Assembly (NCBI GenBank): GCA_963422645.2
Contig: CAXXVO010000008.1
Coordinates: forward strand, 96,001 to 160,000
Source: Alphaproteobacteria bacterium
GTDB lineage: Bacteria > Pseudomonadota > Alphaproteobacteria > UBA828
DNA length: 64,000 nt
Direction: 5' to 3'
Both the position numbers and the translations under genes were made by a program. This document shows, piece by piece, positions 1 to 64,000 of this stretch (its first letter is position 1; each line of letters opens with the position of its first letter). Below the pieces are notes generated by a model that had not been told where the DNA came from, did not search any database, and saw only the letters and a program-made list of their open reading frames with translations.

Positions 1-198
1 CCACCCCATAGAATGAAAATCGGTGCCCGTCGCGCGGGCGGACTTCGGGCCACATCGGGGTAGCTTACCGGTCGCAGTCCGCAAGAGGGGCATCGTGAGC
101 TGTGAAACCCGGCGACCACAGAGGAGCACACGGGCGTCGCGTGGGTAGCGTTGTGCCGAATCCCAGAGAATTTTCACAGCAAGAACCTGGGCAGTTAC
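1..198 (+). mobile_element. Right end of an IS66-family element (type A, copy 0), cut by the window edge
   Basis: Matches 2236-2433 except one SNP (CCACAGA vs CCCCAGA) and ends in the terminal IR ...ACCTGGGCAGTTAC at 198. Confidence 0.93.
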
Positions 199-428
199 GA
201 GTTTTCCCGCCCCAGCCACTTGACCATCAACAGGGGTGTCCCCGGCGATGCCCAAGGGTCCGACATGCTCGGCGTGATGAGTCCTCCGTTGGCGAACGAG
301 GTCTCGAGCGCCGGCGCATGCCGGCGTTCGATGAGGGTGACCCCGCAGCCGCTCCGCGCGAGAAACCAAGCCGACGTGACTCCGACGACGCCGCCACCCA
401 GCACCACGACGTGTCGTGCCGACGCCAT
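199..428 (-). pseudogene. dadA: D-amino acid dehydrogenase, 5' fragment interrupted by IS copy 0
   Basis: [16 protein letters not shown] (FAD-binding GxGxxG), ETSFANGG and PWASPG are DadA-type motifs; GGAG RBS upstream; the frame runs into the IS end at 198. Confidence 0.85.
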
Positions 429-658
429 TCAGTTCTCTCCCAATTGAGCGAGTCCTATCGTACCCCAATCGCGTCCCATTCCCCGCCTAGTTTCCTCGGA
501 ACTTGACGTGCTAAATCCTCGGCTATTTTGAAGGAACTTTTGGGGTAACTGCCCAGGTCGTCTGATTTGTCATTTTGGGCCAGTGGATTGAGGCGTTTCT
601 CGTTCGGAGTTGGTGGAAAGGGCTTGACGGGAATTTCGGGAAATGACTCAACAACGAC

Positions 659-2165
659 ATGAGCAATCCCGAGTCGCCGCGCGGCCCTTCGACGGGAGCA
701 GCGCCCGAAACGCCCGCGCAGAAGATCGCCCGCCTGGAGGAGGAGAACGCCCGGCTTCGGGAGGAAAATGCCTGGCTTCGGCAGCAGAACGCGCGGCTGG
801 AAGAGCAAGTCGCGCGTCTCGTCGAGCGCATCGAGGAGTTGGAGCGCCGTCTCGGCCTCAACAGCGGCAACAGCGGCAAGCCGCCTTCGAGCGATGGGCT
901 GAGGAAGCCGAATTCGAAGCGGCGAACCCGAAGCCTGCGCGGCAAATCGGGCCGCAAGCCCGGTGGCCAGCCCGGCCACAAGGGCAAGACGCTGCGCCGC
1001 GCCGATCACCCGGATCGGGTGAAGGATCACGTCCCGGCTTCCTGCAAGGGATGCGGTTCGCCGCTTTCGGACGCGGCCAGGGCGGGAACGCCCGTCGCCC
1101 GCCAGGTGTTCGATCTGCCCGAGCCGAGCCCCCTGGAGGTGACCGAGCACCGGGCGCATGCCAAGTGCTGCGGGCATTGCGGGACGGTGACCCGGGCGGC
1201 GTTCCCCGACGGGGTGTCGGCGCCGGTGCAGTACGGCCCGCGCATTGCCGGGGTGGCGGTCTACCTTCAGCACGCTCACTTCCTGCCGGAGGATCGGCTG
1301 TCGCAGGTGATGGCCGAGCTCTTCGGCGCGCCGGTGACGGCTGCGACGTTGGCGACGATGAGCGAGAGGGCGGCCGAGCGGCTTGCGGGACGCGGCCTTG
1401 CACATACAGGACCTGGCGGCGGGCACGGCGCGGGTGAAACACATGGACGAGACCGGCTTGCGGATCGGCGGTCAGACGCAGTGGCTTCATGTGATCTGCA
1501 CGCCGCTGCTGGCGGCGTACCGGGTCAGCGGCAAGCGCGGCGCCCTGCTCTCGGGTGTCTCCGGCATCGTCGTGCACGATCACTGGAAGCCGTACTTCGC
1601 GATGGAAGGGGTGGAGCACGGCCTGTGCAACGCCCATCACCTGCGGGAGTTGCAGGCGCTGGTGGACATCGAAGGGGAGGCTTGGGCCCGGCGGATGCAG
1701 CAGCTCCTGCGCCGAGCCAATCGCGCCGCCCGCATCGCGCTGGACAAGGATATCGCCGTTCCGGCGAGGCTTGTGGCGCTGATCGAGCGCCGATACGACG
1801 AGATCATCGCCGATGCGCTGGCCTTTCACGAGAGCCAACCACCGTTCTCGCCTGGCAAGAGGAAGAAGCGCCGGAAGCGAAGGATCGGTCACAATCTGGC
1901 CTTGAGGCTGCGCGACCACAAATGCGCGGTGCTCCGGTTCCTGATCGACCTCGAGGTCGGGTTCACGAACAACGAGGCCGAGCGCGACCTTCGGATGATG
2001 AAGCTGCGCCAGAAGATCTCCGGGGGCTTCCGGTCCGCGCAGGGGGCCGAGAACTTCGCCATCCTGCGCAGCGTCATCACCACCGCCAGAAAGCAGGGCT
2101 GGAATATCATCGAAGCCCTGACCAGCCCATCGGATCGGCTCATCGCCACCGTCAAGTGCGCGTAA
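659..2165 (+). pseudogene. IS66-family transposase, frameshifted (+1 T at 1383/1384)
   Basis: Coiled coil, NSGKPPSSD, GGQPGHKG and CxxC...CxxC in the first frame; DETG, VHDH, CNAHHLREL and TNNEAERDLR in the second frame. The intact copy at 49867-51372 lacks the extra T. Confidence 0.9.
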
Positions 2166-2254
2166 GCTCACCTGGCACGGGTTCTCCAACAGCGGAGCCA
2201 TTCTCATAAACGATCATGGTCGACGCCGTGCTGGACCACCCCATAGAATGAAAA

Positions 2255-2415
2255 TCGGTGCCCGTCGCGCGGGCGGACTTCGGGCCACATCGGGGTAGCT
2301 TACCGGTCGCAGTCCGCAAGAGGGGCATCGTGAGCTGTGAAACCCGGCGACCCCAGAGGAGCACACGGGCGTCGCGTGGGTAGCGTTGTGCCGAATCCCA
2401 GAGAATTTTCACAGC
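2255..2415 (+). ncRNA. Putative structured RNA in the IS 3' non-coding region (also present in the other three copies)
   Basis: TAGAAT at 2244-2249 followed by nested stems 2256-2263/2323-2330, 2273-2279/2311-2317, 2334-2342/2407-2415 and 2347-2351/2371-2375. Pairing seen by eye only. Confidence 0.3.
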
Positions 2416-2592
2416 AAGAACCTGGGCAGTTACCTTTTGGGAATGGGATTTCAATTCCGGCATCAATGATCGAGATGACAGTCGGCATACGCATTTGTAA
2501 GGTTTGCCCGAAGACGCATTTTCTCCCATGCCACGTGCGACCGCGACGCAAGGTCGGCGCCGGTCCCACACGTCCGAGAAGAGAGGATCCCC

Positions 2593-2988
2593 ATGGCAGC
2601 ACCGATCTTTCATATGGCAGCCGGCGCACCCACGCCCGTCGCCCCCTTCAGCCACGCGGTGGAAGCCGACGGCTGGGTCTTCGTCACCGGTCAGATGCCG
2701 AACGACCCGAACGACGAGGCCGCGCCCCTCCCCGCCGGCATCGAATGCCAGACCCGGAACGTCATGGCCAATCTCAAGGTCGTGCTTGCCTCCCTCGGCC
2801 TCGGCTTTGAGCACGTCATCGTCGCGCGGGTCTATCTCACGCACTTCAAGGAGGACTACGCGGCGATGAACGCGGTCTACGAGACCTACTTCGATCCTGA
2901 ACGGCGCCCGGCGCGCACCTGCGTGGGCGTCACCGGGCTCGCCCTCGATGCCCGTATCGAGATCGACCTGCTGGCACGACGGCCGTAG
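2593..2988 (+). CDS. RidA/YjgF family enamine/imine deaminase
   Basis: PFSHAV, FVTGQMP, PARTCVGV..L...ARIEID; GAGGA RBS. Confidence 0.92.
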   Translation: MAAPIFHMAAGAPTPVAPFSHAVEADGWVFVTGQMPNDPNDEAAPLPAGIECQTRNVMANLKVVLASLGLGFEHVIVARVYLTHFKEDYAAMNAVYETYFDPERRPARTCVGVTGLALDARIEIDLLARRP

Positions 2989-3133
2989 CCCGCGAATACG
3001 ATCCGCGCCATGGCGTGCATCCCTTGGACCGATGGTGGTGCATCGGCTATGACGGGCGCAGCGAAGAGACGCAGACGCACACTTGGCCCGGACGCGGACG
3101 TTTCAACGGTCCGGCACAGCAAGGGAGACATCG

Positions 3134-3778
3134 ATGGAAATTATCGCTGATCCGATCACCGTGAACTGCCGCAAGGTCCTCGCGGGCCTCAAGCTGACCG
3201 GCGCGGACTACACGCTGACCAAGGTCGACTATTTCAAGGGCGAGCAGAAGAGCCCCGAGGTTGTGGCGATCAATCCGAACGCCACGATCCCGGTCATGCG
3301 CGATGGCGACCTGGTCCTCTGGGAATCGAACTCGATCTTGCAGTACGCCGCCGACAAGGTGGGCAATGCGAGCGCGTATCCGACCGACCTGAACACCAGG
3401 GCCGACGTGAACCGCTGGCTTCTGTGGGAATGCGGGGCCTGGTTCCCGACCTGCTACATCCATCTGGTCGAGAACTGCGTGAAGCCGCTCCTGGGCGCCG
3501 AGACGGACCCCGCGGTGCTCGACGGCGAGGCGCCGAATTTCCACAAGCTCGCCGGCATCATGGATGCGCGCCTGGGCGGGAGCGCATACCTCTGCGGCGA
3601 TCAGCCGACCATCGCCGACGTGGCGTTGGCCGCGCCGATGCACCTCCATGCATGGGCCAAGCTGCCGCTCGACGACCATCCCAACGTCGTGCGCTGGATG
3701 ACGGAGGGAATCGAGACGCAGCCCTGGTGGAAGGCCACCCATGTGGGCGAGGGCTTTACGGCGTCCGAGGCGGCCTGA
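3134..3778 (+). CDS. Glutathione S-transferase family protein
   Basis: INPNATIPV, LWESNSILQY and YLCGDQPTIAD GST motifs; ATG at 3134 after GGGAG. Confidence 0.92.
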   Translation: MEIIADPITVNCRKVLAGLKLTGADYTLTKVDYFKGEQKSPEVVAINPNATIPVMRDGDLVLWESNSILQYAADKVGNASAYPTDLNTRADVNRWLLWECGAWFPTCYIHLVENCVKPLLGAETDPAVLDGEAPNFHKLAGIMDARLGGSAYLCGDQPTIADVALAAPMHLHAWAKLPLDDHPNVVRWMTEGIETQPWWKATHVGEGFTASEAA

Positions 3779-3884
3779 ACCGGGCGGGATGTCCGTCCGG
3801 CGAGGACAGGCTCCAAACAAGACCGGGCATCCGTGTCGCGGGTGCGGCCTCGCCGCGCGCCATTAGAACAGGACGGAGGCACGG

Positions 3885-4652
3885 GTGACCGACAGCGACC
3901 TTTCGGGGCGTGTCGCTCTGGTGACCGGTGGATCGCGGGGCATCGGCCGCGCGATCTGCCGGCGGCTCGCCAGGGCCGGCGCGTGGGTGGCGATCAACCA
4001 CTCGTCGAGCGACGAGGCCGCTCAGGAAACGCTGGCCAAGATCAGGGCCGATGGCGGAGAGGGCGGCGTCTACAAGGCCGACGTCTCGTCCTTCGACGCG
4101 ACCGATGCGATGTTCCGACGCATCGAGGCAGAGAGCGGCCCGGTCGACCTTCCGGTCACCAACGCCGGGATCGCCTCGTTCAAGGACGATGTCGATATGC
4201 CGGTCGATCTCTGGCGGCGGATCCTGTCGGTGAACCTGGACGGCACCTTTCACAGCGTGTGGCGCGCCAAGGCGGGCATGCTGGCCCGGGGCGACGGGCG
4301 CATCGTCTGCATCTCCTCGATCAACGGTCTGGCGCCGACCACGATGCAGTCCGACAGGCTGCTCGCCTACGGCACATCGAAGTCCGCCATCATCGGATTC
4401 TCGCGCAACTGCGCGGTCGCGTTCGGCCCGGCCATCCGCGTCAACTGCGTGGCGCCCGGCTTGATCGACACCGACATGACAAGCGGCATGAGCGACGAGA
4501 TGCGCCAACACATCATCGCAAGCACGCCCGCGGGCCGGACCGGCACGCCCGAAGACATCGCCGAGCTCACCCACTTCCTTCTCAGCGACGCCGCAGGCTT
4601 CATCACGGGCCAGACCTACGTCGCTTCCGGCGGTCTCGTCACACTGCCCTGA
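3885..4652 (+). CDS. Short-chain dehydrogenase/reductase (FabG-like)
   Basis: [16 protein letters not shown] (YxxxK), [13 protein letters not shown]. Confidence 0.93.
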
Positions 4653-4719
4653 CAGGCTTTCGTCGCCTGTCGGCCTCAGGGAATCAGTCCTAGATCGTCA
4701 ACCTGTCGAAAGATCTCAG

Positions 4720-5142
4720 CTATCTCGACCGCCCCGGCATGCCCTCGTCCTTGGGAAGGTCCGGGTGCAGCAGATTCCAGGGCTGTGCGCTCGTTACGTA
4801 AATCTCCCGGCTCGGTTGGTACTTGCTCGGGTCGTCCAGGCTTCCCGCATAGAGCGCCCGGACCCCCTGGTGCGCCCCGTTGGTCAGGAAGAGCGGCGTA
4901 CCGCACGCGGGACAGAACGCCCGTTTCATAGAGCTTCCCGTATCCGAGGATCGTTCGAACCAACTCGGCTCGCCGCGTCGCAGAGAGAAATCGCTCTCCT
5001 TCACCACGATGACCGGCATGTAGGCGCCGCCGGTCGCCTGCTGGCAATGGGTGCAATGGCAGTTGCCCATGTAGCGCGGGGGAGCCGCACACTCGTACCG
5101 AATTGCGCCGCATGCGCACCCGCCGCCGAATGGGACTTCCAT
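4720..5142 (-). CDS. GFA-family (CENP-V/GFA) zinc protein
   Basis: GGCACGAIRY, CHCTHCQ, RAFCPACGTPL; ATG at 5142 after GGAGGAG. Confidence 0.9.
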   Translation of the reverse strand: MEVPFGGGCACGAIRYECAAPPRYMGNCHCTHCQQATGGAYMPVIVVKESDFSLRRGEPSWFERSSDTGSSMKRAFCPACGTPLFLTNGAHQGVRALYAGSLDDPSKYQPSREIYVTSAQPWNLLHPDLPKDEGMPGRSR

Positions 5143-5180
5143 TTTCGCTCCTCCCCTTGCGTCGCTGGCCGATCCTGGTG

Positions 5181-6290
5181 TCAGACCTCCGTCCGCACGG
5201 CGTCCGCCGCGAGTGGCGTGAGCCGCGCCGGATCGAAAGGCGCGAGGTCTACGTGGCTGCTCGCGCCGTCGGCGACCAGCTCGGCCACCGCCTCGCCCGT
5301 GGCCGGGGCGTTCAGCATTCCCCACACGCTGTGAGCGGTCGCCACGTAGGCGCCGTCCACGCCGGGGACGGCGCCGATGAGCGGCAACCCGTCCTCGACG
5401 ACGGGGCGGTAGCAGGCCTGCTCGGCCAACACCTCGGCGTCGCCGAGCGCCGGCGCGACCTGCGCCGTCATGGCGCGAAGACGAGCGGCGCCGCCCTCCT
5501 CCGGCGCCACCGCAGCGGGGTCCACCGGCAGTGGCGCCTCGCTGGAGAGGCCGCAGACGTAGGTCGTGCCGTCGGGCCGGGGATAGACCTCCGGCGAGGC
5601 GAAGTCGCCCGTCGCCGTCTCGAGTTCCACGAAGAGCGCGTGGGGCGACGGCTCGGGCGTGTAGCGAAAAACCACGCTGTGGCCCTTCAGGCCGTAGATC
5701 GCCGGCAGCGGCAGCCAGCGGCTCGCGAGCACCGACCATGGGCCCATGGCGATGACGACCGCGTCGCCTGCGACCTCCTGCCCGTCCACGATGGCGCCAC
5801 GCAAGGCGCGGCCCTCGCCGAACACGAGGCCGGTGACCGTGCCCATGAGCAGGCGCGTACCTGCCCCGATCGCCGCGCGCATCATGGCCTTGGTGAAGGC
5901 CGCCGGGCTGACCTGGGCCGTGGTTTCGCTGGTGCCGAGCTGGCGGTGGACGGCTGCGTCCTGCGCCAGCCAGCCGGGCCCGTCGAGCTGCCGGAAGGAG
6001 CCCACGTCCCGGCGCGCGCTGGCGACCACGCCGAGCGTGTCGAGCCTGCGGTAGCCCCACTCGTCGTCGATCGTCTCGGCAAGCTCGGCGTGCAGAGCGA
6101 AGCTGCGCCGCGCCAGCGGCTCGACCGGCGAGCCATCGCACCAGTCGAGCGCCAGGAACCCGCCCGACTTGCCCGAGGCCGCGTTGGCGATTCCGGTGCG
6201 CTCGATCACCACGGCCTCGATGCCGCGCTGTCCGAGGAAGTAGGCGATCGACGTGCCGATCACGCCGCCGCCGCAAATCAACACCCGCAT
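5181..6290 (-). CDS. FAD-dependent oxidoreductase, D-amino acid/glycine oxidase family
   Basis: ICGGGVIG, ASGKSGGFLA, ACYRP, HSVWGMLNAPATG. Confidence 0.9.
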   Translation of the reverse strand: MRVLICGGGVIGTSIAYFLGQRGIEAVVIERTGIANAASGKSGGFLALDWCDGSPVEPLARRSFALHAELAETIDDEWGYRRLDTLGVVASARRDVGSFRQLDGPGWLAQDAAVHRQLGTSETTAQVSPAAFTKAMMRAAIGAGTRLLMGTVTGLVFGEGRALRGAIVDGQEVAGDAVVIAMGPWSVLASRWLPLPAIYGLKGHSVVFRYTPEPSPHALFVELETATGDFASPEVYPRPDGTTYVCGLSSEAPLPVDPAAVAPEEGGAARLRAMTAQVAPALGDAEVLAEQACYRPVVEDGLPLIGAVPGVDGAYVATAHSVWGMLNAPATGEAVAELVADGASSHVDLAPFDPARLTPLAADAVRTEV

Positions 6291-6448
6291 GCGCGCCTCG
6301 CGACGGCTGCATCCAACCGCATAGTGATCGACACCACCCTTCCGATCGGGCCAGCGAAGCGCAGCCTAACGCCCGCCCGGCTCCGGTTGCAAAGGCGGGC
6401 GCCTCGGCTAAAGTCGGCGCCCTTTCACCCACGGATGGACGGACGCTC

Positions 6449-6832
6449 ATGCTCAACCGCGAGGAACTGATCGCCCTCGTCGAGGACGCTTACTTTTCTA
6501 ACGTCGACAACAAGAACCTTGAGCCTGCGCTTGCGTGCTTTGCGGAAGACGCCGAGCTCCGCATCCAATCGGCGCACGTGAGCCACGTCGGCCACGATCA
6601 GATCGGGCGCATGTTCCAGGACTTCATGGCCGCGACGAAGATCATCTACCACGGCGACTTCAGCCACGTCGTCGACGTGGAGGATCAATGGATCGCCTCG
6701 CAGTTCGTCGCCCGCAACGACTACGACGACGGCCGTCACGTGGAAATGCGCAACTGCAACTTCTTCCAGATCGAAAACGATCGCTTCAAGCGCGTCACCA
6801 TCTACATGACCGACGAGAACCCGTTGGTCTGA
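6449..6832 (+). CDS. NTF2/SnoaL-like protein
   Basis: 127 aa; YFSNVD...LACFAEDA...GHDQI pattern of SnoaL-like folds; typical codon usage. Confidence 0.75.
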   Translation: MLNREELIALVEDAYFSNVDNKNLEPALACFAEDAELRIQSAHVSHVGHDQIGRMFQDFMAATKIIYHGDFSHVVDVEDQWIASQFVARNDYDDGRHVEMRNCNFFQIENDRFKRVTIYMTDENPLV

Positions 6833-7039
6833 CCGCGCTTCGCGGTAATTTCAGTTCCCTCAAGCGCCGGGCGCTCGCTCCGCTCGCTTGGCTTTCGCGC
6901 CATTCGGCGCGGCGCGCAGTCGCGCGCTCCGGGCCTGGCGGCCGGGCCCTGCTCGCGTCCCACGATTCGTCGGAGACCGTTGCTTGCGGCAAAGGGCGCC
7001 CTTCGCCAGACTCGCCGCCGGCATTGGTGAGGAACAGGC

Positions 7040-8050
7040 ATGAGCGACCGCCCGCAGATCGACCCGCCCTATCTGCTCTTCCTTGGCGACGCGCGCGATG
7101 AGCTCGCCGCCAAGACCGCGCGTGGGGTGTTCGTCTTTCGCCCGGAGTGGTGCCTCGGCCAGATCAGGCTGCCGGGCTGCAAGGCCCGCCTCGACCTGCC
7201 CGAGATGACGGTCGAGGACGCGGCGGCCAAGGGCGCGAAGTGCCTCATCGTCGGCGTCGCCAATGCGGGCGGCGTGGTCAGCGAAAGCTGGACCGCCACC
7301 CTCGTGGCGGCGCTCGAAGCGGGCCTCGACGTGGCCAGCGGGCTTCATGTGCGCCTGAGCGACCTGCCGGCGGTGCGCGATGCGGCCGAGGCCAACGGCC
7401 GGCATCTCTTCGACGTGCGCCATCCGTCCCAGGAATTCAAGGTGGGGACGGGCTTGCGCAGAGCCGGCAAGCGCCTGCTCACGGTGGGCACCGACGCCTC
7501 GGTCGGCAAGATGTACGCCACGCTCGCGCTCGAAGCCGAATGGCGCCGGCGCGGCGTCAACTGCACCTTCCGCGCGACCGGGCAGACCGGAATCTTCGTC
7601 GCCGGCCGCGGGGTCTCGGTCGATGCGGTGGTGGCGGACTTCATCTCCGGCGCCACCGAGTGGCTCGCGCCCGAGAACGACCCGGATCACTGGGACCTCG
7701 TCGAGGGGCAAGGCTCGCTCTTCCACCCCTCCTACGCCGGCGTGACGCTCGGCCTGATCCACGGCGCCCAGCCCGACGCCATCGTGATCTGCCACGAGCC
7801 GACGCGTACCACCATGCGGGGCCTGCCGGGCTGGCCGCTGCCCGAGCTCGGCGCCTGCATCGAGGCCAACCTTCAGGCGGCGCGGCTCACCAATCCCGAC
7901 GTCATGTGCGCGGGTATCTGCGTCAACACCGAGGCGCTGGGAGCGGCGGAGGCCGACGCGCTGCTGGAAGAACTGGGAGCGGCCCACGGCCTGCCCTGCG
8001 TCGATCCGATCCGCACCGGTGTGGGCCCGATCGCCGACCGCGTTCTCTAA
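7040..8050 (+). CDS. dgcN: DUF1611-family protein, probable D-glutamate N-acetyltransferase
   Basis: AKTARG, GTDASVGKMYATL, ATGQTGI, DAVVADFISGA, VEGQGSLFHPSY; adjacent to an enolase-superfamily racemase as in dgcN-dgcA. Confidence 0.85.
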   Translation: MSDRPQIDPPYLLFLGDARDELAAKTARGVFVFRPEWCLGQIRLPGCKARLDLPEMTVEDAAAKGAKCLIVGVANAGGVVSESWTATLVAALEAGLDVASGLHVRLSDLPAVRDAAEANGRHLFDVRHPSQEFKVGTGLRRAGKRLLTVGTDASVGKMYATLALEAEWRRRGVNCTFRATGQTGIFVAGRGVSVDAVVADFISGATEWLAPENDPDHWDLVEGQGSLFHPSYAGVTLGLIHGAQPDAIVICHEPTRTTMRGLPGWPLPELGACIEANLQAARLTNPDVMCAGICVNTEALGAAEADALLEELGAAHGLPCVDPIRTGVGPIADRVL

Positions 8051-8062
8051 GGACCGCGCCTG

Positions 8063-9046
8063 GTGAGCCGGCGCCTCACCGTGCGCCTGGAGACGTGGCC
8101 GCTCGCGCGCGCCTTTCGTATCTCCCGCGGCGCCAAGACGGAGGCCCGCGTCGTCGTCGCCGAGATCGCCGACGGCCCCAACACCGGCCGGGGCGAGGCG
8201 GTCCCCTACGCCCGTTACGACGAGACACCTGAGGGGACGTGCGCGGCGATCGAGGGCCGGCGTGAAACGATCGAGAGCGGCATTACCCGGGAGGCGCTGC
8301 AGGACGCGCTGCCGCCGGGCGCTGCCCGCAATGCGCTGGACTGCGCGCTCTGGGACCTGGAGGCGAAGCAGACCGGCCGGCCTGCCTGGGCGCTGGCGGG
8401 GCTCGACGAGCCCCAGCCTTGTACGACTGCCGTGACCCTCAGCCTCGATACGCCCGAGAGCATGGGCGAGGCCGCCGCCTCGCATTCAGCGCTTCCCCTG
8501 CTCAAGCTCAAGGTCACTGGCGAGGGCGACCTCGCGCGAATCCAGGCGGTCCGCGAGAATGCGCCCGGCGCCAGGCTAATCGTGGACGCGAACGAAGGCT
8601 GGACCGTGCCGATGCTTGAGGCGTTCCTGCCAGCGTTCGCCGACCTCGGAGTCGAGATGGTAGAGCAGCCGCTGCCGGCTGCGGACGACGCCGCACTCGA
8701 GGGCCGTCAATTCGCGCTCCCGCTCTGCGCCGACGAGAGCTGCCACACGCGGGAGGACCTGACACGGCTCGCGGGCCGCTACCCGATGATCAACATCAAG
8801 CTGGACAAGACCGGGGGGCTCACGGAGGCGCTCGCGCTCGCGGTGGAGGCGCGGGCCATGGGATTCGACATCATGGTGGGCAGCATGGTCGGCACCTCGC
8901 TCGCCATGGCGCCGGCGGCGCTGCTCGCCGGCTTCGCCGACTACGTCGATCTCGACGGCCCGCTGCTGCTGGCCCGCGACCGTTCGCCGGGACTCAGCTA
9001 CGACGGCGCGGTCATGGCGCCACCGGAGCTCGCACTCTGGGGATAA
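8063..9046 (+). CDS. dgcA: Enolase-superfamily dipeptide epimerase / N-acetyl-D-Glu racemase
   Basis: FRISRGAK, KLK, VDANEGW, EQP, ADESC, NIKLDKTGG, DLDG. Confidence 0.85.
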   Translation: MSRRLTVRLETWPLARAFRISRGAKTEARVVVAEIADGPNTGRGEAVPYARYDETPEGTCAAIEGRRETIESGITREALQDALPPGAARNALDCALWDLEAKQTGRPAWALAGLDEPQPCTTAVTLSLDTPESMGEAAASHSALPLLKLKVTGEGDLARIQAVRENAPGARLIVDANEGWTVPMLEAFLPAFADLGVEMVEQPLPAADDAALEGRQFALPLCADESCHTREDLTRLAGRYPMINIKLDKTGGLTEALALAVEARAMGFDIMVGSMVGTSLAMAPAALLAGFADYVDLDGPLLLARDRSPGLSYDGAVMAPPELALWG

Positions 9047-9156
9047 GAATGTGGATACAGGCCTTGCCCGGCCTTGTCTCTCTGCGCTCGATCTGAAACT
9101 CTGGCGCGACACTGGATCGGCCCGGCTACCGCCTGGGCCAGCGCAGCGAGAGGGCC

Positions 9157-9807
9157 ATGGGCCGCCTGTTGGAACTCGGAGAGCGGTTGGAGCTCGTCTC
9201 CATGGACCCGCACTTCCATGACATCAGCATCTCCCTCTACCGGGAGACCGGGGAGGGTGACACCTCCGGCTTTCTCGCGCACAGCTACAGCGGGAAAGAG
9301 GGCGCCACCGAGCGATTGGCCTTCGTGATGCGGGCAATGGCGGTCGTGGGCGGCATGGGGCCCGCACCGGGGCAGCCGGGCCGCTTGGCCTTTGCCTGCG
9401 GCGGCGCGCACCGGGCGGCGGTGAGGCGGCTCTTTCTTGAGGCTTGCAAGAAGGCGACGGGCGCCGAGGTTGCAGCGCTGCCCATGAGCATCTACGACAA
9501 GAAGAACGATCTCACCATCGACGCGACGGCGACCGGAGGTGGCGGCTACCGGCTTGCCACCGCCGGCGGCGAGGCCGGCGACAAGGTGGCACGGCGCGTG
9601 GATGGTATGACCCGGGGGCTGATCAAGCTGGCCGAGATGGAGCCGGGCGCGGCGCCGGGCGAAGCTCGCTTCGCCTGCGGCTCCGCCCATGACGAGCTGG
9701 TGGGCCTCCTGCTCGGCCGGGCGCTCAACGTCCGCGCCGCCATGCGCGAGGCGGAGGCAGCGGCGGCGCGGGGCGTCCTCGCCGCGCCGAGCGCGCAACA
9801 GACCTGA
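9157..9807 (+). CDS. Hypothetical protein with a duplicated FACGxAH motif; first gene of the corrinoid operon
   Basis: GAGGG RBS, host-like codon usage, 18-bp gap to the next gene; no family recognised. Confidence 0.75.
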   Translation: MGRLLELGERLELVSMDPHFHDISISLYRETGEGDTSGFLAHSYSGKEGATERLAFVMRAMAVVGGMGPAPGQPGRLAFACGGAHRAAVRRLFLEACKKATGAEVAALPMSIYDKKNDLTIDATATGGGGYRLATAGGEAGDKVARRVDGMTRGLIKLAEMEPGAAPGEARFACGSAHDELVGLLLGRALNVRAAMREAEAAAARGVLAAPSAQQT

Positions 9808-9825
9808 GGGTCGGGAGCGGAAGCG

Positions 9826-10869
9826 ATGACGGCAGTACCCTCCATGACCAGCCGCGAGCGGGTGCTTGCGGCGCTGAAGCGCGAGCCGGTGGATCGCACG
9901 CCCGTGTGCAACCCCACCTCGGTCGCGACTGTCGAGCTGATGGACCTGGTGGACGCGAACTTCCCGCTCGCGAACCGCGACCCGGAGCTGATGGCGCGGC
10001 TCGCCGCCACCAGCTACACCGAGCTCGGCTTCGACAGCATCATGCCGGTCTTCTCGATCATCCAGGAATCGTCCGCGCTCGGCTGCAAGATGCAGTGGGA
10101 GCAGAAGGACAACTGGCCGACCGTGCGCATGCGCGAGCCGATTTGGGAGGACGTGGACGACATCCGCATCCCCAACGATTTCCTCCTGCACCCGGACATG
10201 GCTTGCGTGATCGAGGCGATCCGCCTGCTGCGCCGCGAGTTCGGCGACGAGGTCGCGATCATCGGCAAGACCATGGGGCCGTGGACGCTGGGCTATCACT
10301 GCTTCGGCGTCGAGCCCTTCCTGCTCTTGTCGCTCGACGATCCGGGCAAGACCAAGCTCGCACTCGACCGCATGAAGGAGGCGACGATCGTCTTCGGGAT
10401 GGCGCAGATCGAGGCGGGCGCGGACGCGCTCACGGTCCCCGATCACGCCACCGGCGACCTGGTCAGCGCCGACTACTACAAGCGCTACCTCAAGGACCTC
10501 CACATCGAGTTGGTGGAGCGCCTGCCGGTGCCGCTCATCCTCCATATCTGCGGGCGCACCGTGGACCGCATGGGCTACATCGCCGAGACCGGGATCGCCG
10601 CCTTCCACTTCGATTCCAAGAACAAGCCGGCCGAATCCGTGGCGGTGATGGACGACCGGGTATCGCTGGTCGGCAACATCAACAATCCCGAGACGCTCTT
10701 CGCCAAGGGGCCCGACGACGTGCGCAAGGAGGTCTATGCCAACCTCGACGCCGGCGTGCAGGGGGTGGGGCCGGAATGCGCCATCCCGCTCCAGACCTCG
10801 GTCGAGAACCTGCGCGAGATTCCGCTGGCGGTGCGCGACTGGCACGCCGAGCACGACCGCCCGCACTAA
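9826..10869 (+). CDS. MtaA/CmuA-family methyltransferase (UroD fold)
   Basis: MTSRERVLAAL..EPVDR.PV, GPWTL, zinc ligands LHICG and PECAIP, LVGNIN. Confidence 0.9.
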   Translation: MTAVPSMTSRERVLAALKREPVDRTPVCNPTSVATVELMDLVDANFPLANRDPELMARLAATSYTELGFDSIMPVFSIIQESSALGCKMQWEQKDNWPTVRMREPIWEDVDDIRIPNDFLLHPDMACVIEAIRLLRREFGDEVAIIGKTMGPWTLGYHCFGVEPFLLLSLDDPGKTKLALDRMKEATIVFGMAQIEAGADALTVPDHATGDLVSADYYKRYLKDLHIELVERLPVPLILHICGRTVDRMGYIAETGIAAFHFDSKNKPAESVAVMDDRVSLVGNINNPETLFAKGPDDVRKEVYANLDAGVQGVGPECAIPLQTSVENLREIPLAVRDWHAEHDRPH

Positions 10870-10909
10870 GGCCCTGTGACACCCCGTCCATTTCACCACT
10901 GAGTCCCCC

Positions 10910-11659
10910 ATGGCTGAACTTGCCGACATCGCCAACGCGGTGATCCGCGACGAGATCGAGGAGTTTCTCGAGCGTCCCGACGAGATCGAGCGCAACGTCG
11001 CGCACTTCGCGCGCACGCGTCCTGAGATGCAGGACATCGCCGCCGCGTTGATCGAGGGCGACAATCATACGGTCGACGCACTCACCACGCAGGCGCTGGA
11101 GGCGGGCACCGAGGCGCTGGAGATCATGGACGACGGCCTGATCGCCGGCATGGGCATCGTCGGCATCAAGTTCCGCGAGAACTTCATCTTCGTGCCCGAG
11201 GTGCTGGCCTGCGCGCGGGCGATGAAGGCGGGAATGGCCCATATCGAGCCGATACTCTCGGCCTCGGGCGTCGAGCCCCTCGGTACCGTGATCATGGGCA
11301 CGGTCAAGGGCGACCTCCACGACATCGGCAAGAATCTCTGCATCATGATGCTCTCCGGCGCGGGCTTCGAGGTGGTGGATCTAGGCGTGGACACGTCGGA
11401 AGACGAGTTCATTGCCGCGCTGGAGGAGCACGGGGCGCCAATCATGGGCATGTCGGCGCTGCTGACCACGACGATGCCGAACATGGGAAAGACCATCGAG
11501 GCGCTGATCGACGCCGACCTCCGCGATGATGTGATGGTGATGGTGGGCGGCGCCCCGGTGACCGAGGAGTTCGCCGACGACATGGGCGCGGACGGCTACG
11601 GCAAGGACGCGCTCTCCTGCGTGGCACTGGCCAAGAAGCTGATGGAAGAGCGCGGTTAG
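10910..11659 (+). CDS. Corrinoid (cobalamin-binding) protein, MtaC/MtbC type
   Basis: Cap domain GLIAGM..VG.KF....FVPEVL; GTVKGDLHDIGKN (DxHxxG), SALLTTTM, VGGAPV. Confidence 0.95.
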   Translation: MAELADIANAVIRDEIEEFLERPDEIERNVAHFARTRPEMQDIAAALIEGDNHTVDALTTQALEAGTEALEIMDDGLIAGMGIVGIKFRENFIFVPEVLACARAMKAGMAHIEPILSASGVEPLGTVIMGTVKGDLHDIGKNLCIMMLSGAGFEVVDLGVDTSEDEFIAALEEHGAPIMGMSALLTTTMPNMGKTIEALIDADLRDDVMVMVGGAPVTEEFADDMGADGYGKDALSCVALAKKLMEERG

Positions 11660-11667
11660 GCAGGCCG

Positions 11668-13662
11668 TTGCCGAAGATCAGCCAAGAGGACTATCAGCAG
11701 CGGCTTGATCGGCTCACCGAGATCTTCGCGGATATCGTGAGTCATGCCGACGAGCAGGCGACGCAGCGCTGCCCCTACCGCGATGCGCGCGACCGCTGCA
11801 CCGCGGCGTTCTCGTGCGGCAACCAGATTCCTGCCGTCGAGAAGGGCGCGCCCGCGACCTGCGGCCACGACGGCACCTTCGACTATAGCGACGCGTGGGA
11901 GGATGACCCCGCCGCCGAGGAGCGTGCGAAGAAGAAGCTCGGCGCGATCAGACAAGCCGCCGCGGCGCAGCGGGAAGGCGCACCGCGACCCACGGGACCC
12001 GGCACCGTCTCCCACGACGGCAGAACACAGTCGCTCGCCATCGGCATGACGCTCTTCGACTGCGCCGACGAGCTCGCCGTCGAGGTGCCGACCTCCTGCC
12101 AGCGCAACGGCCGCTGTCACGAATGCGTGGTCGAGGTGAGCGCGGGCGATGAGGCTCTGTGCGCCCGCACCGAGGCGGAGGGATTTCTGCGCGCGCCCTA
12201 TCGCCTCGCTTGTCAGGCGATGGTCGAGCGGGACGACATCGACGTTGCGTTCGCACCGCTCCGCCGCCGCCCTCGCATCCTGGTGCGCGCCCATGCGGAT
12301 GCGGCCGGCGCGCCCGCGACGCTCGACCCCCTCGTCACCCGGCGGGGCGAAGAGGTGTTGTATGACGGCGACGTGGTGGACCGCTACCGGGGCAGCATGT
12401 TGGGTCTCGCGGTCGATCTCGGCACCACGACGGTGGTGCTCGACTTTGTCGATCTGGAGACCGGCAAGAGCGTGCACAGCGCCGCCTTCGAGAACCCGCA
12501 GGCCTTCGGCGGCAGCGACGTCATGCACCGTATCTCTTACGACCGCGAGGACAAGGCGGGCGAGCTGCAGAAGGCAGCGGCATCGGCCATCAACCGCGCC
12601 ATCGTTGACGGCTGCGCCCGGCTCGGCACCAACCGCCAGGCGATCTACGAGATCGTGGTCGCGGCCAACCCAACCATGCGCGATATCCTGTTCAAGTTGG
12701 ATGTCCAGGGAATCGGCCAGAAGCCCTACAAGTCTTCCATCGAGCACGCCTTCCTCGCCGGCGAGCGGGCGAACACGGCGCTCAGCGTCCGCGCGCTGCG
12801 CTTGGGCCTGCGCGCCAACCGTGCGGCCCGCGTCTATGGGCTGCCGCTCATCGCGAGCCATGTGGGGGGCGATGCCGCAGCCGCCCTCGTGGCGCTCGAA
12901 GAAGGGTTCGCCGACGCCGATACCGTGATGCTGGTCGACATGGGCACCAACACCGAGGTCGTGCTCAAGCACCGGGGCCGGATGCTCGCCGCCTCCTGCC
13001 CGGCGGGGCCGGCGTTCGAGGGCGGGCTGGTGCGCTACGGCATGCCGGCCTGCGACGGCGCCATCGAGGCGGTCCGTCTCGGCGAAGACGGCGAGGCCGC
13101 CTGCGAGACCATCGGCGGCAAGGAGCCGGTGGGGCTCTGCGGCTCCGGCCTCATCGACCTGCTGGCGGAGCTGCGCCGGGCTGACGTGCTGACCGCCAAG
13201 GGTGTCTTCACCGCCGACCGCAAGCAGAGGGAGATGATGGTGGTGCCGGAGCACGGGATCACCTTCTCCAAGGAGGACGCCAGCAACCTCGGCCAGGCCA
13301 AGGCCGCCAACTACTGCGGGCAGTACATCGTCATGCGCGCGCTCGGCGTCGATCCCGCTGGGATCGATCGGCTCTATCTCGCGGGCGGCTTCGCCAACTA
13401 CGTGAACGTGCGCAGCGCCATCGCCATCGGCCTGCTGGCGCCGGTACCGGAGGAACGCGTCGTCAAGGCCGGCAACGCGGCGGCGCGCGGGGCGCGGGCG
13501 ATCCTGCTCTCGGCCGCCCGGCGGCGCGCGCTGGAGCGCGAGGTCCAGGACATCGAGCATATCGAGCTGGAGACCACGCCCGATTTCTTCGACCTCTTCG
13601 TGGACGGCTGCCAGCTCAAGCCCATGCCCTCGCACCTCGCACCTGAAGGGACCGCCGCATGA
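11668..13662 (+). CDS. ASKHA-family reductive activator of corrinoid proteins (RamA/RACo-like) with 2Fe-2S domain
   Basis: CQRNGRCHEC...RLACQ ferredoxin; DLGTTT, NPQAFGGSDVMHRI, DMGTNTE, AGPAFEG, CGSG, LAGGF, GNAA. TTG start uncertain. Confidence 0.9.
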   Translation: MPKISQEDYQQRLDRLTEIFADIVSHADEQATQRCPYRDARDRCTAAFSCGNQIPAVEKGAPATCGHDGTFDYSDAWEDDPAAEERAKKKLGAIRQAAAAQREGAPRPTGPGTVSHDGRTQSLAIGMTLFDCADELAVEVPTSCQRNGRCHECVVEVSAGDEALCARTEAEGFLRAPYRLACQAMVERDDIDVAFAPLRRRPRILVRAHADAAGAPATLDPLVTRRGEEVLYDGDVVDRYRGSMLGLAVDLGTTTVVLDFVDLETGKSVHSAAFENPQAFGGSDVMHRISYDREDKAGELQKAAASAINRAIVDGCARLGTNRQAIYEIVVAANPTMRDILFKLDVQGIGQKPYKSSIEHAFLAGERANTALSVRALRLGLRANRAARVYGLPLIASHVGGDAAAALVALEEGFADADTVMLVDMGTNTEVVLKHRGRMLAASCPAGPAFEGGLVRYGMPACDGAIEAVRLGEDGEAACETIGGKEPVGLCGSGLIDLLAELRRADVLTAKGVFTADRKQREMMVVPEHGITFSKEDASNLGQAKAANYCGQYIVMRALGVDPAGIDRLYLAGGFANYVNVRSAIAIGLLAPVPEERVVKAGNAAARGARAILLSAARRRALEREVQDIEHIELETTPDFFDLFVDGCQLKPMPSHLAPEGTAA

Positions 13663-14687
13663 CCACCGCACCGCTGATCGTCATCGGCGAGAACATCCAC
13701 TGCACCCGTGTCGCGCTCCGCAAGGGCAAGCGCATCGCAGAGCGCGACGGCGCTGAGGTCATCTTCTACGAGACCGCAGAGGGCGAGGAGCGCGCGCTGC
13801 CGGTGACGGCGGAGGCGAAGCGGACCAAGGACTACGAGGAAGGGCGGGTCAAGCACGTCCAGGTCGCGATCGAGACCGCGATGGAGACGGCGGCGGGCGA
13901 TCCGGCCGAGGGCCTGCGTTACATCGAGGCGCAGATCCGCCATCAGGAGCGCACAGGCGCCGCCTTCCTCGACCTCAACGTCGACGAGATCGCGCCCAAG
14001 CTCGCCGTGCAGACCGGCGCCATGGCCTGGCTCGCCGCCACGGTTCAGGAGATGACCGAACTCCCGATCTCCGTCGATTCCTCCAGCGTGGACGTGATCC
14101 GCGCAGGCCTGGAGGCGCTCGCGCCGGCCAAGATGCGCCCGATGCTCAACTCGGCCTCGCTGGAGCGGTTGGATGCGCTCGACCTCGCGCGGGAGCACGA
14201 CTGCCGCGTGGTGGTGACCGCGGCCGGCGAGCGAGGGATGCCCGACGGCGCCGACGAGCGCGTGGCGAACGCATCCCGCATGGTGGAGGCCGCCTTGGCG
14301 AGAGGGTTCGCCATCGGTGACCTCTATATCGACCCGCTGGTCTTCCCGATCTCGGTCGACTCCAGCTTCGGCAACCACTGCTTCGACGCGATCCGCACCT
14401 TGCGCGCGCGCTTCGGCGACGAGGTCCACATCACCGGCGGCATGAGCAACGTCTCGTTCGGGCTGCCGGCGCGCAAGCTCCTGAACGAGATGTTCGTGCT
14501 GCTAGCGGTCGAGGCCGGTGCCGATGGCGGAATCATGGACCCGGTGGCGAGCCCGCCGGAGGCGATCCTCGGCATCGACCGCACGGAGCCTAACTACAAG
14601 CTAGCCGAAGACGTGTTGATGGGGCGGGACGAGCACTGCATGGCCTACATCCGGGCCTGGCGAAAAAGCAGGCGCAAGGCCAAGTGA
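13659..14687 (+). CDS. Methyl-corrinoid:tetrahydrofolate methyltransferase (pterin-binding, AcsE/MeTr-like)
   Basis: IGENIH, LDLNVD, SVDSS, LNSAS, IDPLVFP, GGMSNVSFGLP.RK; ATGA overlap with the activator. Confidence 0.88.
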   Translation: MTTAPLIVIGENIHCTRVALRKGKRIAERDGAEVIFYETAEGEERALPVTAEAKRTKDYEEGRVKHVQVAIETAMETAAGDPAEGLRYIEAQIRHQERTGAAFLDLNVDEIAPKLAVQTGAMAWLAATVQEMTELPISVDSSSVDVIRAGLEALAPAKMRPMLNSASLERLDALDLAREHDCRVVVTAAGERGMPDGADERVANASRMVEAALARGFAIGDLYIDPLVFPISVDSSFGNHCFDAIRTLRARFGDEVHITGGMSNVSFGLPARKLLNEMFVLLAVEAGADGGIMDPVASPPEAILGIDRTEPNYKLAEDVLMGRDEHCMAYIRAWRKSRRKAK

Positions 14688-14700
14688 AAAAGAGACACCC

Positions 14701-15102
14701 ATGACCGAGACCGAACGGCCGCCGGACGCCGAGCCCGCGCTCCGCACGCTCGCCATGCCCGCCGACGCGAACCCCAACGGCGACATCTTCGGCGGCTGGG
14801 TGCTGGCGCAGATGGACCTTGCCGGCGGCGTTGTGGCGGCGCGGCGCGCCGGCGGACGCTTGGCCACGGTGGCGGTGGAGGCGATGCGCTTCCACGCCCC
14901 GATCGCCGTCGGCGACCTCGTGACCTGCTACGCCGAGGTAGTGAAGACCGGGACGACCTCGATCACCATCGACATCCAGACCTGGGCGCGCCGGCGGCGC
15001 GGCACCGTGGAGGTGAAGGTGACCGAAGGGACCTTCATCTACGTTGCCATCGACGACAACGGCCGGCCCCGCCCGCTCCCCGAAGAGACGGCGGAGAGTT
15101 GA
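14701..15102 (+). CDS. Acyl-CoA thioesterase (YciA-like hotdog fold)
   Basis: AMPADANPNGDIFGGW..AQMD, ATVAV, FIYVAID..GRPR. Confidence 0.92.
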   Translation: MTETERPPDAEPALRTLAMPADANPNGDIFGGWVLAQMDLAGGVVAARRAGGRLATVAVEAMRFHAPIAVGDLVTCYAEVVKTGTTSITIDIQTWARRRRGTVEVKVTEGTFIYVAIDDNGRPRPLPEETAES

Positions 15103-15122
15103 CGATTGGAGCGAGACCGTCT

Positions 15123-15161
15123 TTGACGGGCTCGCGACAGGCCGCGACGGCGGCCCGTCAA
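15123..15161. terminator. Hairpin between convergent genes, probable terminator
   Basis: TTGACGGGC ... GCCCGTCAA 9-bp inverted repeat with an inner TCGCG/CGCGA stem. Confidence 0.45.
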
Positions 15162-15174
15162 GAACGCACGCGCC

Positions 15175-16605
15175 CTAGGAGCGGGCGCTGACGGCGGGGT
15201 CGTGGGCCGGGTCGAGGCCGCGGATGACGGTGCAGGGCATCGGTGCCGTCCGCAGCTTCTCGCACGCACGATTGGCGTCGTTCTTGTAGAGGCCCAGAAA
15301 GCGCGCCCGATAGAGGGTGCTGCGGCCGTCGGTACGAGGCGTGAGCGTCGCCGCCGCATCGTTGAGGAGCGGCGCGCGCGCCGACGCCCGGCGCATAGCG
15401 ATCTCTGCCGCTGTCACCGACTCATAGGAGCCCACCTGGACCCCCCAGGGGCCATCCACAGTCGACGCAGCCGCAGCCTTCTTTGCCGACGATGACTCGG
15501 TCGCGATCACCGAGTCCACGACCGCGAGCGTCGCGGCCACGGACTTCGACGGCGGGGGCAAGGGTCCCGAAACGACCTCGACCGGCTCGAGCGCCGGGCG
15601 CGGAGCCTGCGATGGGCTCTCGATCGGCTCGGCCAGCGGCGCCGCCGCACCCTCGGCCAGCTCGGGCGGCTGGGCCGCCGCAACCATGATCGCCGCCGGT
15701 TTAAATCGTGTTGCCGGCGCGGCCAATCCGGAGCCGGCGGGTGGGCGCGGAATGCCCGCGTAGCGGACGCGGCCGCGCTTGGCGTCGTTCTCGGCAATTC
15801 GCGTGAAGCCGAGGTCGAGGAGGTTGGCCATGTGGGCATTGCGCGAGTTCGGCGTCTTGCCGCCGAAGACAACCGCGATGACGCGCCGGCCGTCGCGTTC
15901 CGCCGAGGCCACGAGGTTGAAACCCGAGGCGCGGATATAGCCGGTCTTGATGCCGTCCATGCCGCGATAGCGGGCGAGCAGCTTGTTCGGCGTGCGATGC
16001 ACCCTGCCCTTGTAGCTGAAGCGCTGGTCGTCGAAATAGTGGTAGCGGTCCGGGAAGTCCCGCATCAGGGCTTGGGCGAGCCGCGACATGTCTCGCGCCG
16101 TGCTGCGCTGCTTCCGGTTCGGCAGCCCGGACGCATTGCGGAAGGTGGTTCGGGACATGCCGAGCTCTTGTGCCTTCCTGGTCATTATCCTGGCGAACTC
16201 GATTTCGGTTCCGCCCAGCGCCTCGGCGACCACCACGGCGATATCGTTGGCCGATTTTACGATCAGCGACTTGATCGCGTCCTCAGCACGGATCGTCGAG
16301 CCGGCACGCAATCCGAGCTTGGAGGGTGACTGCCCCGCCGCCCGCTTCGGGACCTTCAGCTTGGAGTCGAGGCTGAGCTTCCCCTCGTCGATTGCCTCGA
16401 AGAGCAGATAGAGGGTCATCATCTTGGTCAGCGACGCCGGGTATCGGCGTACGTCGGCGCTGCGGGAGCGCAGGACTTCGCCGGTCTCGGCATCGATGAC
16501 GATGGAGGCGTAGCGCGCCTGCGCCTCCTCAGCAGAGAAAACCTGCGATATGACGAGGATACAGAGCACGAGGACGAGACCGAGGGCGGCCGTACCGGGA
16601 CGCAT
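15175..16605 (-). CDS. D-alanyl-D-alanine carboxypeptidase with C-terminal SPOR domain
   Basis: Signal peptide, PASLTK (SxxK), SAND, KTGY; WGVQVGSY SPOR motif. Confidence 0.92.
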   Translation of the reverse strand: MRPGTAALGLVLVLCILVISQVFSAEEAQARYASIVIDAETGEVLRSRSADVRRYPASLTKMMTLYLLFEAIDEGKLSLDSKLKVPKRAAGQSPSKLGLRAGSTIRAEDAIKSLIVKSANDIAVVVAEALGGTEIEFARIMTRKAQELGMSRTTFRNASGLPNRKQRSTARDMSRLAQALMRDFPDRYHYFDDQRFSYKGRVHRTPNKLLARYRGMDGIKTGYIRASGFNLVASAERDGRRVIAVVFGGKTPNSRNAHMANLLDLGFTRIAENDAKRGRVRYAGIPRPPAGSGLAAPATRFKPAAIMVAAAQPPELAEGAAAPLAEPIESPSQAPRPALEPVEVVSGPLPPPSKSVAATLAVVDSVIATESSSAKKAAAASTVDGPWGVQVGSYESVTAAEIAMRRASARAPLLNDAAATLTPRTDGRSTLYRARFLGLYKNDANRACEKLRTAPMPCTVIRGLDPAHDPAVSARS

Positions 16606-16790
16606 TATTCTTCTTCTTCGCCGTGATCCCACGTCCGCCCCGCCACCCCCAGCGAATCGACTCAACATCCTTTATGTGTTCCAACTGGCGAGTTCGTCAA
16701 GAACGGCTTGTGAAAAAAGTTCTGGAAGTCTTTGATTCGGCGGAATCTCTGGCTCGCCGGGACGCACGAAAAAGCTGTGGGAAACGCTTG

Positions 16791-18185
16791 CTAGAAGTCG
16801 GGCGGCTCGATGCCGCTCGCGCGCAGTTGGAACGCGAGATCGTCCTTCAGCCGGTTCAAGGCGGCATCGTTCGCGCCCTCGCAGCGGGCCACCAACATGG
16901 GCTGCGTGTTCGATGCACGCAGCAGCCACCAGCCCTCTTCGGTCTCGGCTCTCACCCCGTCGATGGCGGAGAAGGTGGCGCCCGCGGCGCTGAGCCGGGC
17001 GCCGATCTCGTCGGCGACCTGGAACTTGCGCGCGTCCGGGCAGGGGAAGCGGACCTCGGGCGTGCTGACCCTGCGCGGCAGTTCAGCCCGCAATGAGGCG
17101 AGCGAGCGCCCCTCGCCGGCGATCAGCCGCAGAAGGCGGAGAGCGGCATAGAGGGCGTCGTCGAAACCGTAGTAGCGGTCGGCGAAAAAGATGTGGCCGC
17201 TCATCTCGCCTGCGAGCGGAGCACCGAGCTCCGCCATCTTCGCCTTGATCGGCGCGTGCCCCGTGCGCCACATCAAGGGCGTGCCGCCGAGGCGGGCGAT
17301 CTCGTCGAACAGGACGCTGCTCGCCTTTACATCGCCGATGACGGTTGCACCCGGTCGCTCGTGCAGCACTTCGCGGGCGAGCAATGCCACGAGCTGATCG
17401 CCCCAGAGGATCACGCCGTCGCCGTCCACGACCCCGATACGGTCGCCGTCGCCATCGAAGGCAATGCCGAGATCGCAGCGCTCGGCGCGCACCGTCTCGA
17501 TCAGCTGCACCAGGTTCTCTGGTACCGTGGGGTCCGGATGGTGGACGGGGAAGGTTCCGTCGACCTCATCGTTCAGCAGGATATGGCGGCCCCGGAGGCC
17601 GCTCGCAAGCGCGCCGAGCACCGCGCCGGCGGCGCCGTTGCCGGCATCCCACGCCACGGTGAATGGTTGTTCTACCGCTTCGGCGAGGAGGCGCGCGACA
17701 TAGGCATCGCGGACCTCATCGGCTTCTGTCACCCTTCCGGTGCCCTCGGCGAATGCGCCGTCCTTTACGACCTGTGCCAGCGCTTCGATATCGGCGCCGT
17801 AGAAGGGCCCACCGCCCAGCACCATCTTGACGCCGTTGTAGGCGGGCGGGTTGTGGGAGCCCGTGATCATCATGCCGCCGTCGCATTGGCGGTCGTGGAC
17901 GGCGAAATAGAGCATCGGACTCGGACCAACGCCGATACGGAACACGTCGGCGCCGGCATCGGTCAATCCTTCGACCAGATAGGCCTGGAGGTCGGGCGAG
18001 CTCAGCCGGCCATCGCGCCCAACGCAGATAAGCGGTCGTCGGATGGCGGTGCAGCGGTACCGCGCGATGGTGGCGAAGCCCAGGCCGACGGCGGTCATGT
18101 CGGCCCCGGTCAAGGTCTCACCGACGATGCCCCTGATGTCGTAGGCGCCGAGGATCGCCGGGTCGAGCGCGTGCCCCGCGCTCAT
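16791..18185 (-). CDS. Phosphomannomutase/phosphoglucomutase
   Basis: AYDIRG, TGSHNP, DGDGDR, GEMSGH, RASNT. Confidence 0.95.
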   Translation of the reverse strand: MSAGHALDPAILGAYDIRGIVGETLTGADMTAVGLGFATIARYRCTAIRRPLICVGRDGRLSSPDLQAYLVEGLTDAGADVFRIGVGPSPMLYFAVHDRQCDGGMMITGSHNPPAYNGVKMVLGGGPFYGADIEALAQVVKDGAFAEGTGRVTEADEVRDAYVARLLAEAVEQPFTVAWDAGNGAAGAVLGALASGLRGRHILLNDEVDGTFPVHHPDPTVPENLVQLIETVRAERCDLGIAFDGDGDRIGVVDGDGVILWGDQLVALLAREVLHERPGATVIGDVKASSVLFDEIARLGGTPLMWRTGHAPIKAKMAELGAPLAGEMSGHIFFADRYYGFDDALYAALRLLRLIAGEGRSLASLRAELPRRVSTPEVRFPCPDARKFQVADEIGARLSAAGATFSAIDGVRAETEEGWWLLRASNTQPMLVARCEGANDAALNRLKDDLAFQLRASGIEPPDF

Positions 18186-19498
18186 GGCGAGGCCGCCGGC
18201 CGGCCGACACTGACATAGCGAATGCCGGCACCGGCGACCTCGCTTGGCTCGTAGACGTTGCGGAGATCGACCATCAGCGGTGTCCTGAGCAGGCCCCTGG
18301 CGCGCTCCAGGTCGAGCGCCCTGAACTCGTTCCACTCGGTGAGGATGACGAGTGCGTCCGCATCCGTCATCGCATCGTAGGAGTCGTTGCACCAGACGAC
18401 GCCGTCGAGGAGGGCGCACGCTTCCTCCATGCCGGCGGGATCGAAGGCGCGGGCTTTGGCCCCCTGCTCGATGAGTCCCGGCAGGATCACGAGGCTCGGG
18501 CTCTCCCGCACATCGTCGGTGTTGGGCTTGAACGTGACTCCGAGCACAGCGATGGTCTTGCCCGCGACGGAGCCGCCGCAGGCCTGCACGATCTTGTCGA
18601 CCATCGCGACCTTGCGTGCGGTGTTCTTGCGCAGCACGGCCTCGACGATTTCGGACGGTGCGCCGGCTTCCTCGGCGATGCGGACGAAAGCTGCAGTGTC
18701 CTTGGGGAAACACGAGCCGCCGAAGCCGGGGCCTGCGTGCAGGAAGTAACGCCCGATGCGGCCGTCGAGGCCGATGCCCTTCGCGACGTCCTGAACATCC
18801 GCGTCGAGGCGCTCGCAGAGGTCGGCGATCTCGTTAATGAAGGTGATCTTGGTCGCGAGGAAGCAGTTGGCGGCGTACTTGATGAGCTCCGCCGTCTCCA
18901 GCGTGGTGAAGAGCACCGGAGTCTCGATCAGGAAGAGCGGCCGGTAGAGCGCACGCATCACCTCCCGCGCCCGCTCGGAGTCGACGCCGACGACGACCCG
19001 GTCGGGGCGCATGAAATCGCCGATCGCAGAGCCCTCGCGCAGAAACTCGGGGTTCGAGACGACATCGAACGCGGCATCGGGACGGCGCTCCCGAATGATG
19101 CGCGCGATCTCGCGCCCGGTGCCGACGGGCACCGTCGATTTCGTCGCAACGACGGTGTAGCCGTCGAGGGCGTCGGCGACCTGGCGGGCCGCCTCGAACA
19201 CGAAGGAGAGGTCGGCATGGCCGTCGCCGTGCCGGCTGGGCGTGCCGACCGCCAGCATCACCACATCGGCTTCCGCCACAGCGTCTGCAACGTCTTCGGT
19301 GAAGGAGAGGCGGCCGGCGGCGGCGTTGGCGGCGACCAGCGTCTCCAACCCCGGCTCGTAGATCGGCACCCGACCCGCGCGGAGCGCCGCGACCCTCTCC
19401 GGCGCGGCATCGGCGCACGTCACGGCGTGGCCGAACTCCGAAAAGCACGCGGCCGACACCAGGCCGACGTATCCGGCACCAATCATTGCAACGCGCAT
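18182..19498 (-). CDS. ugd: UDP-glucose 6-dehydrogenase
   Basis: IGAGYVGL, KSTVPVGT, NPEFLREG, GFGGSCFPKD, FKPNTDD.RES. Confidence 0.95.
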   Translation of the reverse strand: MRVAMIGAGYVGLVSAACFSEFGHAVTCADAAPERVAALRAGRVPIYEPGLETLVAANAAAGRLSFTEDVADAVAEADVVMLAVGTPSRHGDGHADLSFVFEAARQVADALDGYTVVATKSTVPVGTGREIARIIRERRPDAAFDVVSNPEFLREGSAIGDFMRPDRVVVGVDSERAREVMRALYRPLFLIETPVLFTTLETAELIKYAANCFLATKITFINEIADLCERLDADVQDVAKGIGLDGRIGRYFLHAGPGFGGSCFPKDTAAFVRIAEEAGAPSEIVEAVLRKNTARKVAMVDKIVQACGGSVAGKTIAVLGVTFKPNTDDVRESPSLVILPGLIEQGAKARAFDPAGMEEACALLDGVVWCNDSYDAMTDADALVILTEWNEFRALDLERARGLLRTPLMVDLRNVYEPSEVAGAGIRYVSVGRPAASP

Positions 19499-19538
19499 CG
19501 CGATGTACCTCGATACAAAACGCCTGTGGCGATCCGCC

Positions 19539-20417
19539 CTACGAGGAGGGCGTCGCCTCACTCATGAAGGTCAACAGATCCTGTCTCAACTCCGGCCGTT
19601 CCAGGGCGCCGGCAATCGTCGCCTGCAGGTAACCGGCCGGGCTGCCGCAATCGAAGCGCCGACCGGTGAAGCGCACGCCGTGGAAGGGCTCCTCGCGCAC
19701 CATCGCAGCCATGGCGTCGGTCAGCTGAATCTCGCCGCCCGCGCCCGGCGGCTGCGCGGCAAGCCGCGCGAAGATGCCCGGTTGCAGGATGTAGCGGCCG
19801 ATGAGCGCGAGACGTGACGGTGCGTGCTCAGGATCGGGCTTCTCCGCCATGCCCGATATGGTGACGGTCTGCCCCTCCTCGGCCGCGACCTCGACGATTC
19901 CGTAACGTCCGGTCTCGGCCTGCGGCACCTCGGCAAGCGCCACGACGCTTCCTCCCGACTTGCCGTAGACCGCGACGAGTTCCGCGAGACAGGGCGGGGC
20001 GCCGAGGAGAAGCTCGTCCGGAAGCAGCACCGCAAAGGGCTCGTCACGCACCAGATCGCGCGCGCAGAGGACGGCATGGCCGAGCCCGAGCGGTTCCTCC
20101 TGACGCACGAACCTGGCGGCGCCAGGCTCAAGCACGGCACTCGCGGCGGCCGCCAAGGCAGCATTGTCACCCCGCGCCTCAAGATGGGCATCGAGCGCCG
20201 CGTCACGCTCGAAATGGTCCTTGATCGCCGCCTCGCCCCGGCCGGTGACGAAGATGAATTCTTCGATCCCCGCGGCCCGCGCCTCTTCGACCGCGTACTG
20301 AATCAAGGGCTTGTCGACCACCGGCAACAACACCTTGGGCACTGCCTTGCTTGCGGGCAGGAATCGCGTGCCCATGCCGGCGACGGGGAGCACGGCCTTC
20401 CTCACCGATATGGGCAT
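19539..20417 (-). CDS. galU: UTP-glucose-1-phosphate uridylyltransferase
   Basis: KAVLPVAGMGTRFLPASK, PLGLGHAV, EKP, GEIQLTDA, FDCGS. Confidence 0.95.
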   Translation of the reverse strand: MPISVRKAVLPVAGMGTRFLPASKAVPKVLLPVVDKPLIQYAVEEARAAGIEEFIFVTGRGEAAIKDHFERDAALDAHLEARGDNAALAAAASAVLEPGAARFVRQEEPLGLGHAVLCARDLVRDEPFAVLLPDELLLGAPPCLAELVAVYGKSGGSVVALAEVPQAETGRYGIVEVAAEEGQTVTISGMAEKPDPEHAPSRLALIGRYILQPGIFARLAAQPPGAGGEIQLTDAMAAMVREEPFHGVRFTGRRFDCGSPAGYLQATIAGALERPELRQDLLTFMSEATPSS

Positions 20418-20509
20418 TTCTAGGACCTCGCCGCGCCGACGGAGAGCTGTGGAGGCGGCGGTGTGCCACGGCGCCTGCAGCGCGGCAAGCGAGCCCGGCG
20501 CCGCATGGC

Positions 20510-21256
20510 TCAACCGCCGAGCAGCAGCTCCTTCGCCTGGTTGATCTTGGCCGCGAGATAGTTGGAGCCGCCGTGATCGGGGTGGATCTTGCGCATGAGC
20601 GTGCGGTGCGCTTCCTTGATCTCCTCCGCGCCGGCACCGGGCTGGAGGCCGAGGATCTCGTAGGCCTCCTCGCGAGTCATCGGCGTGCGGCCGGCGCTGG
20701 CCCTCTTGCGGCCCCAGCCCTGGCCCGTGCTGGCGCCAGCGCTGCGTTCGCGCTCGGCCTCTGCCTCGGCGCGCTCGCGCCAGTCGGGGCCGAGGGTGCG
20801 GTCCATGTAGGCCTCCAGCAGCCGCCGGCCCTCTTCGTCCCGCAGGCTGCATTCGTCGAAGAGGTCCAGAAGCTCGTGTTCCCCGAGCTCGTCGAGCCGA
20901 CGCCCGGTATGGCGCCCCTGCAGCACCGTGCCCTCCATCTCGCCGCTGTCGTGGTCCAGGGTCATGCGCAGATAGGGGGTCTCGACATCCGAGCGTTGGC
21001 CGGCCGTGGGATTCGGGTTCATCCGGCCTGCAGCCATGCGGCCCAAGAACCAGGGCAGCCCGGTAAGCGCGAGCGGCAGGAAGGCGAGATGCGCCTTGCC
21101 TGTCACGCCGAGGAAGATCGTGGCGGCGGCGCCTGCGGCGATGAAGCCCCACTTGACCCATTTCGCGAGTTTCGAGGGATTGGCCGTGGCGAACCAGCGG
21201 CTGAGAAACACAACCAGCACCAGGAGCGCGAGCCCGAGAAGGACGTAGGCGACCAT
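20510..21256 (-). CDS. Membrane-anchored DnaJ-domain protein
   Basis: N-terminal hydrophobic helices; C-terminal J domain EAYEILGL...[18 protein letters not shown]. Confidence 0.9.
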
Positions 21257-21306
21257 CGTGGGGGCAGTCTAACGGATCGGGCGGCAGGTGCGCGGGTTGG
21301 GCGGGC

Positions 21307-22017
21307 TCATTTTATCTGATGGGCGATCTGTAACACCGCCTCACCGCGCTCACGGCTGTAGTCCCTGAGCGCCCTGCGCCCGCCGGCGGCGTAGACCGCA
21401 ACCGCGCCGAGCAGCTCCTTGAGCTGGCGCGCGCTCGACGCATCGAAGCGCAGATAGGCGCCGTTGGTGAGCCTGGCGATCTGGCGAAAGGCCAAAGATG
21501 CCCCCGGGTCCGGGCCCTCATGGAACATGAAAGCGGGAACCCCGCGCAAGCCCAGCTCGCCGGCGATGGCGCAGAGCTCGTCCACGTTCTCTTCCATGGC
21601 ATCGCCGACGAAGACCAGCGCGTGGACCCGCTGCGCCTGGGTCTCGTCCAAGGCGTGGCGCAGCACCTTGCGAATCTGGGTGTGGCCGCCGAGGCAGTGG
21701 ACGGCAGTCATGACGCGCACCAGAGCACGCGAATCCTGCACCCACTTGCTCGCCCGGCACTCGCCGAAGCCGCGGTAGTAGACAAGCTGTACCGAGAGCC
21801 CGCCGAGGGAGGCCGTGGCGTCGAACATCTCCCCCTGGATCTGGCAGGCGCGATCCCATGTCGGCTCCCGGCTCGCCGTCGCATCCATCGCAAAGATGAG
21901 GCGTCCGGTCTCGCCCTGCTTTAGTGGCGCGGGCGTCGTCGCGACCCGGCGCAGGAAGGCATCCACGCCAGCGCTGTCGCTCTGACCCTTTGTCGGTAGC
22001 TTCCGATCGCGGCTCAT
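21307..22017 (-). CDS. VWA-domain protein
   Basis: LIFAMDATASR (MIDAS DxTxS), GGHTQI, FVGDAMEE. Confidence 0.85.
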   Translation of the reverse strand: MSRDRKLPTKGQSDSAGVDAFLRRVATTPAPLKQGETGRLIFAMDATASREPTWDRACQIQGEMFDATASLGGLSVQLVYYRGFGECRASKWVQDSRALVRVMTAVHCLGGHTQIRKVLRHALDETQAQRVHALVFVGDAMEENVDELCAIAGELGLRGVPAFMFHEGPDPGASLAFRQIARLTNGAYLRFDASSARQLKELLGAVAVYAAGGRRALRDYSRERGEAVLQIAHQIK

Positions 22018-22034
22018 CGCAGGTTCCCCCTCTA

Positions 22035-22982
22035 CTATATGGGGGTGATCGGGAGCCGCGCCAGACGCTCGGTCAACATGGCGAAGATGCCGTCCGCATC
22101 GACCCGCTGCAGCACGTGGGCGTTGGCGGCGGCGGCGGTGCGGCCGTGGAGATCGCACACCGTCCGCCCGAAGCAGTTGCCGTCGTTGAGCTCCACATCG
22201 ACACGCATGTCGCGGCCCTCGAAGAGATCCGGCGCCAGAAGATACGCGATCACGCAGGGATCGTGCATGGGCGCGCCGTGGTGATAGGCCTCGATGTTCT
22301 TCTCACCATACAGGTCGAGCATTCCGCAGACCGCTGCCGCCGGCGCGGTGCCGAGCGCGCGGATCGCCTCCAGCCGGGGCGGCGTCGCAATCGCCTGATG
22401 GGTGACGTCGAGACCGATCATGGTGAGCGGCACCCCCGCCTCGAACACCACGTGCGCGGCGTGGGGGTCGGCGTGGACGTTGAATTCGGCAGCCGGTGTG
22501 ACGTTGCCGAGTCCGATGGCACCTCCCATGGTCACGATCTCGCGGACGTTGGCGAGAAGCGCCGGATTCTTGACGATGGCGAGCGCGACATTGGTGAGGG
22601 GGCCGAGCGTCGCCAGCGTGACGGGTTCCTGCGCCGCCGTCAGCGTATCGACAAGAAAGTCCACCGCGTGGGCTGCTTCAGCCGGGCGGCTCGGCTCCGG
22701 CAGATCGGCGCCGTCAATCCCGGTCGGCCCGTGGATGTACTCGGCGGTCTCCGGCTCACGCACCATGGGCCGGGAGCAGCCGGCGTAGACCGGCACCTCG
22801 GGCCGGCCGGCGAGATCCCTGATCCGGCGCGCATTGCTCTCGGTCCGGGCGAGCGGCACGTTGCCCGCGACGGCGGTGATGCCGAGCAGTTCGAACTCCT
22901 CGGCGGAGGCGAAGGCCAGCAGCAGGGCGACGGCATCGTCCTGGCCGGGGTCGCAGTCGATGATTAGCGGTCGCGCGCTCAT
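22035..22982 (-). CDS. Nucleoside hydrolase (IU-NH family)
   Basis: IIDCDPGQDDA, LGPLTN, AEFN..ADP, HDP. Confidence 0.95.
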   Translation of the reverse strand: MSARPLIIDCDPGQDDAVALLLAFASAEEFELLGITAVAGNVPLARTESNARRIRDLAGRPEVPVYAGCSRPMVREPETAEYIHGPTGIDGADLPEPSRPAEAAHAVDFLVDTLTAAQEPVTLATLGPLTNVALAIVKNPALLANVREIVTMGGAIGLGNVTPAAEFNVHADPHAAHVVFEAGVPLTMIGLDVTHQAIATPPRLEAIRALGTAPAAAVCGMLDLYGEKNIEAYHHGAPMHDPCVIAYLLAPDLFEGRDMRVDVELNDGNCFGRTVCDLHGRTAAAANAHVLQRVDADGIFAMLTERLARLPITPI

Positions 22983-23459
22983 TGCAGGGCCGAATCATAC
23001 CTAGCAGCGCGCGCGCCGGATAGTGCCCGAGATTGGGAGTGTGCGCCGGGCTCCGCGTGGCCGCGCGGTGCATCGTGTCGCGGGCATGGGCACGCGATGT
23101 CCATGCTCAAGTCACGGACATTGAGACGGCAGTTCAGGCGTGTCTAGTCCGGAGGGACGTCCCGCAGGCGAACGAAGCTATTGCCGTTGCCGGCAAGCCC
23201 GCAATCACCATCGCTCGCGCGATCCGACACATCATCGTCGACGCGCTGCGGGTCGACCGCATCGGCTGGAAAGGGAGTGAAGCGATGGCCCTGGGTGAGC
23301 CGACTGGTGTAGTCAACGCCCTTCCACCAGGCGGCCGCCGCTTCGCGCACGGCGTTCCAATCCAGTTCGAAGCCCAGTCCCGGCCCGTCGGGGACGGGCA
23401 GCCTGCCGTCATGCAACGTCAGGTCGGGCTGCCTGACGATGTCCCAGGCGAGAAAATTG

Positions 23460-25339
23460 GTAACTGCCCAGGTCGTCTGATTTGTCATTTTGGGCCAGTG
23501 GATTGAGGCGTTTCTCGTTCGGAGTTGGTGGAAAGGGCTTGACGGGAATTTCGGGAAATGACTCAACAACGACATGAGCAATCCCGAGTCGCCGCGCGGC
23601 CCTTCGACGGGAGCAGCGCCCGAAACGCCCGCGCAGAAGATCGCCCGCCTGGAGGAGGAGAACGCCCGGCTTCGGGAGGAAAATGCCTGGCTTCGGCAGC
23701 AGAACGCGCGGCTGGAAGAGCAAGTCGCGCGTCTCGTCGAGCGCATCGAGGAGTTGGAGCGCCGTCTCGGCCTCAACAGCGGCAAGCCGCCTTCGAGCGA
23801 TGGGCTGAGGAAGCCGAATTCGAAGCGGCGAACCCGAAGCCTGCGCGGCAAATCGGGCCGCAAGCCCGGTGGCCAGCCCGGCCACAAGGGCAAGACGCTG
23901 CGCCGCGCCGATCACCCGGATCGGGTGAAGGATCACGTCCCGGCTTCCTGCAAGGGATGCGGTTCGCCGCTTTCGGACGCGGCCAGGGCGGGAACGCCCG
24001 TCGCCCGCCAGGTGTTCGATCTGCCCGAGCCGAGCCCCCTGGAGGTGACCGAGCACCGGGCGCATGCCAAGTGCTGCGGGCATTGCGGGACGGTGACCCG
24101 GGCGGCGTTCCCCGACGGGGTGTCGGCGCCGGTGCAGTACGGCCCGCGCATTGCCGGGGTGGCGGTCTACCTTCAGCACGCTCACTTCCTGCCGGAGGAT
24201 CGGCTGTCGCAGGTGATGGCCGAGCTCTTCGGCGCGCCGGTGACGGCTGCGACGTTGGCGACGATGAGCGAGAGGGCGGCCGAGCGGCTTGCGGGACGCG
24301 GCCTTGCACATACAGGACCTGGCGGCGGGCACGGCGCGGGTGAAACACATGGACGAGACCGGCTTGCGGATCGGCGGTCAGACGCAGTGGCTTCATGTGA
24401 TCTGCACGCCGCTGCTGGCGGCGTACCGGGTCAGCGGCAAGCGCGGCGCCCTGCTCTCGGGTGTCTCCGGCATCGTCGTGCACGATCACTGGAAGCCGTA
24501 CTTCGCGATGGAAGGGGTGGAGCACGGCCTGTGCAACGCCCATCACCTGCGGGAGTTGCAGGCGCTGGTGGACATCGAAGGGGAGGCTTGGGCCCGGCGG
24601 ATGCAGCAGCTCCTGCGCCGAGCCAATCGCGCCGCCCGCATCGCGCTGGACAAGGATATCGCCGTTCCGGCGAGGCTTGTGGCGCTGATCGAGCGCCGAT
24701 ACGACGAGATCATCGCCGATGCGCTGGCCTTTCACGAGAGCCAACCACCGTTCTCGCCTGGCAAGAGGAAGAAGCGCCGGAAGCGAAGGATCGGTCACAA
24801 TCTGGCCTTGAGGCTGCGCGACCACAAATGCGCGGTGCTCCGGTTCCTGATCGACCTCGAGGTCGGGTTCACGAACAACGAGGCCGAGCGCGACCTTCGG
24901 ATGATGAAGCTGCGCCAGAAGATCTCCGGGGGCTTCCGGTCCGCGCAGGGGGCCGAGAACTTCGCCATCCTGCGCAGCGTCATCACCACCGCCAGAAAGC
25001 AGGGCTGGAATATCATCGAAGCCCTGACCAGCCCATCGGATCGGCTCATCGCCACCGTCAAGTGCGCGTAAGCTCACCTGGCACGGGTTCTCCAACAGCG
25101 GAGCCATTCTCATAAACGATCATGGTCGACGCCGTGCTGGACCACCCCATAGAATGAAAATCGGTGCCCGTCGCGCGGGCGGACTTCGGGCCACATCGGG
25201 GTAGCTTACCGGTCGCAGTCCGCAAGAGGGGCATCGTGAGCTGTGAAACCCGGCGACCCCAGAGGAGCACACGGGCGTCGCGTGGGTAGCGTTGTGCCGA
25301 ATCCCAGAGAATTTTCACAGCAAGAACCTGGGCAGTTAC
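23460..25339 (+). mobile_element. IS66-family element, type A copy 2
   Basis: Same IRs; 8-bp TSD GAAAATTG (23452-23459 and 25340-25347); 9 bp shorter than copy 1 (one CAACAGCGG unit lost). Confidence 0.96.
23574..25071 (+). pseudogene. IS66-family transposase, frameshifted (+1 T at 24289/24290) with in-frame NSG deletion
   Basis: Same extra T as copy 1; NSGKPPS instead of NSGNSGKPPS. Confidence 0.9.
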
Positions 25340-26373
25340 GAAAATTGTTCATGTACTGGTTGCCATCGTCCAGATTGGGGGTCACCGCTGCCGCGTGGGA
25401 CGCCGCCGCCGTGGTAATTCCCGTCTCGTGTAGTCCGTGGATGCAAACATCGATATTGGCCGCCTCTGCGATGTGCGCCACCTTGCAGAAGCGCAGCAGG
25501 CCCCCGGTCTCGTGCAGGCCGACGACAATCAGGTCGGCCGCGTGCAGGCGGCAGACGTCGAAGGCGTCGCCCAGCGCAATGACACCCTGGTCCGCCGCAA
25601 TCGCAACCGGGCTTCCGGCCCGGACCCGCGCCAGCGCCTCGACGCTCTCCGAATCGATCGGTTGCTCCACGACCTCGATGTCAAACAGGGAAAGCCTTCG
25701 CATCATGCGGGTGGCCCGAACGGGGTGCCAGCGCCCGCTCGGGTCGAGACGCAAGCGTTTGTCGGGTCCGATGGCGGCCCGGACCCGGGCCACGACCTCG
25801 GCGTCCAGATCGTCGCCCCGCCCCACCTCGACGAAGATTACTTCGTGACCCGAGGCCGCGAGCCGTGCGGCCTCGCCTGCGGTTTCCTCGGCGGTTTCGC
25901 CTTGCGGGAAGCCGAAATAGCGCACTTCATCGCGCACCGCGCCCCCTAGCAGAGCATGGACGGGGCGGCGCACCGCCTTGCCCATGGCGTCCCACAGCGC
26001 CATCTCCAGCCCCGCGAGCGCCTTTCCCGCGAATTTGGAAGCTCTGCAAGCCTCTTCGCGCCCGAAGAGCGCGTTGTAGGCCTCGCCAATCAGGCGGGCG
26101 TTCTCGAAAGGACTGCGTCCAATACAAAAATCCGCCGCGAGCGATAGATGGGCACGAACGGCCTCGGCCGATGGCGTCGCGATCGACTCGCCGTATCCGA
26201 CCACGCCCTCGTCGGTATGGACCTCGACCAGAATTACCTCGGCGCCATGGGTGACGCCCTGAGACCAGTGAAAGGGTTGCTTGTAGGGAATCCAGAGCGG
26301 CGTCGTGACAACCTCGCTAATCTTCACGTCCTCATCCTCCGGCGCTCGGCTCCTTCGGTCATCTCGACCCAGT

Positions 26374-28355
26374 CTAGGCCGAACTTCCCCCCGGAAATGG
26401 GCTGATTTTCGGGGCTAAGCCGTTGATCTTACGGGCGTATCGGCCTTCGGCGCAGATGCAAAGTGTACCCATGTAAATGGAGAGAGGTGGTTGATATGAG
26501 GCGGGAGGTGGGCTATGTTCCGTCCCCATGTATATCGAGAGCGTCCCAAACCGGAACTCCCCGCCCGCAATCCTCCTGCGCGAATCATGGCGCGCGGGCG
26601 GAAAAATCAGAAAACGCACCCTGGCCAATCTGTCCAAGTGGCCGCCGCACCTGATCGACGGTCTGCGCATCCTGCTGCGCGGCGGAACCGCAGTGCCCCG
26701 AGGCGAGACGATCCGCGAGCACGACGGCTTCGACATCACCCGCTCGCGTCCCTTCGGCCATGTGGCAGCGGTGCTCGGCGCCCTGCGCGGCCTCGGTCTG
26801 GAACGGCTGATCGGCGCCAGGCGCTCGCGGCTGCGCGATCTCGTGGTGGCCATGATCGTCGCCCGCATCGTGGCGCCGCGCTCGAAGCTCGCCACCGCGC
26901 GCGGGCTCAGCGAGGACACGCTTGGCCACGGCCTCGGCGAGGCGCTCGCCCTGGGCGAGGTCGGCGAAGACGAGCTCTACGAGGCGATGGACTGGCTACT
27001 GCAGCGCCAGCCCAGGATCGAGCGGGGTCTGGCCGAGCGTCATCTCGAGGACGGCGCGCTGGTGCTCTACGACGTCACTTCGACCTGGCTGGAGGGGCGC
27101 TGCTGTCCGCTGGCGCGTCACGGCTACTCCCGCGACGGCAAGCGCGGCAAGCTGCAGATCGTGTTCGGGCTTCTGTGCAACGCGCAGGGCTGCCCGGTGG
27201 CGGTGGAGGTGTTCGAGGGCAACACCGCCGATCCGGCCACACTGGGCACGCAGATCGACAAGCTGCGCCGGCGCTTCCGGCTTTCGCGGGTCGTTCTCGT
27301 GGGCGATCGCGGCATGCTCACCGAGGCGCGCATCCGCGAGGAGGTGAAGCCGGCCGGGCTGGAGTGGATCAGCGCGCTGCGGGCGCCGGCGATCCGCGAG
27401 CTGGCCTCCGGCGGGACGCTGCAGCTCTCGCTCTTCGACGAGCGCGCCCTGGCCGAGATCCATCATCCCGACTTCCCCGGCGAGCGCCTGATCGCCTGCC
27501 GCAACCCGCTGCTCGCCGAAGAGCGCGCGCGCAAGCGCGAGGCCCTGCTCCAGGCCACCGAGAGCGATCTCGACGCGATCCGTGCGGCAACCCGGCGCGA
27601 CAAGCGCCGTCTCGCCGGCAAGGACAAGATCGGGCTGCGCGTGGGCAAGGTCATCGGCAAGCACAAGGTCGGAAAGCACTTCGACCTGGAGATCGCCGAT
27701 GACGGCTTCGCCTGGCGGCGCAACGCAGAGCGGATCGCCGAAGAGGCGGCGCTCGATGGCCTCTACGTCATCCGCACCAGCCTGTCCGAGCGCGAGCTCG
27801 GGGCCGAGGACACGGTGCGCGCCTACAAGGGATTGAGCCGCATCGAGCGCGCCTTCCGAAGCGTCAAGACGGTCGACCTCAAGGTGCGGCCCATCCACCA
27901 CTATCGGCCTGAGCGCGTGCGCGCCCACGTCCTGCTGTGCATGCTCGCCTACCATGTCGAGTGGCACATGCGCCAAAGGCTCGCCCCCATCCTGTTCGAC
28001 GAGGACGACCCGGCGGGCGCGGACGCCGCGCGCGCCTCCATCGTCGCACCGGCAAAGCCCTCGCCTTCGGCCCGGCGCAAGGCCGCCGCCAAGCGCACAC
28101 CAGACGGCGTGCCGGTGCATAGCTTCCGCACCCTCCTCGAAGACCTGGCGACCATCGCCAGGAACAGAGTTCAGCCGAAACTGCCCGGAGCACCGCCCTT
28201 CGACCTGGTCACCAAACCGACGAAGCTGCAGCGCCAGGCGCTCGACCTGCTCGGCGTCAGCCTGTAGCGTACCCAGTACGCGACTCCGCGAAACGGTGCT
28301 TTCCAAAGCAACCGCAATGGCTTAGCTCAATATCCGCTCCGGAAGTTCAGTCTAG
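26374..28355 (+). mobile_element. IS1634-family element
   Basis: Imperfect IRs CTAGGCCGAACTTCC / GGAAGTTCAGTCTAG; internal inverted motif GCTAAGCC(G/A)TTG near both ends; exact boundary ambiguous. Confidence 0.85.
26528..28267 (+). CDS. IS1634-family DDE transposase
   Basis: YDVTSTWLEG, HGYSRDGK, VGDRGM, LDGLYVIRT, IERAFRSVK..DL.VRPIHH; uninterrupted 579 aa. Confidence 0.93.
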   Translation: MYIESVPNRNSPPAILLRESWRAGGKIRKRTLANLSKWPPHLIDGLRILLRGGTAVPRGETIREHDGFDITRSRPFGHVAAVLGALRGLGLERLIGARRSRLRDLVVAMIVARIVAPRSKLATARGLSEDTLGHGLGEALALGEVGEDELYEAMDWLLQRQPRIERGLAERHLEDGALVLYDVTSTWLEGRCCPLARHGYSRDGKRGKLQIVFGLLCNAQGCPVAVEVFEGNTADPATLGTQIDKLRRRFRLSRVVLVGDRGMLTEARIREEVKPAGLEWISALRAPAIRELASGGTLQLSLFDERALAEIHHPDFPGERLIACRNPLLAEERARKREALLQATESDLDAIRAATRRDKRRLAGKDKIGLRVGKVIGKHKVGKHFDLEIADDGFAWRRNAERIAEEAALDGLYVIRTSLSERELGAEDTVRAYKGLSRIERAFRSVKTVDLKVRPIHHYRPERVRAHVLLCMLAYHVEWHMRQRLAPILFDEDDPAGADAARASIVAPAKPSPSARRKAAAKRTPDGVPVHSFRTLLEDLATIARNRVQPKLPGAPPFDLVTKPTKLQRQALDLLGVSL

Positions 28356-28469
28356 GGAGCCAATCGCCCAGTCCTGCCCTCAAAATTGAGGGGGTAGGCG
28401 GACATCGTCGGAATGTTGGCCTATGGAGGTCACGAGGAATTGGTGCAGGACATCGGCCATAGGCGACCG

Positions 28470-29630
28470 TCAGTGGCGCAATTGCCGAGACAGTGGGACG
28501 CCGGCGAGCGTCGACACCAGCCGCACCAGCTCCACCTGCCGGGAGATACCGTGCTTGACGAATATTTTCTGCGTGTGCCACCGGATCGTGCTTTCCCTGC
28601 GTCCCGTTGCAGCTGCGATTTCTCGGGGTGTCCTGCCCTCGGCCAGCATCGCGGCAACCTGGCTTTCCGCAGGCGTAAGATCCAGGGTGGCCATCACGAG
28701 TTCCGGATCGATGCGAGCCTGGATGGCAGGATCCACGATTAGTGCGACCGCAGCGACGTTTCGGGGGCGGAAGTCCATCTCTCCGTCGCCCACGGGGCTC
28801 ACGTGAAGAACGAGTCGCGGCAAGACGGATCGACGCTTCACCAACATCGAAGCGCTCGCACCCTGGCCACCGCCCTGCGGCAGGACTCGTGCCAACAGCC
28901 TCTGCAGATCGTCGGCGGCGGCTGGAGAGCGGGCGTGGAGGAAGCCGCCCCGGTCGAACAACCCATCGCCCTTGCTCAGCAGGTCTCGAGCGGGGTCGTT
29001 GATGGCCACGATTCGTCCGCGTCGGGCCAGTTGGATTACGCCGAATCTGGTGTTGTCGAGCAGCCTGTCGAGGGAGGAGCCCGCGGCCCCCGCATCGGCC
29101 AGCGCCTGGCGGACACGAACGAATTGGCGAATGTGGGGCAATAGACGCCTGATCATGTCGAGCTGATCGGACGACCAGCCGTCAGGGGCGACGGGATCGC
29201 AAATCGACCAGACGATGCGCGAGCCACTCGGCCCATCCAGTCGCACGTCTATTCCGTTCTGACTGCTGCCGAGGGGCAGCGCCTCGTTGTATGCGGCCGA
29301 GGTCTTCCGCTCCCGTTCCGTGTAGAGGTCGGGTACGTGAAAGAGCTTGCTGTCAGGCAGTTTCCTGACGCGCGGTACGCGCTCGTCCCGCGGAAAATAG
29401 TTTTTGAAGTAGTGGCGCTCCAATTCCCTATTGAGTTCCCCGTAAAAGCAAAACCTCTTGTAGTAGATCTCGAAATCGTCCTCAGTACTGCCCTCGGCAA
29501 ACGTCAAGAAATTGCCCTTCGTCCGGCAGAAAGCGTCGATCAGGGCGAAGGTTGGTAACCAGTGGGCATCGTCGAGCATGGCCTCGTGCAGCGATGCCAG
29601 AATGCGATCGAACGCGTCTTGTTTGCTCAT
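28470..29630 (-). CDS. LuxR-type HTH transcriptional regulator with N-terminal sensor and PAS-like region
   Basis: C-terminal LTPAESQVA.MLAEG....EIA......STIRWH..KIF.K.GISRQ.ELV; start at MSKQDAF inferred. Confidence 0.85.
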   Translation of the reverse strand: MSKQDAFDRILASLHEAMLDDAHWLPTFALIDAFCRTKGNFLTFAEGSTEDDFEIYYKRFCFYGELNRELERHYFKNYFPRDERVPRVRKLPDSKLFHVPDLYTERERKTSAAYNEALPLGSSQNGIDVRLDGPSGSRIVWSICDPVAPDGWSSDQLDMIRRLLPHIRQFVRVRQALADAGAAGSSLDRLLDNTRFGVIQLARRGRIVAINDPARDLLSKGDGLFDRGGFLHARSPAAADDLQRLLARVLPQGGGQGASASMLVKRRSVLPRLVLHVSPVGDGEMDFRPRNVAAVALIVDPAIQARIDPELVMATLDLTPAESQVAAMLAEGRTPREIAAATGRRESTIRWHTQKIFVKHGISRQVELVRLVSTLAGVPLSRQLRH

Positions 29631-29977
29631 GATGAGCTTGCGACCCTCGTTGTCCCGGTTGCCCCTTGGGCCCAGATCCTCGCTCAGTGACCTCACGCAA
29701 GGCCCTTTGGCGGGACTCAAGAGTCGGTTCTGGCCAGCCGCGCCGGACCTCCATGACAACGGGGCGGCCAGACAGCCAACATTCGCCGCGAAGACGAGCC
29801 CCACCGGGTGGTCCGCTCCGAATAGTAGTTAAACCACAGGCGTAATGCCATATCTGAGATAAGCAATATGTAGTAACTACCCAGGTACCCCGCCGCCAGT
29901 TCTGAGTGCGTGCTGATGTTGCTTGCCGTCGGTGCCGTTTCGCCGTCGGCGCGTCGTTGATCCCCGCTTGACTGTAT

Positions 29978-30127
29978 AGTCTACGACATCGACGGGGCCT
30001 CGGAATCCGCGCGGCTCGTGTCACCTAAAATCAGCAGAGGTCAGGAAGTCTGAGTCTACGACATCGACGGGGCCTCGGAATCCGCGCGGCTCGTGTCACC
30101 TAAAATCAGCAGAGGTCAGGAAGTCTG
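29978..30127. repeat. Perfect 75-bp tandem duplication in the leader of element B
   Basis: Unit AGTCTACGACATCG...CAGGAAGTCTG at 29978-30052 and 30053-30127. Confidence 0.95.
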
Positions 30128-30174
30128 AGGTTCTCTCGCCTATGGGTTGCACTCTCGCATGAGAGGAGCAGCCG

Positions 30175-30843
30175 GTGGGGTATTTCGGGTCGAAGGCGAC
30201 GACCGGTCTGAGCCAGGCGCTGATTGCGCTGATGCCGCGGCACTCTGTCTATATCGAGAGCCATCTTGGGGGCGGGGCGCTGATGAAGCGCAAGCCTGCG
30301 GCCATGCGCTCGATCGGGATCGACCGCGACGAGCGGGCGCTTGAGGCCTTTGGCTGCGACTACCCGGTGGAGTTGGTGCCCGGCTGCGCCCATTCCTTCC
30401 TGGCCTCGTTCCCGTTTCTGGGCCCGGAGCTGGTCTACAGCGATCCGCCCTATCTGCACGCGACCCGGCGTTCGTCGCAGCGCTACCGCTTCGAGTACGA
30501 GGAGGCCGACCACGTCGCGCTCCTCGAACTGCTCAAGGGTCTGCCCTGCCAGGTGATGGTCTCGGGCCACCCGTCTGCGCTCTATGACGAGCTGCTGGCG
30601 GGCTGGCGCCGGCTGGCGCTGCAGGTGACGACCCAGGCCCAGGTGCGGACCGAGGTCGTGTGGTTCAACTTCGTGCCTGACCGGGTGCACTGGGCGAGCT
30701 TCGCCGGCCGGAACTTCACCGAGCGCCAGTGCATCAAGCGCAAGGCGGCCAACTGGGGCCGGCGCTACGAGGCCATGCCGGCGGGCGAACGCCTGGCGGT
30801 GCTGGCCGCGATCATGGCCGTCGAGGCCGACGAGGGTTCGTGA
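30175..30843 (+). CDS. DNA N6-adenine methyltransferase (D12/Dam-like class), compact form
   Basis: YFGSK (motif X), YIESHLGGG (motif I), IGID, VYSDPPY (motif IV), YRFEY...DH, MVSG, RTEVVW.N; GAGGAG RBS before GTG. Confidence 0.88.
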   Translation: MGYFGSKATTGLSQALIALMPRHSVYIESHLGGGALMKRKPAAMRSIGIDRDERALEAFGCDYPVELVPGCAHSFLASFPFLGPELVYSDPPYLHATRRSSQRYRFEYEEADHVALLELLKGLPCQVMVSGHPSALYDELLAGWRRLALQVTTQAQVRTEVVWFNFVPDRVHWASFAGRNFTERQCIKRKAANWGRRYEAMPAGERLAVLAAIMAVEADEGS

Positions 30844-32381
30844 CAGTGTCGCGCTGGCACGAGGACCTCGCTGCCCACGACGAGGCCTTCGCGTGCCTGC
30901 AGGACCTTTTCACCCCACAATCCTTCGCAATGACCGCCGTCAAAGCCATTCGGGAATGGGGCCAGGGGTTGCTGCGCCTGAGCGCGGCCCTGGTCAAGGA
31001 GAACGACGCGCTGGAGCGGGAGAACGCCCGCTTGCGCGAGCGGATCGCCGAACTCGAGCGCAGCGCCGCGCTCGACAGCACCACCAGCTCCAAGCCGCCG
31101 GCCAGCGACGGTCTGAAGAAGAAGAGCGGTGACCGGGAGAAGCGCACCCGGAGCCAGCGCGGCAAGTCCGACAGGCCCAGTGGCGGCCAGCCGGGCCACA
31201 AGGGAACTACCCTGGAGCGGACCGCGACGCCCGACCATGTCGTCGATCATGATCCGTCCGCCTGTGAGGGCTGCGGCGCGCCGCTGTCGGACGCTGACCG
31301 TCACGGAGCCCCCGTCTGCCGGCAGGTCTTCGATGTGCCCGAGCCGCAGCCCCTCGAGGTCACCGAACATCGCGGCCATCGTTGCCTCTGCGCTGCCTGC
31401 GGCACCGTGACGACAGCCGTCTTCCCGAACGGCGTGAGCGCACCGGTCCAATACGGGCCGCGCATCACCGCGTGGGTGACCTACCTGCTGCACGCTCAGT
31501 TCATTCCCGAGAAGCGGGTCGCCGAGGTCATGAGCGACCTCTTCGCGGTCAAGCTCTCAACAGCCACCATCGTCGCCATGGGAAGGCGCACCGCCCGGCG
31601 CTTCGAGGGCTTCCTCGATCGCCTCGCGGAGATCATCCGCACCGCAGCCCCAGTCAAACACCTCGACGAGACCGGCATCCGCATCGCCGCCCGGACCCAT
31701 TGGCTCCATGTGCTGTGCACCCCGTTGCTCACCATCCTGCGCGTCGCCACCGGGCGCAGCCACATCGACGAGAAGCTCAACGGCATCGTCATCCATGACG
31801 ACTACGCCACCTACTTCGCTCTCGAGGGCGTGCGCCACGGGGCCTGCAACGCCCATCACCTGCGCGAGCTCCAAGCCCTCATCGAGATCGAGAAGGAAGA
31901 CTGGGCAACGAGCACGCACCGGCTCCTCATCCGTGCCAACAGAGCCGCCCGCTTCGCCCACAAGAACGACCGCGACGTGCCCGCCTCACTGGTGGCCCGC
32001 ATCTCGCGAGCCTGGGACCGCATCCTCGAACGTGCCATCGCCTCTCACGAAGAAATGCCACCGCTCCAGACCGGAAAGCGCGGACGACAAAAGCGCCGCA
32101 TCGGTCACAACCTCGCCCTCCGACTCCAGAAGTACAAGGAGGGGTGCCTGCGCTTCCTCACCGATCCGCGAACCCCCTTCTCCAACAACGAGGCCGAGCG
32201 CGACCTCCGAATGGGCAAGCTGCGCCAGAAAATCTCAGGCGGCTTCCGCTCGATACAAGGCGCCCGCGACTTCGCAAACCTGCGATCCGTCATCGCCACC
32301 GCTCGAAAACAGCGCTGGAATGTCCTCGAAACCCTGGCGCACCCCGATCCAATCCAGCTGATCCCCGTATTGCGCTTCTGA
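30840..32381 (+). CDS. IS66-family transposase (element B), intact
   Basis: SSKPPASDG, GGQPGHKG, CEGC...CAAC, VQYGP, HLDETG, IHDD, CNAHHLREL, SNNEAERDLR. GTG start overlapping the MTase TGA is inferred. Confidence 0.92.
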   Translation: MTVSRWHEDLAAHDEAFACLQDLFTPQSFAMTAVKAIREWGQGLLRLSAALVKENDALERENARLRERIAELERSAALDSTTSSKPPASDGLKKKSGDREKRTRSQRGKSDRPSGGQPGHKGTTLERTATPDHVVDHDPSACEGCGAPLSDADRHGAPVCRQVFDVPEPQPLEVTEHRGHRCLCAACGTVTTAVFPNGVSAPVQYGPRITAWVTYLLHAQFIPEKRVAEVMSDLFAVKLSTATIVAMGRRTARRFEGFLDRLAEIIRTAAPVKHLDETGIRIAARTHWLHVLCTPLLTILRVATGRSHIDEKLNGIVIHDDYATYFALEGVRHGACNAHHLRELQALIEIEKEDWATSTHRLLIRANRAARFAHKNDRDVPASLVARISRAWDRILERAIASHEEMPPLQTGKRGRQKRRIGHNLALRLQKYKEGCLRFLTDPRTPFSNNEAERDLRMGKLRQKISGGFRSIQGARDFANLRSVIATARKQRWNVLETLAHPDPIQLIPVLRF

Positions 32382-32586
32382 AATCCTGCGCTGCTCCGGG
32401 AAAGCGCCGCCTGACCCCTGGCTGGTCAGAACCATCAATCCATCACGTCCGAGTGCTCGGCAGAATCAGACCTGGGCAGTTACAATATGTATGCGTTGGC
32501 AGCTAAATGCCTGCCTTGCGCGTGCGCCGGCCGGCTCGGCGCGCGTGCGGTCGGCTGTGCGGCGACGCGATGTGCTATCGTGAGTC

Positions 32587-33777
32587 ATGACTCGTTCCGG
32601 CGCCCGCGACGTGGCGCTCCTCGCCACCTGCCAGGCGCTCTTCCTCACCTCGATGTCCGCGGTAATCGCCGCGGCCGCCCTGATCGGGCACGGGCTCGCC
32701 GAGACGAAGGTGCTGGCGACGCTCCCCATCGGCATCCAATTCGTGATGACGATGGTGACGACCGTGCCGGCGTCGCTCCTCATGAAGCGCATCGGGCGGC
32801 GCGACGGCTTTACCGTGGGCTCCACCATCGGGCTTGCCGGCGCGCTCTTCGGCTTCTGGGCGATCATGGATGGCAGCTTCACGCTCTTCTGCGTCTCGCT
32901 CGGGCTGATCGGCGGGGCCAACGGCTTCGCCCAGTACTACCGCTTTGCCGCGGCAGACGCGGCGAGCGAAGCCTTCAAGAGCCGGGCGATTTCTCTGGTG
33001 CTGGCAGGCGGCGTGATCGCCTCGGTGGGGCCCCTGCTCGCCGACTGGTCCAAGGACCTCTTCGCGCCGATCGCCTTCGCAGGCGTGTTCGCCGCCGTGG
33101 CCGCGCTCTACGTCGCCACGCTCGTGGTCCTGCGCTTCATCACAATTCCGCCGCCCGACGAAGAGGAGCGCAGCGGCGCGGGCCGCCCCCTGCTCACGAT
33201 CATGCGCCAGCCGACATTCATCATCGCGGTGCTTGGCTCGCTGGTCGGCTACGCAATGATGTCGCTGCTGATGACGGCGACGCCGCTCGCCATGATGTTC
33301 TGCGGCTTCGGATTTTCCGATTCCGCGCAGACGATTCAGTGGCACGTGCTCGGCATGTTCGCGCCCGCCTTCGTCACCGGCTATCTGATCAAGCGCTTCG
33401 GCACGAAGACGATCATGGCTTGCGGTGCACTGCTGATTGGACTCTGCGCCGCCGTCAACATCCACGGCATCGAGCTGCTCAACTTCCAGCTCGCCCTGGT
33501 CCTGCTGGGGGTCGGCTGGAACTTCCTCTTCACCGGCGGCACGACGCTGGTGACCGAGATTCACAGCCCGGCGGAAAAGGCAAAGACCCAGGCCGCCCAC
33601 GACTTCACGGTGTTCACCGGCGTGGCGGCGGCGGCGCTGCTCTCAGGCGCGCTGCACGAGGCCGTGGGCTGGCAGACCATGAACTACGCGGTGCTGCCCT
33701 TCCTCGCCGCAGTGGTGATCGGGCTCGCTTGGCTCGGCCTCAGCGGTCGCGCCGCTGCCGCCACTCCGGCCGAGTAG
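32587..33777 (+). CDS. MFS transporter
   Basis: About 12 hydrophobic segments; MKRIGRR, YRFAAAD, IQWHVLGMFAP. Confidence 0.92.
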   Translation: MTRSGARDVALLATCQALFLTSMSAVIAAAALIGHGLAETKVLATLPIGIQFVMTMVTTVPASLLMKRIGRRDGFTVGSTIGLAGALFGFWAIMDGSFTLFCVSLGLIGGANGFAQYYRFAAADAASEAFKSRAISLVLAGGVIASVGPLLADWSKDLFAPIAFAGVFAAVAALYVATLVVLRFITIPPPDEEERSGAGRPLLTIMRQPTFIIAVLGSLVGYAMMSLLMTATPLAMMFCGFGFSDSAQTIQWHVLGMFAPAFVTGYLIKRFGTKTIMACGALLIGLCAAVNIHGIELLNFQLALVLLGVGWNFLFTGGTTLVTEIHSPAEKAKTQAAHDFTVFTGVAAAALLSGALHEAVGWQTMNYAVLPFLAAVVIGLAWLGLSGRAAAATPAE

Positions 33778-33807
33778 GCGCCCCGAACATCGGGCGGCGG
33801 CGAACGC

Positions 33808-34056
33808 CTACCCGCCGCCGCCAATCCGGGGTAGGAAGCAGACCTCGCTCTCGGGCGCGACCGGGGCAAACAGGTCGTCCTGGTGGATATGGCCATCCAG
33901 GGCGACGGCCATGCCCTCCTCCAGCTCGCGTCCGATGCCCGCAAAGCGGGCCTCGAGCGCGCGGATGACGCCGCGAACGTCAGCCGCCTCGACCTCGAGC
34001 TCGGTCACCCCGCCGGTGTAGCGGGCAAGGCTCGTGGGCAGGACAACCCGCGCCAA
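33808..34056 (-). CDS. MoaD/ThiS-family ubiquitin-like protein
   Basis: 82 aa, V.LP..L...TGG, C-terminal PRIGGGG; 4 bp downstream of the molybdoenzyme gene. Confidence 0.85.
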   Translation of the reverse strand: MARVVLPTSLARYTGGVTELEVEAADVRGVIRALEARFAGIGRELEEGMAVALDGHIHQDDLFAPVAPESEVCFLPRIGGGG

Positions 34057-34060
34057 GGGC

Positions 34061-36364
34061 TCAGGCGCCGCCCTTGGCCCCGCCGTTGTCGAGCGCTTCG
34101 AGCAGGCGCGGCGGCGACATCGGCAGATCGGTCATGCGCACACCCGTGGCGTTCTCGATCGCGTTGGCGACCGCCGCCATCGGCGGCACGATCGGGGTCT
34201 CGCCGACGCCGCGCACACCGTAGGGGTGGTTCGGGTTCGGCACCTCGACGATGATCGCGTCGATCATCGGCAGGTCTGAAGCCACCGGCATGCGGTAGTC
34301 GAGAAAGCCCGCATTCTCCAGCCGGCCCTTCTCGTCGTAAATGTACTCCTCGTTGAGCGCCCAGCCGATACCCTGCGCGGCGCCGCCCTGCATCTGCCCC
34401 TCCACGTAGCTCGGATGGACCGCCTTGCCGGCGTCCTGCACCGCGGTGTAGCGCAGGACGGTGACGCGCCCGGTCTCGCGGTCGACCTCGACATCGCACA
34501 CATGGGTGCCGAAGCCGGGGCCGGCGCCTTGCGCGTTGATCGACGCGGTCGCCGCGATCGGACCGCCGGTCTTGCCGGCCTGGGTCGCGATCTCGGCGAG
34601 GCTCAGCGGCTCGAAGTCGCCGGCGTTGCTGCCCGATGGCTTGGCGTAGCCGTCTTCCCATTCCACCGCGTCGACCGGGATGTCCCAGGTCTTGGCGGCG
34701 CGCTCGCGCAGCTGCTGGACAACCTTCCCCGCCGCCTCGATCGCCGCCATGCCGGTGGCGAAGGTGACCCGGCTGCCTCCGGTGAGGAAGGTGTAGCCGA
34801 TGGAGTCGGTGTCGGCGACCAGCGGGCGCACCCTCTCCGGCGGAATGCCGAGGGCTTCCGCCGCCTGGAGCTGGATCGAGGCGCGCGAGCCGCCGATGTC
34901 GGGGTTGCCCTCGATCACGGTCGCCGTGCCGTCCTCGTTGACGTTGATGGTGGCGCAGGACTCGCCGCCGATGTTAAACCAGAAGCCGGTGGCGATTCCG
35001 CGCCCCTGGTTGGGGCCGAGCGGAGTCTTGTAGTGGTCGCTGCTGCGGGCCGCCTCCAGCGTCTCAATGCAACCGACGGGCCCAAACTGGGGTCCGTAGA
35101 GCGCGCGGGTGCCCTCCTTTGCCGCGTTCATCAGGCGAAACTCGGCGGGGTCGATGCCGAGCTTCTTCGCGATCTCGTCGACCACGCCCTCCGACGCGAA
35201 CTCGGAGATCGGCGCCCCCGGCGCGCGGTAGGCGGCCACCTTGGGCCGGTTCACCACCACGTCGTAGCCCTCGACCTCGGCGTTCTCGATGTCGTAGGGA
35301 GCGAAGACGCACATGCAGCCCGGCCCGATCGGCGAGCCGGAGAAGGCGCCGGCCTGATAGGCGATCCACGCCTTGGCCGCAGTAAGCTTGCCGTCCTTGG
35401 TGGCGCCCATCTTGATCGTCATGGCGCCGCCCGAGGTCGGGCCGCTGGCACGGAAGACCTCCTCCCGCGACATCACCATTTTCACCGGCCGGCCGGCGAT
35501 CTGCGAGAGCCTGAGCGCGATCGGCTCCAGATAGACCACGGTCTTGCCGCCGAAGCCGCCGCCGATCTCCGACGGGGTCACGCAGATCTTGCCGATGTCG
35601 ATGCCGAGCAGGTTGGCGCAGTAGGCGCGGACGGTGAACTGCCCCTGGGTGCAGCACCAGACCTCGCACTGCCCGTCCTCGCCGGCGCTGGCGACCACCG
35701 CGTGGGGCTCGATATAGCCCTGATGCACCGCCTTGGTGGTGAAGGTGCGCTCGACAATCACGTCGGCCTCGGCGAATCCCTTGTCGAGATCGCCCATCGA
35801 GAAGGTCACCTTCTTGAAGATGTTGGAAGGCGTCTCCGGCGTGGGCTCCACGCCTTCGGTGAACATGTCGTCGTGCAGCACCGGCGCGTCCGGCTTCATC
35901 GCCTCGCGCACGTCGATCACGTGCGGCAGGACTTCGTAGTCGACCTCGATCAGGTCGAGCGCCTGCTTGGCGATGGCCGCCGTGGTTGCCGCCACTGCAG
36001 CCACGGCGTGGCCGTCATAGAGCGCCTTCTCCCGCGCCATCACGTTCTGCGACATGTCGCGGTAGTTGACCGCCACCTCGCCCGCCGGCACCCACTGGTC
36101 GGGAATGTCCGGCATCTCATCGCGGGTGACGATCGCCTTCACGCCCGGCAGTGCGCGGGCCTTGGAGGTATCGATGGAGAGGATGCGCGCGTGCGCGTGG
36201 GGGCTCCGCAGCACCCGGCCCACGATCATGCCCGGCAACGAGATGTCGGCGCCGAACTTGGCCCGCCCCGTTACCTTGTCGACGCCGTCGGGGCGCCACG
36301 GCCGCGTGCCGACATACTTGAGCGAGCCGTTGCCGTTACCGATTTCCTGCTTGGCGGTTGCCAT
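34061..36364 (-). CDS. Xanthine-dehydrogenase-family molybdopterin-binding subunit
   Basis: KVTGRAKF, LRSPHAHA, HQGYIEP, GGGFGGK, AYRAPG, GGSR, VEGQMQGG, RGVGE. Confidence 0.93.
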   Translation of the reverse strand: MATAKQEIGNGNGSLKYVGTRPWRPDGVDKVTGRAKFGADISLPGMIVGRVLRSPHAHARILSIDTSKARALPGVKAIVTRDEMPDIPDQWVPAGEVAVNYRDMSQNVMAREKALYDGHAVAAVAATTAAIAKQALDLIEVDYEVLPHVIDVREAMKPDAPVLHDDMFTEGVEPTPETPSNIFKKVTFSMGDLDKGFAEADVIVERTFTTKAVHQGYIEPHAVVASAGEDGQCEVWCCTQGQFTVRAYCANLLGIDIGKICVTPSEIGGGFGGKTVVYLEPIALRLSQIAGRPVKMVMSREEVFRASGPTSGGAMTIKMGATKDGKLTAAKAWIAYQAGAFSGSPIGPGCMCVFAPYDIENAEVEGYDVVVNRPKVAAYRAPGAPISEFASEGVVDEIAKKLGIDPAEFRLMNAAKEGTRALYGPQFGPVGCIETLEAARSSDHYKTPLGPNQGRGIATGFWFNIGGESCATINVNEDGTATVIEGNPDIGGSRASIQLQAAEALGIPPERVRPLVADTDSIGYTFLTGGSRVTFATGMAAIEAAGKVVQQLRERAAKTWDIPVDAVEWEDGYAKPSGSNAGDFEPLSLAEIATQAGKTGGPIAATASINAQGAGPGFGTHVCDVEVDRETGRVTVLRYTAVQDAGKAVHPSYVEGQMQGGAAQGIGWALNEEYIYDEKGRLENAGFLDYRMPVASDLPMIDAIIVEVPNPNHPYGVRGVGETPIVPPMAAVANAIENATGVRMTDLPMSPPRLLEALDNGGAKGGA

Positions 36365-36367
36365 CAG

Positions 36368-36844
36368 TTATTCCCCCCTTAGTTCCGCCGCCGTCGTCAT
36401 CACGGCGCGGATGATCTTGTCGTAGCCGGTGCAGCGGCAGAGATTGCCAGCCAGCCAGTAGCGCGCTTCCGTCTCGGTCGGGTTCGGGTTCTCTTCGAGC
36501 AGCGCCTTGGCGGCGACCAGGAAGCCCGGTGTGCAGATGCCGCATTGCAGCGCCGCATCCTCCAGGAACTGCCGCTGCAATGGGTGCAGCGTGTCGCCCT
36601 CGGCCATGCCTTCGATGGTGCCGATCTCGTGCCCCTCGGCCTCGGTGCCGAGCATCAGGCACGAGCAGACCAGGGTGCCATCCAGGGTCACGCTGCAGGC
36701 GCCGCAGTCGCCGGTGGCGCAGCCTTCCTTGGTGCCGGTGAGCTCCAGCTCGTCGCGGAGCACGTCGAGCAGCGTCTGCTCGCCCGAGCAGAGGAACTCC
36801 GTCGGCTCGCCGTTGATGCTGGTGGTGACATGATACTTGGCCAT
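36368..36844 (-). CDS. (2Fe-2S)-binding small subunit
   Basis: GTKEGC..GDCGAC, QCGICTPG, GNLCRCTGY. Confidence 0.95.
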   Translation of the reverse strand: MAKYHVTTSINGEPTEFLCSGEQTLLDVLRDELELTGTKEGCATGDCGACSVTLDGTLVCSCLMLGTEAEGHEIGTIEGMAEGDTLHPLQRQFLEDAALQCGICTPGFLVAAKALLEENPNPTETEARYWLAGNLCRCTGYDKIIRAVMTTAAELRGE

Positions 36845-37716
36845 CAACCGTTGCTCCTCGCTCGCTCGAGTGCGATGAGCGCTGCCCGCCTGGCCAGCAC
36901 CCCCGCCACCTTGACCCGGTATTCAATGGTTCCGCGCTTGTCGTCGATAGGATTGCAGGCGGCGCTTGCGGCCGCTGCAAGCTTCGCCAGCGCGTCGTCG
37001 TCCACTCTTGTGCCGATCAGCGCCTTGGCGCCGTCCTCCACCAAGAGCGGCGTCGGCGCGACCGCGCCCAGGCTCAGCCTCGCGTGGGTGCAGACGCCCG
37101 CCTCGTCGAGCGTGAGCGCGACGCCGGCGCCTACCACGGCGATGTCCATCTCGGTACGCGGAATGAAGCGCAAGTAGGCATCGCCCGAGCGCGGCGGCGG
37201 CTTCGGCATGACCAAGGAGACCACGATCTCGCCGGAGCCGAGGGAGAGCTGGCCGGGCCCCGTTATCACGTCTTCCACCGGGATTGAGCGGGTGCCATCG
37301 GGGCCTGCGATCTCGCACACGGCACCGGCGGCGATCAACGCCGGTACGCTGTCGGCAGCGGGCGAGCCGTTGCAGAGGTTGCCGCCGAGCGAGGCGCGGC
37401 CCTGAATCTGGGTCGAGCCGATCAGCTCCAGCGCCTCGACCACGCCCGGCCAGGCTGCCTTTACGGCTTCGTTCTTGCCGAGGGTCGCGCCGGAAACCGC
37501 CGCGCCGACGCGGATCTCATCGCCGCTCACGCTCACGTCCATGAGCGCCGGAATCCGCTTCAGATCGACAACCAGATCGGGCCGCACGAAGTCCGTGCGC
37601 AACTGAACCAAGAGGTCAGTGCCGCCGGCGAGCGGCATGGCCTCGCCGTCGGCGCTGGCAAGAAGCCGGACGGCGTCCTCCACCGTCTCGGGCGCCTTGA
37701 ATTGTAGATTGGTCAT
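36844..37716 (-). CDS. FAD-binding medium subunit
   Basis: [32 protein letters not shown]. Confidence 0.93.
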
Positions 37717-37922
37717 GGGCGAGGGGTTCCTCCTGTTGCCGCGGCACCGGGTTGGCGCCCTCTTTTACCCGAAAAGGCGCTGCGGTTCACAGGGGCAAAA
37801 TGGCGGCAATGGCCGGAGCGCGCCCATGCCTGCGCCTTGCGGCCGGCGGCCCCCGCCGTCTACCCTTGCCCGAACGACGCAAGACCGAGGACGGGCACCT
37901 GGGAGAGTGGGAGCCCAGCCGC

Positions 37923-40067
37923 ATGACTGACTCCACCGAAAAGACCGTCGCCGACTGGGAAGCCTTGGCCGCGCGCGAGCTCAAGGGCAAAGACCCGGCA
38001 GAGCTCGCTTGGGAGACGCCCGAAGGTGTCACGGTCAAGCCGCTTTACACAGCGGCCGATCTGGAAGCGCTGCAGGACCAGCCGGGCCTGCCGGGATTCG
38101 CGCCTTACACGCGGGGCGTACGCGCCACCATGTTCGCCAACCGGCCGTGGACGATCCGCCAATACGCAGGCTTCGCCACCGCCGAGGAGTCCAACGCCTT
38201 CTACAAGCGTAACCTCGCCGGCGGGCAGAAGGGGCTCTCCGTCGCCTTCGATCTCGCGACCCACCGGGGCTACGACAGCGATCACCCGAGGGTTCGGGGC
38301 GACGTCGGCAAGGCAGGCGTCGCCATCGACACGGTCGAGGACATGAAGCGCCTCTTCGACGCTATTCCGCTCGGCGAGGTCAGCGTGTCGATGACCATGA
38401 ACGGTGCGGTGCTGCCGGTGCTGGCGGCCTACATCGTGGCGGCGGAGGAGCAGGGAGTCGGCGCGGAGAGGCTCGCGGGGACCATCCAGAACGACATCCT
38501 CAAGGAGTTCATGGTCCGCAACACCTACATTTACCCGCCCGAGCCCAGCATGCGGATCGTGGCCGACATCATCGCGTACACGGCCGGGCACATGCCGCGC
38601 TTCAACTCGATTTCGATCTCCGGCTACCACATGCAGGAGGCCGGCGCGACGCTGGTGCAGGAATTGGGTTTCACGCTGGCCGACGGCATTGACTACGTGC
38701 GCGCGGCGCTCTCCCGCGGCCTTGCCATCGACGATTTTGCGCCCCGGCTCTCGTTCTTCTTCTGCATCGGCATGAACTTCTTCATGGAGGTGGCGAAGCT
38801 GCGCGCAGCCCGGCTGCTCTGGGCCAGGTTCATGCAAGGCTTCGGAGCGCAGAACCCGCGCTCGCTCATGCTGAGGACCCACTGCCAGACCTCGGGCGTC
38901 TCGCTCGCCGAGCAGGACCCCTACAACAACGTGGTCAGGACCGCCTATGAGGCGCTGGCGGCGGTGCTCGGCGGCACCCAGTCGCTCCACACCAACGCGC
39001 TGGACGAGGCGGTGGCGCTGCCGACCGATTTTTCGGCCCGGATCGCGCGCAACACCCAGCTCATCCTGCAGCACGAGACCGGCGTGCCCCGCGTCGTGGA
39101 CCCGTTGGGAGGCTCCTACTACGTGGAGACGCTCACCGCATCGCTTGCGCGCGAGGCGCAGGCGCTGATCGACGAGGTCGAGGAGCTGGGCGGCATGACC
39201 AAGGCGGTCGCAGCGGGGATGCCCAAGCTCCGAATCGAGGAGGCCGCCGCCCGCCGCCAGGCGCGGCTGGATCGCGGCGAGGACGTGGTCGTCGGCGTCA
39301 ACCGGTACCAGTCGGAGGCTGACGACATGCCCGCCCTGCTCGACGTGGACAACTATGCCGTCCGCGAGGCGCAGATCGCTCACATCGCCGAGGTCCGCGC
39401 CGGGCGGGACGAGGCGGCCTGCCAGGCGGCGCTCGAAGGGCTCACCGAGGGCGCAAGGGGAGACAGCAACCTGCTGGCGCTCTCCATCGACGCCATTCGG
39501 GCGCGCGCCACGGTTGGCGAGATTTCGGACGCGATGGAGGCGGCCTTCACCCGTCATCGGGCGACCGTGCGCACGGTCTCGGGCGTCTACGGCGCGGCCT
39601 ACGCGCAGGACGACGCCTTCCAGACCATCCGGCGGGAGACCGCGCTCTTCGCCGAGGCCGAGGGCCGCCGGCCGCGCATTCTGGTGGTCAAGCTCGGGCA
39701 GGACGGGCACGACCGCGGCGCCAAGGTGATCGCGACCGCCTTCGCCGACATCGGCTTCGACGTCGATATCGGCCCCTTGTTCCAAACGCCCGAGGAGGCC
39801 GCGCAAGATGCGCTGGAGAACGACGTGCACGTAGTCGGCGTTTCCAGCCAGGCCGCAGGCCACAAGACCCTGGTGCCGGAGCTGATCGAGGCGCTGCGCG
39901 CTACCGGCGCAGGCCACGTGGTGGTGGTGTGCGGCGGGGTGATTCCGCCGCAGGACCACGAGTTCCTGCACGAGGCCGGCGTCGCCGCCGTCTACGGCCC
40001 CGGCACCAACATCCCGGCCGCTGCGGCCGACATCATGGCGCTGATCCGCCGGCCCGAGGCGGCCTGA
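37923..40067 (+). CDS. scpA: Methylmalonyl-CoA mutase
   Basis: [48 protein letters not shown]. Confidence 0.96.
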
Positions 40068-40174
40068 CCGGCGCCGGCATTTGATCCGCCCCCGCTTCGT
40101 GCTTATGTGAGATGCGCACCTAACGCGCCCTGAGCCCCGCCGGCCGCGGGGCGAGTCATCGGATTCACGGCCCC

Positions 40175-42067
40175 ATGGTTGCTCTCGATCGCGAGGCCCG
40201 CGTGCGAGGCGCGGGAGAACGCTCGCACCTGCACACCATCCGCACGCTGCTGCCCTATCTCTGGCCGCGCGGCTCGCTGGAGATGCGGGGCCGCGTGCTG
40301 CTGGCGATCTTCCTTCTCATCGGCGCCAAGGTAGCGAACGTCTACGTGCCGATCCTCTACAAGGATGCGGTCGATATCCTCACGGACGACACGGCGGCGG
40401 TCATCGTGGTGCCGGTGGCAATTCTGCTCGCCTACGGCGCGCTCCGGGTGCTCACGGTTGCCTTCGGGGAGCTGAGGGATGCGGTCTTCGCCAAGGTGGG
40501 CGAGCGCGCGATCCGCACCGTGGCGCTGCGGGTGTTCAACCATCTGCACGAGCTCTCGCTCCGCTTCCACATCGAGCGGCGCACTGGCGGCTTGAGCCGC
40601 GCCATCGAGCGCGGCATCAAGGGGATCGAGTTCCTGCTCACCTTCATGCTCTTCAACATCCTGCCGACCCTGGTGGAGGTCACCATGGTCTGCGGCATCC
40701 TCTGGTACCTCTACGGCATCATTTATGCGGCGGTGACCTTCGTCACCATCGGCCTCTATATCGCCTTCACCCTCTCGGTCACCGAATGGCGGCTGAAGTA
40801 CCGCCGGCGCATGAACGAGAAGGACAGCGAGGCCAACACCAAGGCGATCGACAGCCTGCTCAACTACGAGACGGTCAAGTATTTCGGCAACGAGATGCAC
40901 GAGGCGCGGCGCTTCGACATCTCCCGCCAGCAGTACGAACGGGCGGCGGTCCAGAGCAAGACCAGCCTTTCGCTGCTCAACATCGGCCAGGGGCTGATCA
41001 TCGCGATCGGGCTCACCGGCATCACGATCATGGCCGGCAACGAGGTCGCCGCCGGCACCATGACCATCGGCGACTTCGTGCTGGTGAACACTTACCTGCT
41101 CCAGCTCTATATCCCGTTGAATTTCCTGGGCTTTGTTTATCGCGAGATCAAGCAGTCGCTCACCGACATGGAGACGATGTTCGGCATCCTCTCGGTGGAA
41201 CGCGAGGTCGAGGACGCGCCGGACGCGCCGCCGCTCCAGGTCAGCGCCGGGGCCATCGAGTTCGAGGGTGTGCGCTTCCGCTACGAGGAGCGGCGCGGCA
41301 TCCTCGACGGCATCTCGTTCAGCGTGCCGCCGGGCACGAACACGGCCATCGTGGGCGCGAGCGGGGCCGGCAAGTCGACCATCTCGCGCATCCTCTTCCG
41401 CTTCTACGATATCGAGGCCGGCAGCGTCCGGATCGACGGCCAGGACGTGCGTGAGGTGAGTCAGGAGAGCCTGCGCGCGGCCATCGGCATCGTGCCGCAG
41501 GACACGGTGCTCTTCAACGACACGATCTACTACAACATCGCCTACGGCCGGCCCGAGGCAAGCCGAGAAGAGGTGGAGGAGGCCGCGCGGCTCGCCCGCA
41601 TCCACGACTTCATCGCGAGCCTCCCCGACGGTTACGAGAGCATGGTCGGCGAGCGCGGCCTCAAGCTCTCGGGGGGTGAGAAGCAGCGGGTGGCGATTGC
41701 GCGCACGATCCTCAAGAATCCCCGTATTCTGCTCTTCGACGAGGCCACCTCGGCCCTCGATTCGCAGACCGAGAAGGAGATTCAGGCGAGTCTGCGGGAG
41801 GTCAGCCGCGACCGCTCGACGCTCATGATCGCGCACCGCCTTTCCACCGTCATCGACGCCGACCAGATTCTGGTGCTGGACGAAGGGCGCATCGTCGAGC
41901 GCGGCCGCCACGCGGAGCTGCTGGTGCGCGATGGCCACTACGCCGAGATGTGGTGGCGCCAGCAGGAAACCGCCGAGCTCAGGGAGGAGCTTGAGCAACG
42001 CCTCGCCCACGAGGAAGCCCGAACCGAGGAGGCGATGGCTCTGCCCGACGAGGAGCCGACAGCTTGA
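40175..42067 (+). CDS. ATM1/AtmA-type ABC half-transporter
   Basis: LSLRFH..RRTG, DSLLNYETVKYF, PLNFLG.VYREI; GASGAGKST, LSGGEKQR, DEATSALD. Confidence 0.93.
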   Translation: MVALDREARVRGAGERSHLHTIRTLLPYLWPRGSLEMRGRVLLAIFLLIGAKVANVYVPILYKDAVDILTDDTAAVIVVPVAILLAYGALRVLTVAFGELRDAVFAKVGERAIRTVALRVFNHLHELSLRFHIERRTGGLSRAIERGIKGIEFLLTFMLFNILPTLVEVTMVCGILWYLYGIIYAAVTFVTIGLYIAFTLSVTEWRLKYRRRMNEKDSEANTKAIDSLLNYETVKYFGNEMHEARRFDISRQQYERAAVQSKTSLSLLNIGQGLIIAIGLTGITIMAGNEVAAGTMTIGDFVLVNTYLLQLYIPLNFLGFVYREIKQSLTDMETMFGILSVEREVEDAPDAPPLQVSAGAIEFEGVRFRYEERRGILDGISFSVPPGTNTAIVGASGAGKSTISRILFRFYDIEAGSVRIDGQDVREVSQESLRAAIGIVPQDTVLFNDTIYYNIAYGRPEASREEVEEAARLARIHDFIASLPDGYESMVGERGLKLSGGEKQRVAIARTILKNPRILLFDEATSALDSQTEKEIQASLREVSRDRSTLMIAHRLSTVIDADQILVLDEGRIVERGRHAELLVRDGHYAEMWWRQQETAELREELEQRLAHEEARTEEAMALPDEEPTA

Positions 42068-43062
42068 GCGCGCGCCCGCACGGCCCCGGCCGGATACCGC
42101 AGATCGCCGATATCCTTGGTGGGGACCGGCGGGCGCTGGCTGCGGCGATCACCCTCATCGAGTCGACCCGGGAGGAGGACCGCGAAGCGGCCGAGGACCT
42201 GCTTCAAGCGTTGCTGCCGCACGCGGGCAAGGCCGTGCGGCTCGGCATTTCAGGCGCGCCGGGAGTCGGAAAATCGACCTTCATCGAGGCCTTCGGCACG
42301 CGCGCCATCGCGGCCGGCCGCAGGATCGCGGTGCTCGCGATCGACCCCTCCAGCGAGCGCTCCGGCGGCTCGATCCTGGGCGACAAGACGCGGATGCCCG
42401 AGCTCGCGCGGAGCGAGAAGAGCTTCATACGGGCCTCACCGGCGAGCGGCACGCTGGGCGGGGTCGCCCGGCGCACACGCGATGTCATGCTCGCTTGCGA
42501 GGCTGCGGGCTTCGACCTCGTGATGGTCGAGACCGTCGGCGTCGGCCAGTCCGAGGCTGCCGTCGCCGACATGACGGATCTTTACATGCTGCTGGTGCAG
42601 CCCGGCGCCGGCGACGAGCTGCAGGGCATCAAGCGCGGCGTAATGGAGCGCGCCGACATCGTCGTCGTCACCAAGGCCGACGGCGCGCTCGAAGGACCCG
42701 CCACCCACGCCAAGGCGGACTTCGAGGCGGCGCTTTCGCTCCACGCGGGCGAAGGGCCCTGGACGCCCTGCGTCATCGCCTGCTCGTCGGTGGAAGGAAC
42801 CGGCCTCGACGAGATCGCGGACGCGGTGGAGCGACACCGAGTGGCGATGGCGAAAGCCGGCGCGCTTGAGGCCAAGCGGGCCGCCCAGGCCGGGGCATGG
42901 CTCTGGCGCGAGGTCGAGGACTCCCTCGTGGCGGCGCTCCACGCCGACGAGCGGCTGGCGCCCGCGGTCGAGGCGTCGGAGGCCGAAGTGACGGCGCAGA
43001 CGCTCACGCCCGGCGCCGCCGCCCGCCGCATCGTCCGGCGCCTTCTGGAGCGCGACAAATAG
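42064..43062 (+). CDS. meaB: Methylmalonyl-CoA mutase GTPase chaperone
   Basis: GISGAPGVGKST, AIDPSS..SGGSILGDKTRM, ETVGVGQSE, GDELQGIKRG; TTG start overlapping the upstream stop. Confidence 0.95.
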   Translation: MSARPHGPGRIPQIADILGGDRRALAAAITLIESTREEDREAAEDLLQALLPHAGKAVRLGISGAPGVGKSTFIEAFGTRAIAAGRRIAVLAIDPSSERSGGSILGDKTRMPELARSEKSFIRASPASGTLGGVARRTRDVMLACEAAGFDLVMVETVGVGQSEAAVADMTDLYMLLVQPGAGDELQGIKRGVMERADIVVVTKADGALEGPATHAKADFEAALSLHAGEGPWTPCVIACSSVEGTGLDEIADAVERHRVAMAKAGALEAKRAAQAGAWLWREVEDSLVAALHADERLAPAVEASEAEVTAQTLTPGAAARRIVRRLLERDK

Positions 43063-43150
43063 AGCCCGAGAGCATCCCGCCGGGCGCGCCTGTTCGGATG
43101 GGAGAGCCTTAAGGCCCCCTTCTCACCGATGTCTTGGTGGGAGTTTGGGG

Positions 43151-44137
<987 letters not shown>

Positions 44138-44187
44138 CTAGTGTCGTGGCCCGGAACCAAAGACGAGAAGCTCCGGGCTCTCCTTCA

Positions 44188-44277
44188 CGTCATGGCCGGG
44201 CTTGTCCCGGCCATCCACGAGACCACCCCGACCGTGCCCGTCGCGACAAGATGCCCGGATCAAGTCCGGGCATGACG
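44188..44277. repeat. Alphaproteobacterial palindromic intergenic repeat (REP-like)
   Basis: CGTCATGGCCGGGCTTGTCCCGGCCATCC ... GATGCCCGGATCAAGTCCGGGCATGACG: two hairpins in inverted arrangement. Confidence 0.8.
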
Positions 44278-44320
44278 AAGGGAGGCCAATGCTACTCATG
44301 CGTTTTTCCGGGACGCGACA

Positions 44321-45100
44321 CTAGCGGCGGGCGACCATCATCTTCTTGATCTCGGCGATCGCCTTTGCCGGGTTCAGGTGCTTCGGGCAGGTCCGGGTGC
44401 AGTTCATGATGGTGTGGCAGCGGTAGAGCCGGAAGGGGTCCTCCAGCTCGTCGAGCCGCTCGCCCGTTCCCTCGTCGCGGCTGTCGGCGAGCCAGCGGTA
44501 CGCCTGGAGCAGGGTCGCGGGACCCAGGTAGCGATCGCTGTTCCACCAGTAGCTCGGGCAGCTGGTCGAGCAGCAGGCGCAGAGGATGCACTCGTAGAGG
44601 CCGTCGAGCTTCTCGCGGTCCTCCGGCGCCTGCAGCCGCTCGGTCGACGAGGGCGGCGCGGTATCCGTCTTCATCCAGGGCTCGATGGAGGCGTACTGGG
44701 CGTAGAAGTCCGCCATGTCGGGCACCAGGTCCTTGACCACCGGCATGTGCGGCAGCGGGTAGATGCGCACCTCGCCCTTCACCTCGTCGATGGGCTTGAT
44801 GCAGGCCAGCGTGTTGGTGCCGTCGACGTTCATGGCGCAGGAGCCGCAGATCCCCTCGCGGCAGCTGCGGCGGAAGGTGAGCGTCGCGTCCACCTCGTTC
44901 TTGATCTTGATGAGGGCGTCCAGGACCATCGGCCCGCAGCGGTCGAGATCGAGATCGTAGGTGTCCGTGCGCGGGTTCTCGCTGCTGTCGGGATCGTAGC
45001 GGTAGATCTTGAAGCGCCGGGCCTTGCCCGCGCCCGCCTCGGCGGGGAAGTGCTTGCCCTTACCTATCTTGGAGTTCTGCGGGAGCGTGAGTTGCGCCAT
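44321..45100 (-). CDS. sdhB: Succinate dehydrogenase iron-sulfur subunit
   Basis: [35 protein letters not shown]. Confidence 0.97.
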
Positions 45101-45120
45101 CGATCAACCTTGCCGGGGCT

Positions 45121-46914
45121 CTAGTAGACCCGTGCCTTGAGAGGAATGGTCTCGACCTCGTTGCTGAGCGTCTGCATGTGCACCGGCCGGTAGTCGAGCC
45201 TGGTCACGCCGTCGTCGTCGAGCCAGGCGACGGTGTGCTTGAGCCACTTGTCGTCGTCGCGGTCCGGGAAATCCTCGCGGGCATGCGCCCCGCGGCTTTC
45301 CTCGCGCTTGAGCGCCGAGTGGAGGGTGACGCTCGCCTGGCGCATCAGATTGTCGAGCTCGATGGTCTCGGCGAGGTCGGAGTTCCAGATCAGCGAGCGG
45401 TCGGCGACGCCGATGTCGTTGCGGAACCCGTCCCAGACCCCGCCCAGCTTGCGCGCGCCTTCCTCCATGATCTCGCGGGTGCGGAAGACGCCGGCGTGCT
45501 CCTGCATGGTGCGCTGCATGTCGAGCCGGATCGCCGCCGTGGGCGTCTCCCCCTTGGCGTGGCGCAGCCGGTCGAACCAGTCGAGGCTCTTGTCGAGCAC
45601 GCCCTTCTGCATCGGCTTGTGCGGCGCGCCGGCCTCGACGATCTCGGCGCAGCGCTGCGCCGCCGCACGGCCGAAGACCACGAGGTCGAGCAGGGAGTTC
45701 GACCCCAGCCGGTTGGCGCCGTGGACGGAGACGCAAGCGCCTTCCCCCACCGACATCAGGCCGGGGACCACGGAATTGGGGTCACCGTCCCTCACCGTCA
45801 CCGTCTCGCCGGTGTAGATGCAGGGGACGCCGCCCATGTTGTAGTGAACGGTGGGGATTACCGGGACCGGCTCCTCCAAGGGTTCGACGCCGGCGAAGAT
45901 GCGGGCCGTCTCGGTGATGCCGGGGAGGCGCTCGTTCAACACCTCGGCGCCGAGATGGTCCATCTTCAGGTGCATGTGGTCCTTCTCGGGCCCACAGCCG
46001 CGCCCTTCGCGGATCTCCATGGTGATCGCGCGGCTGACCACGTCGCGTGAGGCAAGGTCCTTGGCGTTGGGCGCATAGCGCTCCATGAAGCGCTCGCCTT
46101 CGGAGTTGATCAGGTAGCCGCCTTCGCCCCGCGCGCCCTCGCTCATCAGGCAGCCGGAGCCGTAGATGCCCGTGGGGTGGAACTGCACGAACTCCATGTC
46201 CTGCAGCGGCAGCCCTGCGCGCAGCGCCATGGCGTTGCCGTCGCCCGTGCAGGTGTGGGCCGAGGTCGCGGAGAAGTAGGCGCGGCCGTAGCCGCCGGTC
46301 GCCAGGATCACCATGTGGGCGCGGAAGAGATGGAGCGTGCCGTCGTCCAGGTTCCAGGCGAGTACGCCTTGGCACGCGCCTTCCTCGTCCATCACCAGAT
46401 CGAGGGCGAAATACTCGATGAAGAACGCCGCCTTGTGGCGCAGCGACTGCTGGTAGAGCGTGTGGAGGATGGCATGACCGGTGCGGTCGGCAGCGGCGCA
46501 GGTGCGGTGCGCCTGCTTCTCGCCGTAGTTGAGGGACATGCCGCCGAAGGCGCGCTGGTAGATCTTGCCGTCCGGCGTGCGCGAGAAGGGCACGCCGTAG
46601 TGCTCCAGCTCGATGACCGCGCGCGGGCCCTCCTTGCACAGGTATTCGATCGCGTCCTGGTCGCCCAGCCAGTCCGACCCCTTGACGGTGTCGTACATGT
46701 GCCAGCGCCAGTCGTCCTCCTCCATGTTGCCGAGCGCGGCCGAGATGCCGCCTTGCGCGGCCACCGTGTGGCTGCGGGTGGGGAAGAGCTTGCTGATGCA
46801 GGCAGTTTGCAGGCCGGCTTCGGCGAGACCCAGAGTCGCGCGCAGGCCGGCGCCGCCCGCGCCCACTACCACCACGTCATCATGGTGCTCGGCGATCGGG
46901 TAGGCGGCGGTCAT
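45121..46914 (-). CDS. sdhA: Succinate dehydrogenase flavoprotein subunit
   Basis: [45 protein letters not shown]. Confidence 0.97.
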
Positions 46915-46918
46915 GCGC

Positions 46919-47302
46919 TTACCCCTGCACCGCAATCAGGATCACGGAGTAGAGCGAGGCGAGGCAGAGCACGAGGCAGAGCAGCGTGTTGAGGATCAGC
47001 AGCACCCACTTGCACTTGCCGTGCACGTAATCCTCGATCACCACCTGGAGGCCGAGCTTCAGGTGATAGAAGGTGGCGCCCAGGAAGAGCAGCATCAGCA
47101 CCGCCGCGACCGGGCCGGAGAGCCAGTCGACGAAGTCGTCGCGGTCCGCACCCGCGGCAACGAGCGACCAGAGCGAGCCCACGAACCAAAGCGAGAGCGG
47201 CACCAGCAGGATCGCGGTGAGCCGTTGCCACCACCAGTGGTTGACTCCTTCCTTGGCGGAGCCCAGATGGCGCACCTTGGCGAGTGGGGTCTGCAGTGCC
47301 AT
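46919..47302 (-). CDS. sdhD: Succinate dehydrogenase membrane anchor
   Basis: [27 protein letters not shown]. Confidence 0.95.
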
Positions 47303-47310
47303 GGCGTGCC

Positions 47311-47727
47311 TCAGCCGGCCAGATTGCAGGCGAGGCCGAGGCCCCATGAGAGCCCGGTCAGCACGAACGAAGCCACCACAACGGCAATGCCCGAGCCGTA
47401 GGTCTCGCGGAGCGAGAGGCACATGCCGGCATCCCAGAACAGGTGCCGGACGCCGTTGCAGAGATGATAGAAGAGGCACCATGACCAGGCCGCCAGCAGC
47501 GCGTAGCCGAGCCACGAGGTCAGAAACCACTCGGTCCAGGCGTAGTAGCGCTCGCCTGCGGCGGCGGTCAGCAGCCAGGCGCAGAGCATCGCAGCACCGG
47601 ACGCCAGGATCACGCCGGTCATCCGGTGCAGGATCGAGAGCACCGAGGTGAGCTGCGGCCGATAGATGGTGAGGTGGGGCGAGATCGGCCGCGCGCGGGT
47701 TCCACTACCGCTTGATTGATCTGCCAC
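47311..47727 (-). CDS. sdhC: Succinate dehydrogenase cytochrome b556 subunit
   Basis: RPISPHLTIYRPQ, SILHRMTG, HLCNGVRHLFWD; GTG start inferred. Confidence 0.94.
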   Translation of the reverse strand: MADQSSGSGTRARPISPHLTIYRPQLTSVLSILHRMTGVILASGAAMLCAWLLTAAAGERYYAWTEWFLTSWLGYALLAAWSWCLFYHLCNGVRHLFWDAGMCLSLRETYGSGIAVVVASFVLTGLSWGLGLACNLAG

Positions 47728-48115
47728 GAATTCGCCCCCGAAATCCGGCCCTGAGGCGGGCTGTACCACTGCGCGATTTAGCCCCGGAGGCGCAACAAAG
47801 TCAACGCGGGCGCAGCCTCGCCCTAACCCGCACTTCTCACCACGGTCATGGTCTGCGCAGCGCTGTCCGGCCGACAGGGTAGGAACGGCGCGCAGCGTGA
47901 TGCGGGGACATCGGGCAAGCGTCGTGACGCACGCTGTCGGCCGGAGAGCGCCGCCCTTCGGGTCGCGCCCAGGCGCCCGCCCGGGTCGCGCGTCCACGCG
48001 CGCGGAGCACACGATGCGGGCCTCAACCGTATTCCCTGATACGCCTTTCGGCCCACTCCTGGCGGATCGAACGCCTGGGTGCGACGCAGGCCGTGACCCT
48101 GGTGGGAAATGCGGG

Positions 48116-48514
48116 CTAGCGATCGAAGTGATAGACGATCTGGTCGAAGCGGTCGCGCGGGAAGGCGAACAAGAAGACCAGCGGGTCCGCGCTCGTGCAG
48201 CGGATGGCGTGCTTGGCGTTCGGCGGGATGTAGACCGCGCAGCCGGGCCCCACGACGTGCGTGCGACCCTCGATCTCCATCTCCCCGCGGCCGCTCATGA
48301 TGTAATAGGTCTCGGCAGGCTCGTGGTGGTGGCGCATGAGCTCGGCGCCGGGCGCTACTTCGGCGATCCCGGTGATGAGGCCGCCGCTTGGCGTGTGCTC
48401 GCCGGCTATCAGCAGCTTCCAGCGGATTCCGGTGCCTGTGGCGAGGTTGGCCTCCTCACCGCCTTCCCATTCGAAATCGGCCTGGTCGACAACTGCGGGT
48501 CTCGGAGCGGTCAT
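48116..48514 (-). CDS. Cupin-domain protein
   Basis: H.H...E.YYI.SG.G and VYIP.NA.H cupin motifs. Confidence 0.85.
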   Translation of the reverse strand: MTAPRPAVVDQADFEWEGGEEANLATGTGIRWKLLIAGEHTPSGGLITGIAEVAPGAELMRHHHEPAETYYIMSGRGEMEIEGRTHVVGPGCAVYIPPNAKHAIRCTSADPLVFLFAFPRDRFDQIVYHFDR

Positions 48515-48557
48515 CGGCCCCTCCCTTGCCGGTGGGCAATACGAGCGCCCTGGCTCG

Positions 48558-49514
48558 TCAATCGATCCGGTTGCACGCGTTCACCGGCGCATCGCCGGCG
48601 AGCACGCGCACCACTTCCTCCGCGCCCCGCTGCCTGAGCTCGGCCAGCGAGGCATCGGAGGAGAAGGCCACGTGCGGCGTCGCGATCACGTCGGCGCGGG
48701 CGACGAGGGCTGCGGGCGGGCTCGGCTCGCCCTCCACCACGTCGAGGCCGGCGCCGGCGAGCCGGCCGGCCTTCAGCGCCTCGATCAGCGCATCGTTGTC
48801 GACCACCGGCCCGCGGCTCACGTTGATGAGGAAGGCGCCCGGCTTGACGCCGGCGAGGAACGCCGCGTCCACCAGGTGGTGCGTCGCGTCGGTGAGCGGC
48901 AGGTGGACGACGATGATGTCGGAGTCCGCGGCGAGGCGGTCGAGCCCGACCATGCGCACCGGCACGGAGTCCGGCGGCGCGGCGATATCGTGGCCCATCA
49001 CGGTCATGCCGAGGGCATCCAGCTTGCGCGCGGTGCAGCGCCCGATCCGCCCCATCCCAAGGATGCCGGCGGTCAGTGTCGCGCCCCGGCGTAGGCGCGC
49101 GCCGGAGGGGTCCCACTGACCCGTCTTCACGGCGCGGTCGAATTGGACGACGCCGCGAAACCAGGCATAGGCCATGGCCACTGCGTGGTCCGAGACCTCT
49201 TCGACGCAATAATCCGGCACGTTGGCGACCCAGGTGCCGCGTGCGGTCGCCGCGTCCATCGCGATGTTGTCGAGCCCGACGCCCAGTCGCTGCACAATCT
49301 TGAGCGCCGAGGGGCCCGCGATCGCGGCGGCGGAAATTTGGGCCCAGCAGGTAAGGATCGCGGCGGGGTCGTGCTCGTCCACCATGGCTTCGACCGCCTC
49401 CGCCGGGCTCGGCTCGGAAGGGCCGGTTACCAGCGTGTGGCCGGCGCCTTCGATCACCGTGCGCTCGATGCTGACATCGGGCCAAGCGAAGTCTGTCTGC
49501 AGTACGGTCGCCAT
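48558..49514 (-). CDS. D-isomer-specific 2-hydroxyacid dehydrogenase (CtBP-like)
   Basis: GVGLDNI, NVPDYC..EVSDH, GMGRIG, INVSRG, GLDVVEGEP, TPHVAF. Confidence 0.92.
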   Translation of the reverse strand: MATVLQTDFAWPDVSIERTVIEGAGHTLVTGPSEPSPAEAVEAMVDEHDPAAILTCWAQISAAAIAGPSALKIVQRLGVGLDNIAMDAATARGTWVANVPDYCVEEVSDHAVAMAYAWFRGVVQFDRAVKTGQWDPSGARLRRGATLTAGILGMGRIGRCTARKLDALGMTVMGHDIAAPPDSVPVRMVGLDRLAADSDIIVVHLPLTDATHHLVDAAFLAGVKPGAFLINVSRGPVVDNDALIEALKAGRLAGAGLDVVEGEPSPPAALVARADVIATPHVAFSSDASLAELRQRGAEEVVRVLAGDAPVNACNRID

Positions 49515-49598
49515 GGATTTCCTCCCTCATGCCGTGGGCGTGCCACCACCGATTCGCCCATCCTAACCCGCAAGTCTCATCTCGGTCGCGGCGGAAAG

Positions 49599-51486
49599 GT
49601 AACTGCCCAGGTTCTTGCTGTGAAAATTCTCTGGGATTCGGCACAACGCTACCCACGCGACGCCCGTGTGCTCCTCTGTGGTCGCCGGGTTTCACAGCTC
49701 ACGATGCCCCTCTTGCGGACTGCGACCGGTAAGCTACCCCGATGTGGCCCGAAGTCCGCCCGCGCGACGGGCACCGATTTTCATTCTATGGGGTGGTCCA
49801 GCACGGCGTCGACCATGATCGTTTATGAGAATGGCTCCGCTGTTGGAGAACCCGTGCCAGGTGAGCTTACGCGCACTTGACGGTGGCGATGAGCCGATCC
49901 GATGGGCTGGTCAGGGCTTCGATGATATTCCAGCCCTGCTTTCTGGCGGTGGTGATGACGCTGCGCAGGATGGCGAAGTTCTCGGCCCCCTGCGCGGACC
50001 GGAAGCCCCCGGAGATCTTCTGGCGCAGCTTCATCATCCGAAGGTCGCGCTCGGCCTCGTTGTTCGTGAACCCGACCTCGAGGTCGATCAGGAACCGGAG
50101 CACCGCGCATTTGTGGTCGCGCAGCCTCAAGGCCAGATTGTGACCGATCCTTCGCTTCCGGCGCTTCTTCCTCTTGCCAGGCGAGAACGGTGGTTGGCTC
50201 TCGTGAAAGGCCAGCGCATCGGCGATGATCTCGTCGTATCGGCGCTCGATCAGCGCCACAAGCCTCGCCGGAACGGCGATATCCTTGTCCAGCGCGATGC
50301 GGGCGGCGCGATTGGCTCGGCGCAGGAGCTGCTGCATCCGCCGGGCCCAAGCCTCCCCTTCGATGTCCACCAGCGCCTGCAACTCCCGCAGGTGATGGGC
50401 GTTGCACAGGCCGTGCTCCACCCCTTCCATCGCGAAGTACGGCTTCCAGTGATCGTGCACGACGATGCCGGAGACACCCGAGAGCAGGGCGCCGCGCTTG
50501 CCGCTGACCCGGTACGCCGCCAGCAGCGGCGTGCAGATCACATGAAGCCACTGCGTCTGACCGCCGATCCGCAAGCCGGTCTCGTCCATGTGTTTCACCC
50601 GCGCCGTGCCCGCCGCCAGGTCCTGTATGTGCAAGGCCGCGTCCCGCAGCCGCTCGGCCGCCCTCTCGCTCATCGTCGCCAACGTCGCAGCCGTCACCGG
50701 CGCGCCGAAGAGCTCGGCCATCACCTGCGACAGCCGATCCTCCGGCAGGAAGTGAGCGTGCTGAAGGTAGACCGCCACCCCGGCAATGCGCGGGCCGTAC
50801 TGCACCGGCGCCGACACCCCGTCGGGGAACGCCGCCCGGGTCACCGTCCCGCAATGCCCGCAGCACTTGGCATGCGCCCGGTGCTCGGTCACCTCCAGGG
50901 GGCTCGGCTCGGGCAGATCGAACACCTGGCGGGCGACGGGCGTTCCCGCCCTGGCCGCGTCCGAAAGCGGCGAACCGCATCCCTTGCAGGAAGCCGGGAC
51001 GTGATCCTTCACCCGATCCGGGTGATCGGCGCGGCGCAGCGTCTTGCCCTTGTGGCCGGGCTGGCCACCGGGCTTGCGGCCCGATTTGCCGCGCAGGCTT
51101 CGGGTTCGCCGCTTCGAATTCGGCTTCCTCAGCCCATCGCTCGAAGGCGGCTTGCCGCTGTTGCCGCTGTTGAGGCCGAGACGGCGCTCCAACTCCTCGA
51201 TGCGCTCGACGAGACGCGCGACTTGCTCTTCCAGCCGCGCGTTCTGCTGCCGAAGCCAGGCATTTTCCTCCCGAAGCCGGGCGTTCTCCTCCTCCAGGCG
51301 GGCGATCTTCTGCGCGGGCGTTTCGGGCGCTGCTCCCGTCGAAGGGCCGCGCGGCGACTCGGGATTGCTCATGTCGTTGTTGAGTCATTTCCCGAAATTC
51401 CCGTCAAGCCCTTTCCACCAACTCCGAACGAGAAACGCCTCAATCCACTGGCCCAAAATGACAAATCAGACGACCTGGGCAGTTAC
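49599..51486 (-). mobile_element. IS66-family element, type A copy 3 (intact)
   Basis: Same IRs; 8-bp TSD GCGGAAAG at 49591-49598 and 51487-51494. Confidence 0.96.
49867..51372 (-). CDS. IS66-family transposase, intact 501 aa
   Basis: Single frame joining the coiled coil, zinc finger and DETG / HDH / NNEAERDLR catalytic region. Confidence 0.95.
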   Translation of the reverse strand: MSNPESPRGPSTGAAPETPAQKIARLEEENARLREENAWLRQQNARLEEQVARLVERIEELERRLGLNSGNSGKPPSSDGLRKPNSKRRTRSLRGKSGRKPGGQPGHKGKTLRRADHPDRVKDHVPASCKGCGSPLSDAARAGTPVARQVFDLPEPSPLEVTEHRAHAKCCGHCGTVTRAAFPDGVSAPVQYGPRIAGVAVYLQHAHFLPEDRLSQVMAELFGAPVTAATLATMSERAAERLRDAALHIQDLAAGTARVKHMDETGLRIGGQTQWLHVICTPLLAAYRVSGKRGALLSGVSGIVVHDHWKPYFAMEGVEHGLCNAHHLRELQALVDIEGEAWARRMQQLLRRANRAARIALDKDIAVPARLVALIERRYDEIIADALAFHESQPPFSPGKRKKRRKRRIGHNLALRLRDHKCAVLRFLIDLEVGFTNNEAERDLRMMKLRQKISGGFRSAQGAENFAILRSVITTARKQGWNIIEALTSPSDRLIATVKCA

Positions 51487-51574
51487 GCGGAAAGTACGGG
51501 GGGGGGGAGGCGTTCGAAGCGGAGTGTGGCCACCGCTGGCCGCCGGCGGCAGCATCAGCCGTCGCCGGCGGCCA

Positions 51575-51619
51575 AGGGGCGGGAACTGCGGGCAGGGAGG
51601 GACCCGGTCCCGCCCCTAC
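51575..51619. repeat. GTAG-type REP-like palindrome
   Basis: AGGGGCGGGA ... TCCCGCCCCTAC (minus strand starts GTAGGGGCGGGA). Confidence 0.45.
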
Positions 51620-51776
51620 CGACCGGGACTTGCCTTGCAATCCGTTCTTGGCGGAGCGGTTGGACGCTCGTTCCGCCAAATCTATGCAAGATCGGCCGGT
51701 GGGCGGCGAGTTTAGAGATGATACCGCCGATAGATAAATGCCAATAGAAATTTTATCGGCAGGCAATGAGAAATGC

Positions 51777-52652
51777 TTATAGCTCACCTGCGGTCCGCGG
51801 CCGGGCGACAGCCAGAAGATCGTAGCCAAGTGTCGTCGGCGCGAACCGACAGGCCAGAGCGTCGAGCCAACCGAGCGGCCGGGAACTGACGACCCTTCTC
51901 TCGGACAGCAGGCTCTCGGCCCCGACGCTCGCGACCCGGAATCCAGCTTCCGAAAGGTCGCGGTGCACCTCTTCGAGCGTGTAGAGGTGGTAGAAGAGGC
52001 GGATCTCCCCGTCGGCTTGGTTGCGCTTGTAGAGGACGTCGCCGGGCTCGAGTTTGCCCTCGCGCACCAGAGGCGCCGCATCGCGCTGTTCCTCCCGGAA
52101 CCGCCGCTTCGCATTCGGCACGCTGAGGATGAGGGTGCCGTCCGTCTTCAACATGGTGCGGATGGCCCGCAGCAGGCGCAGGCGCTCTGCGCGCCTGGCA
52201 ACGTGTGCCAGGACCCCGAAGGCCAGCAGCGCGAGGTCGAAGACCTGCGGCAGCTCGGCAGCCAGGTCGTCGGGGTCGTCTCCTCGAATGACCAGCCGTT
52301 CGTCGCTCACGAAGTTCCGCAGGCGCTGCGCCAGCGTCTCGCGGGCGACCGGGCAGATATCGTGGGCCACGCAGCGCGTCCCGCTCATTTGCAGGAGCGG
52401 CAGGGAGTAGCGCCCGGTACCGGCGCCCACGTCGAGAAAGCGCCCGCCGGCAGGCAGGCTTCGTTTCATCTTCCGCAGCGTGCGCTGGTTCGGGCGCGGG
52501 TAACGCCGGTCGTAGAGGCCCGAGGAGATATAGCGGCCGTAGCTGCCGGACATGTCCGGCAGTTCCGGCCCCTGCGGTTGAGCCGATGGTGTCGCGTCGG
52601 CCGCAGTCTGCACGGCAGCTTTGGTGGCCACCGCATTCCTTCCATCAAACAT
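51777..52652 (-). CDS. Class I SAM-dependent methyltransferase
   Basis: FLDVGAGTGRY, HDI, FDLAL..FGVL.H, LKTDG.LILSVP; start codon uncertain. Confidence 0.85.
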   Translation of the reverse strand: MFDGRNAVATKAAVQTAADATPSAQPQGPELPDMSGSYGRYISSGLYDRRYPRPNQRTLRKMKRSLPAGGRFLDVGAGTGRYSLPLLQMSGTRCVAHDICPVARETLAQRLRNFVSDERLVIRGDDPDDLAAELPQVFDLALLAFGVLAHVARRAERLRLLRAIRTMLKTDGTLILSVPNAKRRFREEQRDAAPLVREGKLEPGDVLYKRNQADGEIRLFYHLYTLEEVHRDLSEAGFRVASVGAESLLSERRVVSSRPLGWLDALACRFAPTTLGYDLLAVARPRTAGEL

Positions 52653-52754
52653 CCTGCGTCCTCGGACAGGATGTACCCAATATCGTGAAACCTATGCTGC
52701 CAGCCTATGGGAGCAGCCGTCAAATTCGCGTGTTAGCGGCGATTCCCGTTCGGG

Positions 52755-53009
52755 TCATGCCAGCCGGTCCTCGGGCTCCGGCGGCTGGCCGCCATGCCGG
52801 CGCAGCAGGCGGCGCGCCGCCTCGATGTCGGCGTCGGCTTTTCGTGCGGCGAAGAACTCGGCGGTCTTCATGGCTGAAACCTTCTCGGCGACAGCGGTCG
52901 CCACGAACTGGTTGAAGCTTGTGCCATCTTCCCTGGCAATGTGCGCGGCAGCCTCCTTTAGGGACTTGGGCAGCCGCAGCGGATAGGTGCTGGTCTCCTT
53001 CTTCACCAT
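52755..53009 (-). CDS. Ribbon-helix-helix antitoxin
   Basis: TYPLRLPKSL....AREDGTSFNQFV..AVAEK; start overlaps the toxin stop. Confidence 0.85.
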   Translation of the reverse strand: MVKKETSTYPLRLPKSLKEAAAHIAREDGTSFNQFVATAVAEKVSAMKTAEFFAARKADADIEAARRLLRRHGGQPPEPEDRLA

Positions 53010-53428
53010 GACAAGCCCCTCAAGGCCTCCCGGGGCGACTGCAGCGCCACCCCGAATTGCACCGGCGCGTTCCCAAAATCCCGCCGGTTGAACGTCACCA
53101 GAGCGTCGGCTCTGCCGTTCACCGCAGTCTCGAACACCATCTCGTCGGCTGCATCGCGAAGCTGGGGGCGCCAGAGATACCGCGCTTCGACCGGCTCGCA
53201 CACAGCACAGAGCGCCGAGACGACGGTCGACACCTCCTCTTCGCTCAATCCCGACACGATCCGCTGCGCAGGTTCGCGGCAGACCGCTTCGTATTCCAAC
53301 GCCAGAGCCACGGACAGCAAGAGCGTGAACCTCTCACTCAAAGCATGGCCGATCAGCGCTGCGGAGGCGCCGCTCGGGCTGCGCAGGCCGGCGACCACGA
53401 CGTTGGTGTCCAACACATATCTCATCAT
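53003..53428 (-). CDS. PIN-domain (VapC-like) toxin
   Basis: VLDTNVVV, EYE, RDAADE, LVTFNRRDF. Confidence 0.9.
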   Translation of the reverse strand: MMRYVLDTNVVVAGLRSPSGASAALIGHALSERFTLLLSVALALEYEAVCREPAQRIVSGLSEEEVSTVVSALCAVCEPVEARYLWRPQLRDAADEMVFETAVNGRADALVTFNRRDFGNAPVQFGVALQSPREALRGLSW

Positions 53429-53457
53429 GTATGATATGATACTACATACGATGTCAA
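53428..53457 (-). promoter_or_regulatory. TA promoter/operator
   Basis: Minus strand TTGACA-N15-TATCAT 2 nt before ATG; GTATG...CATAC inverted repeat overlaps it. Confidence 0.55.
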
Positions 53458-53569
53458 CTGCGAATCTGGGAGCGCTTCACCCGCTGGTCCTGGCCCGCAG
53501 CGTTCTGCCCGCCCGGACCCGGGTCCAGTACGTCCGCACGCCGGTCTTCATCGCCGCGCCCCGGCGACG

Positions 53570-54229
53570 CTAGCCCGCCTCGGCGCTGCTGCGCAGCATC
53601 GCGAGTGCCATGCCGACCGCGGCCTGCGAGGGATCGATGACGGGGCAGCCGAGGTGCGCTTCCAGTGACGCGCGGTAGCGCGCCATGCCGGCGCAGCCGA
53701 GCACGATCACGTCCGCGCCGTCCTCGTCGCGGAGCCGTTCCGCCGTCTCGGTCATGCGCGAGGCGACGACCTCCTCCTGCGCGAGCGCGGTGACCCCGAG
53801 GCCGATGGCGCGCTCGCCCGCCATGCGCGCACTCAGGCCGAGCGAGGCGACGTAGCACCGATGTCGCGGGATCGAGCCCTCCAGGATCGCGACGATGCCG
53901 AAGCGCTCGCCGCGCGCGAGCGCCGCCAGAATGCCGCATTGCGCGATGCCGAAGACCGGCGTGCGCGTCGCCTCCCGCGCGGCATGGAGGCCTGGGTCGG
54001 AAAAGCAGGCGATGACGAAGGCGTCCGCACTTTCCCGCTCGATGGTGCGGCAGAGCGGCGCCACCACCTCGTCCACATGGCGCTGGGTCTCGATGCCGGG
54101 CGGGCCTTCGGCGAGCGTCATGCAGTCGATGGCGGCGCCGCCCACGCGAAAACCGTCCAGGGCGCGGGCGATGTCGTCCGTCACCGTAGCGCTGCTGTTC
54201 GGGTTGATGACGAGGACGCGGGCGCTCAC
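53570..54229 (-). CDS. Asp/Glu/hydantoin racemase
   Basis: VINPNSS, ACFSDPG, LGCAGM (two catalytic Cys); GTGA overlap with the upstream gene. Confidence 0.9.
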   Translation of the reverse strand: MSARVLVINPNSSATVTDDIARALDGFRVGGAAIDCMTLAEGPPGIETQRHVDEVVAPLCRTIERESADAFVIACFSDPGLHAAREATRTPVFGIAQCGILAALARGERFGIVAILEGSIPRHRCYVASLGLSARMAGERAIGLGVTALAQEEVVASRMTETAERLRDEDGADVIVLGCAGMARYRASLEAHLGCPVIDPSQAAVGMALAMLRSSAEAG

Positions 54230-55170
54230 GGTGCCTTCCCGCGCGGCGGCACGAGGCCCGTGGTCTCGACGATGAGCCCGTAATGCTCGGTGCGCCTGTG
54301 AGCTGCGAAGTTGAAAGTGCTGGACTTGAGGAAGGCGCCGTCGTCGAGATCGCAGGCGGCGACGATGACCTCGTCGTCGACCGAGCGGGCCTGCGCCACG
54401 ATCTCGCCGTTGGGCGAGACGATGGCGCTGCCGCCCAGCATGTCCACGCCTTCCTCCCGGCCCGCCTTGGCAACGCCCACCACCCAGGCCCCGTTCTGAT
54501 AGGCGCCGGCCTGCATGGTGAGGTGATTGTGAAAGGCGCGCCGGTGCGGCGGCTCGAAGGCGAGGCCGTTGAGCGCCGGCGTGTTGTAGCCGATCAGAAC
54601 CAGCTCGACGCCCTGCAGGCCCAGCACGCGGAAGGCCTCGGGCCAGCGCCGGTCGTTGCAGATCAGCATGCCGATGCGGCCGCCGAGCGCTTCCCACACC
54701 GGGAAGCCGAGATTGCCCACCTCGAAGTAGCGCTTCTCCAGGTGCTGGAATTCGCGCTCGGGCTCGTGCTCGGCGTGGCCCGGCAGGTGAACCTTGCGGT
54801 ACTTGCCGATGATCGCGCCCATCTTGTCCACCAGGATGGCGGTATTGAAGCGGCGGGTCGCCCCGCCCTCCCGCACACGCTCGGCATAGCCGAGGTGGAA
54901 GGCGACGCCGAGGGAAGCGGCCTCCTCGAAGAGCGGCCGGGTCTCGGGGCCCGGCATCTCCGCCTCGAAGAACGCGTCCGCCTCGGTGTCGTCGAGCAGC
55001 CAGCGGGGGAAGAACGTGGTCAGCGCGAGCTCCGGATAGACCACGAGGTTGGCGCCCCGCCCCGCCGCTTCGCGCATCAGACGGGTCATGCGCGCAACCA
55101 CGCTAGCCCGCGGCTCGGCGCGGGCGATGGGCCCGAGCTGGGCGGCCGCGACGGTAACGATCCGGCTCAT
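54226..55170 (-). CDS. N-carbamoyl-D-amino acid amidohydrolase (D-carbamoylase)
   Basis: PELALTTFFPRW, YRKVHLPGH, QHLEKRYF, ICNDRRWPE, QAGAYQN. Confidence 0.93.
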   Translation of the reverse strand: MSRIVTVAAAQLGPIARAEPRASVVARMTRLMREAAGRGANLVVYPELALTTFFPRWLLDDTEADAFFEAEMPGPETRPLFEEAASLGVAFHLGYAERVREGGATRRFNTAILVDKMGAIIGKYRKVHLPGHAEHEPEREFQHLEKRYFEVGNLGFPVWEALGGRIGMLICNDRRWPEAFRVLGLQGVELVLIGYNTPALNGLAFEPPHRRAFHNHLTMQAGAYQNGAWVVGVAKAGREEGVDMLGGSAIVSPNGEIVAQARSVDDEVIVAACDLDDGAFLKSSTFNFAAHRRTEHYGLIVETTGLVPPRGKAP

Positions 55171-56657
55171 GTCTCTTCCCCCTTCGCCCACGGGGCGTCG
55201 TAGTCGCCGCTCTCGGGCGCAAAGCCGTGGACCCGTCGGCCCAGGGGATGCGCCGCCGCCGGCAGGTCGCAGCGCAGAAACTCGCCCCGGCCCGGCTCGC
55301 CCAGCACCGCGCCATCGTCCCACACAATCGCGCCGCGGGAGAGCGTGGTCACGGGCCAGCCGGTGACGACCCGGCCCTCGTAAGGCGTGTAGTCGAGATT
55401 GTCGTGCAGCATGTCCTTGGAGATTGTCACCCTGCGTTCGGGGTCCCAGATCGCGATGTCGGCGTCCCCGCCCACCGCGATGGAGCCCTTGCGCGGGTAG
55501 AGGCCGTAGAGCTTCGCCGGCCGGGTGCAGCAGAGGTCGACGAAGCGGTTGAGGCCGATGCGCCCGGTGCCGACGCCGGCCGAGAAGAGCATCGGCAGGC
55601 GGATTTCGAGCCCGGGCACGCCGTTCGCGATCCTGTTGAAGGGCGCGCCCTTGCCGTGCATCTGCTTGCCCTCCGGATCGTCGTAGCGATAGGGCGCGTG
55701 GTCGGAGGAGAAGACGTCGAACACACCGCTCTCCAGCCCGCGCCAGACGTACTCCTGGTTCGCCTTGTCGCGCGGCGGCGGGCTGCACACGTACTTGGCG
55801 CCCTCGAAGCCCTCGCGGTCGAGGTCGGCGGCGGTGAGGAAGAGGTATTGCGGGCAGGTCTCGGCGTAGAGCCGGAGCCCCCGAGCCTTGGCGGCGCGGA
55901 TTTCCTCCATCGCCGCGCGCGCCGAGACGTGCACGATCAGGATCGGCAGGTCGACGATCTCGGCGAGGGTGATCGCGCGGTGGGTGGCCTCGCGCTCGGC
56001 CTGCGCGGCATGGGCCACGGCGTGGAATTGCGGGGCCGAGCGGCCGGCACCGATCAGGCGCTCGGTGAGCCAGGCGATGACGTCGTGGTTCTCGGCATGG
56101 ACCATCACCATCGCGCCCTCGCGCCGCGCCGCCGCCAGCACGTCGAGGATCTGGCGGTCGTCGAGCTTGAGCGCGTCGTAGGTCATGTAGATCTTGAACG
56201 AGGTGTAGCCGTCCTTGATCAGCGCCGGCAGCTCCTGCCCCAGCACCTGCTCGGTCGGGTCCGAGACGATCAGGTGGAAGGCGTAGTCGATCACCGCCTT
56301 GCCGCGGGCGCGCGCGTGGTAATCCTCGACCACGGCGCGGAGCGACTGCCCCCGGTGCTGGGCTGCGAAGGGGATGATGCAGGTGGTGCCGCCGCAGGCC
56401 GCCGAGATGGAGCCGGAGCGGAAGTCGTCCGCCGTGGTGGCGCCCATCGAGGACGGCTGGTCGATATGGCAGTGACTGTCGACCCCGCCCGGAAGCACGA
56501 GTTTTCCGCCAGCGTCGATCTCGTCGGCGCCGGCACTCAGGCCCTCCGCCAGCGCGACGATGCGGCCATCGCGGATGCCGACGTCGCAAGCGACCGTGTC
56601 GGCCGCGGTGGCCACGGTGCCGCCCCGAATGACGAGATCGTACTCGGCCTGGGCCAT
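55167..56657 (-). CDS. hydA: Dihydropyrimidinase / D-hydantoinase
   Basis: PGGVDSHCH, SFKIYMTY, HAEN, HVS, ETCPQY, SDHAP. Confidence 0.93.
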   Translation of the reverse strand: MAQAEYDLVIRGGTVATAADTVACDVGIRDGRIVALAEGLSAGADEIDAGGKLVLPGGVDSHCHIDQPSSMGATTADDFRSGSISAACGGTTCIIPFAAQHRGQSLRAVVEDYHARARGKAVIDYAFHLIVSDPTEQVLGQELPALIKDGYTSFKIYMTYDALKLDDRQILDVLAAARREGAMVMVHAENHDVIAWLTERLIGAGRSAPQFHAVAHAAQAEREATHRAITLAEIVDLPILIVHVSARAAMEEIRAAKARGLRLYAETCPQYLFLTAADLDREGFEGAKYVCSPPPRDKANQEYVWRGLESGVFDVFSSDHAPYRYDDPEGKQMHGKGAPFNRIANGVPGLEIRLPMLFSAGVGTGRIGLNRFVDLCCTRPAKLYGLYPRKGSIAVGGDADIAIWDPERRVTISKDMLHDNLDYTPYEGRVVTGWPVTTLSRGAIVWDDGAVLGEPGRGEFLRCDLPAAAHPLGRRVHGFAPESGDYDAPWAKGEET

Positions 56658-56669
56658 CGCGTTTCCTCG

Positions 56670-57743
56670 CTAAAGGTTCGGCACGACTTCGTCGGCGAGC
56701 AGGCGCATGGAGCGCCGCCAGCGCGCCTCGTCGTCCCAGTCGTGCGCGGTCGCGATCAGGGTGCCGAAGTCGCCGACCTCCTCGCGAAAGGCCACGAGCT
56801 TCCCGGTCACGGTGCTGGGGCTGCCGGCCACCACCATCGAATCCAGCATGTATTCGGTGGTGATCGCCTCGTCCGGCATGGCGGGGTCATCCTTCAGCAG
56901 CGCGCCAAAGTCGGCATCCAGCAGCACCGTCCGCAGATAGTTGAAGTAAAAGGCGAGCGTGTTATCGGGGTCGGCCAGGTAGTCCTCGGCTTCCGTGTCG
57001 CTCTCGGTCACGAGGATGCTGCGGGCCGCGCGCCAGATCGCAGGGTCGGGCTTGCGCCCGGCCGCCGCGCAGCCTTCGGCATAGGCCTCCCAGTGGGTCT
57101 TCACGTGGCAGGCCGGGGTGAAGTTCGCCGAGATCGGGATCCATCCGTGGGCGCCCGCGGTGCGCGCGCTGCCCGAGCGCGGGCTCATGATCGAGACGGC
57201 GATGGGCGGGTGCGGCGTCTGGTAGGGCCGGGCCATGACACCGACGCCGAGATCGCTGCGGTAGGCGTCCTTGATCCGAAAGTCCCAGTAGCCGCCGGGA
57301 AACTCGTAGGGCGGCTCCTGCGACCAGATTTTCAGGATCGTCTCGATCGACTCCTGCATCATCCTGGGCCGGTCGGGCGGGTTGTTCAGCTTGAACATTT
57401 CGAAGTCGCCGGGCGAGCCGCCGGGCCCGATGCCGAAGATGAAGCGGCCTTGCGCGAGCTGATCGAACATCGCGGCATGAGCCGCGACGATCGCCGGATG
57501 CTGTTGCGGCAGGTTGATGACGCCGGTGCCGAACTTGATCTGCTTGGTGCGCTCGATCAGGGTCGCGAGGAAGATGAAGGGCGAGGTGATCTGCTCCGGC
57601 TTGTTGGAGTAGTGCTCACCGACATAGACCTCGCTGAAGCCCAGCTCGTCCGCGAGCACGATCGCCTCCTGGTCCTCGCGCAGCACCGTGAGGAAGGGCC
57701 GCTCGGGCCGGTGCAGCGGCATCATGAGCATGCCGAGTTCCAT
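56670..57743 (-). CDS. Luciferase-like flavin-dependent monooxygenase
   Basis: ADELGFSEVYVGEHY, IKFGTGV.NLP..HP, FDQLAQGRF..GIG.G, RPYQ.PHPP. Confidence 0.92.
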   Translation of the reverse strand: MELGMLMMPLHRPERPFLTVLREDQEAIVLADELGFSEVYVGEHYSNKPEQITSPFIFLATLIERTKQIKFGTGVINLPQQHPAIVAAHAAMFDQLAQGRFIFGIGPGGSPGDFEMFKLNNPPDRPRMMQESIETILKIWSQEPPYEFPGGYWDFRIKDAYRSDLGVGVMARPYQTPHPPIAVSIMSPRSGSARTAGAHGWIPISANFTPACHVKTHWEAYAEGCAAAGRKPDPAIWRAARSILVTESDTEAEDYLADPDNTLAFYFNYLRTVLLDADFGALLKDDPAMPDEAITTEYMLDSMVVAGSPSTVTGKLVAFREEVGDFGTLIATAHDWDDEARWRRSMRLLADEVVPNL

Positions 57744-57907
57744 GGCTCTGCCTCCGGAGGACGGGCTCCCTGCCCTCACTCCGCCACTCTAGCCCGGAAT
57801 TCTGGCCAGGGTCATGGTCCGCGCGACGGGCCGCCGCGGGCGCTGTGGCGTCCGGCGGCGAGGCGCCATAATGTCGGCACGCATCGGTTGCAGGGGAGGG
57901 AAAGACC

Positions 57908-58999
57908 ATGGCCCAGCGCAAGCCGCTCAAGACGCTCCGCATCGGAATGATCGGCGCGGGCTTCATCGCGCGCTTCCACCTCGAATCCTTCACGGGCGTG
58001 CGCAATTGCGCCATCACCGGGGTCTACAGCCCGACGAAGGAGAGCCGCGCCGCGCTCGCCAAGCGGGCCGACGAGCTCGGCCTCGGCCCCTGCACGGCTC
58101 ATTCGTCGCTCGACAAGCTGATCCGGGCCAAGGACGTGGACGCGCTCTGGATCCTCTCGCCCAACGACACCCGCGTCGCCACCATGCAGGCGATCCACAA
58201 GGCGGTGAAGGGCGGCAAGCGGCTGCGCGGCATCGCCTGCGAGAAGCCGCTCGCGCGCAACCTCGCCGAAGCCCGCGCAATGGTCTCGCTGGCGGAGGAC
58301 GCAAAGCTCGCCACTGGCTATCTGGAGAACCAGGTGTTTTCGACGGCGGTCGAGCGCGGCAAGGAGATCATCTGGCGCCGCGCCGTGCCGCTTACCGGCC
58401 GGCCCTATCTCGCGCGCGCAGCCGAAGAGCATTCCGGCCCGCACATGCCCTGGTTCTGGCAGGGCGAGAAGCAGCGCGGCGGCGTGCTCTCCGACATGAT
58501 GTGCCACTCGGTGGAGGTCGCGCGGCACCTGCTGACCGCGCCGGGCGAGGCCCGGGACACGCTCAAGGTGATCAGTGCGAACGCGACCGTCGCCAACCTC
58601 AAGTGGACCCGGCCCGCATACGTGCGGCGGCTGAAGCGGGAGATGGGGCGTGAGGTCGACTATGGCCGCAGGCCCGCCGAGGACTTCGCGCGCGGCACGC
58701 TGGTGCTGGAGGACCCGGACGGCAACGAGGCGATGATCGAGACTACTACGTCCTGGGCCTACGTCGGCGCGGGTCTCCGTATCCAGCTCGAGCTGCTGGG
58801 GCCCGAATACTCCATGGAGTTCTCCTCCCTCGGCACCGGGCTCAAGGTCTTCATCTCGCGCGCGGTGAAGGGCGCCGCCGGCGAGGATCTGGTCGAGAAG
58901 CAGAACGCCGAGCAGGGCCTGATGCCGGCGCTGGAGGACGAGGCGGGGGTTTACGGCTACACCAGCGAGCGCACCTTCGGTGCTAATGTACTGATATAG
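57908..58999 (+). CDS. Gfo/Idh/MocA oxidoreductase, probably 3'-truncated by the integrase element
   Basis: IGAGFIA, CEKPLARN, DMMCH; after ...GVYGYT the DNA turns AT-rich and a stop follows within a few codons. Confidence 0.8.
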   Translation: MAQRKPLKTLRIGMIGAGFIARFHLESFTGVRNCAITGVYSPTKESRAALAKRADELGLGPCTAHSSLDKLIRAKDVDALWILSPNDTRVATMQAIHKAVKGGKRLRGIACEKPLARNLAEARAMVSLAEDAKLATGYLENQVFSTAVERGKEIIWRRAVPLTGRPYLARAAEEHSGPHMPWFWQGEKQRGGVLSDMMCHSVEVARHLLTAPGEARDTLKVISANATVANLKWTRPAYVRRLKREMGREVDYGRRPAEDFARGTLVLEDPDGNEAMIETTTSWAYVGAGLRIQLELLGPEYSMEFSSLGTGLKVFISRAVKGAAGEDLVEKQNAEQGLMPALEDEAGVYGYTSERTFGANVLI

Positions 59000-59008
59000 G
59001 GTTGTTTT

Positions 59009-59082
59009 TTTCTCCTGATCTGGCCGGGAAGCACGGAATCAGTCCGTGTTTTTGCCCGGGTTGCAACAGAATGCAGGAGAAA
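59009..59082 (+). promoter_or_regulatory. Leader hairpin covering the integrase RBS
   Basis: TTTCTCCTG / CAGGAGAAA outer stem; CCGGG/CCCGG and AAGCACGGA/TCCGTGTTT inner stems; GTG at 59087. Confidence 0.55.
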
Positions 59083-59086
59083 GCCA

Positions 59087-60235
59087 GTGGCAACGCTTCG
59101 CCTCAACGATCGCCGGGTCGGCACACTCAAGCCCCGAAAGTCCGCTTACGACATTCGCGACCGCGAACTCAAGGGCTTCGGTGTCAGGATACTCCCCTCG
59201 GGCGCCAAGCGGTACTTTGTCCATAGTCAGCATCAGGGCCGACGGATCTGGAAGATCGTCGGCCGGGCCGGGTCCATCGGCACCGATGAAGCCCGCACCC
59301 AGGCCAAGACCCTGTTGGCCGCCATCCGCGAAGGAGCCGACGGACCGGTTGCGGCGCCGCCGGACACCGCGTTCGAGACCGTCGGCGGCGAAGTATTCCG
59401 TCGCTACGCCCGACACTGGAAACCGTCCACGCTCAAGGTCAACCTGATTTACTACCGGAACCAGATACTGCCCTGGTTTGAAGGCCGCCCAATTAGCGGC
59501 ATCACCCACCGCGACGTCCAGCGATGGTTTGCGTCCCTCCACGAGACTCCGGTCGCGGCCGACCGCTCGGCTCCTATCCTCTCGGTTATCATGCGCCAGG
59601 CCGAGGTCTACGGATACCGACCGGAAGGGACCAATCCCTGCGCCGGCATCAAACGCTATCGGCGTCAGGGTTGTGAGCGTTTCCTGTCCGAGCCGGAATT
59701 CCGCCGTTTGGGCGACGTGCTGGCGCGCCACGAGGCCAGCCGCCCGTGGGCCGTGGCAGTGATACGGCTGCTGCTGCTCACCGGATGCCGCAAGGGAGAG
59801 GTCGTCTCCCTGAAATGGTCCTACTACCGCGAAGGTAAGCTGTTCCTGCCCGATAGCAAGACCGGGCCGCGTACGGTCTGGCTCTCGTCCGCCGCACGCG
59901 CGATCCTCGACGGCTTGCCCCGCAGGTCGGTCTGGGTCTTCCCCTCGTCGCGGACGGACAGTTTCATGACCGCGGCAGCGGTCGATCCGGTTTGGTGTCG
60001 GCTGCGGGAGGAAGCGGATCTGTGCGATGTCCGCCTTCACGACTTGCGGCATTCTTCTGCGGGCTACCAGAAATATCCAGCGCCAATCAGCGTTCCAAAT
60101 GACAATAACCCACTGATAAAACGAAATTTCTTTCATTCAGTGCAGGCTGTCCGAATTCACTCCCAAGATTTGCGGAAGCAATCCGTAACCGGAGTTGGCT
60201 GTCTCGCCGTCACCTCCTGCCAGCCATGCCGGTAA
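59087..60235 (+). pseudogene. Tyrosine integrase with arm-binding domain, C-terminally disrupted near 60054
   Basis: RD.EL.GFGVR..PSG.K arm domain, TGCRKGE, DSKTG, LHDLRH; no LGH...T..Y segment afterwards. Confidence 0.8.
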
Positions 60236-60329
60236 GCGTTCCGGCGTAACCGTTCGGGTTCCGTAATCGTTCGTTCGGGCCGTGGAGACGCTATCTGCTT
60301 GATGCCTAGCTTTGGCGTGCCCTGGACGC

Positions 60330-61715
60330 ATGAGCGGCCCCGGCCGGCGGCCGGCGGCGCCCATGCCGCTCTACCCCTACCAGCACCGCTGGCTCGCCGA
60401 CCGCAGCCGCTTCAAGATCGGCATGTGGTCGCGCCAGATCGGCAAGACCTTCACCGCAACCCTGGAGATCGTCGACAGCGTCATGGAGGCCCGCGCGCGC
60501 GGCCGCGCCTCGCCCTGGCTGATCCTCTCGCGCGGCGACCGCCAGGCGCGAGAGGCCATGCGCGCCGGCATCCATGCCCACGCCCGCGCCTACGGGCTCG
60601 CGCTGGAGGCCCTGGAGTACGACCTGGCGATCGGCGACCAGGTCTTCCGCGCCCACGAATGGGACGCCGGCTCGGGCAACGTCGTCACCGCGCTGCCCGC
60701 CAACCCCGACACCGCCCGCGGCTACTCCCGCAACGTCTATCTCGACGAGTTCGCCCTGCACCGCGACAGCCGCGCGATCTGGGGCGCGCTCTTCCCCTCG
60801 ATCACCCGCGGCTGGAAGATCAGGATCACCTCCACGCCCAGGGGCAAGGCGGGCAAGTTCTACGAACTCATGACAAGCGACGACGGGCGCTGGTCGCGTC
60901 ATGCCGTCGATATCCACCGCGCGGTCGCGGACGGCTACCCCGCCGATATCGACGAGCTGCGCGCGGGCCTCGCCGACGAGGACCTGTGGCGCCAGGAATA
61001 CGAGTGCCAGTGGCTCGACGAGGCCTCGGCCTGGCTCCCCTACGACCTGATCGACGGCGCCGAAGACGAGGCGGCCGGCGAGCCTGCGGGCCACGCCGGC
61101 GGCCCCGTGTTCATCGGCAACGACATCGCGCGGCGCAACGATCTCTGGGTCGCCTGGGTGATCGAGACGGTCGGCGACGTCGCCTGGACCCGCGAGATCA
61201 GAACCCTCAGGGGCAAGACCTTCAGGGAGCAGGACGATACCCTCGATGCCCTGGTGGAGCGCTACAGACCGGTGCGCATCGCCATGGACCAGACCGGCAT
61301 GGGCGAGAAGCCGGTCGAGGACGCCAAACGCCGCTACGGCGCAACCCGTGTCGAGGGGGTGCTGTTCACCGGACCCCGCAAGCTCGACCTCGCCACCGCG
61401 CTGAAGGAGCGCTTCGAAGACCGCACCATCCGCGTGCCCTCCGGCGACCCGGTGCTCCGCGCCGACCTGCACGCCGTGCGCAAGACCGTCGGACCCACCG
61501 GCAGCCCCCGCCTCGCCGCCGACGGCGAGACCGACGGCCATGCCGACCGCTTCTGGGCCGCAGCGCTGGCCTGCGCGGCTGCCGCCGAAAGCCGCCCGCC
61601 CCCGGCCGGCGCCTGGGCGCAGGGCGATCCCCGCGACGCCTTCACACCCTCCCGCCTTGCCGGGCGCCAGCCCCTCACCATGTTCGGGCGGCCCGGGGAG
61701 GGGATGTGGCGGTGA
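60330..61715 (+). CDS. Phage terminase large subunit (Mu gp28-like)
   Basis: LYPYQ.RW, SRQIGKT (Walker A), VYLDEFA, ITSTP.G, GNDIAR, DQTGMGE, HADRFWA. Confidence 0.92.
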   Translation: MSGPGRRPAAPMPLYPYQHRWLADRSRFKIGMWSRQIGKTFTATLEIVDSVMEARARGRASPWLILSRGDRQAREAMRAGIHAHARAYGLALEALEYDLAIGDQVFRAHEWDAGSGNVVTALPANPDTARGYSRNVYLDEFALHRDSRAIWGALFPSITRGWKIRITSTPRGKAGKFYELMTSDDGRWSRHAVDIHRAVADGYPADIDELRAGLADEDLWRQEYECQWLDEASAWLPYDLIDGAEDEAAGEPAGHAGGPVFIGNDIARRNDLWVAWVIETVGDVAWTREIRTLRGKTFREQDDTLDALVERYRPVRIAMDQTGMGEKPVEDAKRRYGATRVEGVLFTGPRKLDLATALKERFEDRTIRVPSGDPVLRADLHAVRKTVGPTGSPRLAADGETDGHADRFWAAALACAAAAESRPPPAGAWAQGDPRDAFTPSRLAGRQPLTMFGRPGEGMWR

Positions 61716-63136
61716 TCCGCTCGGCCCTCATCCGCATGCTCGGCGGCGCCCCGCCGCACGCTACCGCCCTCCGGGAGGCGGCGGGGAAGGGAATCGACAG
61801 GGACGAGGACCAGTGGCGCCCGCTCACCGGAGACGGACGCCGCGACCTCTCGCCGCTGACCCAGAGCAGGATGAGGAAGCTCGCGACGCACCTCTGGGAA
61901 ACCAACCTGCTCGCCCGCCAGCTCGTCGAGCTCCCCGTCGCCTTCCTCCTCGCCGACGGCGTGCGCGTGCGCGTCCCCGACCCGGACGCCCAGAAATGGC
62001 TCGACGCATGGTGGCGCGATCCCGTCACCGACATGCCGCTCCGCCTCCCCGAGCTCATGCGCGACCTCGCGCTCGCCGGCGAGACCGCATGGCCCGTCTT
62101 CGCAGACCCCGCCTCCGGCCACGTCCGCATGGCGTGGCTCGACCCCGACGCCGTCGAGACCGTGGTCATGGACCCCGACAACGCGTCCCGCCCCATCGGC
62201 ATCGTGACGAAGAAGGACCGCAGGGGCGAAGCCCGGCGCTACCGCACCGCCGTCGGCGGACCCGAAACCGTCCTCGCGCCCGCCGCCCGCGCCATCCGCG
62301 AGACCATGACCTCGGGCGACATCCTCTACTTCCGCGCCAACGCCAGGCCCGGCGCATCCCGCGGACGCTCCGACCTGCTCGCCGCCATCGACTGGCTCGA
62401 CGGATACGAGCGACACCTCTTCGGAGAGATCGACCGCGCCCACTTCCTCCGCGCCTTCGTCTGGGACGTCACCATGACCGGCGCCAGTCAGGAAGAGGTC
62501 GAGGAGCGCGCCGCAAGGGCCACGGCGCCCACGCCCGGAACCGTCCGCGTCCACAACGAGAGCGAGACATGGCAGGCGCTCGCCCCGGACCTCGGCGGCC
62601 GCGACCTCGACGCAACATCCCGCCTCTTCCGCAACCACCTGCTCGGCGGCGCCGGCATGCCCGAGCACTGGTTCGGCGGCGGCGGCGACGTCAACCGCGC
62701 AACCGCCGCAGAGATGGGCGATCCCGCCTTCAAGACCCTCAAGATGCGCCAGAGGCTGTGGACCGAGATCCTGCGCCGGGCCGCAGACTACGCCATCGCC
62801 CGCAGGCTCGACCCCTCCGGCGCATCATGGCCCGATCCCGCAGACCCCGCCCTCGCCGTCTCCGTCGAATGGCCCGAGATGGTGGTCGCCGACGCCTCCC
62901 GACACGCCGCCGCGCTCGCCCAGACCGCAGGCGCCGCGGCGCTGGCCATCGAGCGCGGCCTGCTCTCGGACGCCACCGCGCTCCGCGTCATCGCCGCCGT
63001 CGCCGGGCGCCTCGGCGTCGAGATCGACGCCGACGCCGAACTCGAGGCGGCGCGCGAAGACGCCGCCGGACGGGCCGAAGAAGACGCCTTCCGCGAGCCC
63101 CCGCAGGACGAGGACGACGACGACGGCGAGGCGTAG
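61712..63136 (+). CDS. Probable phage portal protein
   Basis: 474 aa between terminase and head morphogenesis genes; GTGA overlap and GGGGAGGGG RBS; RGRSDL, G.PEHWFG...NRATA. Confidence 0.75.
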   Translation: MIRSALIRMLGGAPPHATALREAAGKGIDRDEDQWRPLTGDGRRDLSPLTQSRMRKLATHLWETNLLARQLVELPVAFLLADGVRVRVPDPDAQKWLDAWWRDPVTDMPLRLPELMRDLALAGETAWPVFADPASGHVRMAWLDPDAVETVVMDPDNASRPIGIVTKKDRRGEARRYRTAVGGPETVLAPAARAIRETMTSGDILYFRANARPGASRGRSDLLAAIDWLDGYERHLFGEIDRAHFLRAFVWDVTMTGASQEEVEERAARATAPTPGTVRVHNESETWQALAPDLGGRDLDATSRLFRNHLLGGAGMPEHWFGGGGDVNRATAAEMGDPAFKTLKMRQRLWTEILRRAADYAIARRLDPSGASWPDPADPALAVSVEWPEMVVADASRHAAALAQTAGAAALAIERGLLSDATALRVIAAVAGRLGVEIDADAELEAAREDAAGRAEEDAFREPPQDEDDDDGEA

Positions 63137-63139
63137 CAC

Positions 63140-64000
63140 GTGGCTACCGACCGTCAGCGCGAGCGCAGGCTCAAGGGCGAGCGATCCCGCCGCGCCCGCG
63201 CCCTGCCCCGCATCCAGAAGGACACCGCCGCCGAGGTCGGCCGCATCCTCGGGCGCGCCGAGCGCGACATCCGGGCCACCCTCGCCGGCGCGCCCTCCGA
63301 TTACCAGGCATGGGCGCTGCCATCCCTCCAGGCCTCCGTCCGGGACGCCCTCGACAGCCTCGGCGCAGACGCCGGGCAGGCCATGGCCGAGGGCGCAACC
63401 CGCGCCTGGGACGCCGGCATCGATACCGTGAACGCCCCCGTCGACGCCGCCATGTGAGCGCGCGCGGTCCGCGTCGCCGCCATCCTGCCGCAGGTCGATA
63501 CCCGCCAGCTCCTCGCCATGCGATCCTTCCTCACCGCCAAAATGAAGGGCGTCTCCACCGCCCTCGCAAACCGCGTCAACACAGAACTCGGCCTGACCAT
63601 GATCGGAACCCGCAGCGTCGGCGAGACCACCGGCCGCGTCGCCGCCATCCTCAAGAGCGGCGGCAGGTCCCGCGCCCTGACAATCGTGCGGACCGAGCTC
63701 GGCCGCGCATACTCCATGGCCGGACAGCAGCGCATGGAGCAGGCCGCCGGGATCCTGCCGGGGCTGAGGAAGCAATGGCGCCGATCCGGCAAGCTCCGCG
63801 CCCGTATCAATCACGACGCCATCGACGGGCAGATCAGGGAGGTGGACAAGCCCTTCGCCGTCGGCGACGCTTCGCTCATGTATCCCCGCGATCCCGCCGG
63901 GCCGGCGAGCGAAACCATCAACTGCGGATGCCAGTCGCTGCCATGGATGGAAAGCTGGGAGGTCGGGAACCCCGGGCGAAAGCCCTTCTCCGACGAGGAG
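63140..64000 (+). pseudogene. Phage head morphogenesis protein (Mu F / SPP1 gp7-like), in-frame TGA at 63455-63457, runs off the window
   Basis: The same frame continues after TGA: RA.TIVRTE.GRA, KQW......R..H..IDGQ, LMYPRDP......INCGC. Confidence 0.82.

Follow-up and report, generated by a model that had tools for sequence, protein, structure and literature searches.

The five genes at positions 9157–14687 of the window (the whole 64,000-nucleotide stretch of alphaproteobacterial DNA that was analyzed) on balance appear to encode a self-contained corrinoid methyl-transfer module, in which an MtaA-like methyltransferase and a predicted partner protein, hyp216, demethylate a small donor, X-CH3, toward tetrahydrofolate. 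We infer both which way the methyl group moves and what class of compound X belongs to. The MtaA-like enzyme and hyp216 would act as a two-protein methyltransferase that moves the methyl group of X-CH3 to the Co(I) corrinoid protein, with X-CH3 most likely being a methyl thioether or a methanethiol-type compound, and possibly a methyl selenide. The pterin-binding methyltransferase would then pass the corrinoid methyl group to tetrahydrofolate, for oxidation, assimilation, or methionine synthesis. The RACo-type activase, fused to a family-specific four-cysteine domain, would re-reduce corrinoid that had slipped to Co(II) by means of ATP and its 2Fe-2S domain, a step that would be essential in an aerobe.

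Operon organization and host

The genes formed a compact B12 operon on a single strand with no spacing above 40 bases; the intervals were, in order, 18, 40, and 8 bases, followed by a 4-base overlap of the activase stop and the pterin methyltransferase start. An earlier reading of the sequence alone had described a tight co-oriented run of five genes, and open reading frames combined with Pfam and NCBIfam profile matches returned the same content. GC3 of the five reading frames was high (0.87–0.94). The features were as follows.

9157–9807, plus strand: hyp216, 216 amino acids, no family match
9826–10869, plus strand: MtaA/CmuA-family UroD-fold methyltransferase, putatively zinc-dependent, 347 amino acids (TIGR01463, PF01208)
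10910–11659, plus strand: corrinoid (B12-binding) methyl-carrier protein, 249 amino acids (PF02607 and PF02310, two B12-binding domains)
11668–12003, plus strand: sm109, an extra N-terminal four-cysteine domain of about 110 amino acids, fused to the activase upstream of Fer2
11668–13662, plus strand: RACo/RamA-type ATP-dependent corrinoid reductive activase, 664 amino acids including the extra domain (PF00111, PF17651, PF14574)
13659–14687, plus strand: pterin-binding methyltransferase, 342 amino acids (PF00809, NF005719)
14701–15102, plus strand: YciA-type acyl-CoA thioesterase (NF007970, 146.7 bits, cut-off 162; PF03061)

The last of these, yciA, was a sixth co-oriented gene, 13 bases downstream of the pterin methyltransferase gene. 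It followed the cluster in only 6 of 80 related loci, the closest ones, and the thioesterase is probably not part of the module.

The host was considered to be respiring, as had been supposed from the sequence alone, because haem-copper oxidase subunit I was present in the genome and sdhAB and mdh lay within the window. Contigs from two RNA libraries, which derived from relatives of the host and may include DNA, spanned hyp216 through the pterin methyltransferase gene at 90–99% identity. Single contigs joined hyp216 to the MtaA-like gene, the MtaA-like gene to the corrinoid protein gene, and the pterin methyltransferase gene to yciA. Upstream searches in the window and in eight loci revealed neither a SAM nor a cobalamin riboswitch, and regulation therefore offered no clue to the substrate.

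The MtaA-like methyltransferase

The second gene product was an MtaA/CmuA-family UroD-fold methyltransferase with a predicted His-Cys-Cys zinc site, and it was the only UroD-family member encoded in the operon. It scored above the cut-offs of the MtaA/CmuA family model TIGR01463 (250.5 bits, cut-off 235.4) and of NF004889 (246.4, cut-off 244), reached 219 bits against PF01208, and missed the equivalog models for MtaA (NF040654, 226.8 vs. 400) and MtbA (NF041608, 192.7 vs. 600). The closest solved structure was Methanosarcina mazei MtaA (4AY7; E 5.9e-53, residues 1–338, 183 bits), and the 19 PDB matches at E ≤0.001 consisted of MtaA and UroD chains only; chains of O-demethylases and haloalkane MT I enzymes were absent. 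H240, C242, C318, and D263 were invariant across 34 MtaA-like sequences; the first three lined up with LHICG and PGC of 4AY7 (HxC...C), residues which we take from the MtaA literature to be zinc ligands.

Given this conserved site, a methylated sulfur (or selenium) compound is favored as the substrate. Zinc in a UroD fold is no proof of a sulfur substrate, as zinc has also been reported in CmuA, which acts on methyl halides. The sequence-only reading had offered methyl halides and methylated sulfur compounds as examples. Sulfur is the half of that guess which we retain, and a methyl halide is less likely because the zinc triad of thiol-methylating MtaA was invariant and because CdmB, given in the accessible text of PMC13222342 as the only haloalkane methyltransferase of the UroD fold whose structure has been solved, is zinc-free. 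The suggestion that substrate specificity probably lies with the UroD-fold zinc enzyme was judged right, and the profile search agreed that the operon has no MttB/MtaB-type methyltransferase; a single full-length MttB-family gene was found in the genome, on another contig (C10), in a second cluster with its own corrinoid, pterin, and RACo set.

hyp216 as a predicted partner subunit

For hyp216, no Pfam or NCBIfam match was found, even at E 10. Its AlphaFold2 model (pLDDT 90.1, pTM 0.87) comprised two alpha/beta repeats and gave no convincing match to PDB folds. Each repeat carried a near-invariant F-x-C-x3-H motif (C81/H85 and C174/H178), and the C-terminal tail was conserved (G206-L208-A210-P211-Q214). 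The gene was found in 75 of the 80 related loci and in 72 of them immediately preceded the MtaA-like gene; among 301 sampled genomes of the class, the two genes occurred in the same 6, adjacent in each.

A model of the complex between hyp216 and the MtaA-like enzyme scored 0.88, a mark that 58 of the 80 solved complexes and 2 of the 110 mismatched pairs attained, and the best of three controls scored 0.00; the score expresses model confidence and is not a measurement, and the input alignments were built for this analysis. Agreement between runs was at least 4% of contacts and partner pLDDT at least 80, with one of three runs scoring 0.00. The modelled interface comprised, on the enzyme side, the family-invariant residues 36–41, 93–100, H207, C242, and C318–Q323 of the zinc face and, on the hyp216 side, the conserved C-terminal tail. 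The complex model predicts hyp216 to be a partner subunit that sits against the zinc face of this methyltransferase, and we infer complex formation between the two proteins. The gene listed from the sequence alone as encoding a hypothetical protein was not a bystander, considering its presence in 75 of the 80 loci, its occurrence in the same 6 genomes, and a complex model that passed with controls. The modelled interface is on the barrel face where docking of the corrinoid domain is presumably expected; in that case, hyp216 might serve as a lid or a regulator instead of a catalytic partner.

Distribution of the cassette and its exchangeable last gene

The core order of hyp216, MtaA-like, corrinoid, (sm109), and RACo genes was repeated in 80 loci of other genomes, and the arrangement was therefore far beyond chance. 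By record title, the cassette occurred in at least nine lineages, including Alphaproteobacteria, Gammaproteobacteria, Acidobacteria, Gemmatimonadota, and Latescibacterota, together with Poribacteria, Acidimicrobiia/Gaiellales, Planctomycetes, and Chloroflexota, and its carriers were sponge-associated, marine, lake, groundwater, and soil-lineage bacteria. The sequence-only reading had described the layout as typical of acetogens and methylotrophic anaerobes; with an aerobic host and at least nine lineages, it was neither confined to anaerobes nor an acetogen-type leftover. The MtaA-like gene was rare in the class (6 of 301 genomes), and the cassette is sparsely distributed and very conserved, with mostly uncultured bacteria as carriers. 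The MtaA-like protein was 63–95% identical over the 80 loci, across phyla, which points to unusually strong purifying selection on the cassette.

The acceptor module encoded by the last gene was shown to be exchangeable. A pterin methyltransferase homologue followed the cluster in 42 of the 80 loci, and a PF02574 homocysteine methyltransferase stood inside 20, mostly replacing the pterin module; both occurred together in L015 and L071. Sister loci also gained a small PF13769 protein, and at L049 an MTHFR gene was located between the activase and pterin methyltransferase genes. A MetH-length reading frame was also present in 15 of the 20 homocysteine-form genomes. In seven of the 20, the PF00809 matches were FolP-like and MetH-length only, with no stand-alone pterin methyltransferase found, which MAG incompleteness may explain, as only G304 of the seven was single-chromosome by title.

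Neighboring genes were scanned as one representative per neighbor cluster (n = 56) plus 119 of 143 further neighbor reading frames. Among these, no transporter or catabolic gene recurred in a majority of loci, and flanks were not conserved. Neither these neighbor-gene searches nor the riboswitch searches identified a substrate, in agreement with the sequence-only reading, which had assigned none. Minority neighbors were a 2-hydroxyacid dehydrogenase (16 loci), GntR (11 loci), and, in fewer loci, MR_MLE, ILVD, SDR, lactonase, and aldehyde dehydrogenase; the sugar-acid and GntR counts represent a minority pattern without a background control. Sugar-acid type genes and GntR/FCD regulators near the cluster, even as such a pattern, would fit a pair that activates methanol, an O-methyl ether such as an O-methylated sugar or sugar acid, or a methyl halide; zinc or the hyp216 Cys/His pairs would then provide Lewis acid assistance to the leaving group. 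We consider a non-sulfur substrate of this kind quite improbable. By record title, the hosts include sponge symbionts and bacteria of sea and soil, which live where such compounds are found, and the UroD-fold MT I enzymes CmuA, CdmB, MtvB, and OdmB, which act on methyl halides and aryl methyl ethers, appear in the accessible text of PMC13222342, where CdmB is, however, zinc-free and close to O-demethylases. The family score of the window enzyme was that of MtaA/CmuA, its structural matches were the MtaA and UroD chains described above, and tblastn of 72,556 plasmid records gave only matches below 60% identity, none annotated as cmuA.

Carrier, activase, and pterin methyltransferase

The corrinoid protein, found in 77 of the 80 loci, had MtgC_2 as its top NCBIfam match (203 bits, below the cut-off of 370) and was 52% identical to a paralogue within the MttB cluster on contig C10 of the same genome. 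The activase, present in 71 loci, combined a 2Fe-2S ferredoxin domain (Fer2, starting at residue 117) with the RACo middle and C-terminal ASKHA domains, and scored 280.9 bits against NF040756 (AcsV), below the cut-off. Its N-terminal sm109 domain had no Pfam match and carried four cysteines (C35, C44, C50, and C65) conserved at 90% or above; it was a separate reading frame of about 109 amino acids in 46 loci, a homologue was detected in 71 of the 80, and the window copy was the only one found in the genome. The hyp216 and sm109 families are two families without a Pfam or NCBIfam match. The pterin-binding methyltransferase matched PF00809 at 75.9 bits and NF005719 (MeTr) at 199.9 bits, the latter below the cut-off of 259.

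The earlier reading had allowed that the genes might group with split methionine synthase modules, and this was borne out for the carrier, activase, and pterin parts, which were of that type (the MtgC top match, the C10 paralogue, and the 20 PF02574 loci), but not for the MtaA-like/hyp216 pair, which was outside any published pathway found. It is very improbable that the operon is the methionine synthase of the host, a split MetH in which the pair replaces the PF02574 module and the methyl group passes from CH3-THF through the corrinoid protein to homocysteine. All other split MetH parts were in the operon, a MetH reactivation domain was not found in the genome, and the MetE-like genes were only of the short core type. 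The superfamilies of MetE and of the UroD-fold enzymes are related, and zinc is used for thiol activation in both, which is in keeping with such a replacement. However, 20 sister loci held a genuine PF02574 homocysteine methyltransferase next to the MtaA-like gene, and the two modules are therefore not substitutes. The frequent MetH-length reading frames of the homocysteine-form genomes, the restriction of the gene to 6 of 301 genomes of the class, and the lack of a detected SAM riboswitch in the window and eight loci also spoke against it, as did the host's own PF02574 genes, which were on other contigs and not in the operon, and its second corrinoid/pterin/RACo set beside the MttB gene.

Direction of methyl transfer

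In the clusters of the seven genomes described above, the MtaA-like/hyp216 pair was the only corrinoid loader, which indicated transfer from X-CH3 to methionine and, by analogy, from X-CH3 to CH3-THF in the window operon. Methyl exchange between thioethers and thiols is near-isoenergetic, and either direction is possible. Run the other way, CH3-THF would charge the corrinoid protein and the pair would methylate a thiol, Y-SH, in the manner of MtaA with coenzyme M, giving a methyl thioether; candidates for Y-SH would be sulfide, thiol cofactors, and toxic thiols. This biosynthetic direction is unlikely in our estimation, even though the closest characterized relatives, MtaA and MtbA, are methylcobamide:thiol methyltransferases, the thiol-activating zinc triad was invariant, and the CH3-THF module was the only donor module of the window operon. 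Where the stand-alone pterin methyltransferase was not found, the donor would have to be methionine through a reversed homocysteine module, which would be odd given SAM. Coenzyme M is an unlikely acceptor because a search covering the ComA route did not find ComA (PF02679), a marker of coenzyme M biosynthesis, in the genome, which is 99.6% complete, and no conserved gene for using a methylated product was found among the scanned neighbors.

For the demethylating direction, a more specific role can be suggested tentatively: the pair may be a heterodimeric B12-dependent methyl-thioether (or methanethiol) demethylase of aerobes and the gene basis of the corrinoid methyl-sulfide methyltransferase route, with hyp216 shaping a pocket for the substrate above the zinc site. 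The existence of that route was deduced from the physiology of aerobic DMS degraders, and to our knowledge its genes have never been assigned. If this were true, the harvested methyl group would enter the folate C1 pool, as in the window, or pass directly to homocysteine to yield methionine without methyl-folate, as in Acidobacteria and Gemmatimonadota.

Comparison with known systems

The closest known system is the MtgBCDE/split-MetH hub of roseobacters, in which, according to the accessible text of two reports, MtgB, MtgC, MtgD, MtgE, and RamA link a split methionine synthase with a glycine betaine demethylase in Ruegeria pomeroyi and Phaeobacter inhibens (PMC12478193, PMC5764234). Both have an aerobic host, a stand-alone corrinoid protein, a pterin methyltransferase, a RamA/RACo activase, and one carrier with exchangeable methyltransferase modules; sister loci of the cassette add PF02574, the homocysteine module represented by MtgE in the hub, and PF13769. 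In contrast to the hub, the substrate module of the operon was an MtaA-like zinc enzyme with hyp216 and not a member of the MttB family (MtgB), the MtgC and MeTr cut-offs were missed, the activase carried the four-cysteine domain, DUF1638 was absent (the only match of the genome was in the C10 cluster), and all parts were in one tight operon.

MtaA, MtbA, MtsA, and MtpA of methanogens share with the operon enzyme the fold, TIGR01463, the HxC...C site, and the use of a separate corrinoid protein together with an ATP-dependent activase. The operon differed in its missed equivalog scores, its aerobic host, in whose genome ComA was not found, its predicted obligatory partner, unknown in methanogens, and its predicted coupling to folate or homocysteine instead of methanogenesis. 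Type 1 mlp clusters were proposed by Kountz and Balskus to serve methyl-sulfur/methyl-selenium metabolism and methionine salvage, and in the accessible text have two or three Mlps, among them at least an Mlp2 and an Mlp3, no H4folate methyltransferase, and obligate anaerobes as their only hosts (PMC10418091); the cassette has one Mlp, hyp216, a pterin or homocysteine methyltransferase, and an aerobic host. Identity with these clusters was rejected on the single UroD-family gene, the pterin methyltransferase, and the host's haem-copper oxidase.

CmuAB of aerobic methylotrophs and CdmBCA of Acetobacterium dehalogenans resemble the operon in passing methyl groups from a UroD-superfamily MT I through a corrinoid carrier to a tetrahydrofolate MT II, as far as the accessible text of PMC13222342 describes them; there, CdmB is zinc-free and grouped with O-demethylases. 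In CmuA, unlike the operon enzyme, the methyltransferase and corrinoid domains are fused, a distinction drawn by description and not by sequence, and both systems are without a hyp216-like partner. No published description of the cassette or of the MtaA-like/hyp216 pair was found in the literature.

Implications

Corrinoid methyl-transfer hubs have long been regarded as anaerobe biochemistry. The roseobacter MtgBCDE work showed that such hubs operate in aerobes and matter for carbon and nitrogen flow in the ocean. The cassette represents a second substrate module for corrinoid hubs, apparently undescribed in print, and its parts are small, soluble, and accessible to in vitro work. Once the substrate is identified, the methyl-sulfur (or methyl-halide) cycle would gain a route, and methionine synthesis could gain a folate-independent one.

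Structure of the operon and its host

The operon consisted of five open reading frames (ORFs) that were co-oriented and tightly packed, as the sequence-only reading had claimed, with spacers of 18, 40, and 8 bases followed by a 4-base overlap. High third-position GC, as in real genes, extended across all five ORFs, the GC content of the window being 68%. The ORFs were as follows:

9157-9807, + strand: ORF 1, hyp216, a 216-aa protein matching nothing in Pfam or NCBIfam up to E 10
9826-10869, + strand: ORF 2, UroD-fold methyltransferase (the MtaA-like protein), TIGR01463 (MtaA/CmuA family) at 250.5 bits vs. a curated cut-off of 235.4
10910-11659, + strand: ORF 3, corrinoid protein, with a B12-binding cap and a B12-binding domain
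11668-13662, + strand: ORF 4, RACo/RamA-type activase, with 2Fe-2S ferredoxin, RACo middle, and ASKHA domains
13659-14687, + strand: ORF 5, pterin-binding methyltransferase of the methyl-THF:corrinoid type, under the NF005719 cut-off

The ORF 2 product scored far under the NCBIfam equivalog cut-offs for MtaA and MtbA. A YciA-type thioesterase gene lay 13 bases downstream of the operon; among the related loci, it was found with the cluster in the six closest ones only. The host had been read as a respiring bacterium, and this was borne out by sdhAB and mdh in the window and by a haem-copper oxidase subunit I elsewhere in the genome. Oxygen respiration by the host and the self-contained nature of the cassette spoke against a leftover Wood-Ljungdahl or acetogen module, and this explanation was rejected.

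Several other features were observed in the window. Directly upstream of the operon (7040-9046) were genes for DgcN (N-acetyltransferase) and DgcA (N-acetyl-D-glutamate racemase), both above NCBIfam equivalog cut-offs; they occurred with the cluster only in its closest relatives and are therefore probably unrelated to it. A GFA domain (glutathione-dependent formaldehyde-activating enzyme family) was located some 4 kb before the operon, at about 4720-5130 on the minus strand, at the C terminus of a long, over-extended ORF (4720-6456, minus strand) with approximate predicted borders. Four IS66-family transposase ORFs and one of the IS1634 family were present (1383-2165, 24289-25071, 26528-28267, 30729-32381, and 49867-51372), and two of the IS66 ORFs, having identical scores, probably represent the same element in two copies. 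A class I methyltransferase-like ORF (51777-52652, minus strand) matched the CpaM model (“corrinoid protein-associated methyltransferase”) at 27 bits vs. a cut-off of 180, probably by chance.

The MtaA-like enzyme and hyp216

The closest solved structure to the MtaA-like protein was MtaA of Methanosarcina mazei, a methylcobalamin:coenzyme M methyltransferase (E 5.9e-53), and all remaining PDB matches at E ≤0.001 were uroporphyrinogen decarboxylases. H240, C242, C318, and D263 were invariant among 34 family members, and the first three aligned with the LHICG and PGC motifs, which supply the zinc ligands of M. mazei MtaA; in that enzyme, zinc activates the thiol of coenzyme M.

The AlphaFold2 model of hyp216 (pLDDT 90.1, pTM 0.87) comprised a pair of similar alpha/beta repeats and, at the C terminus, a conserved tail; a near-invariant F-x-C-x3-H motif was present in each repeat (C81/H85 and C174/H178). 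A Foldseek search of the PDB with this model gave no match at E ≤0.001, and a search of the ESM Atlas gave no usable match. VIA-align against 48,161 chains returned single alpha/beta domains as best matches (urea carboxylase/KipI-like, HIT-like, and ACT-like), the highest Z being 6.2; this was within the common range of the tool, and no fold was therefore assigned. The hyp216 family was small, with 330 representatives at E ≤0.001 in a profile search of 1.84 billion proteins. Among the best 150 of these, nearly all were ca. 210 aa or fragments and none exceeded 359 aa, and a weak search for longer fused forms at 379-2000 aa found none.

A complex of the MtaA-like protein with hyp216, modeled from our own alignments, scored 0.88 vs. 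0.00 for the best of three controls; the score expresses model confidence. Of 80 solved complexes, 58 attained this mark, as did 2 of 110 mismatched pairs. The three runs included one with a score of 0.00; the runs shared at least 4% of contacts, with a partner pLDDT of at least 80. The model supported a predicted binding of the two proteins to each other. On the enzyme side, the modeled interface comprised the family-invariant positions 36-41, 93-100, H207, the zinc ligands C242 and C318, and 319-323, while hyp216 contributed its N-terminal strands and the conserved tail (203-214). Segment 87-100 of the MtaA-like protein was extremely conserved and differed from that of MtaA; docking of hyp216 at this segment, as modeled, would explain its conservation. 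The modeled arrangement suggested that hyp216 may help build, or may gate, the pocket over the zinc.

Distribution and conservation of the cassette

Relatives of the MtaA-like protein numbered in the thousands, the best 120 clusters listed all being 79-95% identical. A scan of one genome per species yielded 80 loci with an MtaA-like protein 63-95% identical to that of the window. By record title, these loci belonged to Alphaproteobacteria, Gammaproteobacteria, Acidobacteria (Bryobacterales, Vicinamibacterales), Gemmatimonadota, Latescibacterota, Poribacteria, Acidimicrobiia/Gaiellales, Planctomycetes, and Dehalococcoidia/Chloroflexota. No cultured carrier was named among them, the titles indicating MAGs (metagenome-assembled genomes) with the exception of one uncultured isolate (L023). 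Other parts of the cassette were counted near the MtaA-like gene by tblastn, several of the misses being loci cut by a contig end. The corrinoid protein was detected in 77 of the 80 loci, hyp216 in 75 (directly upstream of the MtaA-like gene in 72), and the activase in 71. The N-terminal four-cysteine domain of the window's activase (ca. 110 aa) was likewise detected in 71 of 80; fused to the activase in the window, it was encoded in 46 loci by a stand-alone ORF of ca. 109 aa, located after the corrinoid protein gene and before that of the activase. Its four cysteines were at least 90% conserved, and the domain had no Pfam match.

Within the host's own class, the MtaA-like gene occurred in only 6 of 301 evenly sampled genomes, and hyp216 was found in exactly the same six, adjoining it in every one. 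Being sparse, very conserved, and widely spread, the cassette therefore looks like an accessory module under strong constraint, and it is probably mobile between lineages.

Regulation and expression

No SAM or cobalamin riboswitch was detected at E ≤1 in window positions 6000-16000 or at the gathering score in eight whole loci, these searches giving only tRNAs and one sRNA. Between 8800 and 15400, a consensus promoter scan gave no promoter-like site, and a terminator scan gave one site, on the opposite strand and not above shuffled expectation. Two libraries recorded as metatranscriptomes, one labeled as a sponge metagenome, contained contigs that matched the operon at 90-99% identity, spanning hyp216, the MtaA-like gene, the corrinoid protein gene, and parts of the activase and pterin methyltransferase genes. 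Single contigs bridged hyp216 and the MtaA-like gene, the MtaA-like and corrinoid protein genes, and the pterin methyltransferase gene and yciA. These matches are compatible with co-transcription in relatives, for which they are weak evidence, as the contigs were assembled, came from other organisms, and may reflect DNA carry-over.

The exchangeable last gene

The main clue to function is the exchangeable last gene. A pterin methyltransferase followed the core in 42 of the 80 loci, mostly in Alpha- and Gammaproteobacteria and Acidimicrobiia. A homocysteine S-methyltransferase (PF02574) was found within the cluster in 20 of the 80, often with a small PF13769 protein, in Acidobacteria, Gemmatimonadota, Latescibacterota, Planctomycetes, and Chloroflexota; two loci (L015 and L071) carried both modules. 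This swap indicated that one corrinoid carrier is served by the constant MtaA-like/hyp216 pair along with either a folate or a homocysteine module, or with both.

The 20 genomes with the homocysteine form, most of them metagenome-assembled genomes (MAGs) and only one (G304) a one-chromosome assembly by title, were searched for the pterin-binding domain PF00809. An ORF of MetH length (1035-1284 aa) was present in 15 of the 20, and it carried the MetH reactivation domain in all three genomes checked. Four Chloroflexota genomes had a stand-alone pterin methyltransferase of ca. 340 aa and no MetH-length ORF, and in two of these neither the MetH reactivation domain nor MetE was found; in these genomes, the cluster probably also acts as split methionine synthase of the cell. 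In seven genomes (G304, G305, G309, G310, G312, G314, and G315), PF00809 matches were confined to a FolP-like protein and the MetH-length ORF. In these seven, most of which are MAGs, methionine synthase of the cell is not the cluster, which itself lacks a folate module, and the MtaA-like/hyp216 pair is the only enzyme able to load its corrinoid protein. With the pair as sole loader, the sensible reaction at homocysteine-form loci would be X-CH3 + homocysteine -> X + methionine, where X-CH3 is a proposed small methyl donor. By analogy, the window version would catalyze X-CH3 + THF -> X + CH3-THF.

Grouping of the genes with split methionine synthase modules had been named in the sequence-only reading as one of two outcomes that would overturn it. 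The MetH reactivation domain was not found in the window's genome, which encoded three short core-MetE-like genes and separate PF02574 genes. A second complete corrinoid set was located on another contig of this genome (C10:353691-359655; locus L088, about 5671-11779), comprising an MttB-family methyltransferase, a RACo activase, DUF1638, a pterin methyltransferase scoring over the NF005719 cut-off, and a corrinoid protein that is MtgC-like and shares 52% identity with that of the window. This set looks like an MtgBCD-type quaternary-amine demethylase/split-MetH core, as described for Ruegeria pomeroyi (PMC12478193). Having its own carrier, activase, and folate module besides the C10 set, the window operon thus represents another hub, independent of the first, which argued against it being merely “the” methionine synthase. 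Sugar-type ABC transporter genes were observed upstream of the C10 set. Genes for a B12-dependent methylmalonyl-CoA mutase and the MeaB GTPase, with an MsbA-like ABC exporter gene between them, were also present in the window (37752-43062); together with the two corrinoid hubs, they indicated that the host uses B12 in at least three systems.

Candidate methyl donors

Methyl halides or methylated sulfur compounds had been suggested as substrates, and the sulfur half of this suggestion is favored: by analogy with the nearest relatives and with zinc-thiolate chemistry, X-CH3 would be a methyl thioether or methanethiol-type donor, or the selenium analogue. MtsA- and MtpA-type enzymes share the fold and work with it in both directions. 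For Mlp proteins of anaerobes, S/Se-methyl substrates were proposed by Kountz and Balskus (PMC10418091).

Methyl halides and O-methyl compounds fit less well. CdmB, the UroD-fold haloalkane enzyme of solved structure, is without zinc and groups with O-demethylases (PMC13222342). No protein of the CdmB/O-demethylase type was among the PDB matches of the MtaA-like protein, and a search of a plasmid collection gave no close relative and no entry annotated as cmuA. Coenzyme M is an unlikely candidate, as ComA was not found in the window's genome.

The synteny survey proposed in the earlier reading was run on the 80 loci, and no gene outside the core, including any transporter or pathway gene, recurred in a majority. 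The commonest neighbors, as raw counts without background control, were a 2-hydroxyacid dehydrogenase in 16 loci, GntR/FCD regulators in 11, and various enzymes of sugar-acid type. Three observations that may bear on function came from single loci and were given no weight as evidence: an MTHFR gene between the activase and pterin methyltransferase genes in an Acidobacteriaceae MAG (L049:11674-13224), a DMSO-reductase-family enzyme and DmsC gene downstream in a Vicinamibacteraceae MAG (L045:11365-15226), and an upstream gene for a methionine sulfoxide reductase of fused MsrA/MsrB type in a Pirellulales MAG (L081:4606-5916).

Relation to known systems

The cassette works like the MtgBCDE hub of roseobacters, a glycine betaine demethylase with a split methionine synthase, but differs in its substrate module. 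It shares an enzyme family with methanogen MtaA, whereas the cofactor context differs. Type 1 mlp clusters, unlike the cassette, contain several Mlps, come without a folate module, and occur in obligate anaerobes, and the cassette also differs from both the Cmu and Cdm systems. No description of the cassette was found in the literature, although supplementary files of the cited papers might list such clusters. The cassette is a hub for corrinoid methyl transfer in aerobes that combines an uncharacterized two-protein substrate module with an uncharacterized activase-associated domain.
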